Positions 1 to 35,243 of a DNA stretch of 35,243 bases are shown piece after piece (within the stretch, counting starts at the first letter, position 1; each line of letters opens with the position of its first letter). The stretch is taken from assembly GCA_025356735.1 (NCBI GenBank), contig JANXRT010000293.1, positions 1-35,243 on the forward strand. Direction: 5' to 3'. The notes beneath the pieces are model-generated. The model saw nothing but the letters and a program-made list of their open reading frames with translations. It was not told where the DNA came from and ran no database searches. The translations under genes and the position numbers were made by a program. This stretch comes from Acetobacteraceae bacterium. Lineage in GTDB: Bacteria; Pseudomonadota; Alphaproteobacteria; Acetobacterales; Acetobacteraceae.

Positions 1-761
1 CCGGCTGCGTGCGGGTGATCGCGACCTACAGCGCCGGTTACGACCATATCGACATCGAAGCGGCGCGGCATCGGAATATCGCGATCTGCAACACGCCGGA
101 CGTGCTCTCGGTCGCCACGGCCGAGACCGCGATGCTGCTGATCCTTGCCGCCGCGCGAAGGCTGGGCGAGGGCGAGCGGCTGCTGCGTGCGGGGCTGTGG
201 ACGGGGTGGTCGCCGGATCTGCTGATCGGGATGCAGGTATCCGGCAGGCGGCTCGGCATCTTCGGCATGGGCAGCATCGGCCAACGCCTGGCCGCGATGG
301 CGCGCGGCTTCGGCATGGAGATCCATTATCGTAACCGCGCACGATTGGCGCCCGAGCTGGAATTGGGTGCGGTACATCATGCCGACGACGACAGCTTTCT
401 CGCCGCCTGCGACGTGCTCAGCCTCAACGCGCCCGGTGGCGATGCCACGCGGCACTGGCTGGATGCCGGACGCATCGCCAGGCTGCCGCGCGGTGCGATC
501 GTGGTGAACACGGCGCGCGGCAGCCTGGTCGATGATGCGGCACTCATCGCCGCGCTGCGGTCGGGCCATGTGCGCTATGCCGGGCTGGACGTGTTCGATG
601 GCGAGCCGGCGTTTGATCCGGCCTATCTGACGCTGCCGAACGTGGTGCTGACGCCCCATATGGGCAGCTCGACCGAGGAGGCGCGCCACGCCATGGGCAT
701 GGCCGCGCTGGACGGCATCGCCGCGGTGCTGGCGGGACGCAGGCCAGCCAACCTGGTGTGA
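1..761 (+). CDS. D-isomer-specific 2-hydroxyacid dehydrogenase (glyoxylate/hydroxypyruvate reductase-like); 5' end lies outside the window
   Basis: The frame of ORF 9..761 stays open to the window edge. It has the Rossmann NAD motif GIFGMGSIGQRLA, then VNTARG and the catalytic-His region TPHMGSST. These are typical of the D-2-hydroxyacid dehydrogenase family. Confidence 0.85.
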   Translation, partial: GCVRVIATYSAGYDHIDIEAARHRNIAICNTPDVLSVATAETAMLLILAAARRLGEGERLLRAGLWTGWSPDLLIGMQVSGRRLGIFGMGSIGQRLAAMARGFGMEIHYRNRARLAPELELGAVHHADDDSFLAACDVLSLNAPGGDATRHWLDAGRIARLPRGAIVVNTARGSLVDDAALIAALRSGHVRYAGLDVFDGEPAFDPAYLTLPNVVLTPHMGSSTEEARHAMGMAALDGIAAVLAGRRPANLV

Positions 762-872
762 ACGCGACAGACCCCACGGGCGGCTTCTGGACGTTTGACA
801 TCGTTCCATAAAACCCAGCAGAGTTTGCCGGCGGGAAACGGACGACAGGTCCGTGCCGCGGGGGACGCCGAG

Positions 873-1901
873 ATGCAGCGCAAGAAGCTCGCCGGAAGCC
901 TTTCGCGCCGATCGCTGGTCGGCGGCGCGGCCTGCGCCACCGCCGTCACCATCCTGCACTGGCCGGCCGAGGCCGCGGAATTCTCCTACAAGTTCGGCAG
1001 CGTGCTGCCGATCACCCATCCGATGAACGCGCGCATCGCCGAGGCGGCGGGCAAGATCAAGGAGGCGACCGGCGGGCAGTTCGAATACGCGGTCTATCCA
1101 AGCAGCGCGCTGGGCGGCGACACCGCGATGATCGCCCAGGCTATTTCCGGCGCGTTGCAGATGTATTCGCTGTCGGGCGACATCCTGGCGCCGCGGGCAC
1201 CGGCCGCGGGCATCATGGGCGTCGGCTTCGCCTTTCCCGGCTACGGCCCGAACTGGGCGGCGATGGATGGCGAGCTTGGCGTGTGGTATCGCAGCCTTGC
1301 CGAGAAGCAGGGCCTGTATGCCCTGCCGCAGGCGTTCGACCACGGCTTTCGCAACATCACCACCCGCAACAAGCCGATCAACACGCCCGACGATTTGCGC
1401 GGCTTCAAGATCCGGCTGCCGGTGGCGCCGACCCTGATCGCCCTGTTCAGGAGCCTCGGCGCCGCGCCGACGCCGCTCAACCTGGGCGAGGTCTACAGCG
1501 CGCTGCAGACCGGCATCGTCGATGGCCAGGAGAACCCGCTGCAGCTGATCGACGAGGCCAAGTTCTACGAAGTGCAGAAATACATCAGCATGACCAGCCA
1601 TGTCTGGACCGGGCTGCACTGCTCGTTCAACCTGGCGGCCTGGAAGAAGCTGCCGGGGCCGATCCAGGACAGCATCGGCGGGATCCTGACCGAGGCCGCG
1701 ACCCAGGAGCGCGCCGACTGGCTGCGCAACAACGACACCGTATCGCAGAGGCTCAAGGATCACGGCATGGCGTTCAACACGCCCGACATCAAGCCGTTCC
1801 AGGCGCTGGCGACCCAGAAGGGCTACTACGCCGAGATCAAGCAGCGCATGGGCGACGAGCCGTGGGCGCTGCTGGAGAAATACACCGGCAAGCTGGGCTG
1901 A
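873..1901 (+). CDS. TRAP transporter substrate-binding protein (DctP family)
   Basis: ORF 795..1901. The Met at 873 (MQRKKLAGSLSRRSLVGGAACATAVTILHWPAEA) starts a Tat/Sec-like signal peptide. The 26 codons before it look like read-through. The body looks DctP-like and the TRAP permease gene follows directly. Confidence 0.85.
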   Translation: MQRKKLAGSLSRRSLVGGAACATAVTILHWPAEAAEFSYKFGSVLPITHPMNARIAEAAGKIKEATGGQFEYAVYPSSALGGDTAMIAQAISGALQMYSLSGDILAPRAPAAGIMGVGFAFPGYGPNWAAMDGELGVWYRSLAEKQGLYALPQAFDHGFRNITTRNKPINTPDDLRGFKIRLPVAPTLIALFRSLGAAPTPLNLGEVYSALQTGIVDGQENPLQLIDEAKFYEVQKYISMTSHVWTGLHCSFNLAAWKKLPGPIQDSIGGILTEAATQERADWLRNNDTVSQRLKDHGMAFNTPDIKPFQALATQKGYYAEIKQRMGDEPWALLEKYTGKLG

Positions 1902-1935
1902 CGGCGCAAACCCCGATCCACAGGAGCCTGCGGCC

Positions 1936-3807
1936 ATGAGCGTCCAGGTGCTGCAATCACAGGCGGTCGGCGCGTCGGGGCTGCGTCGCATCGCCTTTCA
2001 GCTCGACCGGGGGATCGGCCACGTGACCGAGGCCGCCGGCGCCGCCATCGTGGTCGCCGAGACCTGCATCCTGTTCGCCGGGGTGGTATCGCGCTACGTG
2101 TTCGACGATCCGATCATCTGGACCGACGAGCTGGCCAACTTCCTGTTCCTGTGGCTGTCCATGCTCGGCACCGTAGTGGCGCTGCGCGGTGATGGGCACA
2201 TGCGCCTGACCACCCTGGTCAACATCTCGCGGCCCAGCCTGGGCCGGTGGTTCAACTCGGTCGCCGCCCTCGTCGTCGTCGCCTTCGTGCTGTTGATCCT
2301 GCTGCCGGCCCGGGAATACCTGCTGGAGCAGCAATACACCGAGCTGACCACGCTCGGCATTTCAGAAGGCTGGCGTGCGCTTGCGATCCTGGTCGGCATG
2401 AGCCTGGCCGCGATCGTCGCCATCCTGCGGCTGATCGAGACCGCCACATGGCGGGAGTTCGCGCTGGCGGTGCTGGTGGCGGGCGGGGTCAGCCTGGCGC
2501 TGTGGCTTTTGCAGCCGCAATTGGTGGCGCTCGGCTTCGGCAGCCTGGTTATTTTCTTCGTTGTCATCGTCGGCGCGTGCGTCGCCATCGGCGTGCCGAT
2601 CGCCTTCGCCTTCGGCGTCGCCACCATGTCCTACCTCGCGCTGACCACCGACACGCCGCTATCGGTCGTGGTCAACCGGATGGATGACGGCATGTCGAAC
2701 CTGCTGCTGCTGTCGGTGCCGATGTTCGTCTTCCTCGGTCTGCTGATGGAGATGACCGGCATCGCCCGGGTGATGGTGGCCTTCCTCGTGTCCCTCGTGG
2801 GTCATGTCCGCGGCGGGCTGTCCTACGTCCTGCTCGGCGCGATGTTCCTGGTGTCCGGCATTTCGGGATCGAAGGCCGCCGACATGGCCGCGGTGGCGCC
2901 GGTGCTGTTCCCCGAGATGCGCAAGCGCGGCCAGCATCCGGGCGAGCTTGCCTCGCTGCTGGCGACCTCGTCGGCGATGTCGGAAACCATCCCGCCCAGC
3001 CTGGTGCTGATTACCATCGGCTCGGTTACCAGCGTCTCGATCTCGGCCCTGTTCACCGGCGGCCTGCTGCCCGCCCTGGTCGCGGCCCTGGCTCTGGTCG
3101 TTGTTGCCTGGTGGCGCTCGCGCGGCGAGGACACCACCGGGCGAACCCGCGCGCCGGGGCGCGAGATCGTTCGCACCCTGCTGGTGGCGCTGCCCGGCCT
3201 GACCTTGCCCTTCGTCATCCGCGCCGCCGTGGTCCGCGGCATCGCCACCGCGACCGAGGTTTCCACCGTCGGCGTGGTCTATACCGCTTTGCTTGGATTG
3301 CTGGTCTATCGCCAGTTCGACTGGCGGCGGATCTATCCGCTGCTGGTCGAGACGGTGGCCCTGACCGGTGCCGTGATGCTGATCGTCGGCACAGCCACGG
3401 CGATGTCCTGGGGCCTGACGCAGTCCGGTTTTTCGAACTGGCTGGTCGCCTCCATGGCCGGTGTGCCGGGCGGAAAAGCCGGATTTCTGGGCATCACGAT
3501 CGTCGCCTTCATCATCCTGGGCAGCGTTTTGGAGGGCATTCCCGCCATCCTGCTGTTCGGCCCGCTGCTGCTGCCGGTGGCGCGCGCGATGGGCGTGCAC
3601 GAGGTGCATTATTCCATCGTCGTGATCCTGGCGATGGGCATCGGCCTGTTCGCGCCACCCTTTGGCGTTGGTTTCTATGGCGCCTGCGCGATCGGCAAGA
3701 TCTCGCCCGATGACGCCATCGGTCGCATCTGGCCCTACATCTTCGCCCTGGTCGTGGCGCTGGTCGTGGTCGCCGCCTTCCCGTGGCTGTCGATCGGGTT
3801 CCTGTAA
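1936..3807 (+). CDS. TRAP transporter permease, fused small (DctQ-like) and large (DctM-like) subunits
   Basis: 623-aa polytopic membrane protein. An N-terminal 4-TM DctQ-like module is followed by a long DctM-like module. It starts 35 nt after the DctP gene on the same strand. Confidence 0.85.
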   Translation: MSVQVLQSQAVGASGLRRIAFQLDRGIGHVTEAAGAAIVVAETCILFAGVVSRYVFDDPIIWTDELANFLFLWLSMLGTVVALRGDGHMRLTTLVNISRPSLGRWFNSVAALVVVAFVLLILLPAREYLLEQQYTELTTLGISEGWRALAILVGMSLAAIVAILRLIETATWREFALAVLVAGGVSLALWLLQPQLVALGFGSLVIFFVVIVGACVAIGVPIAFAFGVATMSYLALTTDTPLSVVVNRMDDGMSNLLLLSVPMFVFLGLLMEMTGIARVMVAFLVSLVGHVRGGLSYVLLGAMFLVSGISGSKAADMAAVAPVLFPEMRKRGQHPGELASLLATSSAMSETIPPSLVLITIGSVTSVSISALFTGGLLPALVAALALVVVAWWRSRGEDTTGRTRAPGREIVRTLLVALPGLTLPFVIRAAVVRGIATATEVSTVGVVYTALLGLLVYRQFDWRRIYPLLVETVALTGAVMLIVGTATAMSWGLTQSGFSNWLVASMAGVPGGKAGFLGITIVAFIILGSVLEGIPAILLFGPLLLPVARAMGVHEVHYSIVVILAMGIGLFAPPFGVGFYGACAIGKISPDDAIGRIWPYIFALVVALVVVAAFPWLSIGFL

Positions 3808-3817
3808 GGGTTGCCGC

Positions 3818-4909
3818 TCAGGCGTTCATCCCCCGCAAGGCTTCGCAGACGGCGCGCGTGACTTCCTTGGTCGTCGCCTTGCCGCCGAGGTCGGGCGTCA
3901 GCAGCCCATTGGTGCAGACCTGCTCGACGGCGCGCATCAGCAGGTCGGCGGCGGGCTTTTCGCCGAGGTGCTCCAGCATCATCGCCGCGGTCCAGAAGCT
4001 GGCGACCGGGTTGGCGATGCCCTTGCCGGTGATGTCGAAGGCTGAGCCGTGGATCGGCTCGAACATCGACGGGTTTTTCCGACTTGGATCGACGTTGCCG
4101 GTCGGCGCGATGCCGAGCGAGCCCGCGAGGGCGGCGGCGAGGTCGGACAGGATGTCGGCGTGCAGGTTGGTCGCGACCACGGTGTCGATGCCGCGCGGCT
4201 TGAGCACCATCCGCATGGTCATGGCGTCGACCAGTTCCTTGTCCCAGGTGACATTCGGGAAATCATGCGAAACCAGGCCGGCGATCTCGTCCCACAGCAC
4301 CATGCCGAAGCGTTGGGCGTTGGATTTGGTTACCACGGTGAGGTGCCTGCGCGGCCGGGCGGCGGCCTGTTCGAAGGCGTAGCGCATTATTCTTTCCACG
4401 CCGTGGCGGGTGAAGATCGCGGTTTCGGTGGCGACCTCCTCCGGCCGGCCGCGATGGGTGCGACCGCCCTGGCCCGCGTATTCCCCCTCGGAGTTCTCTC
4501 GAATAATTAACCAGTCGAGGTCGCCGGGGCCGACATTTCGAAGTGGGCTGGTGATGCCGGGCAGGATGCGGGTTGGGCGAACGTTGGCGTATTGGTCGAG
4601 ACCCTGGCAGATCTGCAGGCGCAGGCCCCACAGGGAAATATGGTCGGGGATGTTGGGGTCACCGACGGCGCCGAAATAGATCGCGTCGGCGGTGCGCAGC
4701 CAGGCCAGCGCGTCGGCCGGCATGAATGCGCCGTGGCGGCGGTAGTAGTCCGAGCCCCAGTCGTAGCGGTCGATCTTTAAGGTGAAGCCGACGCCGCGGG
4801 CGGTGAGGGCGTCCAAAACCTCGAGCCCGGCCTCGATGACTTCGGGGCCGATGCCGTCGGCGGGGATCGAGGCGATGCGGTGTTGGCGCATGGTCAGGAT
4901 TTTTTCCAT
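3818..4909 (-). CDS. Tartrate dehydrogenase/decarboxylase or D-malate dehydrogenase (isocitrate/isopropylmalate dehydrogenase family)
   Basis: N-terminus RIASIPADGIGPEV. Other family signatures are REN(S/T)EGEY, ATNLHADILSDLAAALAGSLGIAP and FEPIHGSAFDITGKGIANP. It aligns along its length with my memory of E. coli DmlA/YeaU. An alternative start is ATG 4891 (MRQHR...). Confidence 0.85.
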   Translation of the reverse strand: MEKILTMRQHRIASIPADGIGPEVIEAGLEVLDALTARGVGFTLKIDRYDWGSDYYRRHGAFMPADALAWLRTADAIYFGAVGDPNIPDHISLWGLRLQICQGLDQYANVRPTRILPGITSPLRNVGPGDLDWLIIRENSEGEYAGQGGRTHRGRPEEVATETAIFTRHGVERIMRYAFEQAAARPRRHLTVVTKSNAQRFGMVLWDEIAGLVSHDFPNVTWDKELVDAMTMRMVLKPRGIDTVVATNLHADILSDLAAALAGSLGIAPTGNVDPSRKNPSMFEPIHGSAFDITGKGIANPVASFWTAAMMLEHLGEKPAADLLMRAVEQVCTNGLLTPDLGGKATTKEVTRAVCEALRGMNA

Positions 4910-5601
4910 GTCTGGTAGGCGGCGAGCGTCGCCTCATTGGGTGGGTAGGTGCCGGGCAAGGCGGCGCCTTCGATGATGCGCTCCAGCAGGAAGCCTTCAA
5001 GCTCCTCCTGCGCGGCGGCGTCGATCGCGACCTCGGCGGCGAGGCTGGCGGGAAGCACGACGACGCCGTCATGGTCGCCGACGACGATGTCGCCGGGATA
5101 GACCGCGACGCCGCCGCAGCCGATCGGCACGTTGCTCTCGACCGCGTGGTGGCGGGCGAGGTTCAATGGCGCGCTGGGGCCGGAGCAGAACACCGGGAAC
5201 GGCAGTTCGGATATGGGCCGCACGTCCCGCACGCCGCCGTCCGAGACGAACCCGGCGACGCCGCGCTTCATCAGCCGGGTGATCAGGATTTCGCCGGCCG
5301 AGGCGGCGCGCGTGTCGCCGCGGCAGTCGATCACCAGCACGTGGCCCTCGGGGGTGATCTCGATGGCGCGGCGCTGCGGGTGCTCGGCGTCGGCGAACAC
5401 GCCGGGATGGTCGAGGTCCTCGCGGCAGGGGATGTTGCGCAGGGTGAAGGCGGGGCCGACCAGGTTGGCGTCGAGCCGGCCGAGGCGCTGCACGCCCTGC
5501 AGGTAGATGTTGCGAAAGCCGCGCTTCATCATCTGGGTGGTCAGGGTGGCGGTGCTGACGCCGCTCAGCAGTCTTCGCGTTTCGCTGGAAAATTGCAGCA
5601 T
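4894..5601 (-). CDS. RraA-family protein (HMG/CHA aldolase / oxaloacetate decarboxylase-like)
   Basis: ORF 4894..5658. The in-frame ATG at 5601 (MLQFSSETRRLLSGVSTATLTTQM...) fits the family N-terminus. RraA-like core: GDIVVGDHDGVVVLP. Its stop (4894-4896) overlaps or abuts the downstream dehydrogenase start. Confidence 0.75.
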   Translation of the reverse strand: MLQFSSETRRLLSGVSTATLTTQMMKRGFRNIYLQGVQRLGRLDANLVGPAFTLRNIPCREDLDHPGVFADAEHPQRRAIEITPEGHVLVIDCRGDTRAASAGEILITRLMKRGVAGFVSDGGVRDVRPISELPFPVFCSGPSAPLNLARHHAVESNVPIGCGGVAVYPGDIVVGDHDGVVVLPASLAAEVAIDAAAQEELEGFLLERIIEGAALPGTYPPNEATLAAYQTWKKS

Positions 5602-5732
5602 GTCGGTTGCTCCGGCCGGTGAATGCCGCAGCGTGCCTCGCCGCGACCAACCCGGCAATCGGGGTGCCTGAAATCAATTGCGATAGCGGATAAAAGATGT
5701 AGGCTGCCCGGCAGATACGGGAGGCAACGATA

Positions 5733-6923
5733 ATGAATGAAAACACCGCGACGCGGCGGGCTCTGCTCGCCGGTCTGGCGGGCATGGCGGCATTCCCCGA
5801 GATGGCGCGCGCGCAGGCTGTGCGTCCAGCCGCGCCGGCCTCGCCGCTGACGCTCAACATCGTCGATGTCGCGGGCAACTTGCAGCTGTCGCAGCGCTCG
5901 TTCGAGGAGTACCGCCGGGCCAATCCAACCTATGTCGGAAAGTTCAGCTTCACCCAGGCGCCGGCGCCGGAACTGCCGGGCAAGCTGCGGGCGCAGCAGG
6001 CGGCGGGGCGGGTGGACATCGACATGGTGATGACCGGCACCGATGGGGTCGCCGCCGGCATCAGCCAGAACCTGTGGGAGAAGCTTCTGCCGGACCATTC
6101 GGCCTCGCTGCCGAACATGGAAAAGACGTTGCAGCCGGCGGCGCTGAGGATGCAGGCGCTGGCGCAGGGCCAGGCGGTGTGCGGCTGGTACTGTCCGGGC
6201 GGGCCGCTGCTGGAATACATGCCGACCCGGGTGCCGCAGCCGCCGCGCTCGGTCGAGGAGTTGCTGGCCTGGACGAAGGCTCATCCCAAGCGGTTCATGT
6301 ATGCGCGTCCTGCCAACTCCGGTCCCGGGCGCGCCTTCATGATGGGGCTGCCGTACCTGCTCGGCGACAGCGATCCAAAAGACCCGGTGAAGGGCTGGGA
6401 CAAGACCTGGAGCTACCTCTCCGAACTCGGCCGCAACGTAGAGTATTATCCGACCGGCACCGGTGCGACGATGAAGGAGCTTGGCGAGGGATCGCGCGAC
6501 ATCATCGCGACGATGACCGGCTGGGACATCAATCCGCGGGTGCTGGGAGTGGTGCCGAAGGAGGCCGAGATCATCGTGCTGAACAACTTCCACTGGGTGA
6601 CGGACGCCCAGTACATGGCCATCCCGCGCGGCCTGGCACCCGAAAAGATGCCTATCCTGCTTGACCTCATCAGCTACATGCTGACCCCGAAGGCGCAGGC
6701 GGTGAGCTATGACAAGGGTTACTTCTATCCCGGACCGTCGGTTGCCGGAGTCACGTTGGACATGGCGCCCCAGGATAGCCAGGACGCGATCAACGAATAC
6801 AACCGGCCGTTCTACGCCAAGCTGATCGCCGAGCGGCCGGCCGAGACGCCGCTGGATGCCGACAAGATGGTGCTGGCCTTCGCGCGCTGGGACGAGCAGA
6901 TCGGCGCCAAGGTCGGCAAGTAG
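5733..6923 (+). CDS. ABC transporter periplasmic substrate-binding protein (family-1, PotD/AfuA-like)
   Basis: Tat-type signal MNENTATRRALLAGLAGMAAFPEMARAQA. GGGAGG Shine-Dalgarno 8 nt upstream. Followed by an ATPase gene and two permease genes. Confidence 0.8.
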   Translation: MNENTATRRALLAGLAGMAAFPEMARAQAVRPAAPASPLTLNIVDVAGNLQLSQRSFEEYRRANPTYVGKFSFTQAPAPELPGKLRAQQAAGRVDIDMVMTGTDGVAAGISQNLWEKLLPDHSASLPNMEKTLQPAALRMQALAQGQAVCGWYCPGGPLLEYMPTRVPQPPRSVEELLAWTKAHPKRFMYARPANSGPGRAFMMGLPYLLGDSDPKDPVKGWDKTWSYLSELGRNVEYYPTGTGATMKELGEGSRDIIATMTGWDINPRVLGVVPKEAEIIVLNNFHWVTDAQYMAIPRGLAPEKMPILLDLISYMLTPKAQAVSYDKGYFYPGPSVAGVTLDMAPQDSQDAINEYNRPFYAKLIAERPAETPLDADKMVLAFARWDEQIGAKVGK

Positions 6924-6932
6924 TTTCTTTCG

Positions 6933-7994
6933 GTGGCAATCGCGGCGCGGGATTTCCGCCAATTGCGGCTCGACGGAATAAGCCGCGATTTCGGGCTGCT
7001 GAACGCGCTCCGGAACGTTTCCCTGACAGTCGGGCGGGGGGAGTTCATCGCGCTGCTCGGCCCGTCGGGCTGCGGCAAGTCGACGGCGCTGAACTGCCTC
7101 GCCGGGCTGCTGACCCTGACCGGGGGCAGCATCTGGCTGGATGACCGGCGCATCGACACGCTGGCGCCGGAAGCGCGCGGCTTCGGCATGGTGTTCCAGA
7201 ATTATGCGTTGTTTCCGCATCTGACGGTGGCGCGCAACATCGCCTTCGGGCTGGAGATGCAGGGCGTTGCCCGGTCCGAGATTTCGCGGCGGGTGGCCGA
7301 GGCGCTGGCGCTGGTGCGGCTGGAGGCGCAGGCGGAGAAGCTGCCGGGGCAGATATCGGGCGGCCAGCAGCAGCGCGTGGCGATCGCGCGCGCCATCGTC
7401 GTCGGGCCGCCGCTCGTGCTGATGGACGAGCCGCTTTCCAACCTCGACGCCAAGCTGCGGCTGGAGATGCGGACCGAGATCCGGCGCATCCACGGGCTGC
7501 TCGGCTGCTCGACGATCTATGTGACCCACGACCAGGACGAGGCGCTGTCGCTCGCCGACCGCATCGTCGTGCTGCGCGATGGCGAGGTGCGCCAGATCGG
7601 CACGCCGGAGGAGTTGTACGCGCGGCCGGCGACATCGGACGTTGCCGAGTTCATGGGTTTTCGCAACATCTTTTCCACATCGTGCGAGGCGGTCGGCAAT
7701 GATTTGTTCGCGCGCATCGGCGGCGCTTTGGTGGCGGGCACGTCGGTGGGGCAGGGCCGGGCGGGACCGGCGATCGCAGCGATCCGGCCGGACGACCTGA
7801 CGCCGCAGCCTGAGGGTCCGATCGCGGCAAGGGTCGAGGCGATCGAGTATCGCGGCCGTGACTTCTTCGGCGTGGCGCGGGCGGTGAGCGGCGAGGAATT
7901 GTATTTCCGCACGGAGCATCGCGCCGGCGTTGGCGAGGCGGTGCGGCTGGGGGCACCTCCCGGCCGGGTGCTGATCTATCCCGGCGCCGCATGA
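6933..7994 (+). CDS. ABC transporter ATP-binding protein (PotA/MalK-type with C-terminal regulatory domain)
   Basis: Walker A GPSGCGKST, signature ISGGQQQRVAIARA, Walker B LVLMDEPLSNLD, H-loop YVTHDQ. GTG start. Confidence 0.9.
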   Translation: MAIAARDFRQLRLDGISRDFGLLNALRNVSLTVGRGEFIALLGPSGCGKSTALNCLAGLLTLTGGSIWLDDRRIDTLAPEARGFGMVFQNYALFPHLTVARNIAFGLEMQGVARSEISRRVAEALALVRLEAQAEKLPGQISGGQQQRVAIARAIVVGPPLVLMDEPLSNLDAKLRLEMRTEIRRIHGLLGCSTIYVTHDQDEALSLADRIVVLRDGEVRQIGTPEELYARPATSDVAEFMGFRNIFSTSCEAVGNDLFARIGGALVAGTSVGQGRAGPAIAAIRPDDLTPQPEGPIAARVEAIEYRGRDFFGVARAVSGEELYFRTEHRAGVGEAVRLGAPPGRVLIYPGAA

Positions 7995-8869
7995 ACGCGG
8001 TGCCATGGCGGTTGCGGCTGCAGAATCGAGGTTTGGACGGTGTTACCTTGCTGGTATTGCCAGCGGTCGGCTTTATCGTGGCGCTGTTCGTCTATCCGTT
8101 CCTGTACGGGCTGTTTCTGTCGTTCGCGCCGATGCAGGGGCCGTGGTTCGCCAACTACAAAAAATTCTTCGGCGATCCGTTCCTCTACGACACCATCCTG
8201 ACCACGCTGTGGATTGCGGTGCCGGCGACATTGGTCAATCTGCTGGTATCCATTCCGGTGGCGATGCGGGTGCGGCTCATGGCGCATCCGCGGCTGCTGA
8301 CGACCATCCTTGTTATTCCGATCACCCTCGGCACGGTGCTGGTGGCGGAGGGGCTGCTGAACTATCTCGGCCCGCGCGGCTGGCTCAATCGGGCACTGAT
8401 CTTCTTCGCCGTCACCGACAGCCCGACCCGGCTGGTGCACAACTACTGGGGTGTTTTCCTGTCGCTGGTGATCACCGGCTTTCCGTTCACCTTTTTGCTC
8501 ATCCAATCGTATGTCACCGGCATCGATCCGTCGCTGGAGCGCGCCGGGGCGATGCTGGGCGCGCGGGCGCCGGCGCGCTTCTTCCGCATCGTGCTGCCGC
8601 TGCTGGTACCGGGGCTGGTGATCACGCTTAGTTTGTCCTTCGTGCAGGCTTTCTCGGTGTTTCCCTCGGCCGTGCTGCTCGGCGCGCCGGCCGGGCCGAC
8701 GCGGGTGATTTCCATCGCCGCCTACCAGGCCGCGTTCGAGCAGTACGACTACTCGATGGCCTCGGCGATCGCGATGATCATGGCGGTGGTGCAGGTGGCG
8801 ATCGTGGTGGCGTTGCTTGGCGCGCGCGGCCTGGTCTATCGCGGCCCGGCGACCGGCGGGAAAGGCTAA
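7991..8869 (+). CDS. ABC transporter permease
   Basis: 292-aa polytopic protein with an EAA-like loop (DPSLERAGAMLGARAPARFFRIVLP). Its start overlaps the ATPase stop by 4 nt. Confidence 0.85.
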   Translation: MNAVPWRLRLQNRGLDGVTLLVLPAVGFIVALFVYPFLYGLFLSFAPMQGPWFANYKKFFGDPFLYDTILTTLWIAVPATLVNLLVSIPVAMRVRLMAHPRLLTTILVIPITLGTVLVAEGLLNYLGPRGWLNRALIFFAVTDSPTRLVHNYWGVFLSLVITGFPFTFLLIQSYVTGIDPSLERAGAMLGARAPARFFRIVLPLLVPGLVITLSLSFVQAFSVFPSAVLLGAPAGPTRVISIAAYQAAFEQYDYSMASAIAMIMAVVQVAIVVALLGARGLVYRGPATGGKG

Positions 8870-8872
8870 AGC

Positions 8873-9703
8873 GTGCACGGCGAAAAAGATTGGGCCGGGC
8901 GGGCGTGGGTGTTCGGGGTATGGAGCCTGGTCGGCTTCTTCATCCTCAATCTGGCGGCGATGATCGGCACGGTGGTGGTGAACTCGTTCGGCACGCGCTG
9001 GTTCGATACGTGGCTGCCGGCGAGCTACACCGTTCGCTGGTACCACCAGGCGTGGGACGAGTTCCAGCTGCCTGACATCCTGATCGTGACGATGGAGGTG
9101 GTCGGAGCGGTGGTGCTGGTCTCCGCTCTGATTGGCGTGCCGGCGGCCTATGGCATGGCCCGGCGCGATTTTCCCGGCAAGCGCGCGGTGATGCTGCTGT
9201 TCCTGCTGCCGCTGCTGGTGCCGCCGATCACCTACGGTATCCCGCTGGCGACGGTGCTGTACCAGGCCGGGCTGGCGGGGCGGATATGGGGCGTGATCCT
9301 GGCCAACCTGGTGCCGACGGTGCCGTTCGTCATCCTGATCATGATACCATTTGTCGAGCAGATCGACCCGCGGGTGGAGGCGGCAGCGCGGGTGTTTGGC
9401 GCCGGCACCGGGCGGTTGTTCGTGCGCGTGCTGGTGCCGCTGCTGGCGCCCGGCATCCTGGCGGCGCTGCTGCTGGTGCTGGTGCGCACGATCGCGATGT
9501 TCGAGCTGACCTTCCTGACCGCCGGTTCGGACAGCCAGACGCTGGTAGTGGCGCTGTACTATGCGGTGTTCGCCGCCGGCGTGCGCCCCGGCCAGTCGAT
9601 CGACGCTATGGCGGTGGTCTACATGCTGACGACGATGGTCTGGCTGCTGATCGCGCTGCGCTTCGTCAATCCGACGCAGATTGTGGTGCGGGGGCGGCGG
9701 TAG
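8873..9703 (+). CDS. ABC transporter permease
   Basis: 276-aa polytopic protein with an EAA-like loop (DPRVEAAARVFGAGTGRLFVRVLVP). GTG start 3 nt after the previous stop. Confidence 0.85.
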   Translation: MHGEKDWAGRAWVFGVWSLVGFFILNLAAMIGTVVVNSFGTRWFDTWLPASYTVRWYHQAWDEFQLPDILIVTMEVVGAVVLVSALIGVPAAYGMARRDFPGKRAVMLLFLLPLLVPPITYGIPLATVLYQAGLAGRIWGVILANLVPTVPFVILIMIPFVEQIDPRVEAAARVFGAGTGRLFVRVLVPLLAPGILAALLLVLVRTIAMFELTFLTAGSDSQTLVVALYYAVFAAGVRPGQSIDAMAVVYMLTTMVWLLIALRFVNPTQIVVRGRR

Positions 9704-9759
9704 GGAACCGCCCGCGCTGGAATCATGGTATGGTTCGTGCGGGGGGAGTATCGGCAGCC

Positions 9760-10077
9760 ATGGGCACGACGGCAAAGGACACACTGGCGGAACATGTGAT
9801 CACCACCCTGCGGGCGCATGAGGCGGAGCTTCGCAAGGCGGGCATCCGCCGCCTGTCCATCTTCGGTTCCGTGGCCCGAAACGAGCCCCGGCCGGACAGC
9901 GACATCGACCTCGCGGCTGAACTGGACCCGGTTGCTCAAATGGACCTGTTTCAGTTGACGGGCTTGCAGACCCGCCTTGCAACGCTGCTTGGCCGCGAGG
10001 TGGCCCTGATCCCCGAGCCGGTCGAGAAGGCCCGTCTGCAAGCCAGGATCGACCGGGACCGTCGGCTTGCCTTCTGA
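9760..10077 (+). CDS. mntA: MntA-type nucleotidyltransferase antitoxin (type VII TA system)
   Basis: In-frame ATG at 9760 inside ORF 9286..10077. It has the minimal nucleotidyltransferase motif FGSVARNEPRPDSDIDL (GS...DxD). Its end overlaps the downstream DUF86/HEPN gene by 11 nt. Confidence 0.8.
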   Translation: MGTTAKDTLAEHVITTLRAHEAELRKAGIRRLSIFGSVARNEPRPDSDIDLAAELDPVAQMDLFQLTGLQTRLATLLGREVALIPEPVEKARLQARIDRDRRLAF

Positions 10078-10417
10078 TTACGACCCGATCGACAGCCTGC
10101 TGGACATCATCGAGAACACGGAGCGGATCGCCCGCTACATTGCCGGGCTTGATCGAGTGGCGTTCGAACATGATGGCTTGATTCGCGATGCCGTCGAACG
10201 ATGCCTTGGACACTTGTGCGAAGCGGCCCACCGCCTCGGCGCCAATGCCGGGGAATGGATGCCCGATCAGCCCTGGCACGACATACGCGCCATAGGGAAT
10301 CGCCTGCGACACGCCTATGGTCGTATCGATACCGACATTATCTGGCGCACCGTGACAGAACGATTGCCCCGGCTGGAGGCCGACGCGAAAGCCACCCTGG
10401 CAAGCCTGCGCCCTTGA
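10067..10417 (+). CDS. hepT: HepT-like (DUF86/HEPN) toxin
   Basis: TTG start. The 116-aa protein aligns to the DUF86 consensus around W..I.G.xN.L.H.Y..ID..I.W. The motif here reads AIGNRLRHAYGRIDTDIIW. It forms the classic overlapping pair with the MntA gene. Confidence 0.8.
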   Translation: MPSDYDPIDSLLDIIENTERIARYIAGLDRVAFEHDGLIRDAVERCLGHLCEAAHRLGANAGEWMPDQPWHDIRAIGNRLRHAYGRIDTDIIWRTVTERLPRLEADAKATLASLRP

Positions 10418-10429
10418 TCGGGTCGAACG

Positions 10430-11944
10430 CTAACCTGACGCAGATTGTCGTGTGCGGCAGGCGGCAGGCATCCATACGGCAAGCTCGTTCTGTTCCGCTA
10501 GCGAAAGACGAAGGCCTAACTTGCTTCGCCGCCACAGCACGTCTTCGGCGGTTCGCGCCCATTCGTGGCGCACCATCCAATCGACCTCCGCCTCGAACAG
10601 GCCGCCGCCGAAGTCGCGGCCGAGTTGGCGAGGGGATTTTGCATCGCCCAGGATGGCGCGGCAGTCGGTGCCGTAGCTGCGGACCAGCCGATTCGACAGG
10701 TGCGGCGGCAGGAAAGAAAATTCGCGTTGCAGGTCCTGTTGCAGCGATTGGGCGCCGTTCCATGCGAAGTCGCCGCCGGGAAGCTGGCTCGATGCGGTCC
10801 AGGGTGCGCCGATGTCGGGAAAGAAAGGCGCCAGCCGCCCGAGGGCGCCCTCGGCCAGTTTGCGAAATGTCGTGATCTTGCCGCCGAACACGGACAGGGC
10901 GGCCGGTTGGCCGGCAGGCGCGTCGAGTTCCAGCACGTAGTCGCGGGACGCTTCCTGGGCGGTGCTGGCGCCATCGTCGCGCAGCGGGCGCACGCCCGAA
11001 TAGCGCCAGACTATGTCCTCGTGGCGGACGGGCTGGACGAGGTATTCGTTGACGGCGTTCAGCAGGTAGGTTTCTTCGGCCACAGAAATCCCCGCGTCGG
11101 CCGGATTGCCGGAGAAATCCTCGTCAGTCGTGCCGATGAGGGTGAAATCATCTTCGTAGGGAATGGCGAAGCAAACCCTTTTGTCGGCGTTCTGGAAGAT
11201 GTAGCAGCTTTCGTGGGCGAACAGCCGGCGGACCACGATGTGGCTGCCCTTGACCAGGCGGATGGCGGTCGGCGCGTTCTGGCGCAGCACGCCCGACAGC
11301 ACGTCCGACACCCAGGGGCCGGCGGCGTTGACGATGGCGCGCGCGGTGATCTGCTTCTCCGGTCCGTCGCCCGCAAGACGCAGCCGCCAGGCGCCGGCAT
11401 CGCGCTCGGCGGCGAGGCAGCGCGTGCGGGTGCGGATCACCGCCGACCGGGCGGCAGCGTCGCGGGCGTTGAGCACGACCAACCGGGCGTCATCGACCCA
11501 GCCGTCGGAATACTCGAAGCCGCGCGTATAGCCGGCTTTCAGCGGCAAGCCGGCGGGATCCTCTCGAAGTTTCAGCGTGCGGGTCGGCGGCAGCAGCCGA
11601 CGGCCGCCGATATGGTCGTAGAGAAAAAGCCCGGCCCGGATGATCGGCCAGCGCCGCAGCCCGGGATGGTGCGGCAGCACGAAGCGCAGCGGCCAGGCGA
11701 TGTGCGGCGCCATCCGCAGCAGGATTTCGCGTTCGCGAAGTGCCTCGCGCACCAGCCGGAAATGGCCGTGCTCGAGGTAGCGCAGGCCGCCATGGATCAG
11801 CTTGGTCGAGGCCGACGACGTGCCCTGGGCCAGGTCGCCCTGCTCGACCAGGATGACGGACAGCCCGCGCCCGGCGGCGTCGCGGGCGATGCCGCAGCCG
11901 TTGATGCCGCCGCCGATGATCGCAAGGTCGAAAGCGGCAGTCAC
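10430..11944 (-). CDS. glpD: Aerobic glycerol-3-phosphate dehydrogenase (FAD-dependent)
   Basis: FAD motif DLAIIGGGINGCGIARDAAGRGL, then STKLIHGGLRYLEH. I infer a GTG start at 11944 (alternative TTG 11959). The upstream part of ORF 10430..12556 overlaps the M20 gene and is Arg/Pro-rich read-through. Confidence 0.85.
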   Translation of the reverse strand: MTAAFDLAIIGGGINGCGIARDAAGRGLSVILVEQGDLAQGTSSASTKLIHGGLRYLEHGHFRLVREALREREILLRMAPHIAWPLRFVLPHHPGLRRWPIIRAGLFLYDHIGGRRLLPPTRTLKLREDPAGLPLKAGYTRGFEYSDGWVDDARLVVLNARDAAARSAVIRTRTRCLAAERDAGAWRLRLAGDGPEKQITARAIVNAAGPWVSDVLSGVLRQNAPTAIRLVKGSHIVVRRLFAHESCYIFQNADKRVCFAIPYEDDFTLIGTTDEDFSGNPADAGISVAEETYLLNAVNEYLVQPVRHEDIVWRYSGVRPLRDDGASTAQEASRDYVLELDAPAGQPAALSVFGGKITTFRKLAEGALGRLAPFFPDIGAPWTASSQLPGGDFAWNGAQSLQQDLQREFSFLPPHLSNRLVRSYGTDCRAILGDAKSPRQLGRDFGGGLFEAEVDWMVRHEWARTAEDVLWRRSKLGLRLSLAEQNELAVWMPAACRTRQSASG

Positions 11945-11970
11945 GTCATCTGCACTCAAGCGTGGTGCCT

Positions 11971-13359
11971 TCAAGCTTGGGCGAATTTCGCCAGCAGGCG
12001 CGCGTGGGCGCGGATGCCGTGGTGAAAGCAGGTCTGCTCGAATTTTTCGTTCGGGCTGTGAATTTGGTCGTCGTCGAGCCCGAAGCCCATCAGCACGCTG
12101 TCGATGCCGAGGATGCGCTTCAGCGATTCGACCACCGGGATCGAGCCGCCGCTGCCGATGCGCACCGCCGGCCGGCCGTATTCCTCCGCCAGCGCCGCCT
12201 GCGCCATGCCGACCCACGGGCTGTCGGTGGCGATCTCGATGCCCGGGGAGTTGGAGAAGCTTTGTATTTCCATCCTGGCGCCCGGCGGCAGCCGGTCGCG
12301 CACGAAGCGCTCGAACGCCGCGTAGATCGCACCCGGGTCCTGGCCGGCGACCAGCCGGAACGACACCTTGGCCGAGGCGCGGGATGCGATCACGGTTTTC
12401 GCGCCGGCGCCGGTGTAGCCGCCCCAGATGCCGTTGATGTCGGCCGTCGGGCGCGCCCATAGCCGGTCCAGGGCCGACAATCCACGCTCGCCGCCGGGCT
12501 CGGTCAGGCCGATCCTGCCAAGAAATGCCGCCTCGTCGAAGCCAAGCGCCTGCCACTCCGCCGCCTGCTCGGGCGAAACCGGCGCCACGCCGTCATAGAA
12601 GCCGGGGACCTGGACGCGGCCGTCGTCGTCGTGCAGCCCGCCCAGGATGCGGGTCAGCGCGTTGATCGGGTTGAGCGCCGAGCCGCCATAGAGCCCGGAA
12701 TGCAGGTCCTTGTCGGGCCCGTGCACGGTGATCTCGGTATAGACCATGCCGCGCAACCGAGTCGTGACGGCGGGTGTTTCGACGTTCCACATGCCGGTGT
12801 CGCTGATCAGCGCGACATCGGCACGCAGCGCATCCCGGTTGTCGCGCAGGAACGCTTCAAGGTTGACCGAGCCGACCTCCTCCTCACCCTCGATGACCAC
12901 GGTGAGGTTGCCGGGAACGGTGCCGGAGACATCCTTCCAGGCGCGCATCGCCTCCAGGAACATCGCCACCTGGCCCTTGTCGTCGACCGCGCCGCGGGCG
13001 ACGAACTTCTTTCCGCGCGGGCCGTCAACGATGGCCGGCTCGAACGGCGGGCTGGTCCACAGCTCGACCGGATCGGGCGGCTGCACGTCGTAATGGCCGT
13101 AGAACAGCACGTGCGGACCGGGGCCCGCGTGGCGCGCCAGCACCACCGGATGGCCGGCGGTTTCCCGCAGCTCGGCCACGAAGCCAACATCGAAAAGGCG
13201 ATCGCGGACCCAGATCGCGGCACGCCGGCAATCCGCCTGGTGGGCCGGCTGGGCGCTGATGCTGGGAATGCGCAGCCAGTCGAACAGGGTCTGCCGGGAG
13301 GTGTCGAGGCCGGCGTCGATATGCGCCAGAACCTTCGTCAATCCGGGGCTTTCGTCCAT
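11971..13359 (-). CDS. M20-family metallopeptidase (dipeptidase / ArgE-DapE-CPG2 family)
   Basis: The ATG at 13359 is preceded by AGGAG at 8-nt spacing. Family motifs: FYGHYDVQP, ARGAVDDKGQ, IEGEEEVGS. The upstream part of ORF 11971..13668 runs through the tandem repeat and is not coding. Confidence 0.8.
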   Translation of the reverse strand: MDESPGLTKVLAHIDAGLDTSRQTLFDWLRIPSISAQPAHQADCRRAAIWVRDRLFDVGFVAELRETAGHPVVLARHAGPGPHVLFYGHYDVQPPDPVELWTSPPFEPAIVDGPRGKKFVARGAVDDKGQVAMFLEAMRAWKDVSGTVPGNLTVVIEGEEEVGSVNLEAFLRDNRDALRADVALISDTGMWNVETPAVTTRLRGMVYTEITVHGPDKDLHSGLYGGSALNPINALTRILGGLHDDDGRVQVPGFYDGVAPVSPEQAAEWQALGFDEAAFLGRIGLTEPGGERGLSALDRLWARPTADINGIWGGYTGAGAKTVIASRASAKVSFRLVAGQDPGAIYAAFERFVRDRLPPGARMEIQSFSNSPGIEIATDSPWVGMAQAALAEEYGRPAVRIGSGGSIPVVESLKRILGIDSVLMGFGLDDDQIHSPNEKFEQTCFHHGIRAHARLLAKFAQA

Positions 13360-13374
13360 GTCGGCCACTCCTGA

Positions 13375-13428
13375 GATGAACGCCAGATTGGGGATGAACG
13401 CCAGATTGAGGATGAACGCCAGATTGGC
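13375..13428. repeat. Perfectly phased 3 x 18-bp tandem direct repeat (GATGAACGCCAGATTG + GG/AG/GC)
   Basis: The units are 13375-13392, 13393-13410 and 13411-13428. They differ only in their last two bases. The array lies in the divergent intergenic region, 16 nt upstream of the M20 start and 80 nt upstream of the NodT-family start. Confidence 0.9.
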
Positions 13429-13508
13429 ATGGTCGCGTCGAGCGTCAATCCGCGCTCGTCGCAACCGCGACAACACGGCTATGGCCGGTTGCGGCGCGCG
13501 CGCGCAAC

Positions 13509-15071
13509 ATGGCGGTGAAACCAAGGTGTGCCTGGCGAATGATCTTTCGACGCAGCGCTGGCCTGCTGGCGGCCCTGGTCCTGGCCGGCTGCACGGTGGG
13601 GCCGGATTTCGTGCCGCCCGACAGCGGCTCGCCGGCGGTGCTGACCGACCTCGATGGGCGCCGGACAAGCTTCGGCAAGCCGGCGGCGAGCCAACCGGTG
13701 GCGACGGCGGTCGATCCGGCCTGGTGGGCGCTGTTCAACGATCCGGTGCTGTCCGCCCTCGTCGAGCGGGTTGCCGATCAGAACCTGGATGTCCAGCTCG
13801 CCACATCGCGGCTGGCGGAGTCGCGCGGCCAACTCGGCATCACCAGCGCCTCGCAGTTCCCGCGGCTGAACGGATCGGCCGGATACGTCACGCAGCAGGC
13901 CAGCGGCAAGGGCATCTTCGGCCTGCTTGGCGGGGCGGCGGCCGGTAGCCAGGCGGGCGGCATCCGCGGCTCCCGGCTGCAGCCGTTCGATCTCTACAGC
14001 TATGGCTTCGACGCCTCGTGGGAACTGGATCTGTGGGGGCGGGTGCGCCGATCCATCGAGTCGTCCGATGCGGCGCTGACGGCATCCACCGAGGCGCGGC
14101 GCGATGCGTTGGTCTCGGCAATGGCGGAGGTGGCGCGCGACTACATCCAGCTGCGCGGCGTCCAAGCCAGCCTGGCAATCGCCGCGCGCAACCTGCGCAC
14201 CTCGCAACAGAGCTTCGGGCTGGTCCAGGAACGCGCCACCGGCGGCCTGGTTACCGATCTCGACGTCGCCAACGCCTCGGCCCAGGTCGCCACCATCGAG
14301 GCCGATTTTCCGCGGTTGCAGGCGCAGCAGGCACAGTTGATCAACGCGATCTCGCTGCTGCTCGGCCAGGAGCCGGGTGCCGTCGCCGCCCAGCTGCTGA
14401 CGCCCGCGCCGGTGCCGCCGGTGCCGCCGCGCGTGCCGGTCGGGCTGCCTGGCGAACTCGCCCGCCGCCGTCCCGACATCCGCCAGGCCGAAGCCGATCT
14501 GCATGGCGCCACCGCCGATATCGGTGTCGCGGTGGCCAGCTTCTATCCCAGCGTGACGCTGTCCGGCAGCGTCGGCATCCAGGCGCTGCGGCTGAAGGAT
14601 ATTTCCAACTTCGACGCGCACCAGTACACGCTGGGGCCCTCGCTCAGCGTGCCGATCTTCGATGCTGGCCGGCTCAAGGGCAATCTCGCCTTGCGCACCG
14701 CCCAGCAGCAGACCGCCGCCGTGCGCTACCAGCAGGTCGTGCTGCGATCCTGGCACGAGGTCGATAACGCGCTGACCGCCTACGATACCGAGCAGCGCCG
14801 CCGCGATGCACTGGGGCGCGCCGTCGTGCAGAACCGGCGCGCGTTGGCCCAGGCGCAAACCCGTTATTCCGCGGGGGTGGCGGACTTTCTGTCGGTGCTG
14901 GATGCCCAGCGATCCCTGCTCAGCACCGAGGACGCGCTGGCGCAGAGCACCGCGGCGGTGTCGGGAAATTTGGTTTCGATCTACAAGGCTTTGGGTGGGG
15001 GTTGGGAGACTGCGATGCCGGAGGAGGTAGCGCAGCATGGGACGCTGCCCCAAACCCGGCCCCACCTTTAG
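13509..15071 (+). CDS. Efflux outer-membrane factor lipoprotein, NodT family (TolC-like)
   Basis: Lipobox LVLAGC. PDF motif right after the Cys. The body has the two-repeat OMF pattern (LDVQLA..., FYPSVTLSGS..., IFDAGRLKGN...). Alternative start ATG 13539. Confidence 0.85.
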   Translation: MAVKPRCAWRMIFRRSAGLLAALVLAGCTVGPDFVPPDSGSPAVLTDLDGRRTSFGKPAASQPVATAVDPAWWALFNDPVLSALVERVADQNLDVQLATSRLAESRGQLGITSASQFPRLNGSAGYVTQQASGKGIFGLLGGAAAGSQAGGIRGSRLQPFDLYSYGFDASWELDLWGRVRRSIESSDAALTASTEARRDALVSAMAEVARDYIQLRGVQASLAIAARNLRTSQQSFGLVQERATGGLVTDLDVANASAQVATIEADFPRLQAQQAQLINAISLLLGQEPGAVAAQLLTPAPVPPVPPRVPVGLPGELARRRPDIRQAEADLHGATADIGVAVASFYPSVTLSGSVGIQALRLKDISNFDAHQYTLGPSLSVPIFDAGRLKGNLALRTAQQQTAAVRYQQVVLRSWHEVDNALTAYDTEQRRRDALGRAVVQNRRALAQAQTRYSAGVADFLSVLDAQRSLLSTEDALAQSTAAVSGNLVSIYKALGGGWETAMPEEVAQHGTLPQTRPHL

Positions 15072-15073
15072 GC

Positions 15074-15092
15074 TTGGGGTAGCTCCCCGGGG
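15074..15092. repeat. Short GC-rich palindromic element (GGGGTAGCTCCCC core), related to module 1 of the REP-like elements at 16012 and 31315
   Basis: It fills the 25-bp gap between the convergent NodT and cysE stops. The core GGGGTAGCTCCCC resembles GGGGTAGCACCCC (reverse complement of 16014-16028) and GGGGTAACGCCCC (reverse complement of 31319-31331). Confidence 0.35.
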
Positions 15093-15096
15093 TGCC

Positions 15097-15939
15097 TTAC
15101 TTGCCGGTGCTTAGCGCCGGCATTCCCTGCTCCATCGTCATTGAGGCGGGCTGGGTCAATTTGGGGCCGACTGAACGGGCGGGGACGCCCACGGCGGTGG
15201 TGTAGGCCTCGATCGAGCTTAACACGATGCTGCCGGCACCGATTTTGGCACCCTCGCCGACCTCGATGTTGCCGAGCACGGTGGCGCCGGCGCCGAGCAG
15301 CACGCCGCGGCGGATTTTCGGATGGCGGTCGCCGCATTCCTTCCCGGTGCCACCCAATGTCACGCCTTGAAGTATCGAAACATCGTCCTCAACCACGGCG
15401 GTCTCGCCGATTACCAGGCCGGTGGCGTGATCGATCAGGATGCCGTTGCCCATCTGTGCCGCGGGGTGGATATCGACGCCGAAGACCTCCGATACGCGGC
15501 TTTGCATATGTCGCGCGAGGTGGATCTTGTTCTGCAGCCACAGGCGGTGGGCGATGCGGTGGGCCTGCAGCGCCTGGTAGCCCTTGAAGTAGAGCAACGG
15601 CGTGAGCTGGTCGGGGCAGGCGGGATCGCGGTCGCGGATCGCCTGGAGGTCGGTCGCCGCGGCGGCGACGATGCCGAGATCGACGTCGAGCACGTCGCGG
15701 ATGACGTCCGACAGGGTCCATTCATCAAAGGCGGGAACCGCGAGGCGGCGGGCGATAACGGCGATCAGCGACTCGGCGAAGCAGTCATGGCGGAGAATCT
15801 GCTCGTCGATCAGGCGGGCGAGCACTGGCTCCCGCGCCGCAACGGCAGCGGCTTCCTGGCGGATTGTCGCCCAGACGCGCTGCACGACAGGCGCAATTAT
15901 TCGATCTTGGGTGCAGAGAACCAGCCGATGTTGCGCCAT
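15097..15939 (-). CDS. cysE: Serine O-acetyltransferase
   Basis: Hexapeptide-repeat C-terminal half (DIHPAAQMGNGILIDHATGLVIGETAVVEDDVSILQGVTLGGTG...HPKIRRGVLLGAGATVLGNIEVGEGAKIGAGSIV). SATase N-terminal helical domain. I chose the start at ATG 15939 by family N-terminal length. Alternatives are 15975 and 15999. Confidence 0.85.
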   Translation of the reverse strand: MAQHRLVLCTQDRIIAPVVQRVWATIRQEAAAVAAREPVLARLIDEQILRHDCFAESLIAVIARRLAVPAFDEWTLSDVIRDVLDVDLGIVAAAATDLQAIRDRDPACPDQLTPLLYFKGYQALQAHRIAHRLWLQNKIHLARHMQSRVSEVFGVDIHPAAQMGNGILIDHATGLVIGETAVVEDDVSILQGVTLGGTGKECGDRHPKIRRGVLLGAGATVLGNIEVGEGAKIGAGSIVLSSIEAYTTAVGVPARSVGPKLTQPASMTMEQGMPALSTGK

Positions 15940-16011
15940 GCTTTGGATCGTCCGTTGTTCCCGTCCGTCGAACATGGGGCGGATTGCCGCCGCGAGCAAG
16001 GTAAGGCGGGT

Positions 16012-16053
16012 CCGGGGGTGCTACCCCCGGCGGGGATTGGGGCAGAGCCCCAA
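16012..16053. repeat. REP-like bipartite GC-rich palindromic element (two hairpins)
   Basis: Hairpin 1 is CCGGGGG-TGCTA-CCCCCGG (16012-16030). Hairpin 2 is TTGGGGC-AGA-GCCCCAA (16037-16053). The element sits immediately downstream of the molybdoenzyme stop (16060-16062) with no U-tract. A related copy is at 31315-31369. Confidence 0.55.
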
Positions 16054-16059
16054 CCTTGC

Positions 16060-18414
16060 TTACGTGCGTGCGGCCGCGATAGCCGCCCAGACAGCCTCTG
16101 GCGTCGCCGGCATGTCGATATGCCGTATCCCGAACTCCGACAGCGCATCGACAACCGCGTTCATCACCGAGGGTAGCGCTCCCGCGCAGCCGGCCTCGCC
16201 GCAGCCCTTGGCGCCGAGCAGGTTGGTGCGGGCGGGCACCGAGTGCGCGTCGAAGGCGAACGAGGGCGCATCGACAGCGCGCGGCAGGCAGTAATCCATG
16301 AACGAGCCCGTCATCAGCTGGCCGTCCTCGTCATACACGACGCGCTCGCGCAACGCCTGGCCGATGCCCTGGACGATGCCGCCATGGGCCTGCCCCTCAA
16401 CCAGCAGCGGATTGATGACGACGCCGAAGTCGTTGACCATCGAGTAGCGCACGACCTCGGTCTCGCCGGTATCGGGATCGATCTCGACCTCGGCGACGTG
16501 GCAGCCGTTCGGGAACGAGGACGGCGCGCCCTTGTAGATGTGGGCGACGTCAAGGGTCGTTGGCATATCCGGCGGCAGCTGCATGCCTTCCCGCAGTTTG
16601 GCCGCCAGTTCCATGATGCCGATGCCGCGGTCGGTGCCGGCGATGTTGAAGCGGCCACCTGAGAATTCGATATCGATCTCGGCGGCTTCCAGCACGTGGG
16701 CGGCGATCTTCTTGCCTTTGTCGATGACCAGGCCGCTGGCCTCGATAATGGCGCCGCCGCTGGTGATGATCGACTTGGAGCCGCCGGTGCCGCCGCCGGC
16801 GATGAGCTGGTCGCTGTCGCCCTGGATCAGCCGGATCTTGTCGAACGGCACGCCGAGCTGGTTGCTGAGCACCTGCGCGAACGGGGTGGCGTGGCCCTGG
16901 CCGTAATCCAGGGTGCCGGTGATGATGGTGACGGCGCCGTCCGGCTCGAACCGGATGCCGCCCATCTCCGCGCCTGGCGGGGCCGTGACCTCCAGGTACT
17001 GGCCGACGCCCAGCCCGCGCAGCTTGCCTCGTTTGCGGCTTTCGGTCCGGCGGGTGGAAAAGTTGTCCCAGTCGGCGAGGGCCAGCGCGTGGTCGAGCAG
17101 GGCCGGGAAGTCGCCGCTGTCGTAGTCGTTGCCGGACGGGGTGCGGTAGGGGAAGGCGTCGGCGGCGATGTGATTGCGGCGGCGCAGCTCGATGCGGTCG
17201 ATGCCCATTTCGGCGGCGGCGGTGTCGATCAGCCGCTCCATGTAGTAGTTGGCTTCCGGCCGGCCGGCGCCGCGGTAGGGACCGACGGGAGTGGTGTTGG
17301 TGAAAACGATCTTGGTGTTCACCTCGAGCAGCGGGGTGCGGTAGACGCCGATGCTGTTCTTGACCGCGTTGAGGGTCGAGGGCTGCGGCGTCGAGTTCGA
17401 CATCACCGCGCCGACATTGCCGAACCCGTTCAGGCGAAGCGCCAGGAATTTCCCGTCTTCATCGAGCGCCAGCTCGGCGGTGAAATCGTGGTCGCGGCCG
17501 TGGCTGTCGGACAGGAAGCTGTCGGAGCGCTCGTCGGTCCACTTCACCGGCTTGCCAAGCGCGCGGCCGGCGTGCAGGGCGCAAAGGTATTCGGGATAAA
17601 GTGACGCCTTCATGCCGAACGAGCCGCCAACATGGCCGGTCAGCACGTGGATGTTACCGGTTTTCGCGCCGAGCACCGAGCTGAGCATCTGGCGCATGCC
17701 GAACACGCCCTGGCAGCCGAGCCGTAGCGTCCAGCGATCGGTTGCCGGGTCGTATTCGCCAATCGCCGAGCGCGGCTCCATCTGTGCGACGACGATGCGG
17801 TTGTTGCGGATGCGCAGTTTGGTGACGTGCGCGGCGGCCGACATCGCCTTGGCGACGCCCTCGGCATCGCCGTAGTGGTAGTCGAGGATCAGGTTGTTCG
17901 GCACGTTGGGATAAAGCTGCGGCGCGCCGGGCTCGACGGCGAGCGCCGGCTCGGTGACAGCGGGCAGGGGGTCGATGTCCACCATCACCGCCTCGGCCGC
18001 GTCGCGGGCCTGCATCTGGGTCTCGGCGACGACGAAGGCCACCGGGTCGCCGACGTAACGGACGAAGTCTGTGGTTAGCGGCAGCTGGTCGGGCTTGGCC
18101 ATGTCCGAGCCGTCGCGGTTCTTGAAAGCGAGGCCCTTGGGCATCAACCCGAAGCCGGCGGCGACCAGGTCGGCGCCGGTATAGACGCCGAGCACGCCGG
18201 GCATCGCCGCCGCTGTTTCGGTGTCGATCGACAGGATGCGGCCGTGCGCGACCTGTGACCGGACGATGACGGCATAGAGCTGGCCAGACAGGGAAATATC
18301 GTCGGTGTAGCGGCCCTGACCCTGCAGCAGCGTGGGGTCCTCCTTGCGCGGGACCGGCTGGCCGATGCCGAATTTCAGGGTCGCCAGGCTGTCCGCATCC
18401 ATCGCAACGTTCAT
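16060..18414 (-). CDS. Xanthine dehydrogenase-family molybdopterin-binding large subunit (CoxL-like, non-form-I)
   Basis: N-terminus GQPVPRKEDPTLLQGQGRYTDD. Active-site loop region GPYRGAGRPEA, not the form-I VAYRCSFR type. About 784 aa. The ATG at 18414 is preceded by GGAG (alternative ATG 18426). The upstream part of ORF 16060..18711 overlaps mepA. Confidence 0.85.
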   Translation of the reverse strand: MNVAMDADSLATLKFGIGQPVPRKEDPTLLQGQGRYTDDISLSGQLYAVIVRSQVAHGRILSIDTETAAAMPGVLGVYTGADLVAAGFGLMPKGLAFKNRDGSDMAKPDQLPLTTDFVRYVGDPVAFVVAETQMQARDAAEAVMVDIDPLPAVTEPALAVEPGAPQLYPNVPNNLILDYHYGDAEGVAKAMSAAAHVTKLRIRNNRIVVAQMEPRSAIGEYDPATDRWTLRLGCQGVFGMRQMLSSVLGAKTGNIHVLTGHVGGSFGMKASLYPEYLCALHAGRALGKPVKWTDERSDSFLSDSHGRDHDFTAELALDEDGKFLALRLNGFGNVGAVMSNSTPQPSTLNAVKNSIGVYRTPLLEVNTKIVFTNTTPVGPYRGAGRPEANYYMERLIDTAAAEMGIDRIELRRRNHIAADAFPYRTPSGNDYDSGDFPALLDHALALADWDNFSTRRTESRKRGKLRGLGVGQYLEVTAPPGAEMGGIRFEPDGAVTIITGTLDYGQGHATPFAQVLSNQLGVPFDKIRLIQGDSDQLIAGGGTGGSKSIITSGGAIIEASGLVIDKGKKIAAHVLEAAEIDIEFSGGRFNIAGTDRGIGIMELAAKLREGMQLPPDMPTTLDVAHIYKGAPSSFPNGCHVAEVEIDPDTGETEVVRYSMVNDFGVVINPLLVEGQAHGGIVQGIGQALRERVVYDEDGQLMTGSFMDYCLPRAVDAPSFAFDAHSVPARTNLLGAKGCGEAGCAGALPSVMNAVVDALSEFGIRHIDMPATPEAVWAAIAAART

Positions 18415-18477
18415 CTTCCGCTCCATCTCGCTTGCCGTTCGGCGGAAGATGGAGTGGCACGAGCGGATCGGCAAGCG
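18412..18477 (-). promoter_or_regulatory. Structured 5' leader overlapping the SD and start codon of the molybdoenzyme gene
   Basis: Complementary segment pairs read directly from the sequence. 18421-18428 (CTCCATCT) pairs with 18447-18454 (AGATGGAG). 18429-18437 (CGCTTGCCG) pairs with 18469-18477 (CGGCAAGCG). Alternatively, 18412-18421 (CATCTTCCGC) pairs with 18442-18451 (GCGGAAGATG). These segments cover the GGAG SD and both candidate ATGs. Confidence 0.35.
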
Positions 18478-18487
18478 CCGTGGGCGG

Positions 18488-19324
18488 TCAGGAAGGGTTT
18501 TCGCCAGCCAAAATCGGGCGGCAGGCGGCGGGCATCGGCGGCGGCGGCTTTGGTTTCTCCGACGCGGGTGCGGGCGGCGCGTCGAGCTGCTCGAACCACC
18601 AGGCGAGGGTTGCATCGCAGCCATCGCCTGCCGGTGGCGGTGGTTGGGAAACGCACTCGGACTGGTCCGCCGGGCAGGCAAGGTGGATGTGCATGTGGGC
18701 GGCATGGCCATACCAGGGCCGGATGCGGCGCAGCCAGGCGCGGTTGCCGGTCACGCTGTCGCAGAGCTTGCGCTTGATCGCCGGGTTGACCAGCACGCGA
18801 TCAGTATCCGGCAGTTCGGCGGCCAGGCGCAACAGGGTGGCGGTGGCGGGGGACCAACGGTCTTCCAGCACGAAGCGGCGGTCCGGACGCACCAGCGTCG
18901 GCAACTCCACGGTCTCGCGCTCGGCTGAAGTCAGAGCGGGTTTCGGCCTGGTGTCGAGGCCGAGATCGATGTCGAGGCCAAGCTGGTGCGCGGCGTGGAC
19001 GCCGGAGATAGGGCCTCCGCGGGGCCGCGATATCTCTTCGACGTAGAGCTCGCCGATGCCGGCCGCCTGCGACTGGCGGCCCAGGAGCTGGACCGCGGCG
19101 ACCGTGGACGGTGCGCCCCAGAAGGCGCTGGCGGCAAGATGGATGGTCACGTAGCCGGGTCCCTGCGGCGGCAACTCGACTGCGCCGGCGATGCAGCCCG
19201 TGGTCGGGCCGCCGATTATGCGCACCGGTCCCGGTGCCGGGCCGGTTGCGGCGCCGACGATCAGCGCGGCGAGCAAGAGGGCGATGCGACGAGTCACGAT
19301 GGATTTATCCGCGTGCTCGCCCAA
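18488..19324 (-). CDS. mepA: Penicillin-insensitive murein endopeptidase (peptidase M74)
   Basis: Signal-like N-terminus RRIALLLAALIVGAATG. Motifs GPISGVHAAHQLGLDIDL and WYGHAAHMHIHLACP match the MepA metal-binding signatures as I recall them. Confidence 0.8.
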   Translation of the reverse strand: MGEHADKSIVTRRIALLLAALIVGAATGPAPGPVRIIGGPTTGCIAGAVELPPQGPGYVTIHLAASAFWGAPSTVAAVQLLGRQSQAAGIGELYVEEISRPRGGPISGVHAAHQLGLDIDLGLDTRPKPALTSAERETVELPTLVRPDRRFVLEDRWSPATATLLRLAAELPDTDRVLVNPAIKRKLCDSVTGNRAWLRRIRPWYGHAAHMHIHLACPADQSECVSQPPPPAGDGCDATLAWWFEQLDAPPAPASEKPKPPPPMPAACRPILAGENPS

Positions 19325-19458
19325 CAGAACCTATTGCGCCGGTGAATACAACTTCTGGTAGATTTGTTCGCCAAGACAAGTTACTCCTGGTGGTGGAGAT
19401 TGGCGTGCCTGGCACGAGTCGGGCCGCCTGAGTTTGAAATTAGCGCGAAAGGCAGGCA

Positions 19459-21720
19459 TTGAGCGCGGTCGGACACAGCCTACCCGATCCGATGTTCGGG
19501 CGCACGGCACCGATCGCCTCGCCGCGCGTCGTGCATCCGGCCGGGCTCGACCGGACATCCGGCCTGTCGCCCGGCGCCGCGTTCCAGGTCCTGCGCCGCC
19601 GCCGCCTTGTCTTCGCGCTGAGCCTGGTGGGAATCCCGGCGCTTGCCTGGATCGCGTTGCAGCAGGCGGTGCCGCGCTATACCGCCGCCGCCATGGTGCT
19701 ATACGAGCCGACCGCCTATGCCGCGCGCGAGCTGCAAAGCGTTCTGCGCGCCGATCCGACGACCGAGCCGGTGATAAGCAGCCAGGCGGAGATCGTGCGC
19801 GGATTGCCGATCGCCGCCCGGGTGGCAGCCGAATTCCATCTTCACGACGATCCAGAATTCAACGCGGCGCTGCGCCGGCCCTCCTGGCTCGCACGGTGGC
19901 TGGACCAGGCGAGGACACTGACGGCGTGGTGGCGGTCGGACGAGCTTCCGGCTTCGAGCGGCCCGGCTTTGAGCAGCGATACACGTGACGAGGTGGAAAC
20001 CGCGGTGCGGGATGCCATTACCGCCGGCACCGCCAAGGCGTCGCGGGTGCTCGAGATCGGGTTCGCCTCGAAAGACCGCCGGCTCGCGGCCGACGCCGCC
20101 AACGCGATCGCGCGGCTGTACATCCAGGATCAAATCGACACCAAGATCGCGGCGGTGCATCGCGCCACCGCGTGGCTCGACAACCGCGTGGTCGAATTGC
20201 GCCGCGACGTGCTCGGCGCCGAGAACCGCGTCGCCGCGTTCCGGGCCGAGCGGGGACTGGTGCGCGGTGTACAGGCCGGGCTCGACACGGAACAGGTCAG
20301 CCGGATCTCCGCCGACCTGATCCAGGCGCGCAACGACGCGGCGCAGGCCGAGGCACGGCTGGATGGGACCCGCCTGGATGGCGCGCGCGGGCGCTCGGGC
20401 GCGGCGTTGCAGGCGGCGGTCGCGCCTAGCGTCGGACCGGCGCGGCTGCACCTGGACCAGCTTTCGGCGCAGCTGCAATCGCTGCGCACCCGGCTTGGGC
20501 CGAACCATCCCGAAACGATCGCGGCGCGCAGCCAGCTTGCCGACCTGCAGCGTTCGGTCGGCGCCGAGATCGGGCGCGCCGCCGCCGCGGGAGAGGCCGA
20601 ACTGCGTGTCACGCGCGGGCGTGTCGCCGGCCTGGAGCAGGTTTTGGCGCGCGCTCAAACGGTCGTCGCGCGTAGCGAACAGGCGCAGGTGGCGCTCAAC
20701 GTCCTGGAACGCGATGCGGAGGCCTTACGCGCCCAGCTCGCGGCGGTGCTGGAGCGCATCCAGGCGACCGTGCGGCAGAGCGCGATCGAGCTGGCGGACG
20801 CACGGCTGATCTCCGCCGCGTTACCGCCGGCTCAGCCCAGCTTTCCGCGGAAAGTGCCGCTGATGGCGGCGGCGTGCGTGTTCGCGGTGCTGTTCGGGTT
20901 GTTTCTGGTCTATCTGACGGAAGTATCCGATGACACTTTTCGAAGTGGCGACGACGTTCGTGCAAGGCTCGGCCTACGTTGCTTCGCGCTGATTCCCGAG
21001 GTCGGCCGCCGGCAGCTTGGCGGCGTGCGGATCGATCAGTACGCGGCGCAGAAGCCGTTGTCGCCGTTCGCCGAGCAGCTGCGCGCGCTGCGGGCGGCGC
21101 TGTGGCTCGGCCCGCACCGGCCGCGGGTCATCGCCATCACCGCGGCACGGCCAGCCGAGGGCAAGACCACCGTGGCGCTGTCGCTCGGCCGGATCGCGGC
21201 ACTGGCAGGCGAGCGCGTCGTGGTGGTGGATTGCGACATCCGCCAGCCGGCGCTCGGCCGCATCCTGCATGCCGACGGCAATCTCGGGCTGGTGGACTGC
21301 CTGCTTGGCCACGGCGTGCTGGCGGAGATCATTTGCCGCGATCCAGTGACCAGCCTCGACTACGTGCCGGCCGGCGCGCCGGAGGCCAACTCGCTCGGGC
21401 TGCTGATGTCGGATGCGATGATCGACGTGCTGGCGGCGTTGCGGGAGCGCTACGACCTCGTGCTGCTGGATGCGCCGCCGGCCTGCGCGATGGCCGATGC
21501 GCGGGTGGTGGCGCGGATGGCCGATGCCACCCTGCTGTGCCTGCGCTGGCGCAGCACGCCGCGCGACGTGGTCCGCCACTCGCTCGAGCTGCTGGCCGAG
21601 GCGCAGGCGAGTTCGGTCGGCGTGGTGCTGACGCGGGTCGATGCGGAGGCGCATCTGCGCTCGGGCTACGCCGACGCCGAAGTCTATCACGCGCGCTACG
21701 GCGGCTATTTCCGTGCGTGA
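19459..21720 (+). CDS. Polysaccharide co-polymerase / BY-tyrosine autokinase (Wzc/ExoP/GumC-like)
   Basis: N-terminal Wzz-like domain with a TM segment, then a long coiled-coil periplasmic region and a second TM segment. The C-terminal P-loop domain has Walker A ARPAEGKTT, A' VVVVDCDIRQP and Walker B DLVLLDAPP. Tyr-rich tail SGYADAEVYHARYGGYFRA. TTG 19459 or ATG 19492 start. Confidence 0.8.
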   Translation: MSAVGHSLPDPMFGRTAPIASPRVVHPAGLDRTSGLSPGAAFQVLRRRRLVFALSLVGIPALAWIALQQAVPRYTAAAMVLYEPTAYAARELQSVLRADPTTEPVISSQAEIVRGLPIAARVAAEFHLHDDPEFNAALRRPSWLARWLDQARTLTAWWRSDELPASSGPALSSDTRDEVETAVRDAITAGTAKASRVLEIGFASKDRRLAADAANAIARLYIQDQIDTKIAAVHRATAWLDNRVVELRRDVLGAENRVAAFRAERGLVRGVQAGLDTEQVSRISADLIQARNDAAQAEARLDGTRLDGARGRSGAALQAAVAPSVGPARLHLDQLSAQLQSLRTRLGPNHPETIAARSQLADLQRSVGAEIGRAAAAGEAELRVTRGRVAGLEQVLARAQTVVARSEQAQVALNVLERDAEALRAQLAAVLERIQATVRQSAIELADARLISAALPPAQPSFPRKVPLMAAACVFAVLFGLFLVYLTEVSDDTFRSGDDVRARLGLRCFALIPEVGRRQLGGVRIDQYAAQKPLSPFAEQLRALRAALWLGPHRPRVIAITAARPAEGKTTVALSLGRIAALAGERVVVVDCDIRQPALGRILHADGNLGLVDCLLGHGVLAEIICRDPVTSLDYVPAGAPEANSLGLLMSDAMIDVLAALRERYDLVLLDAPPACAMADARVVARMADATLLCLRWRSTPRDVVRHSLELLAEAQASSVGVVLTRVDAEAHLRSGYADAEVYHARYGGYFRA

Positions 21721-21748
21721 CCAGATCGGAGCCTCTTGCCGGCAGGTC

Positions 21749-23131
21749 ATGGCACTCGTGCTGTCGGCCGCCCTGCTCGCCTGGCCGGCGGCGTGGAACG
21801 GCTATCCGCTGGTGTTCTCTGACACCGGAACCTATCTGTCGCAGGCGATCCACCATTATCTCGGCTGGGATCGGCCGGCGGTTTACAGCCTGTTCCTGTA
21901 TCCGCTGCACTGGCAGGTCACGCTTTGGCCGGTGATCGCGGTTCAGGCGCTGCTGACCGCGTGGACGCTGCATCTGACCCGGCGCGTGCTGTGGCCGGCG
22001 GCGCCGATCTGGTTCCTGCCGGCGGTCGCGGCGGCGCTCGCGGTGTTCACCTCGCTGCCGTGGCATGTCGCGCAAATCATGCCGGACGTGTTCACGCCGC
22101 TGCTGGCGCTGGCGATGGCGCTGCTGGTGCTGGCGCCGGCGCGGATGCGGCGAGGCGACCTTGTCGGGCTTGGGCTGTTCGCGACATTCATGATCGCCGC
22201 GCATCAGAGCCACGTGCCGCTGGCGGTCGCGCTGCTGGCTGCGCTGATGGCGTCGCGGCGGTTTCTTGAGCAACGAGACGGGTTCGGCAGGCGCCGATGG
22301 GTTGCCGTGATGCCGCCTCTGCTCGCCTGCGTGATCCTGGTTGCGATGAACATGGCGGGGCACGGGCGGATGTCGCTGTCGCCCTACGGCAATGTCTTCC
22401 TGCTCGCCCGGCTGATCGAGGACGGTCCGGGCATGACGGCGCTGCGGCAGAACTGCCCCGCCGCCGGCTGGCGGCTTTGCGACCAGCTCGACCGGCTGCC
22501 GGTGGCGTCCGACGATTTCCTGTGGCGCGACGACAGTGCCCTGGCTCACGCCGGTGGCGCCAAGCTGGTCTCGGGCGAGGCCAACGCCATATTGGCCGCC
22601 GCCTGGCGGGCGGACCCCGCCGGCATCGTCGGCGGGTTCTTCGTGCGGGCCGCGCAGCAGGCGGCGTCCTTCGCCACCGGCGACGGGCTGGAAGCCTGGC
22701 CGCGCACCGTCACGCCGTGGATAGCGCGGGATTTCCCTGCCCTCGAAGCGGATGCCTATGCGGCGTCGCGTCAGACCGCGGGTCGGATGGCGGTGCCAGA
22801 CTGGCTAGGCCGGCTGCATGTCGGCGTCGCCATCGGCGGCATCGCCGGCTGCCTGGCGCTGCTGGCGCGTCGGCGGCGGGACCTCGCGTCCGGCTTCGCC
22901 GCCGCGGCGCTGGTCGCGGTGCTGGCCAACGCCGCCATTACCGGCGGGCTGTCGGGGCCGCACCGGCGCTATCAGAGCCGCGTCGCCTGGCTGCCGGCCT
23001 TCGTCGTCCTGCTCGCCGTGCCGCCGATGTGGCCCGGCCGGGCACCGGCGCGAGAGACCGCCAGGGTGTGGCTTGCCGCCATCTCCAACCCGCCCCGGCG
23101 CCTCGACAGCCTTGTGCCCGGCGAGGGCTGA
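21749..23131 (+). CDS. Uncharacterised polytopic membrane protein inside the EPS cluster (possible GT-C-like transferase or polymerase)
   Basis: In-frame ATG at 21749 in ORF 21641..23131. About 6-7 N-terminal TM helices, with an acidic first-loop segment VFSDTGTY. A soluble region of about 150 aa follows, then about 2 C-terminal TM helices. I recognise no family. Its stop overlaps the flippase start (ATGA-type, 1 nt). Confidence 0.55.
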   Translation: MALVLSAALLAWPAAWNGYPLVFSDTGTYLSQAIHHYLGWDRPAVYSLFLYPLHWQVTLWPVIAVQALLTAWTLHLTRRVLWPAAPIWFLPAVAAALAVFTSLPWHVAQIMPDVFTPLLALAMALLVLAPARMRRGDLVGLGLFATFMIAAHQSHVPLAVALLAALMASRRFLEQRDGFGRRRWVAVMPPLLACVILVAMNMAGHGRMSLSPYGNVFLLARLIEDGPGMTALRQNCPAAGWRLCDQLDRLPVASDDFLWRDDSALAHAGGAKLVSGEANAILAAAWRADPAGIVGGFFVRAAQQAASFATGDGLEAWPRTVTPWIARDFPALEADAYAASRQTAGRMAVPDWLGRLHVGVAIGGIAGCLALLARRRRDLASGFAAAALVAVLANAAITGGLSGPHRRYQSRVAWLPAFVVLLAVPPMWPGRAPARETARVWLAAISNPPRRLDSLVPGEG

Positions 23132-24552
23132 TGCGGTCGTTCGGCAAGCCCGCGTGGTCGAGCCCGGTGTTCTGGTCTGGGCTTGAGGCGGTGGTCTCCG
23201 GCGGGCTGTCGCTGCTGTCGGTGTTCGTCGTCGCGGCCATCATCGGCCCGGCCGAGCTTGGCGTCGGCGCCGCGGCGGTGGCATCGCATATCCTGCTGTG
23301 GGTGACGGTCAACGCGCTGTTCGCCGACGCCATCGTGCAGCGCGCCGACCTGCCGGCCGGGGTGGTCTCCAGCGCGTTCTGGGCCGGCATCGGGGTCGGA
23401 GGCGGCGGGGCGGCGGTACAGCTCGCTTGCGGCCTGCTGCTCGCCGCCTCGTTCGCCGATGCGCGGCTGTGGCCGATGTCGGCGCTGCTCGCGACGGCTT
23501 TGCCGGTGGTCGGCGCGGCCGGCATCGTGCAGGGATTGCTGACCCGGCAGGGCCGCTACCGCGCTCTGGCGCTGCGCGCGATCGTTGGCCAGGGGTTCGG
23601 CACGCTGGCCGGGATCGCGCTGGCTCGGCATGGCGCCGGCAGCTGGGCGCTGGTGGCGCAGCAATGGGTGGTCTCGGTCGGCGGCGCCGCGACCCTGCTG
23701 CTAGGCAGCGGCTTCAGACCCGGTTGGCGCTGCCACCGAAATGATATTTCGACGTTGCTGCGCGTCGGCCTGCCGCTGACCGCCAGCACGCTGCTGATGC
23801 AGGGCCGCTACCGGCTGTTCGCGCTCGGCATCGGCGCCCTCGCCGGGCCGGCGGCGCTCGGCCAGGTGCATCTGGCATTCCGCCTGGTGGACAGCGCGCG
23901 CGAGCTGATGATGACCGCGCTGTGGCGGCTGATGCTGCCTGGCATGGCGCGCTGCCAGCACGATCGGGCGGCGCTGCTCGGTTGCGTCGACCGCCAGCTC
24001 GGCCGTCTCGGCTGGGTCGTGTTTCCGGTTTGCGGCGGCATGGCCCTGGCGATGGTGCCGATGGTGACGGCGCTGCTGCCGCCGGTGTGGCTGCCGTCGG
24101 GCGAGGCCGCCTTGCCGCTGATCGGCCTGATGGCCTTCATCCTCATCGGCTTTCCGGGCGGCGTCGCGCTGGTCGCCGGCGGCCAGCCGATGTTCGCGCT
24201 GTTCACCAACGTCGCCGGATTGATCGCCGTGCTGGCCGGGCTGCTTCTGTTCCAGCCCCGCAATCCGATCGAGGCGGTGCTGGTGTGGACCGGCGCGCAG
24301 CTTCTGACCAACCCCTACAACCTGGCGATGAACGCGCGCCGGCTGGCGGTCGGCTGGCTGCGGCCGATGTGCGCGGGCCTGCCGGCGCTGCTCACGACCG
24401 GCGCCGCCGTGCTGGCGGCGTTCGCGCTGGCCGGCAATGGGGCGGAGCCAGTGCGGTTGCTGGTCGGCCGGGGCCTGATCGCGGCTGCCGTGTTCGTGCC
24501 GGCGGCGTGGTGGCTGCGTACCCGCCGTCCGGCCTGGAGCCTTGCGCTTTGA
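23131..24552 (+). CDS. Oligosaccharide/polysaccharide flippase (Wzx-like, MOP superfamily)
   Basis: In-frame ATG at 23131 in ORF 22297..24552. 473 aa with 12 or more hydrophobic segments. The overall pattern matches the Polysacc_synt flippase families. It is translationally coupled on both sides. Confidence 0.7.
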   Translation: MRSFGKPAWSSPVFWSGLEAVVSGGLSLLSVFVVAAIIGPAELGVGAAAVASHILLWVTVNALFADAIVQRADLPAGVVSSAFWAGIGVGGGGAAVQLACGLLLAASFADARLWPMSALLATALPVVGAAGIVQGLLTRQGRYRALALRAIVGQGFGTLAGIALARHGAGSWALVAQQWVVSVGGAATLLLGSGFRPGWRCHRNDISTLLRVGLPLTASTLLMQGRYRLFALGIGALAGPAALGQVHLAFRLVDSARELMMTALWRLMLPGMARCQHDRAALLGCVDRQLGRLGWVVFPVCGGMALAMVPMVTALLPPVWLPSGEAALPLIGLMAFILIGFPGGVALVAGGQPMFALFTNVAGLIAVLAGLLLFQPRNPIEAVLVWTGAQLLTNPYNLAMNARRLAVGWLRPMCAGLPALLTTGAAVLAAFALAGNGAEPVRLLVGRGLIAAAVFVPAAWWLRTRRPAWSLAL

Positions 24553-25376
24553 CCAGAACGCGCGCGGCGTCGGGCGTGCGCCTGCTGGGAACCGACTTCC
24601 TCGATGCCGGGCTGGAAGCGGTCGCCGGGCGGCTTTGCGCGCGGCCGGCCGACGCGCCGTTCGGCTATGTCGTGACCCTCAACGCCGATCATCTGGTGCG
24701 GCTCGCGCGCCGGCCCGAGTTGCGGCCGCTCTATGATCGGGCGGCGCTGCGGCTGCTGGATTCGCGCGTCGTGGCGCTGCTGTGCCGGTTGCTGCGGATG
24801 CCGGCGCCGGCGGTCGCGACCGGCAGCGACCTGACCGAGCGGATACTCGCCGGCGGCCTCGACGCGGGCGAGAAGGTGACGATCATCGGCCTGGCGGAAG
24901 CCTGGCTGCCGGCGCTGGTCGCGCGCTGCGGCCTGGCGCCCCCGGCCCATTTCAATCCGCAGATGGGCTTCGAGCACGATCCGGCGGCGATGGCCGAAGC
25001 GGTGGCCTTCGTGCTGGCCCACCCGGCCCGGTTCGTTTTCCTGGCGGTCGGCTCGCCGCGCCAGGAGAAGCTGGCGGCGGCGATCGAGGCGACCGGCCAG
25101 GCGACCGGGACCGGGCTGTGCATCGGCGCCGCGCTCGAGTTCCTGGCCGGGGCATCACGCCGTGCGCCGGGCTGGATGCGGGTCGCCGGGCTGGAATGGC
25201 TGCACCGGTTGGCCGGCGATCCGCGGCGGCTGGCGCGGCGCTACTTGCTTGACAGCCCGGCGGTGCTGCCGATGCTGCTGGCGGAAAAGTTTTCGATTGG
25301 CAGGCGCGCCAGCACCTCAGCGCGCAACCTGGCGCCGGCGTGGCCGCGATGGGCGGTGTCGTTGCGGCGGAGATAG
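24549..25376 (+). CDS. WecB/TagA/CpsF-family glycosyltransferase (GT26)
   Basis: Characteristic segments VVTLNADHLV, FVFLAVGSPRQEKL, GIGAALEFLAG and PGWMRVAGLEWLHRLAGDPRRLARRYL. TTG 24549 overlaps the flippase stop. Alternative start GTG 24576. Confidence 0.75.
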   Translation: MTRTRAASGVRLLGTDFLDAGLEAVAGRLCARPADAPFGYVVTLNADHLVRLARRPELRPLYDRAALRLLDSRVVALLCRLLRMPAPAVATGSDLTERILAGGLDAGEKVTIIGLAEAWLPALVARCGLAPPAHFNPQMGFEHDPAAMAEAVAFVLAHPARFVFLAVGSPRQEKLAAAIEATGQATGTGLCIGAALEFLAGASRRAPGWMRVAGLEWLHRLAGDPRRLARRYLLDSPAVLPMLLAEKFSIGRRASTSARNLAPAWPRWAVSLRRR

Positions 25377-26305
25377 TCCCTGGCCCGCGGCGGTAGGACC
25401 CGCCTCGCGGCGACGGAGGCGGGTTGCCGCGACATCCGGACCGCTTCCGCAATTGCGCGGACGGAGGTTCCGAAAAGCCCGTGGCGCGCGCCCTTGAACA
25501 GGTAGGCGGCGATGCGCGGCAGCAGCTTCGGCCACGGCATCGACCATTTTCGGGCGATGTAAAGGCGGTTGCGGACGAAATAGAACCAGCGCCGGTCGGA
25601 CCAGGTCACCCGGCCCTCTGCGCTGGCCCGGTGGCGCACCGCGATATCGCCGCGATAAAGAATGCGCCAGCCGCGGGCGATGGCGCGGAGCGAGAAGTCG
25701 AACTCTTCCCAGCAGAAGAACAGCGCCGGATCGTAGCCGCCGGCATCGTCCCAGGCGCTGCGGCGGATGGCGTGTCCGGCGCCGACGAACGTCGGAACAT
25801 CGAATTGGCCGGCGGCACGTGGCAGCAGGGATTTCGGAAAACCCCAGGATGTCAGGTCGTCGTCTCCGCTTGCGTGCACCAGGATGCGAAAGGCAATCGC
25901 GGCCACATCCGGCTCCGCGTCGATCGCGGCCACCGCGCGCGCGGCCGTGGCGGCGTCGAAAAATTCGGCGTCGTTGTCGAGTGCGACGATCACCCTGCCA
26001 TGGCCGACGGCGCTGGCGAGATTGCGGCCGCCGGCGACTCCGAGGTTGACGCCGGAGGCGAACAGGCCGGCGTCGGCACGACCAAGCATGGCGTCGGCCA
26101 ACCGAGAAAGGTTGGCCGGCGTGGAGCCCTGGTCGATGATCGTCAGGTGCCACCGGCAGCCGGCCTGGCGGAACACCGAGGCGATCGCCTGCTCGGTCTC
26201 CTCGATGCGGTCGAGCGCCAGCAGGATGATGTCGGCGTCGTAGGGCTGCGACGGCGGATGCACGGCGCCGGCGCGGTGAAGCCCCGGCGGGACGGCGCCG
26301 GTCAA
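25241..26305 (-). CDS. Family-2 glycosyltransferase
   Basis: GT-A N-terminal fold: DADIILLALDRIEETEQAIASV...IIDQGS...NLGVAGGRN...VALDNDAEF (DxD). The candidate TTG start at 26305 overlaps the upstream stop (TTGA). The ATG at 26368 would overlap that gene by 67 nt. Confidence 0.75.
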   Translation of the reverse strand: MTGAVPPGLHRAGAVHPPSQPYDADIILLALDRIEETEQAIASVFRQAGCRWHLTIIDQGSTPANLSRLADAMLGRADAGLFASGVNLGVAGGRNLASAVGHGRVIVALDNDAEFFDAATAARAVAAIDAEPDVAAIAFRILVHASGDDDLTSWGFPKSLLPRAAGQFDVPTFVGAGHAIRRSAWDDAGGYDPALFFCWEEFDFSLRAIARGWRILYRGDIAVRHRASAEGRVTWSDRRWFYFVRNRLYIARKWSMPWPKLLPRIAAYLFKGARHGLFGTSVRAIAEAVRMSRQPASVAARRVLPPRARDYLRRNDTAHRGHAGARLRAEVLARLPIENFSASSIGSTAGLSSK

Positions 26306-27723
26306 TACGCGTTGGTCCTGCGTATCACCACGATCGCGGTGCGCAGCAGGACCTTGAGGTCGAGCCACAGCGACCAGCGCTCAATGTATTCGAGGTCGCT
26401 GTCGACGCGCCGTGCCAGCCGGTCCTCGGTGTCGGTCGGGCCGCGCAGACCGCGGACCTGCGCCAGCCCGGTCAGCCCTGGGCGCACCCGGTGGCGGGAG
26501 GCGTAGTCGGCGACGACCTCGTCGAACAGGCGTCCGCCGGCGCGGGTGCCGGGCGCGTGCGGCCGCGGCCCGACGATCGACATGTCGCCGGCCAGGGCGT
26601 TGAAGATCTGCGGCAGCTCGTCGAGCGAGGTGCGGCGCAGGAAGAAGCCGACGCGGGTGATCCGGGGATCGTCGTGAACCGCCTGCCGGCTGCCGTCGGC
26701 ATCGGCGAAGCGGTGCTGCATGGTGCGGAACTTGAGCATCTCAAAGTCGCGGTTGTTGAACCCGGTGCGGCGCTGGCGGAACAAGGCGGGGCCGGGGCTG
26801 TCGAGGCGGACCGTGACCGCGACGATCAGCATCGGGATGGCGAACACGATCAGCGCCAGCACGCCGAGGAAGACATCCTCGGCGCGCTTGACCAGGCTGG
26901 TCCAGCCCGATAGCGGCGGCTCGGTGAGGTCGATCAGCGCCGGCGGGCGGTCGCGGTCTCGGTGGTGAAGGTCGCGACGTTCAAAGTCGGGCGCCAGGCG
27001 GACGCGCACCGGGTACTCGGCCAGCCGCCGGATGAGTTCGAGCACCGGCGAGCGGGCCGACCAGGGCAAGGCGATGATGACCTGGTCCACGGCGCCGTCG
27101 CGGATCAGCTCCAGCAGCCGTGGCAGCCCGCCGAGATAAGGCAGCCCATCCGCGGGTGGCTCCGAGGACTGGTCGTCGATGTAGCCGAGCCATTCCGGCG
27201 CGATGTCGTCGCCGCAGCCGCCCACAAGCAGCAGACCGGCGGCGACGGTGCCCCGGCCGACCAGCACGGTGCGCATCGCGTAGCGTCGGGCGGTGTGGCC
27301 GGCCAGGAGACGGGCGACGCCGCGGCGGGTTGCGGCCACGACGCCCAGCGCGATGACGCCGCCGCCGCCCAGGGCCAGCGGCGAAATGGCCTGGGTCCGG
27401 AACACCAGCAGGATCGCCGACATGGCGGCGAATGCCGCGCAGGTGCCGATGATCCCGGCACGCAGGAATGGCGCGCGGCGCAGGATCAGCTTCGGCGAGT
27501 AGCCCCCCGCGGTGGAGATCATGGTCAGCGCGAGGGAGGTGGTGAGCAGCACGGTTTCGCCCTCCATCGAGGCATCAATGGAGGAGCCGGAAAGCCGGCA
27601 GGCGAGTAGTGTGACGGCGGCAAGCCCGGCCGCCTCGATCATGGCGATGGCGGCGATCATGCCCAGCATCGTTGCCGGCTCGGCGGGGTGGCTGCGAAAA
27701 CTATTTCTGCCGGGCTGGAACAT
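26302..27723 (-). CDS. Polyprenyl-phosphate hexose-1-phosphate transferase (priming phosphoglycosyl transferase, WbaP/ExoY type)
   Basis: N-terminal TM bundle plus a central domain. The C-terminal bacterial sugar-transferase domain contains LFRQRRTGFNNRDFEMLKFRTM, DDPRITRVGFFLRRTSLDELPQIFN, MSIVGPRPH and RPGLTGLAQV. Confidence 0.85.
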   Translation of the reverse strand: MFQPGRNSFRSHPAEPATMLGMIAAIAMIEAAGLAAVTLLACRLSGSSIDASMEGETVLLTTSLALTMISTAGGYSPKLILRRAPFLRAGIIGTCAAFAAMSAILLVFRTQAISPLALGGGGVIALGVVAATRRGVARLLAGHTARRYAMRTVLVGRGTVAAGLLLVGGCGDDIAPEWLGYIDDQSSEPPADGLPYLGGLPRLLELIRDGAVDQVIIALPWSARSPVLELIRRLAEYPVRVRLAPDFERRDLHHRDRDRPPALIDLTEPPLSGWTSLVKRAEDVFLGVLALIVFAIPMLIVAVTVRLDSPGPALFRQRRTGFNNRDFEMLKFRTMQHRFADADGSRQAVHDDPRITRVGFFLRRTSLDELPQIFNALAGDMSIVGPRPHAPGTRAGGRLFDEVVADYASRHRVRPGLTGLAQVRGLRGPTDTEDRLARRVDSDLEYIERWSLWLDLKVLLRTAIVVIRRTNAY

Positions 27724-27948
27724 GACTGCACCCGTTTTGGCTGCAAGGAACGCTCAGGATGAGTGACCGATATTAAGTTGTGATCTTCCTTTAAACACTA
27801 CCTTAACGTGTATTCACTCGCAAAGCATTTTCTCTGAAACGTTTAATTTCCCCCTTCTTCTTAGCTTATTCGACGGTTCGTACATGGCAGGCGGCCGGTG
27901 AATGCTCCGGCCTCCCGGCGAATCGGATGCCGGACAGCATCAAAAAAG
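27724..27948 (-). promoter_or_regulatory. AT-rich upstream region of the EPS priming-transferase operon
   Basis: My hand count for 27771-27870 gives 34 G+C in 100 nt, against visibly much higher GC in the flanks. The region has several TTAA/TAA steps. It lies directly upstream of the start at 27723. Confidence 0.4.
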
Positions 27949-28482
27949 TCAGGGCTTTGGCCAGTCGCGGCGTATGGGGTCGCTGCCGTCCCAGGCGATC
28001 GCGGCTGCGCGGACCTGGTCGAAGATGCTCATGCGCTCGGGTGTCGCCTCGGCCATCTCGATCACCGTGCCGGGATGGCCCTCGTTCCAGAAATAGACGA
28101 ACGGGCCGCGCGGCGACTGGCCTTCCTGGCCGACCGTGTAGCCGGTGGCCAGCGCGCGGCGGTAGATCTCGTCGTAGTCGGTAGGCCACCTCGACCAGTG
28201 CTGGGTGCCCTCGTGCCCCGCCGCCAGGAAGTCGCGGTACATGCTGGGCCGGTCGCAGCGCTGCTGGATCAGCTCGATCTGCACGTCGCCCGAGTTGGCC
28301 AGCGCTGCCGAGACGTGAATGTCGTCGTGCCGCTCGCCGCGGTAGGTGAACGACGACAGCGCCAGTTTGTCGGCGTAGAACCACGGGCCGATGCCGCAGA
28401 CCTCCGACCAGTGGCGCATCGCGGCGTCGATGTCGCGCACCACGACCCCCATCTGGCGGAACGGTCCGAACAGCCGGCTCAT
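27949..28482 (-). CDS. VOC-family (glyoxalase/bleomycin-resistance/dioxygenase fold) protein
   Basis: 177 aa. FRQMGVVVRDIDAAMRHW...IELIQ...GTQHW...IEMAE is the paired beta-alpha-beta-beta-beta VOC pattern. Confidence 0.75.
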   Translation of the reverse strand: MSRLFGPFRQMGVVVRDIDAAMRHWSEVCGIGPWFYADKLALSSFTYRGERHDDIHVSAALANSGDVQIELIQQRCDRPSMYRDFLAAGHEGTQHWSRWPTDYDEIYRRALATGYTVGQEGQSPRGPFVYFWNEGHPGTVIEMAEATPERMSIFDQVRAAAIAWDGSDPIRRDWPKP

Positions 28483-28600
28483 CTTCTTCTCCCAAGCGAT
28501 CAGGGCGCCAGCCTAGCGGGGCCTGCGTCGTCGGGGTAGCCAGTCCTGGGGCACGCCGCTACTGTCCGGTAGCTAATTTTCCGCATCCAAGGACAAGTCG

Positions 28601-29764
28601 ATGAGCGACACCACCTATCTGCGCAGCGGCATCTTCCTCGCCCCGTTCCACGCCATGAACGAGAACCCGACCCTGGCGCTCCAGCGCGACATGGAGCTGC
28701 TGGAGCATCTCGACCGGCTCAACTACTCCGAGGGCTGGGTCGGCGAGCACCATTCCGGCGGCTTCGAGATCATCGGCTCGCCGGAGGTGTTCATCGCCGC
28801 GGCGGCCGAGCGCACGCGCCACATCCGGCTCGGCACCGGCGTGGTTTCCTTGCCCTACCACAACCCGTTCATCCTCGCCGATCGCATGGTGCAGCTCGAC
28901 CACATGACCCGCGGCCGGGTGATGTTCGGGGTGGGACCCGGCGCGCTGGTGCACGATGCGCTGAAGATCGGCGTCAAGGCGGCCGACCAGCGCCGGATGA
29001 TGAACGAGAGCCTGGACGTGATCATCCAGCTGCTGGCCGGCGAGACGGTGACCGAGAAGACCGACTGGTACGACCTCAACGCCGCCCGGCTGCAGCTTGC
29101 CGGCTACACCAGACCGCGCATGGAGATGGCGGTGGCGGCCTCACGCTCGCCGGCCGGGGCGCTGGCGGCGGGGCGGCACGGACTCGGCATGATCTCGATC
29201 GGCGGCACCAGCCCGGACGCGATGGCGCACCATGCCGGCAACTGGAAGCTGTACGAGCAGACCGCGCGCGCCAACGGCCACGTGCCGGACCGCCGCAACT
29301 GGCGCCTGGTGACCCTGATGCACATCGCCGAGACCCGCGAGCAGGCCCGCGAGAACGTCCGCCATGGGCTCGACGCATTTCGAAACTACTTCTCCGATAT
29401 CGCGACCTTCCCGATCATCCCGCCAGACGTGACCGACCCCTACACCTGGCTGATCGAGAGCCAGTCGGCCTGCATCGGCACGCCCAACGACGCCATCGCC
29501 TTCATCGAGAAGCTGCAGGCGGGGTCCGGCGGCTTCGGCGTCATCATGGAGCTGGCGCAGAACTGGGCCGACTGGGAGCCGACCAAGCGGCATTTCGAGC
29601 TCATGGCGCGGTTCGTCCATCCGCATTTCCAGCAGTCGCGCGAGTTGCGCCGCGAAAGTTACGCTTTCGCGCTGGCTCACCACGACGATTTCGTCAGCCA
29701 GTCCGCGGCGGCGGTGCAGGCGGAGATCGATCGCGTGGCGGCGCTGGGCAAGGCGGCCGAGTAG
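28601..29764 (+). CDS. LLM-class flavin-dependent oxidoreductase (luciferase-like monooxygenase)
   Basis: 387 aa. N-terminal GIFLAPFH...LEHLDRLNYSEGWVGEHH is typical of luciferase-like monooxygenases (limonene-monooxygenase-like subgroup). Confidence 0.8.
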   Translation: MSDTTYLRSGIFLAPFHAMNENPTLALQRDMELLEHLDRLNYSEGWVGEHHSGGFEIIGSPEVFIAAAAERTRHIRLGTGVVSLPYHNPFILADRMVQLDHMTRGRVMFGVGPGALVHDALKIGVKAADQRRMMNESLDVIIQLLAGETVTEKTDWYDLNAARLQLAGYTRPRMEMAVAASRSPAGALAAGRHGLGMISIGGTSPDAMAHHAGNWKLYEQTARANGHVPDRRNWRLVTLMHIAETREQARENVRHGLDAFRNYFSDIATFPIIPPDVTDPYTWLIESQSACIGTPNDAIAFIEKLQAGSGGFGVIMELAQNWADWEPTKRHFELMARFVHPHFQQSRELRRESYAFALAHHDDFVSQSAAAVQAEIDRVAALGKAAE

Positions 29765-29828
29765 GATAAAGACTGGCGGCCGGCTAGCGGAGTCGTTACG
29801 CTACGGTTTAGCCAAGGGAGGCAACGAC

Positions 29829-30242
29829 ATGACCGACATGCTGGGCGGCTGCCTGTGCGGCAAGGTGCGCTATACCGTTTCGGCCGATCCGATCTTCACC
29901 GGCGTTTGCCATTGCCGAAACTGCCAGAAGGGCACCGGATCGGCGTTCTCGGCGGTGATGGCGGTGCCCGATGCCGGGCTGTCGATCGATGGCGCGCTGA
30001 CCGCCTATGTCGGGCGCGGCGATAGCGGGCTGGCGGTCACGCGGCGGTTCTGTCCGCTATGCGGCTCACCCGTCACCTCCGAGGCGGCGGCGATGCCGGG
30101 CGTCACAATGGTCGAGATCGGCACCCTGGACGAGCCGTCCGCCGCCACGCCGGCGATGCACATTTACTGTGCCAGCAAGTTGGACTGGATGGCGATCCCC
30201 GAAGGCGTGGGCGCGTTTCCTGGCATGCCGCCGCGCGGGTAG
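29829..30242 (+). CDS. GFA-family (CENP-V/glutathione-dependent formaldehyde-activating) zinc protein
   Basis: Cys ligand pattern GGCLCGKVRY...CHCRNCQKGTGSAFS...FCPLCGS. AGGGAGG SD upstream. Confidence 0.8.
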   Translation: MTDMLGGCLCGKVRYTVSADPIFTGVCHCRNCQKGTGSAFSAVMAVPDAGLSIDGALTAYVGRGDSGLAVTRRFCPLCGSPVTSEAAAMPGVTMVEIGTLDEPSAATPAMHIYCASKLDWMAIPEGVGAFPGMPPRG

Positions 30243-30247
30243 GTGAG

Positions 30248-30682
30248 ATGAAAAGTTTCATCCTGGCGCTCAGCTTGTTGCTCGGCCTGGGCACGTCGGC
30301 ATGGGCTGCGGCTCCATTGTCCGGGCAGGCGCGGTTGCAGGGAACCTGGCAGGCGGTCGCGGCGATGCGGAATGGCAAGCCGGCGCCGGACCTGGTGGGG
30401 CACCGCCTCATTTTCACCAAGGACCGGTTCCGGATAACGGATGGCGACAAGCTGCTGTATGGCGGCACCTATGCCGCCGACGCCGCTACCCGGCCGGCCC
30501 AGATCGAGTTTCACCAGGACGAGGGCGTCAGCCTGCGTGGAGACTGGCGAGGCATCTACCGCTTCGCGGCCAATCGGCTGGAGATCGTCGACAATGCCGA
30601 TGGTGCGAACAAGCCGCGACCCTCGCGGTTCGTCACCACGCCCGGTTCGGGCGACGTGCTGGTGCGTTTCGTGCACCCATGA
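30248..30682 (+). CDS. Small secreted protein (TIGR03067-like domain)
   Basis: In-frame ATG at 30248 in ORF 30059..30682. Signal peptide MKSFILALSLLLGLGTSAWAAA. LQGTWQAV...NGKPAP....F..DRF resembles the TIGR03067 family as I recall it. Confidence 0.6.
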   Translation: MKSFILALSLLLGLGTSAWAAAPLSGQARLQGTWQAVAAMRNGKPAPDLVGHRLIFTKDRFRITDGDKLLYGGTYAADAATRPAQIEFHQDEGVSLRGDWRGIYRFAANRLEIVDNADGANKPRPSRFVTTPGSGDVLVRFVHP

Positions 30683-30792
30683 ACCGCATGAGCATAGATA
30701 GCGATGCGACGATCCCGGCCTGACTTCTTGACAGGCTGCTCACCAGGGAAGGCAGGCGATCGCCACGGCTGGCCGGCTCCGGGAGGACGAGG

Positions 30793-31299
30793 ATGCTGGC
30801 GTCCCGCGTCGTCAAGGTAGCGATGGTCGCCTCCGTCGCGCTGCTGACGTTGCTGGTGACGTTCGACAACCTCACGAACTACGACGCCAACTTTCAGTTC
30901 GTCCGGCACGTGCTCAGCATGGACACCATTTTTCCGGACAATCGGCTGGCCTATCGGGCGATCACCAACCCGACGCTGTGGCACGTTGCCTACGCCGCGA
31001 TCATTCTCGGCGAGGGGCTGACCGGCGCCGCCCTCGCCGTCGCCGCAGTCGGCCTCGCGCGCAACCTGCGCGCCAGCGCCGGGCGGTTCCGGCGCGCCAA
31101 GCAATTCGTGTTCATCGGCGCCGGGATCGGCTTCGTGGTCTGGTTCTTCGGCTTCATGGTGATCGGCGGCGAGTGGTTCGCGATGTGGCAATCGCCGCTT
31201 TGGAACGGTCAGCAGGCCGCGTTCCGCTTCTACGTGACGCTGCTGGCCGTGCTGATTTTTGTCAATCAGGACGATCCCGAACTGAGCCAGCTGTCATAG
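30793..31299 (+). CDS. DUF2165-family small integral membrane protein
   Basis: 168 aa with 4 hydrophobic segments. N-terminal NLTNYDANFQFVRHVLSMDT and internal WF.MWQS..WNG match DUF2165 as I recall it. Confidence 0.65.
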   Translation: MLASRVVKVAMVASVALLTLLVTFDNLTNYDANFQFVRHVLSMDTIFPDNRLAYRAITNPTLWHVAYAAIILGEGLTGAALAVAAVGLARNLRASAGRFRRAKQFVFIGAGIGFVVWFFGFMVIGGEWFAMWQSPLWNGQQAAFRFYVTLLAVLIFVNQDDPELSQLS

Positions 31300-31314
31300 G
31301 CGTTGAAGGATGCG

Positions 31315-31369
31315 CCCCGGGGCGTTACCCCAATGCTTATGGGTGGGCCGGGGTTTGAGGCAGAGCCCC
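31315..31369. repeat. REP-like GC-rich palindromic element (expanded copy) spanning the stop codon and last codons of the ABC exporter gene
   Basis: Read on the minus strand it is GGGGCTCTGCCTCAAACCCCGGCCCACCCATAAGCATTGGGGTAACGCCCCGGGG. The minus-strand copy at 16053-16012 is TTGGGGCTCTGCCCCAATCCCCGCCGGGGGTAGCACCCCCGG. The flanking modules are shared. This copy has about 15 extra nt that contain the TAA stop (31337-31339). Confidence 0.5.
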
Positions 31370-33535
31370 GTGCTGCTGCGGCTCACTGGCAACCCGCCGC
31401 CTGCCCGCGCCCGCCGGCCATAGCGGCACCACCCGATCCGCCATCTCGATGGTCGAGCGGCGATGGGCGACGATGATGCGCGCGATCGGCAGCGAGCGGA
31501 TCGCCTCGTTGATGGTGCGTTCGTTGTCGTCGTCGAGATGGCTGGTGGCCTCGTCCAGCAGCAGTATGCGCGGGCCGCGGAACAGCGCGCGGGCCAGCAC
31601 GACGCGCTGGATCTGGCCGCCCGAAAGCGAACTGCCCATGTCGCCGACCAGCGTCTCGTAACCCATCGGCATGCGCAGGATTTCCTCGTGGATCGCCGCC
31701 AACCGGGCCGCGTGCTCGATCAGCTCGCGGTCGAAGCTCTGGCTGAAGGCGGAAATATTCTCGGCGATCGAGCCGGCGAACAGCCTGTCGTCCTGCAGCA
31801 CGCAGCCGATCTGGCAGCGGTAGTTCTCGAGACCCATGGCGCGCACCGGCACGCCGTCGAGCATGACCGTGCCCTCCGACGGCTGCAGCAGCCCCGCCAG
31901 TATCTTCAGCAGGGTGGTCTTGCCGGCGCCCGACGGCCCGACGATCGCCACGCACTCACCAGGTGCGACGTCGAAGTCGAAATCGGCGAGCACCGGCGCC
32001 TCGTTGTCGCCGTAGCGGTAGCCCACTCCCCGCGCGGCGAGCGTCGCGCGGGCGCGGCGGGGTGCGGCCGCGCCGTGGGGCACCAGCGTCGTGGCGGCGC
32101 CGGTTTCCTCGGGCTCGGCCAGGGCGATGTCGGCGATGCGCTCGCCATGCAGGGTCAACAGCTTGAGGTGTATGATGGTGTCCATCAGGGTGGCGAGCCG
32201 CTGCGAGAACTGGTCCTTGTAGGCGAGGAAGGCGACCAGCATGCCGATCGTCAACGAGCCGCCCATCACCGCGCGGGCGCCGAAATAGATGATCAGGATC
32301 CGATCGAGACCGAACAGGATGGTGTTGGCGGTCTTGTAGAGCAGGTCGAGCTTGCTGACGCGCAACTCGGCGCTGACATGGTCGACCAGGTAGTTGTTCC
32401 AGGCCGCCTGGCGGCGGTCGCCGATGACCAGCGCCTTGATGCTCGGCATTCCCCGAAGCGTCTCGATGAAATGCGAGTTCTCGCGCGCGCCATAGATGAT
32501 CGCCTCCTCGCTGGCGGCGCGATAGACCTTGTAGGCGACGCTGCGCAGGAGGCCGTAGATCGCCATGATGGTAATGGCGAGGCCGGCCAGGAACGGGTTG
32601 TAGAACCACATCACGATGACCAATCCGATCGACATCACGCCATCCACGAGGCCGGACACCGGGCCGGTGGTCAGGGTGCGCTGGATCGTTTCGAGCGAGG
32701 CGAAGCGCGAGGCGAGGTCGCCGACGTGGCGGCGCTCGAAGAAGCCGAGCGGCAGGCGGAGCAGATGGCGGAACAGGCTCATCTTCCATTGCAGCGTCAG
32801 CTGGGCACCGGCGGCCATGATCGACCAGGAACGCACGAAATCGGTCAGGGCGCGGAAGCCGAGCAGCAGGCCGAGGCCCAACGCGATCAGCACCAGCAGG
32901 TTGGCGTCGTCGGAGACGATGACGTCGTCGAGCACGAGCTGAAAGCCGATCGGCGTGACGATGACGATGCTTTCGAGGAAGAAAGACAAGGTCAGGATGC
33001 GCAGGGCCGCGCCGGCGAAGCCCTGGGTGCGGCGCACCATGTCGAAGATGCCAACCCGGGCGCGTTCGGTGCGGCGCTCGAACGTCTGGCTCGGCCAGGC
33101 CTCGAGTGCGATGCCGGTGAAGCGTTCGGACGCCTCGGCAAGCGGGATCTTACGCGCGCCGAGCGCTGGGTCGAGGATGGTGAGGCTGCGGCGGCCGACG
33201 CCGGTCAGCACGACGAAGTGGCTGTGATCCCAGTGCAGGATGCAGGGCAGGCGCAATTCCGCCAGGTTCGAGATGTCCGCCTTGAGGGCGCGGGTGGATA
33301 GCCGCATCTGTGCGGCGACACGGACGATGTCGTGCAGGGTCATGCCCTTGAGCGAGACGTCGTAATGGCTGCGCAGCGCCGGCAGGTCGATGCGATAGCC
33401 GTAACGGCCGCCGATCATCGCGAGGCAGGCCAGGCCGCATTCAGCGGCCTCGGTTTGCAGCACCAGGGGCGTGCCCCGGGCGCGCAGCAACGCGGTGTCG
33501 AGCCGGTGGGTCGCACTTCTGCCCGCGTCGCTCAC
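31337..33535 (-). CDS. Peptidase-C39-domain ABC exporter (CvaB/bacteriocin-processing type)
   Basis: C39 domain has Gln/Cys in LQTEAAECGLACLAMIGG, His in HSHFVVL and Asp in ILDPALG. A 6-TM domain follows. NBD: Walker A GPSGAGKTT, signature LSGGQIQRVVLARA, Walker B ILLLDEATSHLD, H-loop IIVAHR. It is colinear with E. coli CvaB from memory. The GTG at 33535 overlaps the HlyD stop (GTGA). Alternative start ATG 33580. Confidence 0.9.
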   Translation of the reverse strand: MSDAGRSATHRLDTALLRARGTPLVLQTEAAECGLACLAMIGGRYGYRIDLPALRSHYDVSLKGMTLHDIVRVAAQMRLSTRALKADISNLAELRLPCILHWDHSHFVVLTGVGRRSLTILDPALGARKIPLAEASERFTGIALEAWPSQTFERRTERARVGIFDMVRRTQGFAGAALRILTLSFFLESIVIVTPIGFQLVLDDVIVSDDANLLVLIALGLGLLLGFRALTDFVRSWSIMAAGAQLTLQWKMSLFRHLLRLPLGFFERRHVGDLASRFASLETIQRTLTTGPVSGLVDGVMSIGLVIVMWFYNPFLAGLAITIMAIYGLLRSVAYKVYRAASEEAIIYGARENSHFIETLRGMPSIKALVIGDRRQAAWNNYLVDHVSAELRVSKLDLLYKTANTILFGLDRILIIYFGARAVMGGSLTIGMLVAFLAYKDQFSQRLATLMDTIIHLKLLTLHGERIADIALAEPEETGAATTLVPHGAAAPRRARATLAARGVGYRYGDNEAPVLADFDFDVAPGECVAIVGPSGAGKTTLLKILAGLLQPSEGTVMLDGVPVRAMGLENYRCQIGCVLQDDRLFAGSIAENISAFSQSFDRELIEHAARLAAIHEEILRMPMGYETLVGDMGSSLSGGQIQRVVLARALFRGPRILLLDEATSHLDDDNERTINEAIRSLPIARIIVAHRRSTIEMADRVVPLWPAGAGRRRVASEPQQHGALPQTPAHP

Positions 33536-34809
33536 AGGCTTTGCGCCCCGTGCAGGCTGTAAAGCGGCTCCAGTATCCATTGATAGAGCGGACGCGCCTC
33601 CAGCAGCACGAGCGCATCGACCTGCATGCTGGCGCGCAGCTTTTCGGGCCGCCCGAAGGCTGTGACGTCCTGGCGGTCCGGCGTCACCACCAGCCGGTAG
33701 AAGGTTTTTCCGGTGTCGGCCGGCGCGGCGCCGGGCACCAGGGCGCGGAGCTCGTCAGCCTGCAGGGCGGCGTGCGAGACCTCGGTCAGGGTGCCCCAGT
33801 ACTGGCCAAACTTCTGATAGGGGAAGGCGGTGTAGCGCAGCCGGACGCGCTGGCCGGGATGGACGAAGCCGATCGAGTTGCTGGGGGCTAGCAGCTCGGC
33901 TTGCATCTGCTGCTGGTCGGGCACGATGGTCAGCACGCGCGCGCCGGCGGCGACGAGCTGGCCCGGGTGGCTGGCGAGCGCGGTTACCGTGCCGGCGGCG
34001 GTGGCGTGGATTTCCAGCGAGCGGCGCGCCTCGGCCGCGGCGACCTGCTGCTCGATCTCGAGCATCTTGGCGCGCATCTCGCCGATCTCGTTGTCCGTCT
34101 GTATGCGGGTGGTCTGCTGTTGGGACCGGGCCTCGATCAGCTGCGCCTGGACGCGCAGAGCAACGCTGCGCAGCTCCTCCAGCTCGTCCTTGGCGCGCAT
34201 CCAGGTTGCCTGCTGGTTGTTGCGCTCGTTCATGTTGCCGATGCCGGTCTGCACGTAACGGTTGTAGTCGGCTAGGTTCTTCGCGAGGCGGGCGGCGAAC
34301 TCGTCCTTGACGCCGAGCTGGACCTGCGTCTGGCGAGCCTGTTCCTGGAGGTTGTCGATGCGGCTTTGCTGTATCGCCTCCTGCTGCTCCTGATATCGTT
34401 GCTTGAGCGCGATCTGCTCGGTGAGCAGAACGTGGTGGCTGGCGAGCGACCGCAGGATCTGCTGCTGGGTGTCGCCATTGCTGGTCGATGTTTCGAGGTT
34501 GAGGACGTAGAGCAAGGTGCCCGCGACGACGTGCGCGTTGTCCTGCACGGCGACCGCCTCGATGCGGCCGGATGCCGGCGCGGTGGCCTGGATCAGGCCG
34601 GTGGTCGGCAGCACGACGCCATGCAGTTCGACCCGGCGGGCGTAGCCGCCGTAGAGGAGGATTGCCAGCGCGGCGGCGACGGCGACCACCGAGGCAAAGC
34701 TCAGCACGGTCACGGGGGCGCCCAGGGCGAGGGTGTGGCGGCCTAGCCATGCGGCCTGGCGGGCATCGAGCGACTCTGGCCGGAACAGTTCTTGCCGGGT
34801 GACGCTCAT
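33532..34809 (-). CDS. HlyD-family membrane fusion/adaptor protein (CvaA-like)
   Basis: The ATG at 34809 gives MSVTRQELFRPESLDARQAAWLGRHTLAL. This parallels the CvaA N-terminus MFRQDALENRKMKWQGRAILL. It has one TM segment, a long coiled-coil region (Q/E/A/R-rich) and a C-terminal beta-barrel region. 425 aa. Confidence 0.85.
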   Translation of the reverse strand: MSVTRQELFRPESLDARQAAWLGRHTLALGAPVTVLSFASVVAVAAALAILLYGGYARRVELHGVVLPTTGLIQATAPASGRIEAVAVQDNAHVVAGTLLYVLNLETSTSNGDTQQQILRSLASHHVLLTEQIALKQRYQEQQEAIQQSRIDNLQEQARQTQVQLGVKDEFAARLAKNLADYNRYVQTGIGNMNERNNQQATWMRAKDELEELRSVALRVQAQLIEARSQQQTTRIQTDNEIGEMRAKMLEIEQQVAAAEARRSLEIHATAAGTVTALASHPGQLVAAGARVLTIVPDQQQMQAELLAPSNSIGFVHPGQRVRLRYTAFPYQKFGQYWGTLTEVSHAALQADELRALVPGAAPADTGKTFYRLVVTPDRQDVTAFGRPEKLRASMQVDALVLLEARPLYQWILEPLYSLHGAQSL

Positions 34810-34852
34810 TCGGGAAGCCCAGTCATCGTTGCGGCGTCGTGTCTGGCCGTGA

Positions 34853-34880
34853 GATCCCCCGGCCATTCGGCCGGGGGATC
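34853..34880 (-). promoter_or_regulatory. Perfect 12-bp stem / 4-nt loop hairpin between the peptide gene and the exporter genes (candidate partial terminator or processing/stability element)
   Basis: GATCCCCCGGCC-ATTC-GGCCGGGGGATC. It lies 19 nt after the peptide stop and 44 nt before the HlyD start. There is no U-tract on the transcribed (minus) strand. Confidence 0.5.
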
Positions 34881-34898
34881 TTTCGCAGAGGCGAGAGG

Positions 34899-35108
34899 CT
34901 AGAGCGAGAGGTTGATGCCGTTCCCGTTGCCGATGTTCACGGTGTTGCCATTCGCACCTTCTTTGCCGCTGTAGTTGCCGCCCTTGATCACCACTTCGTT
35001 GTTGTTTCCGTTGTAGCTGCCAATCGAATACTGCCGATTGTCATTGCCGCGACGGCCGCCGGAGACCAGATCGAGTTCGCTGGTGCTCAGTTCGACGAGT
35101 TGGTTCAT
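34899..35108 (-). CDS. Double-glycine-leader peptide precursor (class II microcin/bacteriocin-like), 18-aa leader plus 51-aa Asn/Gly-rich core
   Basis: MNQLVELSTSELDLVSGG|RRGNDNRQYSIGSYNGNNNEVVIKGGNYSGKEGANGNTVNIGNGNGINLSL. The leader fits the L-S-x-x-E-L-x-x-(I/V)-x-G-G consensus. GGGAGA SD at 35115-35120, 6 nt from the ATG. It lies directly upstream of, and co-oriented with, the C39-ABC/HlyD exporter genes. Confidence 0.8.
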   Translation of the reverse strand: MNQLVELSTSELDLVSGGRRGNDNRQYSIGSYNGNNNEVVIKGGNYSGKEGANGNTVNIGNGNGINLSL

Positions 35109-35243
35109 GGTTATTCTCCCATTTTTTTAGTTGATGAAAACGCCGCGAAAAAGGGCTACGTACAACAATATACGCTGAAACGATTGAGCATATTATTGGA
35201 CGTATTCCTCGTCCCCGCAAGCGAACCGTAACGACATGGGTGC
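35109..35243 (-). promoter_or_regulatory. Upstream region of the peptide gene (SD plus probable promoter), AT-enriched
   Basis: My hand count is 61 G+C in 135 nt, and about 38% G+C in the 92 nt nearest the gene. SD GGGAGA. TATATT (reverse complement of 35167-35172) is a possible -10. I see no convincing -35. The window ends here. Confidence 0.35.

Follow-up and report, generated by a model that had tools for sequence, protein, structure and literature searches.

This locus raises the question of what a double-glycine peptide is for when it is exported by an alphaproteobacterium-like host, and whether the name of a microcin suits it. The locus lies at one end of a window of 35,243 nt (the whole stretch of DNA analyzed here) from Acetobacteraceae bacterium GCA_025356735.1, contig JANXRT010000293.1, positions 1-35,243. 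A first-pass annotation had read it as a complete locus for a peptide of the class II microcin type, and we recovered all of its ORFs as described there: three co-oriented ORFs on the minus strand, encoding a 69-amino-acid precursor, a 425-amino-acid HlyD-type adaptor, and a 732-amino-acid ABC exporter. These three genes are a genuine operon for the processing and export of a double-glycine peptide. The microcin V-type architecture holds: the precursor has a double-glycine leader, the adaptor is of the HlyD type, and the C39-ABC exporter keeps its catalytic residues. The label “class II microcin type,” in contrast, is a claim about activity and overstates evidence that consists of architecture and sequence.

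Export operon and its surroundings

The exporter (31337..33535, minus strand) is a peptidase-containing ABC transporter (PCAT) of 732 amino acids, with Pfam matches to Peptidase_C39 (3.6e-34), ABC_membrane (4.1e-39), and ABC_tran (3.2e-33). It starts with a GTG at 33535, in agreement with gene calls on identical contigs, and this start overlaps the adaptor stop in the GTGA noted earlier. Its C39 peptidase domain (residues ~21 to 150; 33086..33475, minus strand) matched LahT 6MPZ at 1.7e-19. In alignments to LahT and ComA 8HF4, residues Q27, C33, H106, and D122 fall on ComA Q11, C17, H96, and D112, bearing out the claim that the catalytic Gln/Cys/His/Asp are kept. Over its full length, the exporter matched PCAT1 4RY2 (6e-84), ComA 8HF4, and HlyB 7SGR, and it scored under all NCBIfam equivalog cutoffs (best TIGR03796, 489 bits versus 853). 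Although PCAT1 from Clostridium thermocellum, ComA, and LahT are homologous to the window exporter and share its catalytic residues, their systems have neither an HlyD adaptor nor an outer-membrane step.

The adaptor gene (33532..34809, minus strand) encodes an HlyD-family periplasmic protein with a putative CvaA-like role (Pfam HlyD_3, 4.6e-12; HlyD_D23, 8.5e-9). It scores 94 bits against TIGR01843 (type_I_hlyD), under the cutoff of that model, and is 69% and 48% identical to the adaptors of loci L022 and L023, respectively. We prefer the ATG at 34809 (MSVTRQELFRPE) as its start, giving 425 amino acids. An alternative ATG at 34866 is disfavored: it falls in a hairpin loop, and identical contigs were called independently at 425 amino acids. 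This hairpin, between the peptide and adaptor genes (34852..34881, minus strand), is a perfect 13-bp GC-rich stem-loop, AGAUCCCCCGGCC-GAAU-GGCCGGGGGAUCU, with a fold z of -3.8 and no U run; a terminator scan passed over it for lack of a T tract. Strong hairpins of differing sequence are found at the equivalent place in L022, L023, L025, and L109, i.e., in five of five loci examined including the window, and the structure probably serves either as a partial terminator or to stabilize the mRNA.

The first-pass claim of completeness did not hold, since the operon lacks genes for an outer-membrane factor and for immunity, and the locus is truncated where the window ends, 135 nt upstream of the small ORF. 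An immunity gene is likewise absent from the compact cassettes of relatives. The only membrane protein near the operon, DUF2165, is encoded convergently, and in L022 the exporter is followed by a different gene, for an AAA_22 protein. The lack of an adjacent small membrane immunity gene argues against a class II microcin-like bacteriocin, an Asn/Gly-rich peptide that would kill related bacteria, which we otherwise regard as a real, if less than probable, alternative; self-protection would then come from the exporter or an unlinked gene.

The region 5' of the precursor gene (35109..35243, minus strand) is AT-rich (45% GC versus ~67% for the window) and cut by the window end, and a consensus scan found no sigma-70-like promoter site in it. 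In locus L002, the AT-rich spacer runs on to the stop of a large repeat gene 502 nt upstream of the peptide gene. GC3 is 0.89 for the exporter, 0.87 for the adaptor, and 0.79 for the small ORF, compared with 0.78 to 0.93 for other likely window genes, consistent with the host-like codon style ascribed earlier to the exporter genes.

Precursor peptide and its relatives

The precursor gene, identified by its ORF and translation (34899..35108, minus strand), comprises leader codons 1 to 18 (35055-35108), the 51-amino-acid core (34902-35054), and the stop (34899-34901). It encodes the leader MNQLVELSTSELDLVSGG, followed by a core that runs from RRGND to INLSL. The strong Shine-Dalgarno sequence reported earlier, GGGAGA, reads at 35115-35120 (minus strand), 6 nt upstream of the ATG. 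The first 18 residues had been taken for a double-glycine leader, and a direct reading agrees with the consensus at each diagnostic position: counting back from the GG, the hydrophobic residues are V at -4 and L at -7, -12, and -15, with Glu at -8. An AlphaFold2 model of the precursor placed a helix at residues 9 to 15, with confidence restricted to the leader and an unstructured core (pLDDT ~40).

That the locus cleaves and exports this peptide is very likely. The precursor would be translated from its strong ribosome-binding site, and the amphipathic leader helix would dock in the C39 domain, which would cleave after Gly18. Export of the 51-amino-acid core would then run through the ABC exporter, the HlyD adaptor, and an outer-membrane channel whose gene lies elsewhere. 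The conserved hairpin that follows the peptide gene probably maintains an excess of peptide over exporter mRNA.

Microcin V (ColV) comprises the precursor CvaC, the HlyD-family protein CvaA, the C39-ABC protein CvaB, TolC, and Cvi immunity. The window locus resembles it in the small double-glycine precursor, the adaptor and C39-ABC exporter encoded together, the outer-membrane channel supplied elsewhere, and the predicted coupling of cleavage to export. It differs in its host and in having no immunity gene, and its core is hydrophilic and Asn/Gly-rich, whereas the dissimilar core of MccV is hydrophobic and Gly/Ala-rich. The earlier remark that such systems are characterized mainly in Enterobacteriaceae is outdated, as double-glycine peptide/PCAT systems have ceased to be exceptional elsewhere (PMC12219008; PMC4997328).

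The core (51 amino acids, 5.3 kDa, 13 Asn, 11 Gly, 0 Cys) is strongly hydrophilic (GRAVY -1.04) and has no membrane-active segment, which again speaks against a bacteriocin. In Pfam and NCBIfam profile searches it showed no similarity to any microcin family, and no known microcin or bacteriocin family matched above its cutoff; by sequence, the cargo is not a relative of microcin V. The first-pass statement that the core is unlike known microcins thus stands, but not the implication that it has no relatives: the precursor scored near the cutoff against NF038167, “CTB family bacteriocin” (E = 2.8e-7, 30.6 bits; cutoff, 32), and a weak precomputed match to Pfam PF28158 is on record. A profile search of metagenomes gave 89 matches, i.e., ~90 similar peptides of ~70 amino acids, many with a precomputed PF28158 match, so this kind of peptide is already catalogued. 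As judged by sequence similarity, the cargo belongs to a loose, uncharacterized class of Asn/Gly-rich double-glycine peptides (NCBIfam/Pfam “CTB”). Members of the CTB family, annotated chiefly in cyanobacteria, are likewise ~70 amino acids long, with a double-glycine leader and then an Asn/Gly-rich core. The window subfamily, by comparison, scores below the curated cutoff and has its own leader, VELxxxELDLVxGG, and a link to a large repeat protein, for which we found no report in the CTB literature. The curators' name favors a bacteriocin, but it is an annotation only, for which we found no activity data in the literature.

Repeat shared with a large neighboring protein

Homologs of the small ORF occur in L022, L023, L025 (two copies), and L109, and a sister subfamily of Asn/Gly-rich peptides in L094, L103, L107, and L108. 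The new point here, read from sequence comparison, is that the peptide core is a unit of a repeat found in a neighboring large protein: in all likelihood, it represents one condensed unit of the repeat that builds an acidic 575-amino-acid orphan protein. The repeat has the consensus GNxDGNGNxVxIGNGNG-h-x-h (h, hydrophobic) and the layout strand-GNxDGNGN-strand-GNGNG-strand. Because the large gene lies outside the window, just past its end, we infer its presence in this genome from near-identical contigs; L002 differs from the window by 2 mismatches in 1324 nt (99.85% identity). A gene for the large protein neighbors the peptide gene in L002, L022, L023/L024, and L025; in two of these loci the two genes point the same way, and in the other two they diverge. 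The pairing was seen in each of the four diverged loci with flanks available. An HMM of 36 repeat units, taken from large proteins alone, scored 17 to 41 bits against the five small cores (19.0 bits for the window core); for every core, all 500 composition-preserving shuffles scored below the real sequence (z = 6.6 to 15). At the DNA level, small cores and large-gene repeats are 61 to 80% similar.

The large proteins have the composition typical of exported repeat proteins (pI 4.0 to 4.5; Gly, 16 to 19%; Asn, 10 to 14%; Cys, 0 to 0.8%). None has a transmembrane segment or matches Pfam Curlin_rpt, and the AlphaFold2 model of the large protein reached a pLDDT of 27. They also lack a signal peptide and a double-glycine leader, and this question of an exit route was counted against a role of the peptide as their partner. 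We know of no exporters with an active C39 domain that take substrates with C-terminal signals.

Given that the core is homologous to the large-gene repeats and that both proteins have the same C-terminal motif, the small ORF could be a nonfunctional remnant, i.e., a copy of the 3' end of that gene whose reading frame is open by chance. This is already disfavored and highly improbable: the small ORF, unlike the large gene, carries a full consensus double-glycine leader; its ribosome-binding site is strong, its GC3 is 0.79, and in five diverged loci it directly precedes a matching exporter. These loci keep the leader and the C-terminal motif as well as the ORF itself, and pN (0.07 to 0.26) is below pS (0.32 to 0.66) in each pairwise comparison, showing that this is not a chance ORF.

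Proposed role of the exported peptide

Since the core is a repeat unit that also builds the neighboring protein, the peptide may be a secreted assembly partner rather than a classic, stand-alone antibiotic microcin, a role that we propose tentatively. The exported one-unit peptide would bind, cap, or nucleate an extracellular beta-repeat assembly with the large protein. To the favored explanation as a whole, which combines an export operon, a repeat-derived cargo, and a secreted partner, we give an even chance, with an antibacterial role as a close rival. The sister-subfamily loci have no large repeat protein nearby, which counts against a partner role and suggests that such peptides can function without one. 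In addition, the small cores are no closer to the repeats of their own neighbor than to those of other loci, and there is thus no sign of coevolution.

A bacteriocin would fit the microcin V-type architecture and the absence of the large protein from the sister subfamily. Synteny showed that, in other Alphaproteobacteria and soil metagenomes, homologs of the adaptor gene often have one to three small double-glycine ORFs ahead of them, with unrelated cores. This arrangement also speaks for the export function, and such hypervariable cargo among related exporters is what arms-race selection would predict. The relatives' cassettes also lie amid transposases and integrative-element genes, as is often the case in bacteriocin islands. 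In a large screen, many diverse Gram-negative double-glycine peptides encoded beside PCAT/HlyD pairs proved antibacterial (PMC12219008), which likewise counts against the partner role. For a bacteriocin, the neighboring repeat protein would be no more than the evolutionary source of the core, or else a decoy or an immunity factor; why the two are consistently paired and homologous is not explained by this reading. A secreted signal for quorum sensing or development, processed in the manner of ComC/CSP, would agree with the export of signaling peptides by PCATs in other bacteria (PMC7018657, PMC7595303) and with a LuxR-type regulator gene near the exporter in L022. We consider it unlikely, as the window contains no linked sensor kinase or response regulator, the 51-amino-acid repeat-type core is conserved as a structural motif, unlike short, fast-diverging pheromones, and the homology to the 575-amino-acid protein would remain unexplained.

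For the assembly partner that we favor, parallels exist among functional amyloids with long and short paralogs, such as CsgA/CsgB of curli, FapC/FapB of Fap, and the long and short chaplins of Streptomyces. There, as in the pair proposed here, a multirepeat and a shorter protein share a strand-turn-strand unit with Gly/Asn-rich turns and are encoded together. These proteins depend on Sec signal peptides together with dedicated outer-membrane channels or sortase, whereas the window peptide would use a double-glycine leader and a PCAT, and our search, with no Curlin_rpt match, indicated no sequence homology to them. A precedent comes from the cyanobacterium Synechococcus elongatus, in which EbfG1-4, small proteins with double-glycine secretion motifs tied to the exporter PteB, enable biofilm development rather than acting as antibiotics (PMC4997328, PMC9981879). 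The likeness is one of description, and no large paralog built from the same unit has been reported for EbfG, unlike for the window peptide. Of these proteins, EbfG1-3 tend to form amyloid, and EbfG4 is located at the cell surface and in the extracellular matrix (PMC9981879).

The precursor gene, the adaptor and the exporter

The first-pass annotation had placed three genes on the minus strand at the right end of the window, and its anatomy of the locus is accurate, all three ORFs being present as described. The small ORF (34899 to 35108, minus strand) encodes MNQLVELSTSELDLVSGG followed by a 51-aa core, and the strong SD sequence noted before is found as GGGAGA, 6 nt 5' of the ATG. A promoter scan of the 135 nt available upstream of this ORF gave no sigma-70 consensus site. 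As the criterion for a double-glycine leader, we used GG at positions -2/-1, hydrophobic residues at -4, -7, -12 and -15, and a leader length of 15 to 25 aa. All of these features are present in MNQLVELSTSELDLVSGG, which has the four hydrophobic residues at these distances counted back from the GG and a Glu at -8, so that the proposed leader type is confirmed. The leader is kept in five homologues, its Pfam match is weak (Bacteriocin_IIc, E = 0.085), and an AlphaFold2 prediction of the peptide from 82 sequences is confident only in the leader helix (residues 9 to 15).

Three public contigs carry the 69-aa sequence, two of them (L001 and L003) identical to the window and the third (L002) differing at 2 of 1,324 nt. 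Diverged homologues of the peptide occur in loci L022, L023, L025 (two copies) and L109, each directly 5' of a homologous adaptor gene, and have in common the leader VELxxxELDLVxGG and the C-terminal motif GNGNG(I/V)-x-h-x-h, where h is a hydrophobic residue. The reality of the small ORF is borne out by these homologues next to homologous adaptor genes and by pN below pS (0.07 to 0.26 versus 0.32 to 0.66) in conserved segments of the peptide gene, a comparison that is biased by the choice of these segments for their conservation. Each of the five loci has a strong GC-rich hairpin after the stop codon of the peptide gene, the sequence differing from locus to locus, and the one in the window has no U tract. 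A hairpin after the precursor gene is the usual arrangement for producing more precursor mRNA than exporter mRNA, and we infer that the one in the window acts as an attenuator or a stabilizer.

The best start of the adaptor is the ATG at 34809 (MSVTRQELFRPE), giving a protein of 425 aa, the length also found in the gene calls on the identical contigs; the ATG at 34866 suggested by an ORF finder sits in a hairpin loop. The adaptor matches Pfam HlyD_3. The GTG start of the 732-aa exporter at 33535 overlaps the adaptor stop codon, in agreement with the GTGA overlap reported earlier. Pfam matches in the exporter are Peptidase_C39 (3.6e-34), ABC_membrane (4.1e-39) and ABC_tran (3.2e-33), and the protein aligns over its full length with PCAT1 (4RY2), ComA and HlyB. 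PCATs (bacteriocin-type T1SS ABC proteins, group 1) are defined by an N-terminal C39 domain with catalytic Cys, His and Asp and an oxyanion Gln, and by a type I exporter TMD and NBD in one polypeptide. The exporter shows both: TMD and NBD lie in a single chain, and the catalytic residues that the first-pass annotation had called intact, Q27, C33, H106 and D122, align with Q11, C17, H96 and D112 of ComA, and also with LahT. The host-like, GC-rich codon style holds as well, with a GC3 of 0.87 to 0.89 for the adaptor and exporter genes, in keeping with neighboring genes.

Homology thus shows that the leader is of the appropriate type, that the C39 domain is catalytically intact and that an ABC-HlyD pair is present. 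We infer, with good support from this homology, that the precursor would be cleaved after Gly18 and the core exported in an ATP-driven manner through an outer-membrane channel encoded elsewhere. No channel gene is found in the operon. A stand-alone gene for a NodT-family outer-membrane efflux lipoprotein lies 16 kb from the operon (13509 to 15071, plus strand; TIGR01845, 370 bits). It is a possible partner of the exporter and scores below the cutoff of the TolC type I model; the ORFs checked on its flanks encode an M20 peptidase and a serine acetyltransferase, neither of which is an efflux component.

Relatives of the peptide and cargo of related exporters

The core (5.3 kDa, pI 9.4, GRAVY -1.04) contains 13 Asn, 11 Gly and no Cys. 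That it resembles no known microcin still stands, as no microcin family in Pfam or NCBIfam was matched at E <= 1. Its best match is the "CTB family bacteriocin" model NF038167 of NCBIfam (30.6 bits versus a cutoff of 32, E = 2.8e-7), while the precomputed match of the peptide to the Pfam counterpart, PF28158, is flagged as weak and the orthologue in L022 reaches only 14.7 bits against the CTB model. The peptide is a borderline case for this family. We found no functional data for the CTB family, whose name appears only as an annotation label.

Relatives of the peptide were reached by profile search only. A word-indexed search with the single sequence returned the peptide itself, and phmmer against 1.84 billion representatives returned the peptide and two proteins (4,438 and 481 aa) that match it in several stretches. 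A profile of nine peptides, in turn, retrieved 89 proteins of ∼70 aa, all metagenomic and named only "hypothetical protein," with cores resembling GSFNGNGSHDGNGNGN...NGNIxIG.

A genome scan with the adaptor gave relatives of at most 42% identity in Mesorhizobium, Pelagibacterium, Methylobacterium, Paracoccus, Nitratireductor and some betaproteobacterial MAGs. One to three double-glycine ORFs lie directly upstream in most of these loci. Their cores are mutually unrelated, being Pro-rich, Gly/Ala-rich or made of Lys-Gly repeats. Eighty soil-metagenome loci gave a similar picture, with upstream double-glycine ORFs in several of those inspected. The exporter architecture is therefore common and its cargo hypervariable, which fits recent reports that double-glycine/PCAT systems are widespread (PMC12219008). 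The operon in the window is in itself unremarkable for its kind, which is known and by now catalogued widely.

Double-glycine peptides preceding betaproteobacterial adaptor relatives (L018, 6487 to 6699; L019, 1263 to 1436) have cores of Lys-Gly and His-Gly dipeptide repeats (GKGKGKGK...HGHGHG) that end in Cys motifs, and are another unusual low-complexity cargo class. In L022, the exporter gene is followed by genes for an AAA_22 ATPase (535 aa) and a LuxR/GerE-type regulator (6771 to 9022), neither of which adjoins the operon in the window.

A large protein made of the same repeat

The window ends 135 nt 5' of the small ORF (at 35243), and the independent contigs L001 and L003 end at exactly the same base (position 1 of each). 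L002 reads through this point (at ∼1756), with one base differing 5 nt from it (gcaccc versus gcactc). The shared contig end suggests an assembly-graph branch in the AT-rich spacer upstream of the peptide gene, arising from strain variation, a repeat or a rearrangement. The region beyond, known from L002 only, consists of a 502-nt AT-rich spacer and then a co-oriented gene for a repeat protein with a full length of 575 aa (P0002), with units such as ...ISVANSGNNDGNNNTVAIGNANGI... and ...IGSHDGNANTVAAGNGNGVNIHL. A 15-nt inverted repeat with an 11-nt spacer (GAAAGTTACGTTGCT / AGCAACGTAACTATC; L002, 1463 to 1503) falls within the 502-nt spacer and may serve as an operator or as the terminator of the large gene.

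Three homologues of P0002 (P0003, P0004 and P0005; 44 to 29% identity) match no Pfam or NCBIfam model. The large proteins are acidic (pI 4.0 to 4.5), rich in Gly and Asn and almost free of Cys, and have no signal peptide, double-glycine leader or transmembrane segment. A cryptic double-glycine leader (KHGG in P0002, DLGG in P0003) was considered and rejected, the hydrophobic register being absent and P0004 and P0005 having no GG. All four large-protein genes adjoin at least one small double-glycine peptide gene and an HlyD adaptor gene, and a PCAT gene is also seen where the contig reaches far enough (L022, probably also L023). In L002 and L022, the large gene points the same way as the peptide gene; in L023/L024 and L025, the two are divergent.

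An HMM built from 36 large-protein units alone scores the five small cores at 17 to 41 bits (z = 6.6 to 15), values that 500 composition-preserving shuffles never reached. A repeat finder links the large gene and the peptide at the DNA level too, and large proteins and small peptides alike have GN(G/Q/D)(N/D)G(V/I)-x-h-x-h at the extreme C terminus. What is new in the locus is this conserved link between a double-glycine peptide and a large protein of the same repeat. Testing each core against the repeats of its own neighbor and those of other loci gave no diagonal excess, an AlphaFold2 model of the large protein from a four-sequence alignment was unusable (pLDDT 27), and none of 600 pattern matches from a metagenome scan with the large-protein alignment was confirmed.

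A sister subfamily of the peptide (loci L094, L103, L107 and L108) carries the leader EPVELIDADLDAVAGG, and its peptide genes usually come as a tandem pair, with no large repeat protein in the flanks. Its cassettes sit among transposases or integrative-element genes.

Possible roles of the peptide and surroundings of the operon

It is now routine to interpret double-glycine peptide loci of Gram-negative bacteria as encoding microcins and hence antibiotics. The defining features of a class II microcin of the MccV type are a precursor below 10 kDa with a double-glycine leader beside a CvaA/CvaB-like pair, an adjacent immunity gene, antibacterial activity and kinship to a described microcin; the immunity protein is a dedicated small inner-membrane protein encoded adjacently in the usage of PMC12219008. 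The first-pass assignment to this type holds for the small double-glycine precursor beside the CvaA/CvaB-like pair, but not for the immunity gene or for sequence relationship to microcins. No ORF lies between the peptide and adaptor genes or in the 135 nt of sequence upstream, and the L002 spacer contains only an unconvincing 53-aa ORF with a TTG start. A gene for a DUF2165 small integral membrane protein (30793 to 31299, plus strand) converges on the exporter gene, the two stop codons being 37 nt apart; it was rejected as an immunity gene for this orientation and because a different gene follows the exporter in L022. Calling the locus complete was too strong, given the missing immunity gene, the lack of a channel gene in the operon and a window that ends 135 nt upstream. 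An antibacterial, microcin-like role is still quite conceivable, though less likely than not, many double-glycine peptides being antibacterial (PMC12219008); if real, it would define a new class of microcin in Alphaproteobacteria, one with a hydrophilic, Asn/Gly-rich peptide.

The reading that we tentatively favor, at somewhat less than an even chance, is that the peptide may act in partnership with the large repeat protein. We favor it because the peptide is a single unit of the large protein's repeat, because the pairing of their genes has survived deep divergence as well as a switch in relative orientation, and because there is no immunity gene and the core has no membrane-active character. 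Arguing the other way are the structure predictions, which gave nothing, the absent coevolution signal, the sister subfamily, which functions without a large partner, and the many double-glycine peptides with antibacterial activity (PMC12219008).

Among known assemblies, curli, Fap and chaplins follow a logic of long and short paralogues, which offers an analogy. Curli- and Fap-type amyloids are recognized by Curlin or Fap repeats, Sec signal peptides and a dedicated outer-membrane channel, CsgG or FapF. The locus resembles them in the paralogue logic only: its large proteins have no Pfam match and no visible N-terminal signal peptide, and no CsgG- or FapF-type channel gene is found in the window. 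It also differs from RTX-type T1SS (HlyB/HlyD/TolC), whose ABC protein has a degenerate C39-like domain without the Cys that the exporter keeps, and whose substrates carry the nonapeptide GGxGxDxUx and a C-terminal signal; the repeats of the present locus have the form GNxDGNGNxVxIGNGNG. The exporter scores 390 bits with TIGR01846, below the cutoff of 726. A precedent for a partner role is EbfG/PteB of Synechococcus, where small proteins with a double-glycine motif enable biofilm development and EbfG1 to EbfG3 are amyloid-prone (PMC4997328, PMC9981879).

A more specific and rather unlikely version of the partnership is a previously undescribed two-part extracellular assembly in soil Alphaproteobacteria, in which the PCAT and HlyD proteins would secrete a one-unit "short" subunit that binds, caps or nucleates the multiunit "long" Asn/Gly-repeat protein of the adjacent gene. 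Transport of the long protein by the same exporter is also conceivable, by way of the GNGNG-h-x-h motif that both subunits have at the C terminus. The logic would be similar to that of curli and chaplins, here built on the double-glycine export pathway. 

The repeat-homologous cargo and the absent immunity gene suggest that part of the large, little-studied CTB class (∼90 soil-metagenome relatives) may have structural or surface roles like cyanobacterial EbfG. If so, genome-mining pipelines would overcount bacteriocins, and bacterial matrix systems would include a new route to extracellular protein assemblies.

Rfam and tRNA scans found nothing. The left part of the window (1 to 9703) encodes ordinary metabolism and transport, namely a 2-hydroxyacid dehydrogenase, a TRAP transporter (DctP and a DctQM fusion), an isocitrate/isopropylmalate dehydrogenase family protein, an RraA-like protein and a sugar-type ABC importer, with no gene linked to the export operon. 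An exopolysaccharide biosynthesis cluster (19459 to 27723), whose link to the secreted peptide is speculative, lies ∼4 kb from the operon and has a GC content of 0.71 to 0.73, above that of the rest of the window. It encodes a Wzc/ExoP-like chain-length tyrosine kinase (19459 to 21720), a Polysacc_synt_3 flippase (within 22297 to 24552), a WecG/TagA-family transferase (within 23922 to 25376), a GT2 protein (25241 to 26368) and a Bac_transf priming transferase (26302 to 27723).

Follow-up and report, generated by a model that had tools for sequence, protein, structure and literature searches.

At one end of the window, by which we mean the whole 35,243-nucleotide stretch of Acetobacteraceae DNA that was analysed, lies a compact cluster consisting of a gene for a 69-aa peptide with a double-glycine (GG) leader, a gene for an HlyD-type adaptor, and a gene for a PCAT transporter (Table 1). 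The peptide is encoded by a real gene. Its reading frame translates as MNQLVELSTSELDLVSGG (leader) followed by RRGNDNRQYSIGSYNGNNNEVVIKGGNYSGKEGANGNTVNIGNGNGINLSL (core), exactly as quoted in the first-pass annotation; three independent metagenome contigs carry a gene call for the identical 69-aa protein, and homologues hold the same gene position in other loci (L004, L006, L008, L210, and L211). The adaptor gene starts 89 bp past the peptide stop codon, and the hairpin found in this interval has counterparts of 10-13 bp at the equivalent place in L004, L210, L211, L006, and L008, followed in L210 by a U-run; it is likely an attenuator or a transcript stabiliser. On the other side, an A+T-rich spacer, in which no sigma-70 consensus promoter was found, sits between the peptide gene and a gene for a large repeat protein, the latter lying outside the window.

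Table 1. Features of the peptide cluster, with positions in the window, strand, and the basis of each assignment.
Feature	Position	Strand	Basis
PCAT transporter: C39 peptidase, ABC membrane and ATPase domains	31337..33580	(-)	Pfam Peptidase_C39 (3.6e-34), ABC_membrane, ABC_tran
HlyD-type membrane-fusion (adaptor) protein, 425 aa	33532..34809	(-)	Pfam HlyD_3, HlyD_D23
G+C-rich hairpin, 12-13 bp, between peptide and adaptor genes	34853..34880	(-)	fold -42 kcal/mol, z -3.3
Peptide gene, 69 aa, double-glycine leader (stop codon included)	34899..35108	(-)	ORF list and translation
Core, residues 19-69 and stop; putative Asn/Gly-rich mature 51-mer	34899..35054	(-)	composition and similarity to P0004
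Repeat unit 2, residues 45-69 (NYSGKEGANGNTVNIGNGNGINLSL)	34902..34976	(-)	unit HMM, i-E 2.3e-6
Repeat unit 1, residues 27-41 (YSIGSYNGNNNEVVI)	34986..35030	(-)	unit HMM, i-E 4.3e-5
Leader, residues 1-18 (MNQLVELSTSELDLVSGG)	35055..35108	(-)	predicted cut after Gly18
Shine-Dalgarno-like GGGAGA, 6 nt 5' of the ATG	35115..35120	(-)	read from the sequence
Start of the ~500-bp A+T-rich spacer	35109..35243	(-)	G+C 45% here, 40-45% on contig L002

The leader and the exporter genes form a coherent set. Residues 6-18 of the peptide (ELSTSELDLVSGG) match the Gram-negative double-glycine consensus ELX3E(I/L)X2(I/V)XG(G/A) and end in GG (PMC3140520); the leader is kept in 11 family members, and in an AlphaFold prediction for the peptide a helix at residues 9-15 is the only confident part (pLDDT ~75). 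The adaptor, 69% identical to that of L004 and 48% to that of L006, matches the NCBIfam models type_I_hlyD and NHLP-bacteriocin HlyD at scores under their cut-offs, and the transporter aligns over its full length with PCAT1 (4ry2) and ComA (8hf4). The motifs ECGLACL, HSHFVVL, and ILDPA in the transporter translation we take to be the catalytic Cys/His/Asp triad of the C39 peptidase. Because a GG leader is thus joined to an adaptor and a C39 exporter encoded directly downstream, cleavage after Gly18 and export of the peptide are almost certain, and there is every reason to regard it as very probably the cargo of this PCAT. The 18-residue leader would dock as a helix on the C39 domain of the transporter, encoded two genes downstream, the protease would cut after Gly18, and the 51-aa core would pass through the transporter and the HlyD-type adaptor and leave by an outer-membrane channel. 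The window has an OEP-family gene at 13509..15071, which is 16 kb from the peptide cluster and not part of it; TolC is often encoded away from the exporter genes.

What the exporter would carry is unusual. The first-pass annotation had counted 13 Asn, 11 Gly, five basic, three acidic, and no Cys among the 51 residues of the core, and every one of these counts was reproduced; Asn accounts for 25% of the core residues (2.0% in 11 other genes of the window; binomial P ~2e-11) and Gly for 21.6% (9.3% in those genes; P 0.007), and there are four Asn-Gly sites. The peptide gene has a G+C content of 55.7% against 68% for the window, as the earlier hand count (~56%, attributed to Asn codons) had it: third codon positions remain G+C-rich (GC3 0.79; 0.88-0.93 in the neighbours), whereas GC1 is down to 0.51 and GC2 to 0.37, so that the low G+C stems mainly from the amino-acid composition. 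No hydrophobic run exceeds three residues, in keeping with the stated lack of a long hydrophobic helix, and the core ends in GNGNGINLSL with no Ser-rich tail. Two microcin classes were considered and rejected: class IIa, in view of the short hydrophobic runs and the lack of a Gly-Ala membrane-active segment and of Cys for a disulfide, and siderophore class IIb, in view of the C-terminus and the absence of glycosyltransferase and enterobactin-linking genes from the cluster. The view of the peptide as a GG cargo unlike either class is upheld, and the peptide probably acts without inserting into target membranes in the class IIa manner. Sequence searches of Pfam, NCBIfam, and the PDB assigned the core to no family, characterised peptide families included, and gave the same result for the repeats of the large proteins.

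The large neighbour supplies the context in which this composition can be read, a context that was invisible to the first-pass annotation because it lies just past the window end. Contig L002, which agrees with the window at 1322/1324 bases (99.85%), extends beyond that end into a large Asn/Gly repeat protein, whose full-length form (P0004) has 575 aa and 10-12 units arranged as five A+B modules. The core aligns to P0004 with a score of 83 against 48.3 +/- 6.3 (z 5.5; 0/2000 composition-preserving shuffles), and core residues 11-51 map to one A+B module (P0004 residues 391-447). The unit is ~28 residues long (h-x-h-x-N-S-G-N-x-D-G-N-G-N-x-V-x-I-G-N-G-N-G-V-x-h-x-h), and an HMM trained solely on the units of large proteins, with the peptides left out, finds two copies in the core. 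By eye, unit 1 equals P0004 residues 104-121 (IIGSYNGNENTVVIGAGN) at 13/18 positions; unit 2, which is the C-terminal unit common to the whole peptide family, has 62% BLASTP identity to GSYDGNGNLVGIGNGNGINLFF of the large neighbour. Two imperfect repeats had been proposed from the core itself; self-alignment of the core does not place them above chance (score 30 against 26.4 +/- 4.6, reached by 231/1000 shuffles), but the unit HMM, the homologues, in which both segments recur as units, and the paralogue of 10-12 units indicate that they are genuine.

The same relationship extends across the family. Eight family cores compared with four large proteins gave z 3.0-10.6, and the unit HMM finds one or two units in each of eight close peptides (those of the window, L004, and L006, two in L008, and P0010-P0012), marginal matches in the divergent P0013 and P0014, and no match in P0015. 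A G-N/S-G-N/D-G-I/V-x-h motif is conserved C-terminally in the peptides as well as in 4/4 large proteins. The peptide and the large neighbour are thus, on these sequence comparisons, paralogues with high probability, and since the unit in the core is the unit of the neighbouring ~575-aa protein, the peptide appears as one module of that protein in miniature, preceded by a leader. Across the four large proteins, a given peptide is not closer to its own neighbour than to the others, and so there is no sign of co-evolution within the pair.

The association of the genes is conserved: a large protein, one or more peptides, an adaptor, and a PCAT occur together in 5/5 loci with flanking sequence available (window/L002, L004, L211, L006/L007, and L008), the large gene being divergently oriented in L006 and L008 and not co-transcribed with the peptide gene. 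The family is rare: some dozen peptides and four clusters of large proteins were found in a collection of 5.8 billion clusters, and all of these are metagenomic. With the peptide as query, a single-sequence search over these clusters and phmmer against 1.84 billion representatives returned only the peptide itself, a leader-only match (P0003), and a spurious repeat match (P0002); a scan of genome contigs gave no confirmed match, tblastn against plasmids gave none, and the 80 loci from an HlyD alignment scan of genome contigs contained no GNGNG unit, which places the source species outside the GTDB representatives. A hand-made DNA pattern for the leader recovered 120 metagenomic loci with diverse and unrelated cores. 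We considered whether the peptide gene might have no function, being either a piece of the large gene that became attached to a leader or an ORF that arose by chance in G+C-rich DNA: reading frames form easily here, as the mechanical antisense ORF at 34839..35231 (+) illustrates, and the third peptide of a relative (L024) is frameshifted. However, the leader, the ribosome-binding site, the intact frame, the C-terminal motif, and the downstream hairpin are kept in at least six diverged loci, and the place directly before the transporter genes is conserved, which makes a relic exceedingly improbable.

A second version of the arrangement was found in two alphaproteobacterial MAGs (L012 and L024), where GG-leader peptides ending in TYITNLVDNSVNVRF or APTTIIQNGVDNSLHIGM each adjoin a protein with a signal peptide and a PEP-CTERM whose repeats have the form ESAPTTIIxNLVDNSVNx (z 5.9-10, 0/500 shuffles). 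These large proteins have a Sec signal and a C-terminus of the form VPEP...hydrophobic...RRR, and so resemble PEP-CTERM/exosortase proteins; the Asn/Gly large proteins of the window type, by contrast, lack PEP-CTERM, and no convincing Sec signal, GG leader, or known sorting signal was found when these were looked for in them. The cargo is, as judged from the sequences, a miniature of the neighbouring large repeat protein, and this design has been seen twice with unrelated repeats. We found no description of PEP-CTERM proteins paired with GG-leader mini-peptides in the literature searched, and nothing relevant there on Asn-rich solenoid T1SS repeats.

Structure prediction and known repeat families give partial analogies. 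AlphaFold2 models are of low confidence (pLDDT 27 for the large protein; 52 for the peptide overall and below 50 for its core); the unit may be laid out as a short beta-prone strand, a GNxDGNGN turn, a strand, a GNGNG turn, and a further strand, and the beta-arcade or solenoid fold suggested earlier is conceivable. The resemblance to curlin units noted earlier holds for composition but not for sequence: curlin (PF07012, Curlin_rpt) gave no Pfam match at E<=10 for the peptide or at E<=1 for the large proteins, and in a Smith-Waterman comparison with CsgA the core reached z 1.75 and the unit 0.2, and a relation to either was rejected. The parallel lies in the design. In curli (CsgB/CsgA) and Fap (FapB/FapC), strand-turn-strand units are rich in Asn, Gln, and Gly, and a minor secreted protein bearing the repeat unit of the major protein templates assembly; curli, however, are exported by Sec and CsgG whereas the window peptide would take a PCAT/T1SS-like route, and their size ratio is less extreme than the 1-2 units against 10-12 read here from the genes alone. 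The RTX beta-roll (PF00353) was likewise rejected, as there was no Pfam HemolysinCabind match and the unit, on inspection, is not GGxGxDxUx. Short Gly/Asn/Asp-rich repeats running up to the C-terminus, an adjoining HlyD/HlyB-like pair, and a large protein with no Sec signal are nevertheless shared with RTX and type I systems; the C39-like domain of HlyB-type exporters is inactive, whereas that of the window transporter is intact, with its catalytic motifs, and the window peptide has an N-terminal leader.

GG peptides adjoining PCATs are routinely annotated as bacteriocins, and the foremost alternative is that the peptide is a narrow-spectrum unmodified bacteriocin, similar to class II microcins but with a new Asn/Gly core, exported to kill competitors, the large protein being an immunity factor (a decoy or sponge binding the peptide by way of the units they share), a receptor mimic, or the evolutionary source of the core. 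PCAT, HlyD adaptor, and GG leader make up the canonical microcin export set (PMC13188072), and class II microcins (MccV, MccL, MccN, and MccAB1) share with the window peptide a GG leader of 15-18 aa, the C39 ABC transporter and HlyD adaptor, small size, and a Gly-rich core; the window core differs in its 25% Asn, in the repeat unit that it has in common with a large neighbour, and in having no recognisable immunity gene. The patchy and rare distribution, the A+T-rich flank, and the highly diverse cores in the equivalent slot of relatives, as expected under an arms race, fit a bacteriocin, as does the lack of an export signal in the large proteins, which would suit an intracellular immunity role. 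On the other hand, hydrophobic and amphipathic segments, Cys, and a siderophore-type tail are all missing from the core, and no small membrane-protein ORF of the immunity type is conserved between or beside the cluster genes or in the spacers of the loci examined (L002, L004, L006, and L008). We know of no precedent for a 575-aa repeat protein as an immunity factor, and the PEP-CTERM version of the arrangement points to a cell-surface protein and not to immunity.

The nearest named family also belongs to this comparison. CTB peptides (NF038167/PF28158) are putative cyanobacterial-type GG-leader bacteriocins, themselves uncharacterised, and the match of the window peptide to NF038167 amounts to 30.6 bits (E 2.8e-7, residues 2-56), close to the cut-off of 32 bits but below it, so that membership was rejected. 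While proximity to the cut-off speaks for a bacteriocin, the score is largely leader-driven: other family members reach 12.9-20 bits via the leader alone, and ten control peptides with unrelated cores score 16-27 bits. A weak precomputed match to Pfam PF28158 is recorded in three family members. The likeness, as judged by model scores, is thus one of closely similar leaders; on the definition of the CTB family the literature searched offered nothing relevant. Taking both sides together, we regard a bacteriocin as a serious but rather unlikely explanation, and the earlier suggestion that the peptide may not be a toxin gains weight because its pairing with a large protein of the same unit is conserved.

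Two further roles are less probable. The peptide could be a pheromone-like secreted signal that reports density and controls the genes for the large protein or for polysaccharide, given that PCAT-exported GG peptides serve as pheromones in Gram-positives, that ComC/ComA structures are among the PCAT matches, that the long A+T-rich spacer upstream looks regulatory, and that some relatives have regulators close by (a LuxR-type gene in L004, a response regulator in L212, and, in Paracoccus pTAV3, a two-component pair). The cluster itself, however, has no conserved sensor kinase or regulator, it is not evident why a signal should copy the repeat unit of a structural protein, and a 51-aa low-complexity core is atypical among pheromones; a signalling role is therefore improbable. 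Improbable to a still greater degree is a RiPP precursor, with modifications on Asn, Gly, or Ser introduced by enzymes whose genes lie elsewhere. This reading could draw on weak leader-borne matches (GRASP_targ_2, E 0.067; a Nif11-type leader tail) and on the luciferase-like monooxygenase and other enzymes encoded 2-6 kb from the peptide gene, but the loci have only the large protein, the adaptor, and the PCAT in common, with no modifying enzyme conserved across them, and the core is Cys-free with few Ser/Thr.

In view of the conserved pairing, we tentatively favour the peptide as a secreted partner of the large repeat protein, by a logic like that of CsgB/CsgA in curli or of the EbfG proteins, a reading that is plausible though well short of assured. 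Against it weigh the low confidence of the structure models, the missing export signals of the Asn/Gly large proteins, the lack of a co-evolution signal, the divergent large gene in L006 and L008, the rarity of the family, and the use of PCAT/adaptor clusters as the standard exit of bacteriocins. Outside the cell the peptide might seed, extend, cap, or bridge a strand-rich assembly, on the surface or in a matrix, and we infer that the large protein would be exported as well and would co-assemble with it there. The best functional precedent, likened by description and from another phylum, is that of EbfG1-4/PteB in Synechococcus elongatus PCC 7942, where small GG-motif proteins exported by a C39 transporter serve in the biofilm matrix or at the cell surface and not as antibiotics, and where EbfG1-3 are amyloid-prone with a hot-spot motif A-phi-N-I-G/S and not GNGNG; a large paralogous repeat partner is not mentioned in these studies (PMC4997328, PMC9981879). 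Non-toxin or assembling GG cargos also have a precedent in MccAB1/MccE492 (PMC13188072). In its fullest form, the hypothesis is of a previously undescribed two-part extracellular assembly system, in which an exported mini-peptide seeds, caps, or cross-links the array of the large protein on the surface; this we consider possible but doubtful. Its recurrence on PEP-CTERM proteins, where the repeat is an unrelated one, would make such a design general.

The alternatives differ in what they would imply. Should the peptide work with its large neighbour, the functions known for PCAT cargos would be extended along the lines of the EbfG and MccAB1 precedents; soil Alphaproteobacteria would be seen to have a new type of surface or matrix protein made of Asn/Gly repeats, and the pair would offer a simple and testable two-gene model for the templated assembly of repeat proteins. 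If the two-part system proved true, double-glycine exporters in Alphaproteobacteria would acquire a structural role beyond bacteriocins and pheromones. If the peptide were a toxin after all, a core rich in Asn, free of Cys, and not hydrophobic would imply an action unlike that of known microcins, and the large paralogue could be a new type of immunity factor.

Two minor observations concern the surroundings of the cluster: the PCAT gene call on contig L001 begins 15 codons later, and the window contains an exopolysaccharide gene cluster 7 kb from the peptide gene.

The reading frame of the peptide gene and its exact translation are borne out by the sequence, and the core make-up counted in the first-pass annotation (51 residues, with 13 Asn, 11 Gly, five basic and three acidic residues and no Cys) proved correct. 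Hydrophobic runs in the core do not exceed three residues, and there are four Asn-Gly dipeptides. Asn accounts for 25% of core residues against 2.0% in eleven other genes of the window (binomial P about 2e-11), and Gly 21.6% against 9.3%. The low G+C content of the gene (55.7% against 68% for the window) had been ascribed to the codons of these unusual amino acids, which is essentially right: GC1 and GC2 drop to 0.51 and 0.37, while GC3 is kept at 0.79 (0.88-0.93 in neighbours). An antisense ORF of 130 aa (window 34839-35231, plus strand) spans the entire peptide gene; no family or conservation support was found for it, and it is regarded as one of the mechanical ORFs common in G+C-rich DNA.

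Features of the window and of related loci
Feature	Location	Strand	Remarks
Peptide ORF	window 34899..35108	minus	MNQLVELSTSELDLVSGG (leader) then RRGNDNRQYSIGSYNGNNNEVVIKGGNYSGKEGANGNTVNIGNGNGINLSL (core)
Ribosome-binding site	6 nt 5' of peptide ATG		GGGAGA, read from sequence
G+C-rich hairpin, 12-13 bp	window 34853-34880		between peptide and adaptor genes, directly 3' of peptide stop
HlyD-type adaptor	window 33532..34809	minus	directly downstream of peptide gene
ABC transporter (PCAT)	window 31337..33580	minus	downstream; N-terminal C39 peptidase domain, 3.6e-34
Exopolysaccharide-type cluster	window 19459-27723		about 4-7 kb from peptide cluster
Equivalent hairpins	L004 3054-3079; L210 275-304; L211 846-871; L006, L008		in L006 and L008 just past peptide stops
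Repeat-sharing GG-leader peptide / PEP-CTERM protein locus	L012 about 9654; 6870-7855	plus; minus	
Repeat-sharing GG-leader peptide / PEP-CTERM protein locus	L024 108-1187; 3965-4150, 4166-4351, 4662-4856	minus; plus	

The C39-peptidase ABC transporter (PCAT) of the window can be aligned from end to end with the solved structures of PCAT1 and ComA, and it carries the Cys, His and Asp motifs of an active C39 domain. AlphaFold2 predicts a helix at leader residues 9-15, the sole region of the peptide modelled with reasonable confidence, and the leader agrees with the Gram-negative double-glycine (GG) consensus ELX3E(I/L)X2(I/V)XG(G/A) (PMC3140520). The peptide is very probably the cargo of the adjoining exporter, and would be cut after Gly18 and then exported. 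In kind the system is a familiar one, pairing a double-glycine peptide with a PCAT exporter; the core family is new and uncharacterized. An OEP/TolC-family outer-membrane efflux protein (window 13509-15071, plus strand) is a possible, distant candidate for the exporter's outer-membrane partner. Every match to the window at the DNA level falls in the Alphaproteobacteria (glpD, for instance, matches Azospirillum at 74%), and for the PCAT gene the match is to Paracoccus versutus plasmid pTAV3 (70.7%). The window DNA probably comes from an alphaproteobacterium of soil that is uncultured. On pTAV3 the cargo slot, which precedes adaptor and PCAT genes, holds a Pro-rich GG-leader peptide annotated as hypothetical (L214 9365-9559, minus strand; WP_036750542.1), reading ..RIAGGG followed by LDGVPPPEQRPRRPIVPPQRPWPRF..; a two-component regulator pair adjoins its gene in this cultured relative.

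Upstream of the peptide gene the window has 135 bp left. The metagenome contigs L001 and L003 are 100% identical to it and break at exactly its terminal base (35243, their base 1); a third, L002 (1322 of 1324 bases identical), alone reads through, with the break point at about its base 1756, into a spacer of ~500 bp (40-45% G+C) and then the 3' portion of a large gene. The shared break point falls in the A+T-rich spacer, and L001 and L003 come from other sequencing runs; coverage may drop there, or strains may differ. The full-length product of the large gene is P0004 (575 aa), composed of five modules, each with an A unit (h-x-F-x-S-h-x-I-x-V-x-N-S-G-N-N-D-G-N-G-N-x-V-x-I-G-N-A-N-G-I) and a B unit (G-S-Y/F/H-D-G-N-G-N-x-V-x-I-G-N-G-N-G-V/I-x-h-x-h). 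The A-unit turn N-x-D-G-N-G-N-x-h, as found in P0004 and its relatives P0005-P0007 (e.g. SGNNDGNGNxV), loosely resembles the DxDxDG calcium-binding loop, a likeness that may apply to the large proteins alone, the window peptide having one Asp.

Judged by sequence, the core of the peptide is a small-scale copy of this large neighbour. Their C-termini are alike (..GSFDGNGNLAQIGNGNGVSLYV in P0004, ..GANGNTVNIGNGNGINLSL in the peptide), and the Smith-Waterman score of 83 compares with 48.3 +/- 6.3 for composition-preserving shuffles (z 5.5; reached by 0 of 2000), core residues 11-51 aligning onto one complete A+B module (P0004 residues 391-447). The two imperfect repeats noted earlier in the core are not significant by internal self-alignment alone (score 30 against 26.4 +/- 4.6, reached by 231 of 1000 shuffles), but a unit HMM built exclusively from 19 large-protein units, with the peptides left out, finds 10-12 units per large protein and two in the window peptide (residues 27-41, i-E 4.3e-5; residues 45-69, i-E 2.3e-6), and both repeats are therefore real.

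Among 5.8 billion clusters P0004 has three relatives (P0005, P0006 and P0007, 45-29% identity), and the gene of each adjoins adaptor and PCAT genes and one or two GG-leader peptides (same leader, VELxxxELDLVGG; loci L004, L006/L007 and L008) whose cores end G-N-H/Y-N/D-G-N-G-N-x-V-x-I-G-N/S-G-N/D-G-I/V-x-h. A peptide profile search added six further metagenomic members, one of which, on L211, is separated by a 490-bp spacer from the C-terminal end of a preceding large repeat protein (..GSYNGNNNLVSIGNGNGVSILA, then stop). The pairing holds in all five loci with readable flank, and each of the eight cores tested is more similar to every one of the four large proteins than composition explains (z 3.0-10.6), with no special closeness of a peptide to its own neighbour in this comparison. 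Mini-peptide plus paralogous large repeat protein is a new conserved architecture; the idea that the window gene is a relic or spurious ORF receives almost no weight. The hairpin 3' of the peptide gene also occurs in the five other loci tested, its position kept and its sequence differing (six loci with the window), and is followed by a U-run (UUUUU) in one, L210; it suggests that more peptide transcript than transporter transcript is made.

When representative genomes were scanned with the adaptor alignment, the nearest relatives, at 42-54% identity, came from uncultured Alphaproteobacteria, a Stellaceae MAG among them, and the ~28-residue Asn/Gly repeat common to peptide cores and large proteins (the GNGNG unit) is absent from all loci so found. 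Two of these loci, L012 and L024, have GG-leader peptides ahead of an adaptor that shares 45-48% identity with that of the window, and the peptide cores end ..TYITNLVDNSVNVRF, ..QQNSVDNSVHITGP or ..APTTIIQNGVDNSLHIGM, endings also reading ..NLVDNSVNVRF or ..NSVDNSVHITGP. The neighbouring protein combines a Sec signal and a PEP-CTERM tail with some seven ESAPTTIIxNLVDNSVNx repeats, and resembles the peptides at z 5.9-10 (0 of 500 shuffles reaching the score). Since these peptides resemble an unrelated repeat, that of their own neighbour, the leader-tagged mini-copy of a neighbour's repeat is, at the sequence level, a design with at least two origins. The third L024 peptide gene (4662-4856) is frameshifted, with the leader in one frame and a repeat-like core (..TVTITSAPTTIIQNGVDNSLHIGM) in another, reflecting either a MAG sequencing error or a genuine frameshift.

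We tentatively favour a reading in which the exported peptide is a partner of the large repeat protein. Once cut and exported by the PCAT system, it would act with that protein by seeding, extending, capping or bridging a strand-rich array at the cell surface or in the matrix. Structural roles for GG-leader cargos have precedents in the Synechococcus proteins EbfG1-4 (PMC4997328, PMC9981879) and in MccAB1 and MccE492, microcins that self-assemble (PMC13188072). Loose support for this reading comes from the PEP-CTERM character of the second type of repeat and from the nearby exopolysaccharide cluster (GumC/ExoP-like AAA_31, Polysacc_synt flippase, family-2 glycosyltransferase and Bac_transf priming transferase). 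Weak points are that the Asn/Gly large proteins carry no recognizable export signal and that the large gene is divergently oriented in two loci.

The main rival reading takes the peptide for a true bacteriocin whose core is new, with the large paralogue as an unusual immunity factor or decoy. On the NCBIfam CTB bacteriocin model (NF038167) the window peptide scores 30.6 bits, below the 32-bit cut-off; other members of its family score just 12.9-20 bits, through the leader alone, and ten GG-leader peptides with unrelated cores 16-27 bits, so that the CTB signal is mostly leader and membership was rejected. Pfam PF28158 ("CTB") gives a weak precomputed match to the window peptide, and the peptide and CTB cores may be distantly related, the comparison being one of family-model scores. 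Class IIa and IIb microcins were rejected, in line with the first-pass annotation, their characteristic features being absent from the peptide, and no immunity-like small ORF is conserved in the cluster loci. We regard the bacteriocin as possible though rather unlikely, a pheromone as improbable, and a RiPP precursor as more improbable still.

The peptide core and the four large proteins have no Pfam match (curlin, RTX, hexapeptide and YadA-head families included), nor did PDB sequence searches return one. Comparison with E. coli CsgA gave z 1.75 for the core and 0.2 for the unit, at the level of composition only. AlphaFold2 modelled a large protein (four-sequence alignment) at pLDDT 27 and the peptide core below 50, with a tentative hairpin (56-58 / 66-68). 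A beta-solenoid or arcade is plausible because of the strand-turn pattern and Asn/Gly turns. The first-pass annotation was thus right about an unusual cargo with real repeats that is possibly not a toxin; its curlin likeness and proposed fold went unsupported.

Other GG-leader peptides were met in the searches. P0003 (481 aa, from the representative search) is a single protein in which about ten double-glycine leaders (..ELSEEDLEAIVGG..) are strung together, with a short core that contains Cys behind each of them (..C(T/P)PxxCGxNHNETL..); it looks like a multi-core precursor. The leader MQTLTATGFGTRELSMAELDLVSGG with a two-residue core WN and a stop occurs at four metagenome loci (L100 989, L150 5409, L156 3963 and L187 7056), and a 45-aa core, DLKEVHFRPDYKEPTVLYDDGINIRTTGLFHSNVGYDSPFTPIPA, with the same leader type recurs at six soil metagenome loci (L098, L116, L129, L135, L158 and L182). 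A second recurrent GG-leader family reads ..GGLVNxxLxxxNxxxL...VGAIIQxLGGGAAIxQ.
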